DNA from: Phoronis australis
Taxonomy: Eukaryota > Animalia > Phoronida
DNA: 64,000 nt
Reading direction: 5' to 3'
NCBI GenBank assembly: GCA_002633005.1
Contig: NMRA01000887.1
Coordinates: forward strand, 45,142 to 109,141
In this document: in pieces, positions 1-64,000 of the stretch
How the letters are laid out: every line of letters begins with the position of its first letter
How positions within the stretch are numbered: position 1 is the first letter of the stretch
Translations under genes and position numbers: made by a program
Notes under the pieces: generated by a model
What the model saw: the letters and a program-made list of their open reading frames with translations, nothing else
What the model was told of the DNA's origin: nothing
Databases searched by the model: none

Positions 1-3000
1 ATTCAACTATAAAACAACAGCAAAAAACACGCTGTACGGCATTTTTGGGTGTTACATCTGTCGTTCGGTAAAAATGCTGTCGGTACGTGAAATATTTCAC
101 CTTAAGTTTTGGCTTAGACCCAGATGTCCCGCTTTTTAATCCTAAGGTCCTGCTTTTTAATACGATTGTTCCGTTTTTCCTTCTTGAATGTTGACCATGA
201 CAAGTATCCAACAGGTGTTCTAAATAACATTGTTTCTTTTTTGAACGTTGTCATTTTCCAGACTTCACTTTCTTTATTAACATAATAACCGTAAACATGT
301 GTTCCAAAGTCTCTTGTATACGGTAACATATACTACATGTATCAGGATCACTAACTTTTACTTTCTGAAGACAACTTTTACGGAATGTCCTACGCTGCAA
401 CCAATGTGTGACGAGCTATCCACAGTACATTTCAAAGCTACGTGATGTTTGCCATTTTGCATATATCAGTAAACCTTTATCTGCAAATTTCGGATAGATA
501 CATGGACTACCGTTAGTTTGTCGCACTTTTCTTAACTATGATGTTGCATTCTGAATTTTCTATGAAGGATATAATTGCATCAAACGGCACCAAAGGTCCA
601 ATTAATTATAACATATAAAGATGTATGGTTTTGGATGGATGCCTGACTTAGTATCCACAGCAAGTGTGAGGGGTCCATAGTCCGACTAAAACCCTTGTCT
701 TTATAGAGTGCAAATCTTTTGAATCATAAAAATTAGTTCCCTTATGGCTTCTCTCTGGTTCTTTTACCTTCTTATATTTCTATTACACTCTTGGTTTTTT
801 TAGAATATAGAAATATTTTTAAACCAGTCAGCTATGGAAATAATGATTATTTATGGATTAAATTATTTGTTTGCTACTACATGTATTTTAATCACCAAGA
901 ACTGACAAAGGACTTTCTAATGATATACCTCTTATGCAATTCGGTTGAAAAACGGCGGATTTGCGAAAAGTTTTAATGACAGTAAATTCTATAGCAAATA
1001 CACACACCAGAACAAACGAATGCAAACAACTCTCACGAATGCGCGGCGCAACCTCAGCGACCACGTGATCGGAACTGGCATTCCAGGGCAAGGGTTTTTA
1101 TGATTAGAGCGGGCATTCCAGGGCTAGAGTTCTGTGGGCTGCGCAAGTCAACCCCAAACCTAGCAGTCGTTCTATTCTGTTGGTTTTAAAGAACCGCATA
1201 AGCCGTTTTTGCAAACCGATAGCACTGTCCCGAAAATACATAAATGCTGCACACCTGCCAGGCAGCTCTCAAAAACTTTCTTCAAGACTGGCAAGTTAAA
1301 TCAACACCACTCAGCGTCTCAATAAAAGTGAAAACCTCCATAACGACGAGGCGGCAATATCGACACGTTATGTTTTATTGACAAATTCTTAAGGGCCGCT
1401 CACGGAGAGAGGGCCCATTGTTGGAGTGGATTAAATCCATTTCCATTTTTTATGTAATCGTACAACCGGCTTTCATGTTGAGGAAGCTCACTTCTTCAGA
1501 GTCACACAACGATGGAATGAACTGTCACTCTTTCCCGAGTTTAATGATGTTTAGCCTTTTATCATATTGAGGTGTCCCATTTCAGACGGGCCCTTTCAGG
1601 GTGGGGCGGTTTGGGGAATTGTCCCTCTGTCCCTCTATACATGTGAATCGAAGCTGCCACGTATTTACGAGGGACAGCTGAAATTCCAAACTCAACAAAA
1701 ACACCAAACATTCGTGCACAGCACGGCAGTATCAAGACATTCAATCCACACAAACAAAAAATGTTAAAAAAACAATACGATTGAATGCCACGGAAAGGGT
1801 GGAATTTTGAAGAACTTGAAGGCGAGCTAAGCTGCCTCTCTCAAATGAATCATAGCTGAGCGGATCGGCGACTAGCCCAATTCATCGCAACTCGTATTTT
1901 CACGCAGTTAGATCTCAGCTGCCGTTACCTGATGCAGCTCCCAGCTACCGTCAGTGGGCTGCATGGCCCTACGCTCATTCTTACTCTCAATGAAACTTTG
2001 GCGGTTCACGGATACTGGGTTCGGTGCAAATATGGCGGTATCCGGNNNNNNNNGATAGGAATGAGGGTAGTGTGGCAAAGAAGAATTGGTTTGTGCCACA
2101 AAATAATTTTTGTCTTCCTACGGGGCTGAACAGGCTTCCGAAACCATAAAAATCCACGACAGATTGGCATTAGGCCTACGTGTATGTTTAAATCCAACAT
2201 AAATTTCTATATAATAATAAATATCACCTTTACAAAATATATGCTTTAGAGAACTAGACTATGTTATTCCGGATATTTGGCTAAATGCATAAATTTGTTG
2301 CTGATGCTACTCACGGTTTTAATACTTTGTCTTTGGACTGAAATTATACAAATTGTAAACAAACATGAAGAGATAAGGTCTCTGTTGCCCCAGGTCAGTT
2401 GCAAACCACTGGTTCTAAGCAATATCAAAACAAGACTGTCAGGACTGACCAAAAATTGACTTGCTAGCCCGTCTACATGTAGACCTTCAAGTCGACTTTT
2501 ATAAAGCTGAACACGTAGGCTACTGTGAAATACCTTGTTATCAGTCTTCAAATGATCTTGGCAGATTTCACGACGACTGAAGCAAAAAATGTTTAAAAGA
2601 GCAGGTAAGCTTATCTTATCAGTCACCTTCAGCCATGGCACACAACTAATCTGCGCCTACGAATTGGCACTGCGCAACAATGTCAAGGTATCAGGCACTG
2701 ACCGCGATAAGCGGCTATGAAACTCGCCACGACTCTTTCTGTAACTCTAATCTGCCCTCGATTGAAAACTCAAGCATGTCGAAACATGAGCACGTGCACG
2801 TGCGCTGAAATGACTTTAATATTTCGCCAGTTCTAATATCACTGGGTGGGGAGATGTATTGTTGGCTTAGGCCTGCAGCCTTTTTATTTGTCACATGTTG
2901 AGCAGTACGGGACTCGTAATAGGCCGAGGGCCGTAACTCCAGTCAGTTCATCCTGTGATCATTTCACGGGGGGAGAGGCAACTTCGTTTTTCCTGCTTCT

Positions 3001-3858
3001 TAGCTTGATGCATCTTTAAACATTTGATATTGCAAAATTCCCGGCATTCGAAGGTTATTTTGTAAAACGTTAGATTTTTATACTCTCCTACTTAGTGAGT
3101 AAGAGGTGACACTTCATTATGCATCTTTAGCCAATTACCGTAGTCTAGAAATTGAGACAGGTACAGAACTTATAATTCACTGTAGGTGCCACTACATATC
3201 TTGTTGTGACTTAACCACGTGTCAGGGCCGTAGGAATCGGGGAGACGGGGGAGGGGGCGCTCACGTGCCCCCTGCCCCAAACAATTGCAAGCTTCAGGAT
3301 GGCAACCGACAAAGGCCTACATGTAGGCGTGGTGCCGGGGCGGTCGAGAAAGGAAAGACCGCGAAACACGGAGATGAGAGAATATGCAGTACCAGTGAAA
3401 GGTTTACCCTTTGAGGGCCCTGGCCAGGATATTTTTGTTACAAATGCACCTTGGTTGTTTTGGGACACATTCTATCACTTTCCCCATCACGCCAGAAACT
3501 GGACTACTGGTGGTGTTTCAACAAGGGATTTTGAAACAGCCCCAAAGACCGCGGGACATCACCTTTTAAAAAAATTCCTTCAAAGAATGACCATAATAAA
3601 GTAAATTTTCACAAAACTGTATCTGAACAAATCTTGACCAGTGCAGACGGATAGGCACGAGCTAAGTTGCCTGTCTCAAGTGAATCATAGCTGAGCTGAC
3701 CAGTGACTAGCCTAGTTCATAGAATTTCGTATTTTCACGCTGTTAGATCTCTGCTGGGGGGCGGAGGTGGTGGCGATAAAAAGGGGGTAGTTTGCGGCGA
3801 AGTCGAATTGGTTTGTGCCCCCCCCCCAATAATTTTTGCCCTTCCTACGGGCCTGGTG

Positions 3859-3988
3859 CAGTGGCGGATTTAGAGGGGGCCAAGGGTGCCATTTTGGCAA
3901 TTGGGAGGTGCGAATGTCTGACGAGCAAAATCCTGGCTAACACTCTGCCTGCCCCCCCCGCCAACTTAAAATCCTGGATCCGCCCCTG
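3859..3988. mobile_element. MITE, CAG(T/G)GGCGGAT terminal-inverted-repeat family, 5-bp TSD
   Basis: Termini CAGTGGCGGATTTAG ... CTGGATCCGCCCCTG. Flanking direct repeat TGGTG at 3854-3858 and 3989-3993. Related copies at ~21368, 32454, ~42027 and ~55341. Confidence 0.75.
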
Positions 3989-4038
3989 TGGTGTTCATTA
4001 AGACTTCATTGTCGCAAGAAGTATCGGGTTACAGGGAT

Positions 4039-4420
4039 TTACCGTAAAAAAGCCCATGAGTGTGTATTGGGAAAATGAACGTTTTAGTAAAACCAAATAG
4101 ACGTCCGGGCGTTTATTACGAAAAGGGGCGCGCGTTAACGGAAAGTCGGTTTAGCTACGCAAATGCCAACTGTGTTTGTAAATTTTATGTTAATAAATGC
4201 ATAGTTCGCCCACACTTCGTTCGTTTTCATGAACGATAAATGCTCCAAAACACTGAATTTGTCACTTAAAAGTTGACGTGTGCTTTCAGGAGGAAATTTT
4301 CCGAATAAACACCCCACGCCAAAAGTTGTAACACCAAATAAACGCCCATGGGCGTTTGTTTGGCATAATTTTCCAAATAAACGTACGTGGGCGTTTCATC
4401 GGGTGGGCTTATCTACGGAA
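4039..4420. mobile_element. Degenerate Tc1/pogo-like MITE
   Basis: TACCGTA.../...TACGG-type ends and internal palindromic AATAAACGCCCATGGGCGTTT repeats, typical of TA-target MITEs. Confidence 0.4.
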
Positions 4421-4470
4421 AATCCCCGTAGCAACGTTAGGGTAATCCATCGCTATCATCACTTTAAAGT

Positions 4471-4640
4471 TTATTTTTCAAACTCAACTGCTCCAAGTGT
4501 TATACTATACATACTCGACCCGCTGTAACCCTCAAATCCCCATTGGATTTTAACCATGTCTATCATTTGTGATATAAAGTGTGTATCCCGCAAACAATAG
4601 ATGGTATAATTTTTATTTCTTAGGTAATCAAAAATATTGG
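4471..4640 (-). mobile_element. L1/Tx1-like LINE ORF2 endonuclease fragment
   Basis: Translation IFDYLRNKNYTIYCLRDTHF...WGFEGY resembles the APE N-terminal 'DIxCLQETH...WG' motif. Confidence 0.55.
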
Positions 4641-5035
4641 CAGAGATTATTATAAAAGTGGGAGGGAAAAGGGGATTTTCATACACTCATTCACACTAAC
4701 ATTCGCTTGGTTTAATTAACTAAATTTATGTTTACATTTGCATAGGCGTGTGTTTATGAAAAACTAGTTATAAAAGTAACACTATATATTGTTTGAATTA
4801 TTTTAAAGAGATGCCTGCATAAACCTCCGCTGTTCTTAAATTTTATCCGAGGTGTTAAATACAATAAGGTTCACTGCGTCAAAAAGTATAAATTAAAAAT
4901 TGAACTTATTAAAACAAGATTGAGACCCATCTCTAGATTTTTGTATATATATAATGTTGAGCATGAGTGTATGTGGTATGAAAGATTTCACTGAGATTGC
5001 CAAAGTAGCAAACTAAGAAGTGGTACATAGATGGA

Positions 5036-5330
5036 TCAGTGTAGTAAGTTAAAAACTTTGCTTATAAAATGATGTAAAGAATTCCAGAAGCGTTTAACAC
5101 AGAAGCAGCTGTAAAACATATGCTCAAACGTCTGGACCACGCCACAGTAAGGACATTGGTCAGTTTGTGAACTAGCAAATATTTTTAACATCTTGTTTGT
5201 ATAAATTCTTTTGTCAATGAAAAAGTATTTAAACATTGCCAAATGAGGGTTTATGGGTAGATTGAAAAGGAGATTGTATGTTTCTTCAATTTCGTCGTTT
5301 GTTTAATAATTGAGTAAACACGCGTAGTTA
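5036..5330 (-). mobile_element. L1/Tx1-like LINE ORF2 C-terminal zinc-knuckle fragment
   Basis: KRIYTNKMLK...CPYCGVVQTFEHMFYSCFCVKRFW is the zf-RVT-type CCHC motif. Confidence 0.65.
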
Positions 5331-5419
5331 TCAGGTTTTACAGAAAACTTGTAAATAAATACGTTTTAAATCCATGAATTGAAACTATTGATTAATAAAA
5401 ATCTAATGTGGTTTTGTCC

Positions 5420-7180
5420 AACACGTCGCAGATGCCTTGACTCCACTCTGTGAACTGCCTAGCGGTAAAGGTCAAGCTATTGACTGGTCAGCTGACTGCC
5501 AAACTGTTTTTGAAAAGGCCAAAGACGCCCTTGAAGAAGCTGTGCTTTTGCGTCACCCTCATTCTACCTCCCCAACAAGCGTTAGGTCGATACGTCTAAC
5601 AAGGCCATCGGTGCTCAACTGGCGCGACTTCAGGACGGTGCTTTGGTTCCTCTTGCTTTCTTCTCACGCAAACTTTCAGAAACAGAGCAGAAGTACAGCG
5701 CTTTAGACCGTGAGCTCCTGGCAGTCTATAACGCAGTTAAGCACTACATTTTCTAGAGGGCCGACCTTTCGCATTATACACTGATCACAAGCCCTTAGTG
5801 TCGGCATTGAACAGCGGCAGTGAGCGTTCCTACGTCAGGCACGGCACCTCGCTTTTATAACCGAGTTCACTACGGACATCCGATACCTTTAGAGGCAAGT
5901 TTAACGTGGTGGCTGACGCACTATTCGTTTTGACATCAACGGCATATCTAATGACCCTCGCATCTTTTCTGTTCGTGACTTCAGCGAACTGGCTCATGAC
6001 CAAGAAATGGCAGAGTATCGTACCGCTGCAACAGGCCTTGATCTGCAAGATATTCCATTTGGAACCTCGAACCTGCTTTGTGATACCTGCACTGGCACAC
6101 ACCGACCCGTGTTGCCCTCCACTTGGGTCCGTGCTGTTATTGATCGTATTCATGGTTTGTCTCACGCTGGTGCTCGCCCTACTCAGCCGGCAATCACTCA
6201 GCGTTATGTCTGGGGTGGTATGAAACGTAATACAAGGCGGTGGTGCAAAGAGTGTCATGCTTGTCAAGCTTTGAAGATGCATCGACACACGCATGTACCT
6301 TTGGTAGAACGCCCCGCTCCAGCCGCCAGCCGTTTCGCAGTTTCCACGTGGATCTTGTTGGCCCACTATACCAGCGGGCCAAGGCATGACCTATCTCTTC
6401 ACGTTCATTGACTGTTTCACCCGAGGCCATACCTCTTCCTGACGCCCAAGCTTCGTCCTGTGTGGCTGCTCTTGTCCATCATTGGATTTCCCGCTTTGGT
6501 GTGCCTGTGGACATCACGTCTGATCGCGGTGCTCAATGCAACAAGCTTTTGGGTACCACGATTCACATCAAAACTGCATACCACTCGCAGATGATAGAAC
6601 GCTTTCACCGTGCCCTAAAGGCATCTCTCAAGGCGCGCGCTACCACTGATTTGCAGAACTCCCACTGGTCTTGTTGGGGATACGTATGTCCTGGCAGGTG
6701 GATCGAGGCTGTTCTCCCGCTGAGCTTGTTTATGGGTCACCTCTTCACTTACCGGGCGAGTTTAATTTCTTCAGCCGTTCGACGCTCGTACGATGGAGCC
6801 GTACTCTATTTTCCTAAAGCATTTGCAACACACCCAACATGTACCGTGCAGCCTACACCACCTAGTTTCCATGGCGGTCGACCCAGCTGTGTACCCTTCA
6901 ACAAGGCATCTACTGGGTATGTGTATGTGCGCCACGATGCTTACCGTCATCCGCCCCAGCACCCCTACAGTGGCCCATATCGCATAAGTTCTATACGCTT
7001 GACATGAAAGGTTGCGAGCAGACGGTATCTGTTGATTGTCTCAAAGCCATCCAGTTCATGACTTCGGATGACACCTTCACATCGTGTCCCCGCGATGCCA
7101 CTACGCCATTAGTGCTACCCTGGACGTCTGTTGCTGAAGATCAACCTTTTACTGTTACTCGTTATGGTCGCGCTTGGTAG
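5420..7180 (+). mobile_element. Degenerate Ty3/Gypsy LTR retrotransposon pol (RT thumb, RNase H, integrase)
   Basis: Frameshifted segments: WSADCQTVFEKAK; FFSRKLSETEQKYSALDRELLA; YTDHKPL; NVVADAL; HGLSHAG...WCKECHACQ (integrase zinc finger); WISRFGVPVDITSDRGAQ; ERFHRALKASL; PYSGPY. Confidence 0.9.
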
Positions 7181-7231
7181 TGCGTTTTCGTTGATTCTCC
7201 ACCCACTTCGGATTCAACATTGTCCTCCGCT

Positions 7232-7386
7232 AGGAAGGGGGACTTTGTTGTCACCTACACTGTATCAGTTATAACGATGAGTTTAGTCACTGCAGTTTAG
7301 TCTCGTTTTCAGTTATTCCAAGTGTCTGCGTCAATATAGTAATTTATTCACTTACAATTGCGTATTTTTCTGTGCTCTACACCATC
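7232..7386 (+). repeat. Polypurine tract and putative 3' LTR of the Gypsy element
   Basis: AGGAAGGGGGAC followed by a TGTTG...CA-bounded segment that ends where homology to the duplicated gene block begins (~7387). Confidence 0.5.
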
Positions 7387-7452
7387 AATTAGTTATATTT
7401 CTATTAACTTTCAGTAAAATAATGGTCAAACAGCAATCAGCTAAGTCTGAAT

Positions 7453-14221
<6,769 letters not shown>

Positions 14222-14448
14222 CTGCAAGATAATAAGTTTCTCTGTCTATCATTTTTCAGACTGAAAGCTGCACCGATAATTTTCCAAATGACTAAATCTG
14301 CACGGGCACAGATAACGTTTACAACCGAGAGGAAATTGGAGGGTATGAAAAAACTCAGACGTGTTCTTGATAATATGTAGAATGCAAACGTTTCCGACAT
14401 ATGAACATAGTTTCAAGAGATTTTTGTTTTGCCTAATTGTAATAAATC

Positions 14449-16348
14449 CAAAGACGTTAACAAGACTATTTACCAAGGCCGCCGCCATTATTATGTCATG
14501 GACCGTGGCGACACCTAGCGGGTGTGTGTGGGCCGACGAAGTACGCAAGGCATTGACTATGGCCGATCTTAGTTTTTCAAATTCAAAATTGTCAGTGAAG
14601 TGTCTTTGTTTAAAATATTGAAAACAAAAAAACACGAGCACTGTAATGGAAAATACACATAGTCAAAATATAGAGTAAATCAAGAAAAAATTGGGCAGCA
14701 TAGGTAATATAAACTACGAGAAATACATCATAAGCAAGAGGGATACTCAGTAATAAGAGCTGAGCAGATGAAAGTAGGTTATTGAAGAATGGGCAGGTAC
14801 TGAACTTGAATGATTTTGTCTAGGGGGGTCAGGAATGTAATAAACATCAAATGGATCTGCTGAAGAAGAGATAGGAGCAAAAAAGGGGGTGCTCCTCAAC
14901 CAAAATGTTGGGGACGGAGATAGCTTTCTTCCCCGAATATTCCAGGTGTTAATATCAATTAATTAACAATTAATTATGTAAGCTTTTAACGCACAAACTT
15001 TGTTTTAAAATAAAATTGAAAAATCAGTAGACTCTCCTCCACCCAACCATCAAATGTTTCCTACGCCAATGTTCAAAAACTGCCCTCTTACGCCATCCAA
15101 ACACGGGTCCAGATCTTTCTTTCGAAAATTCACATCTTAAAGATGTTCTAGATTCAAGCAGTTGTGTTTGTGCCCATTTACATGAAACTGTCTCAAATAT
15201 CGACCCAACAGGGTCTATCCGGGATTTTTTAAAGGAGGGGGTCGGATACTGATTTTTTAAGAAAGGTGGCCCAAGTCAACAATTTGAAAATTCTGGCATT
15301 GATATCACTACAATCAAGTAACATGGGGGTCCAGACCCCTTTGATTCCCACCCTGGATCCGCCTGTACTCAACTGAGTTGGTAAATCTTTTAGGTATTTT
15401 TTTTTGTTCTTTGCTCACAGTTTTTTTTTTTCTATCATTTTATCTTTATTATGAGCTCCTCTTTGGACTTATGACGTTTTATAATAATATAACTAAAAAC
15501 TGAGCTCTTAATTCAATCAAAACATTTAACAGCATTTCTCCTTAGCTGGTCCTCACATTTCCTGTTCATCACCTATCTCTTGAATCTGCATGTATAAAGA
15601 CTGAAGTGAATTGTAGAAATGAAAGGCAAATCACAATTTAGATCCAATCATAGAATAGAAACACCAGTTATCAGTTGGTCCTAAGTCATGAAACACATGC
15701 AGGACAATTTTGGTTATAGTTTGATAGGTGGGTTCCTGACTCAAAATTCATTCTAGAACCAGTTACTACCACTGAATAACGGGCGTAATTCATTGGGAGT
15801 AACTGGTTCTAAAATCAAGTATCCATCATCAAGGCCATGTATCGGATTACCACAATTTTGCTTTTGAGTAATCAAATAAATTCTTGAAACTAAAAGGTAA
15901 GACAAGTTCAAATCACTCTGCCAACATCAAAGGGTGACTGGCAGCATATTCACAAAAATAATTCTTTGTATCACTCGTCGTATATCTCACCTGTTTTTAT
16001 CAGCGGGGAAGCGAAAGAAGTACAAGTCCCGATTTTTCAACTGACTGTTGCTGCAGCACAAAAAGCTCCTCTGATCCTCTTTTTAGGGACTGCAGACGCC
16101 ATGTCTTGTTTTGAAGTTACATGACGCAGCACTAGTCTCAGAAGCATTAACTATGGGAAATCTATGTGAACTACATAATCAGATAAAATACCTTGTCTCT
16201 GTGACCACTGACCACGAGTATCAGCCATATTCCTTTTTTCGCACACAAACCCGCTAGACGTCTCTACGGTCCATGAAACAACAATGGCCGCCAGTGGCCG
16301 TCCAATAGGATTTCGCTAGGTGAAACGTCTCTCTCTCTACGGTTTCTG
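14449..16348 (-). mobile_element. Non-autonomous P-element/THAP-type DNA transposon with 7-bp TSD
   Basis: Absent from copy B (empty site near 57300). TSD ATAAATC at 14442-14448 and 16349-16355. CA...TG ends and a ~50-bp subterminal inverted repeat (GCCATT..TCATGGACCGT..CTAGCGGG). Frameshifted THAP exon 16102-15991 (MASAVPKKRIRGAFCA/CSNSQLKNRDLYFFRFPADKNR, then a GTGAG donor). Confidence 0.8.
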
Positions 16349-19300
16349 ATAAATCTAGTTATAATGATTAACCTCTAGTCATTGATGCTGATATTTTAGC
16401 AACAAGTCCGAACATCCTATTCAAGAGGTAATTGTTTTAAACGGCGGTGAATCATCCACCTGCCTCGGCCTCTTAAAAAATACATTACAGCCACAATAAA
16501 ATAATAGAACGTGAGACCTTTAATCTACAATCAACAATACTTACTTGCTGCCACATCCGGGGTACTGTAAGTTACATAATATTCGGAATCCCCAAGCGGG
16601 AGAGGAACAGCGGCTACGTTCTCGCCAACAGGATCTTGCGGTAACTGTGAGGCGACTTGATAGGAAGCTGAAAGCAGAACAGAGAGATTGACATTGCCGC
16701 TACCTGCCAATTCACTATCAAGAAATCTGCTACTTGATCGATCAACTTCACTTTCAAGTATCCAACGTATTCGTCCATTTTCAAACGGAAGACGCTGTAA
16801 GTTAGGAGTCCGAACTCGAAGGTTTTTACTCTAGCTGTCTCGAATCGAGCAAAATAATTAGTCTAAGTCATAAAGTATTCCAGCAAAGAAAACACTTACT
16901 TTGACTTCACATTAAAGTAGAACGGAAATGCCAAGAATAATTTCTAGTTCGAGTACAAGGGTTAGACCATGGGCCCAAATTTTCACGCGGTTGTGCGGTT
17001 CCAAGGTGGTTCTGCTAAATCTTTTTTTTATCCGCTACACGGTATATGTTTCGTGCTTGACGTTCCCAGACAATGAAGATTAGGTTATTTGCTAGATATA
17101 TGTGAAATAGTGTAAAAACGGCCAGTTTTGGTGAATAAGGTTTGAGATATCCTTAATGTAAGAAACTTTGTTGAAAATTGGCCATACCTTTTTGAGCACC
17201 GTGTCGGTTTTAGTTCTTGTTTTGACAAACATTTTTCAGGTCCTTTAGACCGACAAAGAAGAATTCGTTGGCAACTGAGAATATATTAAATAGCTTTTAC
17301 TTACTGACCGAAGAGTTTTCCGTAGAACTAGTTGATTGCGTACAAAAATGAGGGATAGCTTTATATTCGACCACGTGAACAGGCGATTGCTAAGCGAACT
17401 CGATTCTTTACCGGCGTGCTATATATTAGAAAATATTGGTAGAAAATTTACGGTTTTCGTTCCCTCGACGTGGTGCGATCTTTTGCGTCGGAGCCATGAA
17501 TTATTGCGTCACCTATTGGCCAGTTTATTTTCCCCAATTCTTCAATAAACTGTACTTCTACCACGAGGCTGTGTACATGTCATAACAAATTAATCAACAA
17601 TGGTACTCAAAAGTCTAAATAATATTTTTACTTTTCATTGGTGAAATTATTCTTGCAGAAACCATCTGAAATTAATTACAAGTCATCGAGATAACAACGG
17701 GTTGAGATTACAGATCATGTTGAAATTCTCCCACAGGCCAGTTGCACGAGTTTTACCGATGAAAATCAAATAACAAAATCAATTCCATATAAGTTAAGTT
17801 TTATTATTGACCATTTTAACAAACAATTGCAGAAAACAACTGGAAAGTATTTGAAGATGCTTTTATTCAAAGCTTGAAACTACTGCCACGACGATCCCCC
17901 AAAATTTGAAAAATTTCCAGGTTTCCAGTCCAATCCCCGAGATTTCTGTTTTTAAGCGTCGGGGTTCGTGTCTTTCAGGTTAGTTAGCTGTTTTGAATGT
18001 GTGGGAGTCTGTTTTCGACTACGGGATATCTGTTTTACATCGGGGTACATGTTTAGATGGAATGGAACACCCAGAGTATAGGCCTACTAGGCAAAAACTA
18101 ACAATTTCTTCAAAGAATGCTTCTATAAAGGTAGAATAACATAGTATAAAATAAAGTACTCACTTCCTGGAGGATTCCTATAAAACAGCTAAATTTTTCC
18201 ATACTTTTAAAAACTGAACTGCTGCTGTGTCCGCCATCTTGAACTTGACAACACCCACCAAAACACCAAAAGGTGCGGTGCACCTGTGCCAAAATGTACT
18301 ATTAATTGATGAGAGCAACCCCCGTCTGATCTTAAGTGGTTGTCCAAACTCAACCCCCTTCCATAACAGTCGGAATTGTTTCAACACTGACTGAGCCCAC
18401 TCAAAATTTAGAAAAGAACTTAATTCGTGAAACTTTAAAGTCATTTGTTATAATCAACAAAAATAACTCTTCTTTTTACTTACAACAAAGGGTGGAAAGT
18501 TTAGCATATAGCATATAGCACATTAAATTTGACTTACGGAATAACCATTTGCATGGCCAAACAATGTTCTGAACAATTGTTATTGAGAATTCCGTCAAAT
18601 GAATACCAAAATCCCTTCAAAACTTTTACAGAACAAACGTTTGCAAAGCAAGTCATTTTGATGCTCTGTCGGTCGTCTTGGTAGCTAATTTGTTCCAGGC
18701 CAGTTATATTGACAATTAGATTTATCCTAGGTCCGGGTTCAGAAAGGCCACAGCTTTATGGTCCACAAACATCAACAACCGGACCACATGTTTTCATTGA
18801 AAAGTTACGTTTGAAGTAAATTTCAAAGAAACTTAGCCCACGCCTCGATGTTTTCAAGGTACATTTAGCAATCAATGTGATAAATATTGCAGGTCCCCGG
18901 GATAGTGCGACTAATTCAAAGAATGTTTCGACACAAATTAACTTCAATAAGGAAAAAACATTATTGCGATCCTGTTTGCGTTTCTTTAGAATCGATGCGG
19001 TTTTTTAGTTGCACACTTTTAACAAGTCACGTAATCTGAACTGAAGTGGCTCCAGCCGTCCAGTGACGCACGTATATTTCCCCAAAACGTTGCGGGAAAT
19101 TGAAACATTTAACTTGTGCATGAGGTGTTATCAAAAAGTAGATGATTTCATGGGAAATTTTAAAGTAGTATAAAACGAAAACAGAACGAAGATTTACAAC
19201 ACTGTAAATCAATTTTGAGAATTCACCTTGAACGTTATTCTCAAACAAAATTTGTTCACGTTGCTGACACCGTTGCTTTGGTACACATGTACAATGTAGC

Positions 19301-22300
19301 TTTCTTTCTCCTAAACTGTATTACTAAAAAAGACATGGTTCATGACCTAATTTACGGCATATTGATACAAAGTCGAGAATCAAATTCTAAATTCTTACAA
19401 CTTTCAGAAAACACATACTTTTACGAAGTTAAAAATCAATGCTTTTGTATCTGATATTAGGCTAAATACTCAGATTTCTCGGCAAGGTCCTGGCCTACTT
19501 AAACGAAACATTAAAGGCGAGGGTTGCTGTGAGTTGTCGAGCCGCTTTGTTCTTAGATACGTTCAGTTTGTGTCGATTTTAAAAAACAACTTCGCTAAAA
19601 GTGATGTGGGCAGATACCATTTTTAAACCGTGACCCGCAAGATTTCAAAAATAATGTGACGAACGCAGACCCCAACCAATTAACGATTGTCAATTACTTC
19701 TATTTACTATTCTTGCCTATGTTGTGATTTCTACGTCATCTCATGTTGTCACGGATATAACTCTTTGTTTCCGAGTGCAAAACCCACAAAAATCGGTTAA
19801 TAAGTGAACTTGTGAAACGTGAACAACAAGTGTTTGATGAAGTGTTTACAAAAACAATATGACCTGACCACGCATCACCTGATCCAGGTTAGGATTAAAC
19901 AGACATGTTTTTGCAGGCCGTAGACGGTGATACTCACGTAGGCGCTTCATAAGCTGGAAGTTTTTCGGCGAATTATGCATGACACTGATTAAACCAACTA
20001 AGTCACACTGCTATAAGTACTTTTTGCGCATATAAGAACACCTAATTATGCTGTCGATGTCTTTAATTACTTCCAACTCGAAAATATACTCACGTAATAA
20101 TACTTTTTTTCTGGCTGTCCTTCGTTGCCCAAATCAGCAACTGGCCATTTTTAACTCTGCGCGCCAGGAGAAACGACATATTTCCTGGCGCGTGCGGTGT
20201 AATGGCCAGTGACTTAGGGAGCATGGATTTTTAATTGGATGACTGACGCCAATGATGCATTAACAGGTGACAGAACGAGGATTGGTGGTAATCGTCAAAA
20301 CAGGGTTTAGAATGCGTTTAAAAATATTTGCTAAGTGTTACAAATGAAAGTCAGTCTTTTGGCCTTACTGTGGCTATTTTTATTAAGAACGATGCGTTTT
20401 TTCATGTTTATTTTAAGCCTGGTCAAATATGAAAGACAAATTCGCGTATTCTGCGCACACAACCGCGGACGGGCGTTACCCATATCTAATTAAATAATAC
20501 TAAGGCGGCTATATACCCGCCTTCCTTCACAAAAACCAACTTTAGATTTAGAACACTTGCCATAATAAAGTTAGTTTCAAAAATTTTCTTAGCCAAATAG
20601 AAAGTAATTTCATGGTTTCGACAGACCATACAGTCCGTTGTTGACTGAGATCGGGCTTTGCAAGATACATTTTCACGGCGAATCACTGATTTATGCGCCA
20701 AACATGGTTGAGAGGAACAGCACAGTCAGTTGTTGGTAAACCCACAGATCTCTTCTCATCTTAGTAAGGATCAAGTTCAGACCAATTCTATTTGCGAGAA
20801 GTGGTCGCAATCGAAAATTAACTTTTTGGACAGAACGCGGATTTGTAGCCGCTTCAAAGATATTTTACCTGCTTCATTTTAGATTAAAACTTCAGAAAAC
20901 GGATTTTAACCCGAGTCAGTTCAGTTGAATCGTAGCCCAAATAACGCTCTTTCAACAGAACGTCAACAGTATCTGCTACAGTATGCTTGTGCGTCACGAG
21001 TTAAGTTTGCACAGATGAAGAGGAAACGTGTGTTGGCGAAATCAAGGCAGTTCATATGACAAAATACAAAGTATAAAAATGAAAAATAGGAAATGCAATA
21101 AATAAAATAATAATCTCCGGCAAGATGGACAATAAAAGAAGTCACAAGAGATGTTGTAAGACAGCTACAGGATTAACTTTCAAATTTGAAGTTCTGAAAT
21201 CCAAAAAAATAAAGTGGTTTGCAGTGCATCAGAATTGGGGACCGTTGCATGGTGACGAACCTGAACGAAACTCACGAGAGACTACCAACCGTCAAGCTCT
21301 TTGTGAAAGAAGATATCAAATCTATCTTTTCAGAAAATGGTCTGGCATTTCCATTTGACGTTATGCTCTGGCGGATCTAGGATACCATAAGGGGGGGTCC
21401 AACATTTTGTCTTGGGCAATTGTGCTGTAAGAATCTATGCGATAACCCAGCCCGAAGGATATCGAGGATCGAATTTCTGGACCATCCACTAAAGAGCAAA
21501 CGGTGGACTAAAAAAAAACGGAAAATCGTTTGTGCAGGCCGTCTAAGTCGGACACTTGTGTTCGGGTTTGACCCCCCCCCCCNAAGAGGGGGAGCCGGGC
21601 CCCCTGCCCCCCTCCTAAAACCGCCTATGTTATGCACTATATATTGTACTAATAGTGTCATCCAGGTGCTTGTATTCCGTTGTTTATGAGATTGAGTTGG
21701 ACAAGGCTCTACAGGAAGGAGTTTTAACGTCACAGCAGTACCATACTCCGAGTTGGAACGCGTTGAGCGACCCGAGTCAAATGCCTAGTCTAACAAGGTT
21801 TACAAGTTTTTCAAGCATTAGTTGCTTGGTTTGACCGCAACACTGGAATCCAAAATTCCACCTAGCGTAATCATTACCACATCTGAAGGTCACAGTGCAA
21901 CTGCTCTACATACACATACAAAAATATACACATACCCTCGAGGGGACTGCTGTGTCAAATTCTATCTCAATTGTCTCAATTGCAATGAAAATGCACATCA
22001 ATTACTAGAGAAAAGTATTGAAAGGGTTGCCACAAAGCATTAGCAATTTTGCACTTTCTGTAAATCCACAATTCTTGTCACAAAAATCTACCGTCGATAT
22101 AAGCCTATAGTTACAAGTACTAGCACACGATTTATAATTTCAGTTTATGTTCTACCCGGTGACCAAGAAAAACCTATACACTTACCCAGCAAAACGACGA
22201 GCGCACTTGCGGCAATCATGTTGATAGAACTGCGTGTGGTGCCTTATCGGAGTTTTGAAGTTCTTGAGTACTGGTGAGCTTCGGGTTATATAGTCTGTCG

Positions 22301-23790
22301 CGCTGGCCAATGAGCAATCGGGAATGCGTCACCAATAGACTGCACGGCCATGCGTAGTCGTGTGTCTGACAGATGGTTCCCATACTGATAAATTTTGAAT
22401 GTTCAACTACATGTACGATATTCACACATCCCATGAATCCCATTTGTTCAAAAAATAGGCATTGGTGTTAGGGTGACGAGGGCAATCCGATTTCGGCTTC
22501 CGTACGAAACTCAGTAGTGGACAAAGTTTCTCACGTAAAACTCAGCACGTTGAATTTGTTTCTTTTTACAATATTTCATATATAAGGGACACACTTTTCA
22601 AAGCCTTTCAAAAGAGTCAGATTATCCATGACGCTAAGCAGATGCTATAGCTTGGGCGGCCCGCACGATATGGGCCAAAAAAGGGACCTTTCTGCATCAC
22701 CACCATCTAGAGAATATCAATTCGTATCATTACGTATCATCATTACGTTAATACTGCTGCGGCTGCAGTGAATAAATGTCCCGTTTGTTTTTCTTGAACT
22801 TTTACGATGTCAGTTATATTCCACGGTGCCGGTATCTAGTATTCGTTTTAGTCTTATTTTCTTCATAAATACTATGGTTCTTGAGTGTCATGCTGTCAGG
22901 GAATTTACTTTGCAGACACTGAACACGCCTTCAGTGGATTATTACGTCACAATGGTTCCTGGTACTTATTATCTTGTTTATGCAGTGGAAAAATTCTAGG
23001 GGCCGCGAGCTCCTGTAATTTAGAGAACCGTCTCTCCGGGCCACGCTTATGCCGTAAACATTTCTTGTGTAGCCTTCACTTCACACTCCGGATGAGTCGT
23101 GTAGCTAGCCCGGGTGTTGTCACAGCACTGACCAACCTCACGAAAGTCTGCGCCTTGCTAAAGGCATCAAACGTGCACACAGCTGGTTAGAATACCCAGA
23201 ACAGTAACATTTAGTTCAGTGAGGTGTTATGTAATCACTCCACAGAGCCAGAGAACACAGACACTTGCTTAGCGGCTTTGGTTTTAGACTTGATTTTACT
23301 TGATTTTGAACTCCCTAGAAAACAGCCTAAAGCGATTAAAATGTGATCTTACACAAGTTCATAAATAAATAAATTACCCAAGAATGTGTAGGAGTGATCA
23401 CATTCCAGTTTGGCGCAGTAAATCAGTTCCCAGAAAGATTTTGTGGAAGGTGGTCAGTCTGGAGGTTCAGCAAGTGAGGTTAATTAGACAAATAATTTAA
23501 CACTTTTGGAAGTTTATTTTGAAAAATGATTTACATTTATCAAATTGGTATTGTTGATTTCATGTGATGGTGTATTTTTTGTCATGTTGGCATGTCAGAA
23601 TTTTCTGAAATTTAAACCTGTTCGCACTGAAATTTTGTGCGATTGGGGCATTAGTTGTTACTGAATCGTATCTTTCCTCATGACTTTCAGGACTACTTTT
23701 GCCTGATGTTGGTGTTATAGTTGCCAGCATTTTACTTTTAACCAAATAATCATGTTACAGTCCTATTAAGGAAATTAAAAGGACTGTAAC

Positions 23791-24882
23791 ATGATTATTT
23801 TGTATAAAAAATGTCAGACAGGCATGACGATTTTCACAAACAAAGCATTTCTTACCTCTGCCGTATCTGTCAGTAAGTTATGTTTCTCAAAAGGTAAACA
23901 CAGATTTTTTTCATGCAGTAAATACATTGACCCTATTGCTTTTCATTTTGGAATAGATGTTCAATCTGATGACCCTAATACGCATTCACAATACTTTTGT
24001 TCTAATTGTTATCATTCAATTGCAAGTGCTAAACGGAGACCAGTTTCGGAAGTTACTTCAGAAAAACAACGGAATTTTGCACAATGTAATGACAAACTGT
24101 GGGGAAAAAATCAAGCAAACAAGCAATTGTCAAATTGCGAGTTATGTCAGCTTGTACAAAATTCAAAGAAGGGTGGACGCCCATTGAAAAATAGAGCAGA
24201 ACATTTGAAAACATCTGAGCTACCCTTTGAGAAAAATGTCAACATATTCCAGAGCCTTTTCTCTTCTGCGGATAACACTAAAATAACTAATTTCGTCATC
24301 AGTGAAAAGTACTCCGAAATTGAAAAGTCCAATTTTATGTGCACAATATGCCAGGGAATTTATTCAAAACAATCCGTGTTGTCAGGTTGTGGACATGTTT
24401 TTTGTTCCGAATGTTTGACTCAGGCTTTCTGCAACATGGCTTCACCTGTAATTCCCTTCCCTCTATGCCATGCTGACATACGTTATGAAAATGTGAGTGC
24501 AGTTAGTTTAAATTTTAGAACTATGCTGGAGAAATTGCAGTTAAAGTGTACAAAATGTTTTGATGAAAGTGAGTATCAGCATGCTAACATTCATGTTTGC
24601 GCCATCCCTGGGTCATCAAATGACCAATTCCAAACAGTAGCACAACCCAACTTGTCTGGGGCCCGGAATTTGACTGCCTCAGAACAGGGAACTGATAGTC
24701 AGGACTGTGCCACTACACAGTTTGTGAATGTGGGAGATCTTCTTTCAAAAAGTGACGACATGCCGCTTGAAGAGCAAGAAGAACTTATGTTTTCCAAGTT
24801 TGCCAAACGGAAATGGCAAACCAGCGATGACAATGTGTTGAAAGTCAAAACCAAAGGACAGGTATGTAAATATGTTCCATAG
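23791..24882 (+). CDS. RAG1-like N-terminal region (Chapa zinc-binding motif, RING, zinc finger) of the transposase
   Basis: 363-aa ORF with D-x4-H-x4-CxxC and a C3HC4 RING whose 7th ligand is mutated C>F (TTC). The true start is out of frame at 23811 and the exon ends at 24861. Confidence 0.8.
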   Translation: MIILYKKCQTGMTIFTNKAFLTSAVSVSKLCFSKGKHRFFSCSKYIDPIAFHFGIDVQSDDPNTHSQYFCSNCYHSIASAKRRPVSEVTSEKQRNFAQCNDKLWGKNQANKQLSNCELCQLVQNSKKGGRPLKNRAEHLKTSELPFEKNVNIFQSLFSSADNTKITNFVISEKYSEIEKSNFMCTICQGIYSKQSVLSGCGHVFCSECLTQAFCNMASPVIPFPLCHADIRYENVSAVSLNFRTMLEKLQLKCTKCFDESEYQHANIHVCAIPGSSNDQFQTVAQPNLSGARNLTASEQGTDSQDCATTQFVNVGDLLSKSDDMPLEEQEELMFSKFAKRKWQTSDDNVLKVKTKGQVCKYVP

Positions 24883-27040
24883 TGCTATGTTTTTAATTGT
24901 TTTCGTTATTTAACTATATTTGAATTATTGTACTGTAAGTAGACTTCAGCATTATGCTTCCTTTACCTGTTCAAGATTGCAGCAGACCTGTTTAAATTGA
25001 CAAATCACATGTCTTGGTTAAATTAAATGCCATCTATCTCACTTGCAGCCAATTTATTTCACTAAAGTCACCAAACCGAGAAAACGATCCTCACTTGGTC
25101 CATCTCCTCTAAAGAAGAAAAGGGCACGTGAGATTGATTCTGTTCGCCATTAATGGCAGGAGACAACGACACATCCACACAAAAGGCTTCAGAGATGAAA
25201 GTGTTGTCGAAGAAAACGCAAACGGCTATTTGTGAGAAAGCCGGCATAAGTGTGCAGTCACAAAAAATTTCTGCAAGACTTGGACTTGCTATACAAACAT
25301 ATGCTAACATTACTTGGAGCCAAAAGAGAAAAATCAAGGAGATGCTGAAAACAATTGGTATTGCGGAAGTTGCAGAAAAAAGTGTAAGAGGAGAGAGATA
25401 AAATTCTTAGCGGGGTAATGGGGAATATAGCATGTGAAAACAGAAATTTTGAGTTTCCTGACATCGAAAATCCCAACAGTGTAAATGGCGTGATTATAAA
25501 ATCAGCACCATCTGTGTATTGCGCAGATTTACCTGAGCTGGTAGGGATCTATTTAAATAAATATGATGATCACGGCCTTTTATATTGGAAAGATGGCATG
25601 CCACAGAATGAAATTTGGATTAAAATAGGAGGTGACAAAGGTGGAGGCAGTTTTAAGCTTAGCTTTCAAATCTGTAACACTAAAAATCCTAATTCGATAG
25701 AAAACACCACAGTCTTTGCTTGTTTTGAAGCTCCGGACTCTTACACTAATTTACATTTAGCTTTGGGTCTATATAAAAATCAAATTGAAGAATTGTCTAA
25801 GCTCACTTGGAAAAATAAACAGATTGTTGTTTATGGATTTGGGGACTATGATTACATGTCAAAAGTTAATGGAATTGCAGGTGCCAGTGGAACATACCCT
25901 TGTTTCCTTTGCTTGACTGATCGGCACAGTTTACAATTTAAATTGCGACAGAGAGGTAACGGTCCTAGTCGAACAATTGCGCAACTGAAACGTGATTACG
26001 AATGTTTTTTGGAAGAGTCCGGGGGTGATAAATCAAAGCAAAGTCGATACCATAATGTAGTGTATGAACCGATTTTTGAAATACCTCTACACATGTATTG
26101 TATTCCTTATTTACACATCATGTTAGGAGTGATCAAAAAACATCATGATTTGCTTGAAATTAAATGCCATGAAATTGATGAGGAGATAGCATGGGATATG
26201 GCTAAAAAGGGGAAAGAAACAGATGACACATTATATAACTTGCATGTCGAACGCCTGAAAAAAATATTATACTTCAGGACAGAAATTAGTAACCTGGAGG
26301 GTGAATTCGAGGAATTAGAGGTTGGAGAGGAGGTATTCTCTATAGCACAGTTAGCCAGAAATAACTCTAGAAAACAGCATATTCAGCGGAGACCACCTGA
26401 ACTTAAAGCACAGTTAGAAGGGGAATATCCAAATGTAAATTTATCCTATGGAGAAGGTCATGTGACTAAACACCTTGATGTTGCATTAAAGCAACTTGGA
26501 ATAGAAAGACAAGGCTATCACGGTAAATCGTTCATTGGCAATCACTGCAGCACGTACATAACTGAATCTGTATACTCAGTGCTATTCAACTCAATTGTGA
26601 ACAAAACACAGGCTCTGACAACAAACAGGCGTATAATAAACAAAGCAGTGGCAATCAGTACTAAATTTTCCAAACTGACCAGACTGTATTCTAGTGTTCA
26701 TAAAAGCCTGTCACATAGTAATTACATGTCGAATGAAGAAATAGACAATGCTCACCTGTGTATCCGAAAATATTTGAAATATTATAGATATGCATTCCCT
26801 GATTCTCGCATTTTAGTTAAGCAGCACCTACTGGAGGATCATGTCATACCATTTTTGAGAGAAACCAGATTTGGGTTAGGACTGCTTGGAGAGCAAGGTG
26901 GGGAATCCATACATAAAACATTCAATGCATTTAAAATAACATGTGCGGGAATTAGGAACCCATTACTGCAATTAACTTCAGTGATGAAAAAGCACTGGAC
27001 AAAGAATTCACCTGAGCTCAGAACAAATTACAGTCGATAA
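23811..27040 (+). mobile_element. RAG1-like / Chapaev-type DDE transposase gene with RAG1-like N-terminal zinc motifs and RING finger; one intron, three frameshifts (recent pseudogene)
   Basis: ATG 23811 gives MSDRHDDFHKQSISYLCRIC (H-x7-CRIC), then a frameshift at ~23871 to FGIDVQSDDPNTHSQYFCSNCY...W...CELC (RAG1: [22 protein letters not shown]...CDIC). RING CTIC...CGHVFCSEC...PFPLC is followed by KCTKC...H. Intron 24862-25048 (GTATGT...TTGCAG, phase 0). Further frameshifts at ~25150 and ~25388. The 540-aa core ORF follows. Confidence 0.9.
25418..27040 (+). CDS. RAG1/Transib/Chapaev-family transposase catalytic core (RNase H fold, DDE)
   Basis: Motifs aligned to RAG1 from memory: KIGGDKGGG (D, 25634); PNS; GDYDYMSKVNGIAGASGTYPCFLC (D 25844; RAG1 [25 protein letters not shown]); YLHIMLG (ALHCDIG); FIGNHC (MNGNFA); KQHLLEDHV (YFHKTLAHV); GEQGGESIH (E 26903; SEGNESGN); VMKKHW (VLKHHW). 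Confidence 0.9.
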   Translation: MGNIACENRNFEFPDIENPNSVNGVIIKSAPSVYCADLPELVGIYLNKYDDHGLLYWKDGMPQNEIWIKIGGDKGGGSFKLSFQICNTKNPNSIENTTVFACFEAPDSYTNLHLALGLYKNQIEELSKLTWKNKQIVVYGFGDYDYMSKVNGIAGASGTYPCFLCLTDRHSLQFKLRQRGNGPSRTIAQLKRDYECFLEESGGDKSKQSRYHNVVYEPIFEIPLHMYCIPYLHIMLGVIKKHHDLLEIKCHEIDEEIAWDMAKKGKETDDTLYNLHVERLKKILYFRTEISNLEGEFEELEVGEEVFSIAQLARNNSRKQHIQRRPPELKAQLEGEYPNVNLSYGEGHVTKHLDVALKQLGIERQGYHGKSFIGNHCSTYITESVYSVLFNSIVNKTQALTTNRRIINKAVAISTKFSKLTRLYSSVHKSLSHSNYMSNEEIDNAHLCIRKYLKYYRYAFPDSRILVKQHLLEDHVIPFLRETRFGLGLLGEQGGESIHKTFNAFKITCAGIRNPLLQLTSVMKKHWTKNSPELRTNYSR

Positions 27041-27195
27041 CAATTATGGTCAACTGGACTTACCCTCTTGCTCTGACCTCAGTTATTGTACGCATATCCT
27101 ATTTGTTTGAGCTAGAAAGACGTCCTAATATACATTTTGTTACTGTCTAATACTGTAATGTAAAGTTCATTTGCTGTTTGTCTGTTTGGACTGTA

Positions 27196-27201
27196 AATAA
27201 A
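27196..27201 (+). promoter_or_regulatory. Candidate polyadenylation signal of the transposase gene
   Basis: AATAAA ~155 bp after the stop codon, followed by T/G-rich sequence. Confidence 0.4.
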
Positions 27202-30200
27202 AACAATGTGGCTCCCATCACTTGTTTCATTGACTGGATTTCAGGAGAGTTGAACTTGAAATGTAGGGGGAACGCAGGCTCTACCATATTAATTTGACCT
27301 ACGCCAACTAAGTGATTTTTATTTAAACCAGCTGGAAAAAGATGATAATTTTGTTGTATGCTAACAGATTACCTAGAAAAACTTCTGTTTATGAAAAAAT
27401 TACGTTTGAAATGGCGTATTTTTTTGATGCAAGAGTCTGTCGATCAATTTCAACATTGAATTTCAACCTTAACCCCCCATATATTTTAGACTGGACCAGC
27501 CAGGAATGTTATGGCATGCTTTGGCTATAATTTAATCATGTCTGCAGTGTCAAATTGTCTCTGTCTTAAGTGCAGAAGACCTTTGAACCAATTTGGGTGT
27601 GTTATAGTAAAAGTTTGTCCAACAGATGTCGCCCCATTAGACCAGGCAACAAGCCACATGTGATTACATAACCCTGACTTGACTAAATGTGTTGCTGTGA
27701 ACAGCTGGGCTTCACAATTCACTAAGATACAAATTTGCTAACCGTCCAACTTTGGGAAGGACATTCACTCATTTATGCACTCGGTCCTATAAAATTCTTG
27801 TTCCCACACACTTTGACTTATTTAATCATCATTTGTTACTTGAAGAGCATCAAAAATTGCGCAGTCTCCAACTCCGAACCACTCATTAATTTGAGGTGAA
27901 ACTTTTAGGTATGAATTACGGGATCCGAATTGGGCGTGTGCAGAATTGGCAACGGCTGCCGCTTCACTTTGGCTATTTAAGGGTAAGTGAAACGGATATA
28001 ACTCCAAACGGGATGGTTTCATAAACAAAAATTGAACATATAACTGTGCCCCTATTTTCCTCGTTCACTATAAGACGGGTATCGTTATTTGCCCAAGTTC
28101 GCATTAACAACAATTTTCCAGGGAACTTCACTGCATGGATGATGTGCCCAAAAGATTGTTTTCTTATATTTTAAACAAAGATTTTATTTGTTTCAAAGGC
28201 AGGCCTATAATTGTTAACGTCCACAGATTTTGTCGTCTTGCCACAAAGCATGTCGAGAGCTTGTCCGTGGGTTCTCGAATTGCGCGAAACGCCACGAACT
28301 CGGGTCAGTCGAGATATTTTTTCTCTCAGGTATCATCTCGGATGCGTAAGTGGTCTGTGCACCGACCAGGGTGTTAGTATTCAGTCTATCTAAGGAGTAG
28401 GGTAGGTTACTTTATCGTTAGGCATTGGTTCCTACATCGCATTGTTCTGCGGATTATGCTGGTATTGCGTGTCTATGTGTGGAGTCTCGCCCCCGGGACA
28501 CTTTTCATTATTTGAAAGAGAACTCGGCCTCCAATGGCATAAATTTTGACAATCGAAACATACAGTACCAACAACACAAGAACAGAATCACTTCGTTTCA
28601 TAAATGAAAACTTTTTACTTCCATGTACATACATACGATGGCAACAGATTAGAGCAGGAATTCAGAAATCCCTACCAGCAACGTGCAACGAGTACTTCCG
28701 ACTGATATGCGTTCATTCAATACGGGCAGCAAAATCGAGCACAAGTAAGCGTTACTGCAATTGAAGGCTGTTCCACCGAAATCCCTATGGGAGGGAGGAG
28801 CGGTCAGTTGAAATATGCTTTCAATCGCAACACGTCCCAATGTTGAGTAGTGGAGTGATAACCTGCGATTGAATTAAAGAAGTCAGAATTTGGAAGGACC
28901 TAAGTGGTATTTTCTTTAGGGTTCTGTGACAGAAATGTTGGACGCTAACAGATATTCAATGATTTTTAGACTTTAAACACAGTGAAGGGGATGCAGTTTT
29001 AAGTGTTATAATTTTGCCTGCAGGAGAAAAACAATTATATAATAACATGAAGTAAAACCACCAACTTAAACAAAATACCCCAAAAATTGAAATCAGCGAA
29101 CATGAGAGGGAAAGACTGAAATACTTAAATTTTCCCCAAGTATTGATAGGCGTTCTGTCAGCCGTGTTTTTATCGGTAATCAGATATTTTACATGCACTT
29201 TGATTGAAATATAATGCCTAGTTACTTAGCAAAAGCCAGCATCTCATTCCTCCGTGAGATTTGCAGTAGTTATATTATAGAAAACAAATAAAAAAGTCAC
29301 TTGCGTCTTGCAACACTGTCAATACTTCTTGACTGGCAATGTGATAGTGATCCAGAAAAGAAATTACCTTCTGGATATCTGCCTTGGCTATTTGTACTTG
29401 AACGACACACAGTTTCTCGTGTTAGACAGCATTACAATGCATTGTTTGTTACCTTTAACCATAGAGCATCCATTTCTATTAAAGCATATTTTTTGTCAGC
29501 GTGAAATTTACACTTGTTACCAACAGACTGACTTTGTTTCCGAAACGACACCAAATCCCGGGGTGACAGTGAAAGACACCACAACACACACAAAATAGAC
29601 ATTTTTCATTTTTTATTTTTCCAGTTCCAGTGAGTAAGTAACAGGGGTCTGGGATCCCCTATCGTACTTTACAATCGTTAAGTGAAAATTGGCAACACAA
29701 ATATACAGTGGAATTAATTTTTATAATGACAAAGAGAAAAACAGCAATATTACATAAAGTGACTGTGTTGTATACACTTCTGAGAAAGGAATGTAAAAAA
29801 ACCTTTGCATACTATTTTTCCAAAATAGAGTTTCTCAAACAATCTTTATATTGCAGGATTTTCTCTTCATCTATCTTACTTGAGAATTCATACAGGAAAG
29901 CCTATAGCTTGAGCATCAGATTATTACATTTACGAAATTTCAACATCTAAAGCAATACAATGTTGAACTAATGGTAATTTCATCAATGGTGGGCACTGCT
30001 TTCGAAGAGGAAAAACTTTGACAAGGCAATAAAAAAACATTTTTTATACTTTTATCAAGAAAAACACAAAAATTACACTCAAGGTTGAAAGCTGAATTTT
30101 TTTGCAAACAGTTTGATATAAATATCATTAATATCGGTTCAGTCACGGCCAGTTAGCAGCTGAAAGTTTATCCCCTAACTATGGATAGCAAGAATTTACT

Positions 30201-31229
30201 GGTGATTGAAAAGTGTGTGAAGTGCTCGCAATACTTCGATATGTAAAAATATTCATTAATGTCCCAATTTATGGTTGGATCATATTAATACAAAGCATAA
30301 AGTTTAGATTTTTCGCTGGAGTACTTTTCATTTTTCCACCACTTTGCACGCTAAAAGTTATGACCTTGTGAAAATCACGAAAAATGGCAAAATTTCGCTC
30401 TGACTTGCTGAATTTTGGCCAGATTGATTTTCTATGTATTGCAGACGTAGTTACAGATGAGACATTACCACATTTAGGTCAAGCTAATATTCCTACAAAA
30501 TCCCAAATTTCAAACTAAATTTTCCCGTGAATGACTGCGAATTCAACCAGATGAAAAGATTTATCCAATTAATTCAACCGTTTCTTTGGGCCAAAAGTCT
30601 AGATTCTTGTGTTGAACTGTCACAGTATTCGGCTGATCAACAGCAACTTGTCAAGTTAGTTCAGGTGCGTTTCGTAGCAAAACTCGGACTTGTATGGCTG
30701 GTATAAGAATTTTAATTTGCAGTAAAACACGGCAAGTTAATTTCAAACAAAAATATTGCTCGAAATGGGCGAAAAAACGAAGGTATACCTTCGTTGCTAC
30801 CCAACACACCGGAAATTAAGAATCCTCCTCACGTAGTTCGGGTTAGGTCGCGAGATATGACGAGTCGCGAATCTCTTCGCGAGTATCTATGGTTACATAA
30901 TGGTCTAAGCATCTGCTCCTAATTTGCACTTGATGACCTCTACAACATGTATGTACTTGATGATCCCTAATTACTACTTCATAACCCCAAGCTTCGAGCT
31001 ACAAACTTGAGTACAAACTCGAGATTTCGAGTAAAACCTCGAGATTTCAAGTTCAAATTTGATGTCATGTGCACAGTAGGATTCCACAGTCATTCAAGTG
31101 CGTCATTATACTCGAGCAAAAAACTAGACAATTATATTAAGTTGGTATCCAAGTAGAGCGGACAATGCAAAGATATTTTAGAGCATAATATCATCCTTGC
31201 TTTCACTAGCGTGTATTTTGTTACAGAAA

Positions 31230-31981
31230 CATGCGTGCACCCAGCCTAAAATATAGGCTGTTGGGCTCGAATTTTTTCATGACAGCGTTTTCCCGTTCTG
31301 TGACGTAACCAGACGTAGGGGGTGGTGAGCGCGTGATAACATCTAGATTCTTTGTTAACTACCAAGCACAGCCTTTCATCTGTTATGACGACAGGCTAAT
31401 TATCTACGAGGCTTATTACAGATCACGTGTGAACACAGTCAAACCCAGTGTGAATTGGTGTATTCGGAAGAATAGATTGTCGTAACTTCGGTTGCAGTTG
31501 GGCGATTTTGGCGATTCAAAAACTAAACATGATCAGCATTTGACCAAGGTTTCAGAAATGCTATTGGTTTATGTTCAAATATGTTGTGACTTAACTTTTA
31601 TTTTTAACAGTACAGCCCAGTCAGGGCAGATACGATCGTATTGGATATTAGAGCAATTATCGAACAAAAGAGAGCTGGCCCTCCTACCATAAACGTCAGA
31701 ATGGAGTTAATCAGTCCTGTAAGATATTGGCGACACTGGGTAAACTTCCCAACTAGTTGTTGGGCTTTAGAATCGAACAAGTTGGAAGCAACAGGAAAAC
31801 GCCGTAATGTGATAATGTGGACCTTTTACTAACAAACAACGGACTAAAAACGGGATACCACGTTCAGAGCTCTGAATTGTGCATTCGCGCCTTTTGAGTG
31901 GACTTTTTTCTAGTTTTCTCGGAGTTTCTACTTCTCTTAGGCGGACCTTTTTGCCCACTTCACCCCCCGGGTGCGCGCATG
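31230..31981. mobile_element. Non-autonomous DNA transposon, CATGCG(T/C)GCACCC TIRs, 5-bp TSD
   Basis: Ends CATGCGTGCACCC / GGGTGCGCGCATG with AGAAA on both sides. Absent from the homologous intron in copies A and B. Related ends at ~35863-36010 and ~45467-45606. Confidence 0.7.
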
Positions 31982-32453
31982 AGAAAGAGCCTCCGTCATG
32001 CTATTCTTACGTCTCGTGCGTCCACATCTTTCGATGTATTTTGACAAGGGAAAACTTCAAGCACTCGGTCGTATAAAGTTCTGTCATAAGACTGTAGTTG
32101 ACTTTTTGTGGTCACGTGGTTGCGAACCGTCCATCTGGCGTTGCGGAGTATGACTTCACGTTGAAAAATGCGCGGGCGCCTTCGGCCTGAATTTAGTGGA
32201 GAGTGTAGTATTAGTAGTAATAACACGTCAGTCGATGGGAATAGCGGGCATTCTTATAGGTTGCATAAAACACTTAAATGTAAAAACAAAGACCCTTTTA
32301 GATAGGCGGGAACCCCGTCGTGTATCCCGCATATGTTCAAATAATACTGGACCTTGTTTTAGCCCATGAACACTTACCGAATAACATATCAATCTAAAAG
32401 AAACGGAATAACGTTCTGTTAACTTCGTCACTCGTCAAAAGTTTGGAGCAATA

Positions 32454-32664
32454 CAGTGGCAGATCTATGATTTCAGTAAGGGGGGGGTTTAGGATTCGAG
32501 AGAATCCGAGGCGCGTAGCGCCGAGGAGAAGGAAGGTCGCGAGAGGGTTTCCCTCCTCCCGTGTAAGATTTTTTGGGATTTTTTAGTAGCTAATTTCGTT
32601 TTTTGGCGATTTTTTTTCCAGTTTTTATTTTTGATCCTGTCCCGNCCCTGTAGATCCGCCTCTG
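32454..32664. mobile_element. MITE, CAGTGGC(G/A)GATCTA family, 5-bp TSD
   Basis: CAGTGGCAGATCTA...TAGATCCGCCTCTG flanked by CAATA (32449-32453, 32665-32669). Absent from the paralogous introns. Confidence 0.75.
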
Positions 32665-34454
32665 CAATATTGAAAGTCCATCTTATGTCTGCTAACCACG
32701 CAAGCGCCACTAACCCTTGATGTGTCATTGAAGTAGTGCGAGAGGTGAATACGGATCACATTATTGCATAGCCGTATTGCAGTCGATTGATTCAACGCGT
32801 ATGGGATCAGTAAATGATAATGTGTCAATTTAGCCGTGTGTTAAAAAGCGAGACATTTAGATGATGAGGTGGAATGGCGGAAAAATTAAAAAATGGGACA
32901 GTCCGCAAAGAGCGGGGCAATTTGGATGTCAACAACAGAAAGCTTTGGCCGTTTTTACAAGGTAAACTTTTCGTTTCTTTAACTTTATTTCACGGGCGTA
33001 GTCAAGTACTACAGATAAAGTAGGGAATATGTAAGTTCTTTCCGTAAAACAAATTAACACGAATTCGACACCCAAAAATGTCTCGCTGAAAAACTCCAGG
33101 TATACAAAACGGGACATTTTAAGTACAGTTTGGCAACGTTCCTCCTACAAGAATGGCCGAAAGACCCATATAGACTATTTCTTGGGGAGAAATCAGTTAT
33201 CTGACATGACAGCATCTGTAATCGCATTTCTAAAAGTGTTACCATGGCAGTTGATCATCCACCGGGTTCTCAAGGTTCCCATCAAGAGGTCGACACACTT
33301 CTTACCCTCCACTTAGCCAACTCAAATGGCAATGCATTGATCAGGGCTTATGACAGTCTTTATTGTAATCGTTTAGTGGCTGTTTGAAAGCGTTGTGATA
33401 ACTATTTCTAGTTCATTTTGATTAAAGAAAATATTTTAAAAAGCATTGTTTAGTAGTCAATATCATGAAAAGACTCTTTGGAAATCGTTTCCATGCTTCC
33501 TTGATAAAACACAAATTTAGGGGCCAGGTCTTTTTGCTGAAGCATCTTTCCTGTCTGCAATTTCTATAGCTCGTTATACTACACTAGCTGCAGTCCTAAT
33601 TATCACTCAATGGTTTTTGACACTTTTTGGTATTCTAAAGTTTTAGTATTATCAGGTATTTTCCAAAATGCTTATTTCCGCTATTATCCATTTGGCGCTC
33701 AGTGTAACCCTATAGTTTAATTTAAACAAGGAGAGAGTTCAGTGGACTCGAAAGTATTATGGAAATACAAGAATTCGCCAGTCGCCAACCGAAAATGGCC
33801 ACGAACTGCAAACTAAGTACGTGATCACAACACCTTCCTTATTGAAATTCTTGATTCTACGAAACTTTAACAAGATTTAACCGGGAACTTCATTATCAAA
33901 TATTTTGTCACGACGTGACTTTAATCAGACAATTCAGTAGAAAAAAAACAAGTTTAAAATAAACAATATTTAATGAAGCTTCAACAACTAATATGTATTA
34001 TAACTGGACCATTGTGGATGTGGTACCCAAACTAATATTATTGAGTCAGAGTCCAGCTTATCATTTCACACAGTTCGTGCACAGTGCACTTGTGGTCAGT
34101 GCCTTCCTGTTAGCATCCGTCTTTGAACACCTTCATCTTGCGGTCCCCTGACTTTGTCCGCTGAATTTCACTGTCGGCACAAACGTTCCACTGCGTCTAA
34201 ACAGCTTCTAGACACGTCTACGCTTTATCACGGCTGGCCCTCGACTGCCGCACGGCCCAGGTCGAACATTTGAATGCACTCGGCCAACACAACAGTTCAT
34301 TTACATATAAATGTCCCGACAACAATCACTGAAAACTGACGCCGCCCACGTAACAGACTGTGTTCACAATTGTCTGTTCGTTACATATATCACAGTTTCA
34401 ACAGAATTAAGTGGTTGAGACTTCTGGGTCTGGCGCGCACAACCCGGAGTAGTG

Positions 34455-35275
34455 GCTTTTGTCACAGGCCATTTAATAACAAGTAACTTCTATTTTAATC
34501 ATATGGGATCTTTTATTGTGGTACCTCGAACGTATGAGCTGGTTCCTTCATGGGCGTCGTCGAACACTTTCCAGAGGACAATATTAGCCTGTCATGTGTC
34601 GTTCGGTGTTCGAAGCGGTTCTATTGCTCGTTTTAAATCAGTTTTAGCTGGTACCTAGAATATCTAGTCTACCTCGAATTTTCAATGGCACACGGTGACT
34701 GACAATTTGGGGGGTGGTTCTGGCGGGCAGTACCAAGAGTGCATTTTGTCTGCCATGGGCATTAAGTGACCAGTGACATGAATTAGATCACGTGAAATTG
34801 ATTTTTGTGGTACTTCCAACGTATGAGCAAGCTTATTTTGGGGGATTGTTTTTGGATTTCTGGTGGACCCTTACCAGAATGCAATTTGTTTTGTCATGGG
34901 TCATTCGGTGTTCACTGCGGTACTGTTTTTTTAAATCAGTTTTAGTTGGTACCTCGAATGTCTAATTTAGCTCACATCTTCAAGGGCATACAGTGGTTGA
35001 CATTTTGGGGGTTTTCTGGCGGGCACAACTCAGAGTGTATTTTGTCTGTCATGAGGCATTTAGTGACCTGATATACATGTATGTTGAATCATATGAAATT
35101 GTTTTTTGTAGTACTTCGAATGTATGAGCTGGGGTTCCTTCTTGGGTTTCTGGCGGACCCTTTCCAGAGAGCAATTTGTCTGTCATGTGTCATTTGGCGT
35201 TCAGTGCGGTACTAGTGTCCGTTTTAAATCGGTTTTGGTCGGTACCTAGAATATCTAATGTAGCTCATTTTTGGT
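34455..35275. repeat. Diverged tandem repeat, ~290-bp unit, about 3 copies
   Basis: Recurring blocks GTAC(C/T)TC(G/C)AA(C/T)GTATGAGC, TGTCATG...TTC..GCGGT and TTTTAAATC(A/G)GTTTT..GGTACCT at ~290-300-bp spacing. Confidence 0.8.
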
Positions 35276-36539
35276 CCCTTGTAAGGTTCCCACGTGTCAC
35301 ATCCAGAGTGCAGACAACGGCAGACATCCATTTCTGTACATAGTGAGGTGGACTGTAAGTTCCCCTATGGTCAGATGTTGGTACCTCGTTCATCTATGCT
35401 AAGTGTTCTGGGCTGCCGGTCTAAATTCATTTTATTTCAAGAGAAAACAAGACGACGTTCATGGCACTCAAAAGTGTGAAACGGTGTGAAAGAGAGAGCT
35501 TAGATTTCAAATCCCTGTGAAAAAGTGATGTAACTTCAAAGAAAATGGTGTTTGTAAAATAGTCGCTCACCTTCAATGATACATTACTTATATTTCTCAC
35601 ATGACCTGGAATGTGTTACGACACGACTGGTTAGTAACACCGAGCATGTAATTTAATGATATTACATGGGCAAATCACAAAGTAGTACATAGTAGAAATC
35701 CATACGCTTTACATTTTATCGTCTGCAAAACACTAAAACAACCAAACGCGCACCAACCAACAATGCCGGAATTCCAAGATGAGTAGGTTATGACTGACAA
35801 ATCGGGTGTCGCAACTGTACGTACTCTCAGCCATAAGGACATGCAAACAACTTCTTTAAAAAGCATGCGCTCACCCACCCTAAAATATAGGGAGCTCGAA
35901 TTTTGAGGTATGTGGACACCCAAAAAATGGGGGGTTCATTCGATCCCCCCCAAGCAAGACGCCCCCCCCCCCCNNNNNNNNNNNNNNNCCCCCCCCCCCG
36001 TGCACGCATGTAAAGGGACCCATCTCTGGCGGCGTATTCACGTTCATTCGAACGGAGACGAGCCCCAACTCAAGAAACGCCACGAGACTGCCTACCTGTG
36101 CTGTCTCAAGGTCAATTCAGTGCTCGCGCGCTGGAAAGCCTTCACGCGGCTGGCTGTTCTTTATCAATATTTTTTTAACTTTTAATGTTACAACTTCAAA
36201 TACTATTTATTAGATTCTAACTTGAATATTTGCTACTAAAGCTGAATGCAATTAACTACAATTGTTAAACTTAAAATATACCTTTTAACAAAAAGTCACT
36301 AAATAACTTTACGTGTTTTTACAAAAGTTGCGTCGTGTGGTTGAAAGTTTTACACACATCGAGTTTTTCAGCAAAAAGCTCGTTTTACGGTTCATGTGAG
36401 AAAACAAATCAAGCCTCGGGATTTTGAAGAAATTTCCAAGAGGCTTTGCGCATGTCATAAACCTGAGACAAGTGTAGGATTCTCTATTAACACCTTATTA
36501 TTTGACATAGGCAAACAATTGAATTTCGGGCCTCAATAG

Positions 36540-36680
36540 CGAGGCCTTCCATATTAACATAGGTGCCTCGCCGAAAGGCGGTCGAACAGTGGGGCCCTTA
36601 TATTAATATAGAGGGTGTCGCCGAAAGGCGGCCGGACAGGGGGCCCTTTTATATTAATATGGAAGGCCCCGCCGGAAGGT
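36540..36680. repeat. Short tandem repeat (~52-bp unit, x3) with CGCCGAAAGGCG hairpins
   Basis: ATATTAA(C/T)AT...CGCCG(A/G)AAGG repeated three times. Confidence 0.65.
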
Positions 36681-36759
36681 GACTGACGAGCGACACTTCA
36701 CATGAAAAAATTCACGTCATTACAGCTTCCCGTTGTGGCACCTCAGCCCTATTGAAAAA

Positions 36760-37870
36760 TGATGAAAATGCATCAGAGCTGCCATTTTGAAAACAACTTC
36801 CAGTTAGGCAGCACTAGACAATAGCATTGTACTAAATTATCAGACGAAAAATTTCGAAGCAATTGGGCACCGCAAACGGCATACTTCTCACGATGTCTAT
36901 TTGTATCATAAAAATGGCCACCAGATGGCTCAAAATATGTCAAGTCCATCCGAAAACAGAAACATATCATCGTTTCTTTAATAGGAAGTAATTACCAATT
37001 TCGACAAAAATCTGTCAAGAACTTCAGAGAAACAAAGGTAGACCGGAAAATGGAATGGCCTCTAGGGGGCAATGCACCTGAAAGTTGTCAACGTCTGTTC
37101 TCCACATGATATGAATACACTTGCTAAATTTAATAAAGATCCTGCAGTAGGTTTAGGACATACAGCTACAGGCGCAAAAAGCTGCTGCTAGGAGGCGCCA
37201 CAGTAGTCAGTCGTCATCGTCAACCGTACTCTTCATACTGAGAACAGACATTCCAATTTTCACATTGATAGAGGAGCAGATGCCAAAAAACCGATTGGAA
37301 AAACATAAATGGCCACTGGGTGACACAAAACGCCTCAAATAATTCCGAAAACAGGGAGATAGTGTCATGTCATCAATAAACTACCACTAGGAGGTGCCAC
37401 AGTAGCCAGAGTAATCAGAAAATCATCGTCAGGCTTTTTCTTAATAGTAAGAACATACATGTCAATTTTTACAATCATCTTCAAGAGCGGGTTGGTTGAT
37501 AGAGAGGCGGATGCCAAAAAACAGACTCAAAAACAGTAAAAATTGTCATTAGGTGGCGCAAAATACCTTGAATCCTTCCCAAACCAGGCATATAGCGTCA
37601 TCCCACTAACAGATGCCTATGTGCCAAGATACAGAGATAAATGTAAAAAATAAATTGCCACTAGGGGGCACGCCAGCAATCAGATCCGTCCGAAATTCGT
37701 CGTCTTCTGTCGCCATCTTCATATGAACCCATCTGCCAAATTTCATGAAGACACTTTGAGGTTCAGAAGATACAGCTGTGGACGTCGGACGCTCAGACAG
37801 AGACGAAGGCAATGTACACCCACATATAAGTATGTGGGCGCATAGAAATGCGGCCTCTATGAGCATTAGA
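36760..37870. repeat. Unclassified interspersed repeat with internal (G)CCACTAGG(G/A)GGC motifs
   Basis: Repeated CCAC(T/C)AG(G/A)(G/T)GGC, AATTTCA and AAATGGCC blocks ending in a CAGACAGA-like tail. Confidence 0.4.
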
Positions 37871-38015
37871 CTCTTACTTCGAAAACAAAATAGCCAACAC
37901 GTCCGCCATCTTGAATCTGATCATGATGAACGACAATGGGCTTCTAGCACTTCAATGATACATTAGTTATATTACAGTAAAGTAATTGTCTGACAGCAAT
38001 CAGCTAAGTCTGAGT

Positions 38016-41000
38016 CTAGCAAAATCGACAGCTCTTGGGACAATTCTGAATCATAGAGTCTCTTGAAAAGAAACATTGGCCAGTGCTCGCCCAGTACAAA
38101 CATAGAGGGTGTCTGTCAGAACAGGAACCTGAAACAACAGAGTACAAAGTGTACTGTCCGTGTTTTAATGTCACCAGTGAGCTGAAATGGTTTGTTAAAT
38201 AACAATGCAAATTAGTCGCTGTTCTCAACGACAGTTCTCCTAAAACTAAAGCGAAACTGTGAAATGCACATTCTTTCATTACAGCTTAGATACTTTTTCA
38301 AGACATTAATATTGCCTGATCATGAAAATCTGAATGACCAAACAAAGCTGGTTCATTTTCTGTGTTTCAAAATTGGTACTAAGCTTTCAGTTTCAAACTT
38401 GCAACTTTGTGCCATTCAGGCAAAACCAGGTCTGCGTGTTGCACTTGCACCCAGAAATCTTTGTTCATGGGACAAAGACAATGAATTGTATCCCAAAATT
38501 CATGAATTATATCCTATAATTCTATATTCCAACGGCCGCACCGCGCAATCCCTTCAGTGGTCACCATTTTGTTAGGTTACACTAGTAAGGTATCAAGCAT
38601 GAAACGCACGCTTGCTTCTCACGTGATTTTGCGCCGTCTGCTAAAGCTTGTTTTGACCATATTCTTGGGCTTGCGGAACTCATCCTTGTTCTACGAGCCA
38701 TGTACAGGGGACATGCATGTGAATTTAGTTGATGTGAGGGAAGTAATTAGTCCGGTAGCAATTGCTGCAAATCAAAACCGTCACGTTCACAGCATGCAAA
38801 ATAGAGACTTTTCATATCAGCGCTCGCTAGAGTAATGAGAGACTGTACGAAAATGACTTTCGGTTGATCCCGACACAAATTTGGCGGACAGAAATCCCTT
38901 TTACTATTCAGTAGTTCACACCTTTAAAAGTAAAGGAATAAATTGCGCTGTCAGCCCTCCCATTGTTTGAATAGTTTAAGTTCACTAATTTATTTTAGCT
39001 TGACTTCTTGACACCTGCTGGGATCAAATTTCTCCCGCCGTTATCAGCGGCAGCTACTGAGTACTGACATTGTCGCGGATACATCGTCACAGTGGGAAAT
39101 GCATGCGACGTCTTTGCTCATCAATTTAAATTTCAAAAGATAAATTCCACCGCACAGCAATCGAAATACCGGCACTATAAAAGCAGGGAAAGGGTTAAAA
39201 CGCTGTTCATGCCAGTATATAGGAACCACCCGCACGGATTACATGGGATCTGCAGGTGGCGCTAAACGCCTGTTCACCAAAGATCTGATCGCCCTCCGGC
39301 GGGTTAGTGATATTTCAATATTCGAAAGTCAGCTATTACCTCCACACAGCCCGCAACTTCTTTTACAGTTGGTCCTCATATAGATGACGCTTATCTGACA
39401 TTCACCTCTACTTGCCCAATAGGAACAGTGCTCGCTTTCGTCAGTGCAAGAACCTGAAAGTAACAAAGAGTGTCCGAACCTTCTAAACGTTAACATTTGC
39501 AGATAGACAGTTATGACATCATTCTCAGAATATTATCTGGACTGTGCGGACACGCCTAATCGCAAATGAAGCGGTGATCTCGCTAGCTTTCACCCGTCAG
39601 TGCTTTGCGTAACGCAGACTGATTAAAAAAGTAAAAATGTCGGCATTTTCCAAAGTATTTCAAAAACAATATTTCCTTTGAAGATCTTTATTAATAAAAC
39701 ATTATAGATGGCCAAGGGTGAGCTGTTCTTTCGAAATTATCTGTTTTGATAAGATGGTCAGGGCTACAGTCTTGATCATGCGCAGTGTACATCTACAAAT
39801 TTAACGAATGAAGGTTCTCGAATTGTATGTTCTGACAGTTGGAATAGATTTGTGCGATTAAAGTGGAACGCAAGTTACACTAATAGACCGTGGCAGACCA
39901 CTACTGGAATGAACCTGAATTCAAATTAACTGACCGTTCCAGGACTCCCAGCCCACCCTGGTGTTTCCCGTCCCCATACTTTCCGGTTGCGCATCAAGTA
40001 CATGCATCTGCGCGAATCCCATTGCCCACAAATCCCACACTTTGAATTGCGGATTTGAAAACTTCTGCAATTTAGAATTACCGACAGTTCACTCGTCTGA
40101 AAATTCCACATGCAACTTCAAAACTTGAGAAGAGATACATGTACTTATTGTCCGTTCCCAAATCAGACGCCAAAATCAGGAGCTTTTTTACGGAAAGTGG
40201 GTTCGTAGCAGCTTTAGGGCCTACTGTAGTCAGTGATACCACTAAAAGAGTAATTTGCTCTTGTTAGAAGTGCGCACGGCCACGCAGAATCACGAAAGAT
40301 GAAAGTTTCCCGAATATGTTCGAAACCTTACTAGTGTAAAGCAAAATGGCAGTCATTGAAGCGAGTGGATTATGATTATAGAACTTTAAATTAGGAATAG
40401 ATTTCATAGTTTCTTTTTCACGAGGGACGAAAGCCGCGGTTCAAACCTTTGTAGCACCCTCCTACATTGTACTTCCTCACGGCTAGTATAAAATTGGTCG
40501 AAACTTGCCCTTACTCAGATGACAAAGCAGTCTCGGTCTTAAAGTCATTATTGGTAGAGTTCATGCTCGATGATCAAACTGGTTGTTGAGGTGGTGGGTC
40601 GAAGCAACAAGGAGCACTCAATTCTTCCTAAGCCAAAAAAATTGCGTCTATTATGGCTAAAGAATAAGTTGAGACCAATTTCATAACGGTCAGTGGTCTA
40701 AATCAGAAGTTGAATTGTGTGACGAAAGGCGGATTTATCAGTAACAGCTTTGTCTTACCAATTGTTCCGGTTACTGTCCCGGTCCAGCCTTGGCAGTTCG
40801 TTCTAAAGCTTGCGTATGCTTCAATTTCTAAAAAATACAAAAATGTCGAGCTATAGCGTTCAAGTCATTTCTTAAAGTCGCCAGAATCGTGAACGATGAT
40901 AAAGTTTGAAGCAACAGGTTGAAAGACTTGAAAGTTAACGAACTGATTAGCCTACATATCGGCGTAGTCCCAGTGAGATATGAAGTGATGACGATAACAT

Positions 41001-44000
41001 TTTAAAATTTTCATTTAAGATTTGTTGAAGATTTCATATTTCACATAGTTTTGACATTTATACACAATGCTTGCTCTGTCGCGTAATTTAACAGCTTGTT
41101 CAACTCTCACAAGCAGGTTTAAGCAACATGCGTGCGTATCATGGATGAAAGACCCTCTCGGGTAAAACTTCGAGATTTCAAGTTCAGACTTGATGTCGTC
41201 AAATGCACTGCAGTAGGGTTCCACAATCCTTTATGAGCGTCATTATACTCGAGCAAACAACTAGACAATTGTTTTAAGTTGGTTTTCACTAAGTAGAGGT
41301 GGCAATGCCAAAGATATTTTAGAGTTATATTTCGAGTGAAAATGATTGCACTCTGTACCTATGTTCGTAAGGCTAATTTCTATCAAGTGTTCCGTGATCC
41401 GCAAATTTTCGCGTTGCCAGCGGAGCTCGCGATCACCCTTGCTTTCACTAGCGTGTATGTTGTTTACAGAAAAGACCCCCCCCCNCCCCCGTCAGGCTCT
41501 ACATGTACTTACGCCTCGTGCTTCCACATCGTTTGATGTAAGTATTTTGACAAGGGAAAACCTCAAGCACTAAATTGTATAACGTTCTGTCATAAGACTG
41601 CAGTTGACTTCTTGTGGTCACGTGGTTGCGTACTCCATTTGGTATTGCGGAGTATGGCTTCACGTTGAAAAAAGCGCGGGCGCCTTCGGCCTGAATATAG
41701 TGGAGAGTGTAGTATTAGAAGTAATAACACAGAGGTCGACGTGAATAACGGGCATTCTTGTAGGTTGTATCAAACGCATACATGTAGAAACAAAGACCCT
41801 TTTAGATACGTTGAAACTTTTTATGTACCCTGCAAGATAAAAGCATACTGCCGGCGGGCCTCTTTTTGAAGATGAATATATATTTAATAACATATAGATC
41901 TTTGAAACAGAATAACGTCCTGTTAACCTCATCACTCGTCAAAAACTTGGAGCAGCATTGAAGCTTCACCCTATGTCTGCTACACAAGAGCGACTAACCC
42001 TTAATGTATCACTGAAACAGGTTATTAGGGGCGGATCCAGGATTTTGAGTTAGGAGGGCCAGGGCAGAGTATTAACCAGAATTTTGCTGATCAGGCATTT
42101 GCATCACCGAACTCCCAAATGGAATCTGGGCGAGTTTGGGGCTATGGTCCCTTTGCCCTCCTACCCCTAAATCCGCCACTGGGTATAGTACCCTTTCCAG
42201 TAAACAGTGCCTTTCTACGAACACAGCATGGGTAAGAGCGCTTTTGCGAGTGTAGATGAGCTTTATTCAGTGTAGCAACTCTGTAAGATATCTCTTTTCC
42301 TTTACAAGGTAACGAATTATTTGTAATGATCTAAGACAATTTTTTGTGATGGAACGTGGCTTCAAAGCTGCCTTCAGGTTATGTGGGAACTTCTCGACAA
42401 GTCATTGTATTCAGACAAGTATCTACAAAACTCTAGAATTTAATTCAACAAATGTATATGAAACTTCCTGCCTGAATGTAGCAAGACTCGTCCAGTCTGA
42501 TTTTTTACTATTATACCAATCTGACTTTGATTGGGTGATATGACGCCTTATTTTTATTATATATACATTTAACAAACAACATATCGAAACAACAACATCA
42601 AAAACATCACCAAATTTTGTTTAACATATAAAGTCCAGATGAATACCCAGAACATTGTAACAGTTTTCTAAATCATCATCTTGTTTTTGTTTTATGCAAC
42701 TTTTGAGTTATTTACAAAATTATAAATCTCTAATACTTTGATATCCCTTCTTGAAAAGTGTATGCTTAAAAAACAATTCTTTGAAGCGTTTTCGGAAAAT
42801 AGTTTTATAACATAGTATTGCAACTTTTCGCATGAACCTGATGAAGTAATGGTGTTCTGGACATTATTCTAGTGTCCTACATAACTGTAATTCCGGTATA
42901 AAACCAATGCCACTGCATGCTCATCGTGGGAAACTGAACGGAATTCACTTACGAAGTACTCATGAATCGTGCTCATAGAGTAAGTATTTGCCCAAAGTCC
43001 ACGACTCCTGGCGCTGTTGTAGGCATGAGTTAGCCGTTGGCGATAACCGCGTATGGCGAAGGTGGCACCCAGGATTTCAACACCATGTGCAAACTCATGG
43101 ATGGCGATATCCTCGTCGCTGCAATGCAAAATAATTACAAGTTTTATTTCAACAGTCTGTATGTGTTGAGGCAGATGTGTTTCATCTAACTGCAAAAGGT
43201 GCCCCCATCATCGCTGGCCAATACGCTGTTTGATCTAAATTGGGTACGGTGTCATTAAAACTAATTCATAAGTAGGAAGATACCATGTAAATCTATTTTG
43301 CCAGTGTGGCAAAGAATGCGTAAATTGTTTTGCAACAAGATAATCGACTAAAAGCGGGCGAGCACTACATTGCGAATTATTTTAGCAACCCTGTTCAACG
43401 ATTAGCTGAGATGCAGTTAAAAGCTGGACAGCGTAATATTTTTCAATTTTAGAAGCCGGGCAGAAATTGGTGAAAGTATGCCAGGCAATGCTTTTCATGG
43501 AAGGTGATCTTTAACTGCCACGGTTTAAGCCTGTTGAAACAAATGGAACTCTGCACAATGAGCCTATTCGACAATCTTTACATTACTAGAGGGCGCGCGT
43601 TTACTAGTGGTGATAGATTAAGCAGCCTCGATTTCGCGAGCCCTTTAAATACAAGGTTAAATGGCTTGCAGTCGGGCCAACTGAATCTGAGATCGCATCA
43701 AAAGGAAGATTCTACGAGGGGAAGTAAGCATGACATACAAAGGTAAGGTGGTTTGTGATTATTTTAACGATTATTCCATGTTTCCAATACTGATACCTGT
43801 TAATTGAGGTACTAGCCGATGTCGACATCGCGGCAGTCGCCAGTCCGGTTAATCATTGTTTGTTGTGATGACTGATGTGTGTTACGATACTTAACATAGC
43901 ACTCGGAATCTTTTCATATATCAAAGCAGTATTATTATTGTTTGGAATGATTTCTAACAGGTTTGTCGGTCACAGTTACATCAATTAATGCTGAATGTTT

Positions 44001-47000
44001 ATGCTGTCAACTTAGGGAGGCAAGACTACAATCCAAGCCCAAAAGGTGCGTGACAAAAATCTACGATTTGTTTACTCCCTATCCTATGTCCTCCAGAAAT
44101 ATATTACACGTTGACCCGGAAATATATCATGTCTGTTTTCACATGACTTTTGGTTTATGGGTTTGAGGGTTAGTACCGTGCAAAGGAGATATGCATCGCT
44201 TCTGCAACCGTTCCTAAATGGACAAAAATTGGTTTTAAGTAGTTGACTGCAGGCAGCTAACCAGCAAGATCTTCCTATCCAGTGCAGATCTGCTGTCTGT
44301 TGTCAAAGCCTAGTACTTTCTATTTCGGAGACAAAGAACAAAGCCTTTGAAAAGGGACCGATATTTTTAAAGAAAGGTATATAAGTTGTTTTATTAATTT
44401 ACTTATTCAGGTCCTTCGCGGGAGGTTGGCTTAGTGGGTTGGGTTTTAAAATTTGGTGCAACTGAATGTGTGGAAATAACAGGTAATAGTGTCCGGGGGA
44501 AAGAGCATGGTGAGGTAATTCTCAACCTTCATGAAGTTCTTTCACGTTTCATGAAACTGTTTTGCTATCCACTGTAAACGCCTAAAAATATATTACATTC
44601 TCTGAATTCTCAACAACTAAACGGTCTTAACTCATGCCTTGAAATGTTGCAAGTCGTTGCATTCATGTGACTTTCATTTTTTTGAAAATTGCATTTTTGA
44701 TGTGGACATATGAATGAGCTCATATTTGAACATACAATTCTTACTGCCAATATGCAAACAATGGTGCCTGAGGATTTTTAATTATTCTTAAACAACAGGA
44801 AGATTATCCATCATTTTTAAGTGACCCAAGTTTTCATATCCTTTATTAGAAGAAAAATAAAAAATCTGAGAAACGGTTCCCTCAGCCTTAGACAAAAAGT
44901 GTGCTTGGCAGACTCATGAATCTGTATGCTGAACGTGTCAAAAATTAAAAGACTTGAAAATGGGTAACAAAGGTTTGAAGTTGACTCAAAAACTTGAATA
45001 TTTTGCACACAAGTGGTGCGTTTAAAGCCTTGTTATGGCTAGGGATGAAAAATAAAGATGCAGTTCTACAGAAATCAATACTTATATTATATACACACTT
45101 GCTTTCTGGAAATAGTAATTATTTAATTTTGTGTGAAATTGCAAACAAGGGCATCATTTTTGGCCAAACCTGACGTACTAATTACTCATGTTTCAATATT
45201 TGTTCCAGGTTCAGTGACATTTTAAGGCCACTTCAAGCCCCAACATAGACAAGCTTTGTTATTCATTTGTCTTCCCAGAGCATGTCGTCGACACACCAGC
45301 ACTGCTGCATGGCATCATGTACAAGCCAGTGGCCCTGGAGAAATGTGAATTACAGTACCATATGTAAATCTGCCAGTGGATTGTTTGTGTGTGAAGAGGA
45401 ACTATATGTGACTGCTACACCAGCCAGCCTCATTGGTGAGGATGCCCTTTCCTTGAAGATACATGACATGCGCGCATCCAGGGGGATCGGGGGGCTAGAA
45501 GGAGCCCCCCATTTGGCCAAGTGGGCAAAAAGGTCCGCCCCAGAGAAACAAAAAGACAAAAAATTCGACCCCCCCCCTCCATTTTTCAAGGCAGTGTGCG
45601 CGCATGCATGAGAGACTGAAGCTAAAGAAGACCTAGTAACACTCTGGTCTAGTTCAGGGTCCGATTTTGGGCACAAAGCGAGTCAAGTGGTATAAAGCTA
45701 TTTTTGCCTTCAAGGATCTAATTCTGAACTTTATCGAGGCTGAATGAGCTTACATGAAGGAAAGCCACGTGCCCAAACTGGGCCTTTTTACAAGCGTTTC
45801 TATAGGCCGCTGAAACTCAATCCCAATGAAATGAAAACCGAAGCATCTGGTATAAATACCTGTCCTTTCTCACTGAGTGACATTAACTTTTCCTTTCAGA
45901 AGAAAGGCTTTATACTAATGGTAAAACCTTTTCAACTTGGTACACATGATGCGGAAATGACATTCAGTGACTGCATAGATTGTCTTATTGTCAGTAAAAA
46001 CCCCGTTAATGTTACAGTTTGATGATCGAATAAATTTTTCATCAACAGGCAAGTTTGTCACTAATTATTCAAACCACAATATTTCTTCAGTTTTAAAGAC
46101 CCATACAGTGCAGTTCTGATGCTTTTTTATAAAGCTGAAGTGATCACCGATTACGCTTGCGAATTGTCATTTTATTGTTGACCTATAGAAATATCCGGCG
46201 ATCGAAACGAAGTATTCCTTTGATTGCATTTGATTTGTTTATGTGTGGAACTATTTTTAGAGCTTGCTTAAGAAGGCCTTTGAACAGTTTTAAGTTTTGT
46301 GTTAACTTGTCTACAACAAAAGTTCCACTAGCAAGCAAAGTATATTTTCAATAGTAGCTAGATGAATAAGAATCTGCTATGCACAAGATTTGAGAATAAA
46401 CAATAATCAGTGTATTCAAAAATAAAATAGCAAACCGAACAACCACATCCATACAATGGAACAACATTATCTCCCAATACAAGGTCTGACTTTCTGAATT
46501 GAGAGGTTCAATTCCCTCAGGTTATTGCTGAAGGACTGCTTTTCACTTGATCGAAAAGTAAAATAGACGATAAAGCGGCTGGTTTCAGTCGTTTCTCTCA
46601 CCTGTAACAGAATAGACAGAGAAATATTTTAGCAAATTATAAAAGAAAACACAAGACAAAACTACTTTTGTAAGGCAGAACTTACTTGACATTTCATCTT
46701 CATTTTTTTATGTAGAAACTAATAATCTCTGTACCCAAGCCTTCTTTAAGATCTGAGTTAAAATATGTGAAACAGTGTAAAAGTGATTTAAGAATGTGTA
46801 TTTTTCATGACACCTAAAATGTGTTTCTAATCTAATCTCAACAAATAAAAATCATTCTAGGCGTCTATATTTATTCCAATGAAACGTTACGAATTTACTG
46901 TCAAAATAGCTCAGTCATTTTAATTCGATAAGTACAATATGGTAGTCCTGGAAGTGGGATCCGCTATAAAATAAAGAAACTCACTCATCTAGAGAATTTT

Positions 47001-49009
47001 ATTGGAGACAGTTTTGTAAAGTTAATGCTGTGAAAAAGTCACCCTTGACTTCTGAGAGGCGCGTCCCATACACCTCTTATATTGGGAACACTCCCTCCCA
47101 GGATATGTGGATATGTGCTGCTAGCCTACCATCCGGGTCTCGGGTGAGTTACTGAAGACAAACACTTAGTTCCACTGAATAAACTTGTTGTCCAGTCAGC
47201 TAACTGGTGGGGATAACATCACTGACCGATGTCCATAGAAACTTAATTGCTAAAAACTTACCAAATAACGTGAATATGCAGTCTTTCAATGGAAATGCGT
47301 TAGAGCACAAACACGGGGAGTGGGGCTTCGGCTTCCACACTTTGTCACGTTTGACCACAATTCCCCACGCTTGTAGAACCTTTGGTCTTTTGGGAATTTG
47401 TGACCGCCTGTCGAAAATTTGCACCCGGGAAAATAGCAATAATTAGGCTTAGCGCTACGATGTATTTTGATAACACTGAAAAGCTTCAAAATAAATCACC
47501 AAAGCGGCCTGTAATGAAAATTACTACAAGTTTGGTATTCATACACCACCTTGTTATTATTTTGTAAAATCATAAATAATGGCTGTGGAAAAAAATTCGA
47601 TGCCATGTCATTCACTGTTTTTGCGCTGTTTTTGTATATTTTAACGAAAAGTCTTTTTAAAAGTATTTTATAAAAGTTATTCATAGAGTGCACAGAATAT
47701 TAGGCCAGGCACTAAATGGCTTGTGGCTGAGTGTTAAGTTCCAATGTTTACTATTTCTACTACTAGTGACAACAGGGGGTTGGTAAGTTGATGAGGGCTG
47801 TGGTGCTTTAGCTAAAGACTAGGGGAGTTTTTCTCATGTTCCGTCATTTTACCAGCTGTTTACAGGCAGACAGCGGCGCATGCGCAATTCATTCACCACT
47901 AGTACAGCAGCGACACCGCGTCGAATAGCTCTATTATTCTTGGGTCACGCATATCGCCAACTTACTGCCAACGGTCTAGGTTCCTCTGACAGAGAATGTT
48001 TTCTTCCGCCCCTGTGCAGATTGGTTGTTGTGCAGAAGCGCCAAAGCCGCGTGCTCGCGTGTTCCAGTAGTCAGGGAGATGTGAGTGTTCAGGAATGTCT
48101 GTGGTCCTCTGGTTTTTCCCAATGATGCCCATTCGACCAAAGTGTTTGTAATACGAGTTCCGGATGTCATACCGATCGGCAAATAGAAATCGCACGATGT
48201 AGCAAGCTCTCTTAAGAGCATCGTCAGCGACAACACTAGATGCTGAAATACGGTCATACGACTTTTTAAAATGGCATAGAGCAAAGGCTAACTTAAAAAA
48301 TTAAATTCGATCACTGTTGATTTCACACCTCTGTCTCAGAGAGAGGTGGAAACGATTCTATGGTGGTGTCTCTACATACCAGCTGCTTTCCTATACCTTT
48401 CAGTCCCGGATCAGCAAACATCAAACCCCCGTTTCAATCCCCAAACCAGCGGCCCCAATCACAACTCCAAACACATGGTTTCCTTAAACTGCTAACTTCG
48501 CTACACCTTTTAACTATAACTCCAGTCTGGGGGCGAGATCTACACTGGTCCTCGGGACTGGAGTTTGGTCACCGAATATGAAATGCTCTCGTCAGCGGTG
48601 TGTAGTTTGGAGGTAGGGGTCTGGAATTTGTACCACGACGGGTTTGGTGTCTGCCGTATCATCCGAGAATGGCGCAAACAGGATCTCTCCTGAAAGTGTA
48701 CACCGTATGATGCATTCATATCTAAAATAGATTATAGAAACAATGCCGATAAGGTAAATCATGTGAGTGGAGTAAATGCTTCTAAACGTGATTCTTTGGA
48801 TTACAAGTTCGCAAGTTCCTGGCGTTAAACGGGGTTCTTACCAACGATAGGGATGCCGTACGCCTCAGTATACTTGCGATAGAAATACGTCAATCCGCGG
48901 GGCATCATGTGGATTGCACTTCGCAAGTTGTTAGGAACCGCTCTCACGTGATTGCAACTATGCGTGTTTGTGGCGGAGCCTGGACGAAGTCTTGATCGTC
49001 GACCGTTAT
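38016..49009 (-). CDS. Zinc metallopeptidase (HEFAH...EYFAE) + short linker + 2 ShK domains, copy B; 5' exon(s) not identified
   Basis: Exons 49009-48842, 48242-47966, 43118-42953 (IHEFAHG), 41690-41513, 40827-40759, 39453-39340 (CTDESEHCSYWASRGECQISVIYMRTNCKRSCGLC) and 38128-38016 (CSDRHPLCLYWASTGQCFFSRDSMIQNCPKSCRFC*). Same phases as copy A, and the same lengths apart from in-frame indels. Confidence 0.88.
43557..47935 (+). mobile_element. ~4.4-kb DNA transposon remnant (Academ-like ends) carrying a decayed YqaJ/lambda-exonuclease-like exon
   Basis: Absent from the copy A intron. Imperfect TIRs AATGAGCCTATTCGAC / GTCGAATAGCTCTATT plus an inverted TACTAGTGGTGA. Segment 45210-45460 gives DTPALLHGIMYKPVAL...SGLFVCEEELYVTATPASLIGEDAL, resembling YqaJ 'GL..h..pyl.ASPDG'. 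Confidence 0.6.
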
Positions 49010-49095
49010 CTGCAAGATAATAATTTTCTCCATCACCGTCCAATGAAGCAGAGCTTAGTTGAGGTTGAGTGCCAATAAGCAATGCAATATACTTA

Positions 49096-49098
49096 CAT

Positions 49099-49168
<70 letters not shown>
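49096..49168. repeat. (TACA)n(TA)n microsatellite abutting an assembly gap (49169-49504)
   Basis: Seen directly in the sequence. Confidence 0.95.
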
Positions 49169-49739
49169 NNNNNNNNNNNNNNNNNNNNNNNNNNNNNNNN
49201 NNNNNNNNNNNNNNNNNNNNNNNNNNNNNNNNNNNNNNNNNNNNNNNNNNNNNNNNNNNNNNNNNNNNNNNNNNNNNNNNNNNNNNNNNNNNNNNNNNNN
49301 NNNNNNNNNNNNNNNNNNNNNNNNNNNNNNNNNNNNNNNNNNNNNNNNNNNNNNNNNNNNNNNNNNNNNNNNNNNNNNNNNNNNNNNNNNNNNNNNNNNN
49401 NNNNNNNNNNNNNNNNNNNNNNNNNNNNNNNNNNNNNNNNNNNNNNNNNNNNNNNNNNNNNNNNNNNNNNNNNNNNNNNNNNNNNNNNNNNNNNNNNNNN
49501 NNNNTCATCAAATACAATAAAGGTAAGTGTTAAGCGATAGAAGTAAACCGAGTTCTTCTTCGCTTGAATGCGAAATGGGATTGTTGTAGCTCCATGCAGG
49601 CAAATACCGTTTCCTAAGGTCATCGTAGAATGGACATTCGTTAACAAAATGATATTCCAACTCGACATATATGCCTTAACACAGAGAGGGCATAACCTTT
49701 CTGGTCTGCTAAGTTTCAAGTGTCTAGTACCTTTTCAAT

Positions 49740-50200
49740 CATTATAATAGTGCATGCGCTGAACATCTTAATCTTACCATATCACATCTAACATTTACAT
49801 TGTCAATTACATCTAAATAGTTTTCATAACACATATTTAACATAAAAGTTCTGTAAGTTTCCAGCTTAATCGAATTGTTTAAAATTTCTTGCCATTTTTG
49901 CTGATCAATATCTTTGCATCTTTGTTTAAAAGTGATATGAAGCTTGTCTCGGAACCTACATCCTGATTGTACCATGCTTCTCCAAAACCAAAATGAAATA
50001 GCAATTTCTTAACATTATTAACCCAGCACGGTTTATTAACATTTTCCGTCATATTGTACTGCCATTCATAGCAATGATATGTAATTTTTGAGGCATCGGT
50101 TTTTAATAGTTTTAACCAATATTTCATAATTCCAGGAAGTCGGAAAGCAATCAAGGAGTACCGACCCATCTCACCTCTAACACCTCTTACATTCATTTGC
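49740..50200 (-). mobile_element. Non-LTR retrotransposon (LINE) ORF2 3' fragment
   Basis: VRGEMGRYSL...KYWLKLL...CWVNNVKKLLFHFGFGEAW / KLETYRTF...ENYLD...MVRLRCSAHAL, typical of a post-RT region. Confidence 0.75.
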
Positions 50201-53200
50201 CTTTTGCTGAATGCCCGGTCTATGCCCGCGAGCATATGTATTGACTTTGCTTGCATTCGTACATTTGTCTACGATTCGGAGCACCTCGGGTATTATCGCA
50301 GCGTTAAATTTTCCTGCTACGAAAATACCCGTGTTCTAAAGTGCTACGTGTGCTTAAACATGTTTTTAAGCGGTTGTCTGCTTATATTATTCTACGGAAA
50401 ATCAATATCCAAACGCGTCTGCAACGTGGTTGGCAAAAATAATAAACAAATCGCGGGCCTAAGGACTAAACTTTCCGAACATCAAGGCAATTCTACGTCA
50501 CGCAACACTATGTGGTGAAATTAGAATGCTACAAGTTGAGAAATAACGTTAATTTCAACATCGTGACCTTTGAAAAACCAATAAGCAAAGAATAATCCCC
50601 GATTTTCCAAAAAAAGTTATCCTATTCACTGACGTTATTAATGGATTCTGATTGGATTACATAATGACGTTGCTTGATAGTACACTCACCCATGTGACCG
50701 TTCCTACTTCACTAATAGAGTATGTTATAGTCATATTTCAGTGATCTAAATGTATGGAGAAAGCTCAAAATTCAAAGTTGCTTCAAAATCCAAAAGGTGG
50801 TGAGAAACCTTGGAACTTGAGGTAGCGTTCGGCACGTTGAGCGCCTAAAATTTGAAGTCGTGACCCGTCGACGAGTGAGGCCAATTTCTGGGGGTTTTCA
50901 TCTTAGGGTATTCACCAGCAGCGGTCGTTAGAGTTGTGATTGCCTCGTAAACATTCGCGGACATCTCTGAAAACTAGGAAGCATGTATAAGTCTGGGATG
51001 CGTTCCGTAGATGCAAAATTTTGGACAGTGAAACTAGTGTGATCACGTGTTTAGCTTGCAGGGAGGTATCTCGCGAAGTCATGTAACATCTTGCATTTTC
51101 AGGACGTTCTTGGGTTTACGGAACGCAGGTCTGACATCATACGGCCAATCGGGATACACTTTGAAAATCACGTGAGTTACAATCTGACTCGCCGGTATCT
51201 TCTAGGGGGAAGGGGACCCGCAGCTATCATTCGGCAGCACGCGTTTTATAACTGGTTGATGTAACCTCGGAAGTCATTGGTTGGCTTGACAACAAAAAAG
51301 AAAATGGCGGACCGTGAACGAGTCGGACCCTTGTCAACATCTTAGTGAACCTGTCCAATTTTCTCTATGCAGTGACAGTAAAGTCGGAAAGACCAAGTAC
51401 AGGCATAACTGCGTCCTGGGCAGTTTATGTAAAAAAATTCCCGAGAATCACGCCTTCAAGATCTTCAGCGCAGGCCCACGTACTGCACGCCCTAGCACTA
51501 ATCTGGACGCCCTGGCAAGGGCGCCCAATGTCACGCAGAATTTCTCCAGTTTGGACACCAACATTGTTAAGTTACTAAGATTCCCAGTTAATGAAAGACC
51601 CACGACAGTTCAACAATGTATATTAAATGTAACCATGTTCAGACTACGTTCAAAGATAAACACTTGATTGGTTGCCAAAGTGTACACCACTGCAGGCTCT
51701 GGTTTCAGTGGTCTCCTATCTATTTGTAATTCAGTACTTGGTTAACTCCAAACTGGTGTTTCAGAGCTGTAGTTTCATGCTTTTCATCTTTTAAAAAAGC
51801 ACCAAAAGCGAAATAAATGTCATTATTTTAACAATATGTTGTGCCACAAGAATACTTCCATGTAAAATGTTAGAGCTTGCTTTTATATGTGCGTTTTAGT
51901 GTGGAGCAGCAGTGACTGTCACATATGTTGCCAAATTATAAACCACACAATTTCTGTGCATTTTTCTTGTGTTGGTAACTGCAGCTCTGATGACTAATTT
52001 TACAGAATATAAAGCTAGTTGCGATGATATCAAAAGTTTTATAACAGCATTTTGACTTGAGATCACCAAAAACAGTGCACTAATCGTTCAACCAATATAT
52101 GTAATAACTGTAATATTTTTTTAAGCTATTTAGCTGTGTTTGTAAATTTAGAAATAAAAGTCTTGATCCCCGCAGTTTTTTTAGTAAAAACGTTCACTAC
52201 GAGGGAGCTTTTTTGTAAACGTAGATGTCAAAGCCTTGTTCTACACACTTTTTGTAAACAACCTCCGTGACTTTGTTAGGTGGGTTTACTGGTGAGGAGT
52301 ACGGGGTGGAGGTTACGTGTCGTTGGAATCATGGAGGCTCTGGAATATTGGGAACCCCATTTTATTTTGGACACCCTATTTTCGAAATCCTGGACAAAGC
52401 CCTGCCGAGGATGATGCCTACGTGCCTCCTACCCGTAGCGGACACGCAGGTATCATTTAATTTTCCTCGGGAAAATTTTTCACATCGACGGTTCTGATTG
52501 GCTGGTCGAGTTCTCAACAGCTGTAGCGCTTTACATAAAAAACTGTCATGACTGAAGGAGGAAGTGTAAATGTAAATAGTTTTTTATCGTAAAGTTGTGT
52601 TGTGCTTTTTCGGTGTCCATTTTTTCTACTGTCGCTGACTTTTGTTTACTTTGGTCTCCTGTACTCACACAGTAGGCCTATGATTAATACACCGGATAAA
52701 TCGACCATATGTGTGTGTGCATTGTATGTGCTTCAAGCACGCGGCTATTAAACATTACTGTAGAAACAAAATATTTGCTGTCACGCGTCTTGCATGACAA
52801 GGCTAAAAGCTGTTTACATTCCACTATTTTCTTTCTTTGCAGTAAAGGTAACCAATAACTGCTGCAGTAACATCAACCAGCGATAAAACGTGTGCTGCTG
52901 AATGCCTTCAACCCTCTAGCGGACACACAGAGAACTAGCGAGACCTGCGTGTACAGCCTACTCTTCTCCCTAGTGGACACGCAGACATCTTTTTGACGCA
53001 CGGAACCAGCGAGACAGTCTGACTGAAGTACGCACATGCCCAGATAACGTTCACCTTTAAGGTGACATCAGCTTCGTCCACGAGTCTCCTGGCGACGAAC
53101 TGTTCCGCCATTTGAGGCTTTATTTTGTGAGGAGATATCCCCTCTGCGCGCTAATTGGCCATAGACGACATTTACCGCTGACAAAAACTACTCAAGAAAC

Positions 53201-54179
53201 TTTCAAAAACTTGAACATCTGAGTACTTAAATACCAGTTAGTGAAGATTCTGGTCCTTCTTCAGGTTAATGTGATGCATTTGTGTATTTTCCACTAGAAA
53301 CTTAACAAGATCCAAATGTGGATTTTAACTAATTTCACAGGCACGTTGTTGCCTTCCATTAGTCGTGACCTGGAACCAGCAGAGGGCATTATTTTCGTTA
53401 TTGTTTGAAATAAAAGGCTGCACGCGTACTTATTGTCAATTCTGATTTATTGAAAGTAACCACAGACATCCTGCTTTTGAATTCAAATACATCAATATTT
53501 CAATGATCTAAACCTAAATTGTTGCACAAACACCGCTCATTTTGGTTTTTTTATTACACTAGAGCACATTTCAGGTGATATAACAAATACGACACGCGAT
53601 ATTCCGGTGATTTCTGCAAAACATGTCAGAATTCTGCAATGTATACAGAAAACAGAAGATTAGGCCTACCCGGTCCTTGTTACGATTATAATCAAACAGG
53701 TGAAGCGCTGACTTACGTTTAAGTGCATGATACACCAATGGCTGTATAACTCTGCAGGAAGAAATCTGCTCCTCAAGTCATCATAGAAGGGGCATGTTGT
53801 TCAAAAGTGGTATTCATTTTTAATGTATGGTCTTACACAACGTTCCTCACAGATCTTGGCACAACGCAATGTACGATTGTGTGTCGAGCATCTCAGTCTG
53901 GTCATTTGCGTTTTGTAATACTTTCAATCTACGTAATCTTCATAATAGATTTGTGATTTAATTTCCCCATAAGTTTCGAGTTTCGACGATTTATTTATGA
54001 GATCAAGTCATTGTTGCTGATAAACATCCTTGCGCCGCTGTTTAAATAAATGCAAAAACTAAGATTCTGTTCCCGCGGCACACCTTGGTAAAACCCAGTT
54101 TCGCCAAAACCAAGCGAGAGCAATTTTTTTTTTTTGACATCGTTGGTCCAACATGGCTTGTTACCATTCTGTGTCGAGT

Positions 54180-54450
54180 TGTATTGCCAGGTATAAAAGT
54201 GATTAGCAATTTTTTAATAATCAGATTTCAAAAGCTTTAGCCAATATTTGATGAGACTAAGAAATCTAATGGACGTCAGTGAATACCTTCCAAGTTCCTC
54301 TTTTATTGCAAAGTTAACAGCTGTACAACGTAGATTTAATATTTCCTTGCAATACTGCAAATGCACCTTTTCAACATCTACATCGTTATTGAAACCCCAC
54401 GTAGCCTACACTTTACATCCGTAATGCAAAGCATGCATAATTTTACTGTT
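54180..54450 (-). mobile_element. Second LINE ORF2 3' fragment of the same type
   Basis: WGFNNDVDVEKVHLQYCKEILNL...AIKEELGRYSL...IKYWLKLLK. Confidence 0.7.
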
Positions 54451-57400
54451 AAATGACTTTCTCCTCACCAAGCCTCAAATGGCTGATCAGCGCCGTCTAG
54501 AGGCTTGGGGAAGAGGCTAAGGTGACAATAGGGCTATGAAAACAGGTACGCGCTGTTCTAGACGGCCGTTGCTCTTGACGAGATTGGCAATGAGCTATAT
54601 ACATAGAGGTGACACGACTGTACTCGCAAGCAAGACAGCGCGTGACACGCGGTCCGCCATATTGATGATGAATCCTATGTAAACAACAGCACGGTGGCCT
54701 TATGAAAGCCGGGAAATTTTCAGAATAAAATTTGAAATTTTAAATACTAACGATGTTTTAAAATATTTGTAACACAAAGCAATGTAAATATGTGACCCTT
54801 GCATTGCTAAAACGGTCATATAAACCGTTGCAAAGACAAAATTCCTAATACGTTGGCTGAAATACTCGTGCTGCTACATGTAGGGCCGGGGAGGTTTTGC
54901 CCGCTCAATCGAAAAGACAATCACTGAAATGCAAAAAGTTTAGAAAATGATATAATGCAACAACATGATTAACTATTTCGTTGTTATAATTGTATAGTAC
55001 CTATTTTTTCAGTTGTTTATAAACCGACAAGACGATCAGCTGTCAAGGAGACCGCTCCTCCGGCGCGCCATTACATCACTGTATTCCCCAAGCTTTTAGC
55101 ATGGGTCTAAATATTCCTTGACCCGGCGCCACATGATTTACTCTAGCAGTATGCATTTGCACAGACCCGTTCTCAAAGGTGGTTGGAATTGTCTATTTCA
55201 GGTTATACCAAGGAATATTAATTACATCAATATGCAGACGTTTTTTCAAAAAATAAAACGCATATCAGGGGTGCTGAGTTGACTCAAGGAAAATTGCTTC
55301 AGTGATACGCTCATAACTTTGCTTTAACTGTCTAGTAGTACAGTGGCGGATCTAGGGTATCACTGATAAGGGCGGCAACACTTTATGTCGGGCACCCAGC
55401 CCAAAATATAGGGGGCTTGAATTTCTGAGAATGTGGGCTTTCCACTGAAAAACAAACGGAGGACTAAAAAACGGGAAAACGATGGTCTGGCTCGGACGCC
55501 TGCAATAGGACCCCCCCCCCCAAACACACACACACACACACGCATACACAAACTACAACTGCCCACGATAAATATTGTTTCAGCCGCAGAATAATTATCG
55601 GGGTTAGTTAATAATCACAATATTTCCTCACGCTCTGGCTGCTTTATTTTTTGCGGCAGCCAAGGGGGGCGTTGCCCCCCCCCCCCCTAAATCTGCATAT
55701 GTATTACTTGTCCTAATACCTAATTCATCTTAGCGAGGTGAACTGGTAATTTGTACAGTTTGAAACGACATGGTCTCACACTTAAGACTGATGCGTCATA
55801 GGCTTTGTTGTATAACAACACGCCGACTGCAATGCGGTATATAAGCGGAACTAGAGTTTTCAAAAGACGTTGGCATTATTAATTTTTACCAATATCATTT
55901 TGTTACAGCAATCAAGGTACCTATTTTATCCACCCATGGTTTGCGGAATCGCAGATTTTTTTTTCTGTCATTAACAAGCATCAGATCGGCCAGAACGAGA
56001 AGAACAACAAAAAAATGTTCACACAGAAACATCACATTGATATACTGCAACCATTTCAAACAATAAAGTTTTCATTCATTTCAAAATACATTTATTTCAA
56101 AATATCACCATCACGCAAAAAATCACACCGTGACAGTAAAAGGGAAATGTTTAGCTGGTACAAAGTTACTGTACATCACTTCATAAACATGACGGAATAT
56201 AAAAATGATGATTTTGCTCAAGTAAGACAGTTACAGATTTTAATAGCTTGCCAGGCTACATAACATTTGTCCAATCCCTTGAAATCTACAGAAACAACCC
56301 ATTTACCCAATAACATTATGGTGTGCAGTATTCTTGCGGTATCCCTTCCTTCGATCCCGCCCTGTTCCCAATAACCTGGCTATAATTAATGAATCTTCGA
56401 ATTGGTGTTCACTCCGTAAAAATGCCCAACTATTAATCTTGTAGTCCCTTTTTGTGTTTCTTTGTTGCTAGAAAACAACAGCTATATTGGAAGAACATAA
56501 GGTCACTAAACCCAAATCGGACTAGGAAGGAAAGTCAGAAAAAAATCGGCTTTAATGGGTGTTCTAGGGACCAAATGAAGTTGAACAATATTGTTTCTGC
56601 GATTGGATTCTCGCCCGCAATATCATTCTTTTTCAGTTTCAATTTTTAACTCTCGAAAGACCAAAAAATTATATCAATGACTTTGGGTCTAATACCAGAA
56701 GTCAAACTTTATTTTTGATGTTTTCTGCTATAACTAAAGTTAAGTGTTAAGACCCTTTAATTATGTGCTCAAGTATCCAATGATTTTCTTGGAAGATTTT
56801 CTAAAAATCCTAGTTTGCACTTTGATCCTGACATTAAAGCTATGAGTTTTTAGTACTAGAAATCCCGTGTTGTTACCAATATTAGTTCCTAGATACTACA
56901 CAGTACACACGCATCTTGATGAATATGGTTCATCAGCAAGATGGAGGACCACTCCGCTCAACGAAAACCACGTGATGTCAACTCTAGTTATATTTATCTA
57001 ATTGGATATTGGACTTCATCCGGAAAGCTTAGGCATTTTTGTAGCCTCAAAATTCCACTCCGAGATGAACGATATCTGGATGTGTGAACTTCAGCCACTC
57101 TATAAATCGTTTTTCGGACCGAAAGTTGCACCGATGATTTTCCTAATGACTAAATCGGCACATGCGCAGAAAACGTTTACTTCCGAGAGGAAATTGGAGG
57201 CTACGAAAAAACTCAGACTTGTTCTGGACAATATGTAGAATGTACACGTTTCTGACATGCGAACATAGCTTCAAGAGATTTTTGTTTTGCCTAATTATAA
57301 TAAATGTAGTTATAACGATTAACCTCCACTCAGTGATAATGACATTTTAGCACCAAATTATCATGTCCAGGAGGTTTATTTTTTAAACGGCGGTGAATCA

Positions 57401-58512
57401 TCCACCTGCCCCAGCCGCTTAAAAAATACATGGCGAACACAATAAAGCAATAGAGCGTGTGAACTTTTATCTAAAGTTAACAATACTTACTTGCTGCTAC
57501 ATATGGATTGTTGTAAATTACGTAATATCCGGAATCGCCAATCGGGAGAAGAACAGCGCCTACGTTATGGCCAACCGGGTCTCGCGGTAACTGTGAGGAG
57601 ACTTGGTAGGAAGCTGAAAACAAAACAGGGAGATTTGAAATTGCCGCTACGAGCCAAGTCACAATACAGAAATCTGCAACTTGATCGATCACCGTCACTT
57701 TCGAGTATCCAACGCATTTGTCCATTTTCAAACAGAAGACGCTGTTAGTCGGGAGTTCGAACTCCAAATTTTAAGTTTTTATTCTAGTTTGTCTCGAATC
57801 AAGGGGACGCCAAATGCAAGCCCTAACTAAATAATCAGTCTAAACCATAAGGTATTCAAGTACAGAAAACACTTAATATGATTTCACATTAAAGTAGGAT
57901 GGAAATGCCAAAATTAATTTCTTATTTGTATACAAAAATAAGATCACGGGCCCAAATTTTCACGCGGTTGTGCGATTCCAAGGTGGTTCTGCTAAATCTT
58001 TCTTTTATCTGCTACACGGTATATGTTTCATGTTTGAAGATCCCAGAGAATGAAATTAAAGTAGTTTTATAGACATATGTGAAATAGCTTAAAAACGGCC
58101 AATTTTAGTGAATTGAATAAAATTTGAGATATATTTAATGTAAGCAACTTTGTTGAAAATTGGCCCACACGTTTTTTGCGCACCGTGTCGGTTTTAGTAC
58201 TTGTTTTGACAAACATTTTTCAGGTTCTTTAAACCGAAAAAGAAGAATTTGTTGGCCACTGAGAATACATCAAACTTTTACTTGCTAACCGGAGAGTATT
58301 CCTTATAACTAGTTGATTGCGTACAAAAATGACGGATAGCTTTATATTCTGTTGGGAGAGTGAGCTCGATTCCTCACCTGCGTTCTATATATTAGAAAAT
58401 GCTGGGAGAAAATTTACGGTTTTCGTTCCCTCAGTGTGGTGCAATCTTTTGTAACGGCGCCATGAAATATTGAGTCACCTACTGGCCAGTTTATTTTCCT
58501 ATAATTCTTCAA

Positions 58513-60725
58513 TCAACTGTTCTTCTGCCACAAGGTTGCGTGCATGTCACGACAAATTAATCAACAATGTCACGCGAAAGTCGAAATAATATTTCTATTT
58601 TCCAATTTTTCAATAACAACGTGTTGAGAGTACAGATCATATAGAAATTCTCCCACAGGCAAGTTTCACGAGATTTGCTGATAAAAATCAAATAATTAAG
58701 TCAACATAATTTAAGTTACGTTATATAATTTACAATTTTTAACAAACAACTGCAGAAAATTGGAAAGTATTTGAAGATGTTTTAATTCAAAGTATGAAGC
58801 TATTGCCACGACAGTCTCGAAAATTTAAGTTGAAAAATTGTCCAGGTTTCGTGTCCGATCCCCCCGATTCCTGTTTGTTTAAACGTCTGGGTTTTTGATT
58901 TTCGAGGTGTTTAAGTGCCTTGAAGGTGCGCAAGTCTGTTTTCGACTCCAAGATATCTGTTATACACCGGCATTCCTGTTTCGATGGAACACCCAGAGTA
59001 TACTAGGCGTAAACTAACAACTTCTTGAAAGAATGATTCTATAAAACTAGAATAACACAGTATAAAATTTAGAATAAAAAAATTACTTCCTGGGGGACTC
59101 CTATTAAACACCTTAATTTTCCATGCTTTTAAAACCTGAACTGATGCTTTGGTCACCATCTTGAATTTGACAACGCCACCTGAGACTTGTTTATGGGAAA
59201 TGAAATGAGTTCTGACACTTTTACAGAAATTGCCGGAATATCACGGGTACTATAATTTTGACATTCTCAGCAGTTTTATATCAAAATGAAAACTAACGGT
59301 ATATTCTAGCAATTTAGCTCCAAATTACTGCAGAACAATAACCAGAACAATGCCTTCTGCTTCATGAATGACAGAAACAGCGCCTATGAAAGTAAATAAA
59401 ATCTACCTTTGTTTTAATGGCGTCAGGGCGGCGGCAAATCATTGCGCAGACGGTAATTCCCATAACCAAGCTTCAAATGGCTAAACTGATCAGCACCATC
59501 ATGAGGCTTGGGGACGTGGCTGGTGCGGGTCGGTCAAAACAATGCACCTATGCCAAGGTGTTCTATGAATTGGTGCGAGCCATCCTCGCCCGACCTTGCT
59601 TAGTTGTCGAAACTCNTCAACTGTTCTTCTGCCACAAGGTTGCGTACATGCCACAACAAATTAATCAACAATGTCACGCGAAAGTCGAAATAATATTTCT
59701 ATTTTCCAATTTTTCAATAACAACGTGTTGAGAGTACAGATCATATAGAAATTCTACCACAGGCAAGTTTCACGAGATTTGCTGATAAAAATCAAATAAT
59801 TAAGTCAATATAATTTAAGTTACGTTTTACAATTTTTAACAAACAACGGCAGAAAATTGGAAAGTATTTGAAGATGTTTTAATTCAAAGTATGAAGCTAT
59901 TGCCACGACAGTCTCGAAAATTTAAGTTGAAAAATTGTCCAGGTTTCGTGTCTGATCCCCCCGATTCCTGTTTGTTTAAACGTCTGGGTTTTTGTTTTTC
60001 TAGGTGTTTAACTGCCTTGAAGGTGCGCAAGTCTGTTTTCGACTCCAAGATATCTGTTATACACTGGCATTCCTGTTTCGATGGAATACCCAGAGTATAC
60101 TAGGCGTAAACTAACAACTTCTTGAATCTATACTTCAAAGAATGATTCTATAAAACTAGAATAACACAGTATAAAATTTAGAATAAAAAAATTACTTCCT
60201 GGGGGACTCCTATTAAACAGCTTAATTTTCCATGCTTTTAAAACCTGAAATGATGCTTTGGCCACCATCTTGAATTTGACAACGCCACTTGAGACTTGTT
60301 TATGGGAAATGAAATGAGTTCTGACACTTTTACAGAAATTGCCGGAATATCACGGGTACTATAATTTTGACATTCTCAGCAGTTTTATATCAAAATGAAA
60401 ACTAACGGTATATTCCAACAATTTAGCTCCAAATTACTGCAGAACAATAACCAGAACAATGCCTTCTGCTTCATGAATGACAGAAACAGCGCCTGTGAAA
60501 GTAAATAAAATCTACCTTTGTTTTAATGGCGCCAAGGCGGCGGCAAATCATTGCGTAGACGGTAATTCCCATAACCAAGCCTCAAATGGCTAAACTGATC
60601 AGCACCATCATGAGGCTTGGGGACGTGGCTGGTGCGGGTCGGTCAAAACCATGCACCTATGCCAAGGTGTTCTATGAATTGGTGTGAGCCATCCTCGCCC
60701 AACATTGCTTAGTTGTCGAAACTCA
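58513..60725. repeat. ~1.1-kb near-identical tandem duplication (58513-59615 / 59617-60725)
   Basis: Both units start TCAACTGTTCTTCTGCCACAAGG. A single N sits at the junction (59616), so this may be an assembly artefact. Confidence 0.85.
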
Positions 60726-61941
60726 CCCCCCCCCCCTCCCTATCATATCAGTCGGAATTGTTTCAACCCTGACTCTGACCCCACTCAAACTTAAGAAACG
60801 AACTCATCAACTCTGAATTCCTGAAACTTCAAATAAGCATTTGCGCGGCCAAACAATGATCTGAACATTTGTTTTTGAGAGTTCCGTTAAATCAATACAA
60901 AAATCCCTTCAAAGTAGTAACGCAAAGAACAATTACGCTTAGAAAACATGACAACCGTTTCCAAAGCAACTCATTTTGATGCTCTCTTAGTGTAGGCCTA
61001 GTTGTATTAGTAGCTAATTTGTTCCAGGCCAGTTCGATTTTCCCAGGTCTGGGTTCACCAGAGGCCACATAGCTTGATGGTCCGTGAACGTCAACAACCG
61101 GCCCACGTGTTTTCACGGAAAATTTACGTTTGAAGTAAATTTCAAAGAAACTTAGCCCACACCTCGATTATTTCAAGGTACATGTTGCAATCAATGTGAT
61201 AAATATTGCAGGTCCCCGGGATAGTACGACTATTTCAGAAAATGTTTAGACATAAATTAAGTTCAGAAATGAAAAAAAAAACGTTGCAGCCCGTCTGTGT
61301 TTCTTTAGAGTCGATGTGGTTTTTAGTAGCACATTTTAACAAGTCACGTAATCTAACCTGAAGTGGCTCAAGCCGTCCAGTGGCGCAGGCGTACTTCTCT
61401 AAAACGTTGTTGGGAATTGTTTTTAAAACGTTTCACTTTTGCATCAAGGGTTGTCAAAAAGTAGGATTTATATGATATTTATGGGAAAATTTAAAGTTGT
61501 ATCAAACGAAAACGAAACGATGATTTGCAACACTGCAACAAAGCCTTTGAGAGTTTACCTTGAACGTTTATGTCAAACGAAATCTGGTCGTGTTGATGAC
61601 ACCTTTGCTTTGTTGTATAATGCAACTTTCTTTCCCCTAAATTTCACTAAAAAAGACATGGTTCAAGACCTATTGCTACAAAATCGAGAATCTGTTTCTA
61701 CATTCTTAGTACTTTCAGAAAAAAAATATGATTTTACGAACTTAAAAATCAATCCTTTTGTAGATATTTGGCGCAGATTTCTCGTCGAGGTCCTGGCCTA
61801 CTTACATGTAGCGTTAGACCTCACGCCTGAAAATGAATGACAGCCCAGAATTTAAACGGTCCAATTCAATAATTACTTTTAAACTTAATATTAAAAAGTG
61901 GCTGTAATTTACCTAGCCTTTTTATACCCTACTTGCCTTAA

Positions 61942-62423
61942 AGGCGAAGGCAACCTTTTTTCATGTCACTTTTTAGCAAAAATAAGGTTCGTTGATTATC
62001 CCAGACACATTTTTCACTTAATTACAGCTTTTCGTAATTTGATTAATTTCTCGTCCTCTACTCCGGAAGTGACGTTTTTGGGAGGCAAGAGATTCGCGCC
62101 AATTTCTTTTCATTATAGTCAGACTGTGAGAGCTGTCGAGTCAGCAACAGCGTGGCATGTTGACTGACTCGTAAGCAAAAGCAAACGACGACCGAACTTA
62201 TCACAACCGAGGTAAAACAATGACTGACTCGACTGCTCTCACAGTCAAACTATATGAAAAGAAATTGGCGCGAAATTCTTGCCTCCCAAAACGTCACTTA
62301 AGGAGTAGACGACGAGTAATTGATTGAATTACGAAAAGCAGTAAATAAGTGAAAAATGTGTCTGGTATAATCTACGAACCTTATTTTTGCTAAAAATGAC
62401 ATGAAAAAAGGTTGCCTTCGCCT
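61942..62423. mobile_element. Kolobok-like MITE with long TIRs and TTAA TSD
   Basis: TTAA|AGGCGAAGGCAACCTTTTTTCATG ... CATGAAAAAAGGTTGCCTTCGCCT|TTAA with ~200-bp inverted arms. Confidence 0.85.
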
Positions 62424-62469
62424 TTAATGGTGTCATTTTTCCCATTGCCATCAATACTCTCACTGTTTA

Positions 62470-62700
62470 TAGTCATCTCTTTATTTATTTCATCTCTTAG
62501 TTAAATTTTCACCATTCTTCGTAATTATTTATTGTCTTAATTCTCAACCTGTTTTAATTGTATCTTTGTCACGTATGTTAATTATTGTTTTATTACTTCA
62601 TTGTATTATATTACTGTTTTTGTTGTTGAGGGCCCTCTTGGAAAGCAGTACTATCACGGAAGATGTCGCCCTCATATCACAATAAATAAATAAATAAAAA
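62470..62700 (+). mobile_element. LINE/SINE 3' tail
   Basis: T-rich tract, then a GAGGGC...GCCCTC stem and an (AATA)n tail. Confidence 0.45.
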
Positions 62701-64000
62701 GGTGTGATTGACCAATCAGAATGCTGCATTCCGGACACTTCGCCATCTTGTCCGACAGACATTAGTGGCTGTCTGACAAAACACGTTCTACTGTAATGTG
62801 CATTTTAAATGGTAAGGGATGTTGTTATGGTGTGTGTAATTCAGTCAGTCGTTATACCGACAGAGATGAAAGTCCTGTCAATTTCTGGCCTTTTCCAAAG
62901 CCTAAAAGTGATGATGTAATGAGCAAACGTTAAACTGTGTGTACGCCCGCACGAGCAGCCTAACCCGTCAACATTGTTTGACCACTCGAAAGCTAAACAC
63001 AAGTATGTTCTAAGGTATGCACTCTTTTTAATATTTCTTCGCAATATATGAATTTTGGCTCTGGCTTACGGTCTTGTTAAGTGTTTGACCCGTCGTTTTA
63101 TGCAATCACTTTCTGCCGTTTCAGTATAATCATACATGTCAACCATTTCCATAGCACGAAAACGAGTAAAAATATAGTCAATCAAGAGTGAAAAAGCATT
63201 GCATGCCTACCTACTTACCTATTAGAGGCGCTTACATCTAGTACAGACTGTGAGTGTTGTTACAGGCCTAGGCCTATTCCTTGGTAACTCCTCTTGGCCC
63301 TGTCGAGCAAGGCTCGTGATATGTTAGTTTCGACAAGAATTGCCAGTAAGGATTGAAAACTTTATTATGAACATCGGAGAAAATGCACATTAATTCCCGA
63401 AAATACGTAGCATTTTGGCGCTACGCCGTGGCACTGCAGAAACGACAAGCACGTAGCAAATACGCAATGTCCGTATTCACGTACGTAGTATAACTCATTT
63501 CCGCAGTCGGCAAGCCTAGTTTGGCTTAGTTAAGTCTTTATTCAGAGGTCATAATCACGGTCAGCACTCAAGCACTGACCGGGTTAGGCTGGTGTTGCTT
63601 CATCAAAATCACTACTTTTGAAAAGTAAATTTGTATGGTTACAGTTATTCCGAATTTCGACTTGTCAAGTGTGTCTGTCACGGCGCCGGCTCGACCATCG
63701 GCGATCACTGCAGACCCCGAGTAGCCAAGGGTGGTTTGAGGGGTTCGATCCAACCCCCCCCCCCGTATGAGTATGAGTTCGGAGGTTGCACAGACCGGGC
63801 CCCGGTTGAACACAGTCACAGTCGAAGGAGGTGGGGTACTGCAACGGCGAATTTATTCATTCCCAAAACATTTCTATAATAAAATACAGTTGCATGCTTC
63901 CTCCACTAGTTATTCGTTTAATATTAATTTTTTGATAAGAATTCAAATAAAATAACTTTGTTGGCCGCTCTTGCTCGTGCTAAACATTGGTTACAACAAC

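Follow-up and report, generated by a model that had tools for sequence, protein, structure and literature searches.

A 64,000-nucleotide stretch of the Phoronis australis genome (the window) contains the remains of a 4.5-kb transposon of the RING-bearing Chapaev group, the intact ancestor of which very probably moved by a cut-and-paste mechanism, with one RAG1-like transposase that would have bound one short and one long end. The element runs from 23178 to 27709 (4532 bp), beyond the coordinates of a preliminary description of this DNA, which had proposed a spliced RAG1-like transposase gene at 23811..27040. The gene is located as claimed, and its homology to RAG1 is borne out both in the order of its domains and in the predicted fold of its core. 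The architecture is already known, and the residual interest of the element lies in its long and short ends and in their flipped polarity.

The coding region lies on the plus strand. When the proposed intron (24862-25048) is removed and an X is placed at each of three frameshifts, a single reading of 1014 codons without stops is obtained, close to the ~1000 residues first suggested, and all of the motifs named in the preliminary description are recovered in the reconstructed protein. The frameshifts had been placed at ~23871, ~25150 and ~25388; in tblastn alignments of intact relatives the frame switches at ~23871-75, 25150 and 25389. Residue 354 of two of these relatives (P0053 and P0055; residue 358 of P0057) maps to both 24861 and 25046-49, so that, judging from protein homology, the intron would be of the GT..AG type and in phase 0. 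Few RNA reads were obtained (166, 94 and 43, in each case from roughly one fifth of one of three runs, together with two contigs) and none crossed the 24862-25048 junction, which at this depth is evidence neither for nor against splicing.

Exon 1 (23811..24861, frameshift at ~23871) begins with an ATG, and its first, short frame runs through H-x7-CRIC to a stop. A second frame, open to 24861, carries D-x4-H-x4-CxxC, W..CxxC, a GGRP motif, a RING (about 24337-24470) and a CxxC..H finger (24547-24600), the exon encoding Chapa (NZD-like) zinc fingers ahead of the RING. The RING passes its Pfam cut-off (PF00097, 24.5 bits vs 21), with a phenylalanine at one ligand position that is cysteine in the relatives. 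Immediately 5' of the start codon is an inverted repeat with 34-nt arms (23736..23808). The start of exon 2 (25049..25389, frameshifts at ~25150 and 25389) encodes basic nonamer-binding-like and dimerisation-like segments, as assigned by tblastn and the family profile, and is followed by the catalytic core (25388..27040), which contains a long helical insertion. The catalytic residues are encoded at 25634 (D), 25844 (D) and 26903 (E), with a CxxC at 25901 and an HxxxxH at 26825, and the triad is unchanged across 46 aligned sequences. The triad spacings are 69 and 352 residues. The D-to-E distance compares with a family median of 345 but is longer than the 253 of RAG1 and than the range of Repbase Chapaev, which counts against the Chapaev reading. 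Matches to the core reach an E value of 2e-146 among relatives, and the reading is therefore not due to chance.

The core matches the Pfam family DUF1280 with 67.5 bits against a curated cut-off of 25 (E 1.7e-18). As DUF1280 is equated with the Chapaev transposases, and grouped with RAG1, in the available part of PMC3985635, the Chapaev-type core that had been suggested from its motifs stands. In Chapaev, an N-terminal Chapa domain is followed by RING and C2H2 in two subgroups, an order that the reconstructed protein shows; the Pfam family PF12560 matched 17 of 23 aligned family members at E 0.01, and the P. australis fragment itself gave no match to it. The further suggestion, that this might be a novel sister lineage with RAG1 architecture, did not survive comparison with the literature. 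Kapitonov and Koonin (2015; PMC4411706) aligned seven Chapaev families with Chapa, RING and C2H2 motifs against RAG1 (Chapaev-1_BF, -2_BF, -1_NV, -2_NV, -4_HM, -6_HM and -7_HM in their Additional file 5) and already used this arrangement in an argument about the origin of the RAG1 N-terminus. The preliminary description had said that its novelty would be lost if both halves grouped within a described Chapaev family, and this is largely the case: the proposed lineage is the already described RING-bearing Chapaev, and its architecture adds nothing beyond the 2015 publication. A structure of the RAG1 NZD has since been solved and compared with Chapa domains, according to the accessible part of bioRxiv 2026.01.24.700457.

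With the RING-bearing Chapaev the element shares the order Chapa, GGRP, RING and C2H2, the core with its CxxC and HxxxxH, and CAC..GTG ends; the 4-bp target duplications of the group are seen in its relatives. On sequence grounds it would appear to be a new family within that group, the nearest protein found being 44% identical. Protein searches returned 52 and 10 relatives, the best of which are intact single frames of ~1030 residues with the same architecture and 36-44% identity in the core, and those named come from Nucella, Branchiostoma, Ephydatia, Amphiura, Acanthaster, Plakobranchus and Hydractinia. At E 1e-30 the family comprises 1074 representatives after clustering at 50%. A rapidly built core tree covered 88 relatives, without an outgroup and without two loci identical to stored proteins. 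In it the P. australis protein falls in a group of nine rows (SH-aLRT 97); seven of these, P. australis included, have both Chapa and RING, and the remaining two are truncated. The RING is patchy more widely: 18 of the 33 sequences with a Chapa start in the set P0001-P0197 carry it, and it is absent from an 18-row clade that holds the Nucella proteins. None of 49 pattern matches in viral contigs was a relative. Among prokaryote genomes one of 13 pattern matches was, on a 2.3-kb contig in a MAG, and this is probably host contamination.

A profile search of the 64-kb window gave no second piece of Chapaev. Other features of the window include decayed integrase fragments of an LTR retrotransposon at 5833-7004 (Integrase_H2C2, E 3e-12) and a long, interrupted segmental duplication (7409-19501 and 37972-61804, ~71-87% identity), within which similar exon-like minus-strand frames with HExxH, at 12424-12771 and 42872-43207, have no Pfam match. 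About three diverged tandem units of ~295 bp each lie at 34390-35271. A 1.1-kb tandem duplication (58513-60724, 96%) surrounds a single N and is possibly an assembly artefact, and a self-complementary sequence of ~490 bp (61938-62427, 82% identity) is possibly a MITE.

The relationship to RAG1 was also seen with profiles. An N-terminal profile of 23 sequences, made up of 22 mostly full-length relatives and the P. australis N-terminal frame, matched mouse RAG1 over residues 98-383 (E 1.5e-36), as well as the NZD (PDB 21wb) and the RING (1rmd). A second family profile continued beyond this as far as residue 491, taking in the nonamer-binding and dimerisation region. The P. australis N-terminus by itself matched only generic RINGs. 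For the core, a model with a pLDDT of 93 was superposed on known structures, as the preliminary description had suggested, and gave Z scores of 26.2 with RAG1, 24.5 with BbRAGL and 24.2 with HzTransib (6pqx, in the hairpin-forming state); the next match, the P element, scored 11.4. The superposition covers 414 residues of RAG1 (rmsd 3.6) and 360 of HzTransib, with identities in the structure alignments of 13-18%. The core is thus predicted to adopt the RAG1/Transib fold, an RNase H core with a zinc-binding insertion. In the family profile the second aspartate is paired with Asp708, a near-invariant aspartate with Glu662 and the glutamate with Glu962, in segments that are weak and below threshold. 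The structural comparison covers the core; a single-sequence model of full-length P0053 had a pLDDT of 38. Searching with the core as a single sequence, phmmer found no PDB chain at E 10.

Could the element nonetheless represent an undescribed sister lineage of RAG1/RAG1L, distinct from Chapaev and nearer to RAG than Transib is? The N-terminal profile does match RAG1 before any other RING protein, more residues of the core model align with RAG1 than with HzTransib, and the neighbours of the protein in the ESM Atlas include RAG1 clusters (0.92-0.95). The difference in Z between RAG1 and HzTransib, however, is just 2, and the low core identity to RAG1 contrasts with over 30% for TransibSU (PMC4411706); nor did the Pfam families of the RAG1 core match at E values up to 1. 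No RAG2L gene was found inside the ends, where there is no room for one because only 669 bp, without a long ORF, separate the stop codon from the 3' end of the element. With relatives that make 4-bp rather than 5-bp duplications, and with the architecture in print for Chapaev, a separate sister lineage seems improbable. The element shares domain order, core fold and an alignable N-terminus with RAG1 and RAG1L/ProtoRAG (6cg0, 9jpu, 21wb, 1rmd, 6b40), but its Chapaev core carries a helical insertion of ~100 residues and ends without the C-terminal CCGHC tail that is a RAGL feature, and the inner motif of its ends is a different one. With Transib (HzTransib, Transib5, Transib2_AG) it shares the core fold and a single gene, and some Transib families also have 12/23-like ends; In Transib, by contrast, Chapa and RING are missing, the duplications are canonically 5 bp long and the nonamer is A-rich.

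The P. australis copy is decayed and dead. That it might instead be a domesticated host gene, and not a transposon copy, could be argued from the intact triad and from low-level RNA reads that come mostly from one strand. The three frameshifts, the lost RING ligand and the retained transposon ends speak against such a gene, as does the fact that just 13 of the 303 reads from the three runs are at least 99% alike to the locus, from which it would seem likely that most derive from other copies or alleles; we regard domestication as very improbable. In run X5 reads cover the bins from 23102 through 27907 and all but vanish in the flanking bins, in keeping with the extent of the element. Just upstream of it, at 22142-22570, a separate repeat is marked by RNA reads that align at 85-90% identity, have loose ends and skip 71 nt.

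The boundaries of the transposon were located with a two-part end model, trained on 19 relatives' ends, none of them from the window. Over both strands of the 64 kb, position 23178 on the plus strand ranked first and 27709 on the minus strand second, and the two face inward with the gene between them. The 5' terminal box (23178..23189, plus strand) starts with an exact CAC and belongs to a long-type end, with a score that was reached by 1 of 2000 shuffles. The 3' terminal box (27698..27709, minus strand) has one mismatch, its second base departing from the CAC consensus, and belongs to a short-type end; its score alone was reached by 49 of 2000 shuffles, and both scores jointly by none of 2000. 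Independently of the model, a conserved inner block of ~30 bp is common to the two ends (local alignment score 46; none of 5000 random pairs scored as high). It starts at position 31 from the terminus on the 5' side (23208..23238, plus strand) and at position 21 on the 3' side (27660..27689, minus strand), an offset of 10 bp. No target-site duplication was recoverable at 23178-27709. A plain scan for CAC..GTG inverted repeats, which admits only symmetric ends with an intact CAC, gave no convincing pair among 22,785.

The relatives' ends come from a metagenome scan that matched 111 related stretches, of which the 80 best were retrieved. An all-against-all comparison of the 46 longest yielded multi-copy families of ~4.4-5.1 kb, including L062-L067 and L039-L056 with ~98-99.9% DNA identity. 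The ends of the multi-copy families read CAC..GTG with a terminal repeat of ~12 bp. Of the 17 copies with both ends, 14 are flanked by a 4-bp target duplication (12 of the 15 distinct sites) and none by one of 5 bp; the duplication is absent in L029, L031, L043, L072 and L076. The available part of PMC4079192 gives CAC..GTG ends and 3-4 bp duplications as hallmarks of Chapaev. Among ends selected by copy boundaries or by terminal-box score, a CAYTTAR-like inner motif starts at position 20-21 in ten of 14 5' ends (one more at 24, three without the motif) and at 31-32 in eight of nine 3' ends (the other at 37). A cross-offset test that makes no use of the motif peaked at +11, a value reached by 0 of 1000 shuffles; this figure is no probability, as the motif pattern and the test window were set after the ends had been viewed, and the test overstates independence because many of the ends (six of the 14 at the 5' side, seven of the nine at the 3' side) belong to a single clade within a single contig set. 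Further Chapaev-family ends, with the inner motif at 31-32, lie at L021:9768, L039:600 and L011:361, and at L064:8349-8596 two element ends are ~250 bp apart.

An offset of 10-12 bp is also found in five complete relatives (L066, L041, L075, L068 and L029) that have ~30% protein identity and diverged spacers. The offsets in L003, L004, L011 and L029 were first chosen by a model that permitted only positions 20, 21, 31 and 32, and on that account are weaker evidence than those taken from multi-copy or duplication boundaries. The polarity varies: the long end is 5' and the short end 3' in P. australis, L003 and L004, whereas most relatives are the opposite way round. The short end is 5' in a clade of 20 rows, and L003 and L004 sit on different branches.

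How such ends might work can be outlined by analogy with RAG1 and Transib. A dimer of the transposase would cleave at the CAC boxes with its DDE site. The A/T-rich inner motif may be read by the basic segment, the counterpart and homologue of the RAG1 nonamer-binding domain. An offset of one helical turn would keep both motifs on one face of the DNA and make the ends non-equivalent, and the enzyme, much as RAG does, would then favour one long and one short end. Chapa and RING would likely be regulatory, the RING possibly acting as an E3 ligase as it does in RAG1. The positions are close to those of the RSS, in which a spacer of 12 or 23 after the heptamer makes the nonamer begin at position 20 or 31. 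One-turn end asymmetry is reported for some Transib families in the available text of PMC1131882; ends with a 10-bp asymmetry are described for PflRAGL-A in the accessible part of bioRxiv 2023.08.20.553239.

The same ends could quite possibly be explained without any RAG-like pairing rule, the element being a Chapaev in which long and short ends are due to neutral inheritance or convergence. The CAYTTAR-like inner motif differs from the RSS nonamer, some of the relatives' ends deviate, the polarity flips between P. australis, L003 and L004 and the 20-row clade, and RAGL-B is expected, in the available portion of PMC7204232, to be indifferent to asymmetry. Such an account must, however, accommodate the persistence of the 10-12 bp offset in P. 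australis and five complete relatives whose spacers have diverged; and if pairing were required, a flip would be expected to leave one end long and the other short.

We tentatively put forward, as a reading that is possible though rather doubtful, that Chapaev transposases obey a 12/23-like rule of their own, with the inner motif at 20-21 at one end and at 31-32 at the other in either polarity, as in the geometry of RSS12 and RSS23. The one-turn asymmetry of the ends, the nonamer-binding-like domain and the Chapa-RING-zinc-finger N-terminus would then all predate RAG2 and go back to an ancestor shared by RAG, Transib and Chapaev. In the PMC papers and bioRxiv preprints searched, no description of long and short bipartite ends was found for Chapaev, and the string 'asymmetr' does not occur in the available part of PMC4079192. 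Opinion is divided on whether the 12/23 rule arose from a 'Transib seed' (PMC8355894) or by inheritance from RAGL-A (bioRxiv 2023.08.20.553239), as set out in the accessible parts of both; within those parts, the former discusses asymmetry without the word 'Chapa' and the latter does not contain 'Chapaev'. If a group as distant as Chapaev does keep the one-turn asymmetry, the trait would have a greater age than either scenario calls for and would not depend on RAG2. Should this 12/23-like reading of Chapaev be true, the RING-bearing Chapaev would provide a living model, with a single gene, of the recombinase as it was before RAG2, and the multi-copy families L062-L067 and L039-L056 offer young natural substrates on which the pairing of the ends could be tested directly.
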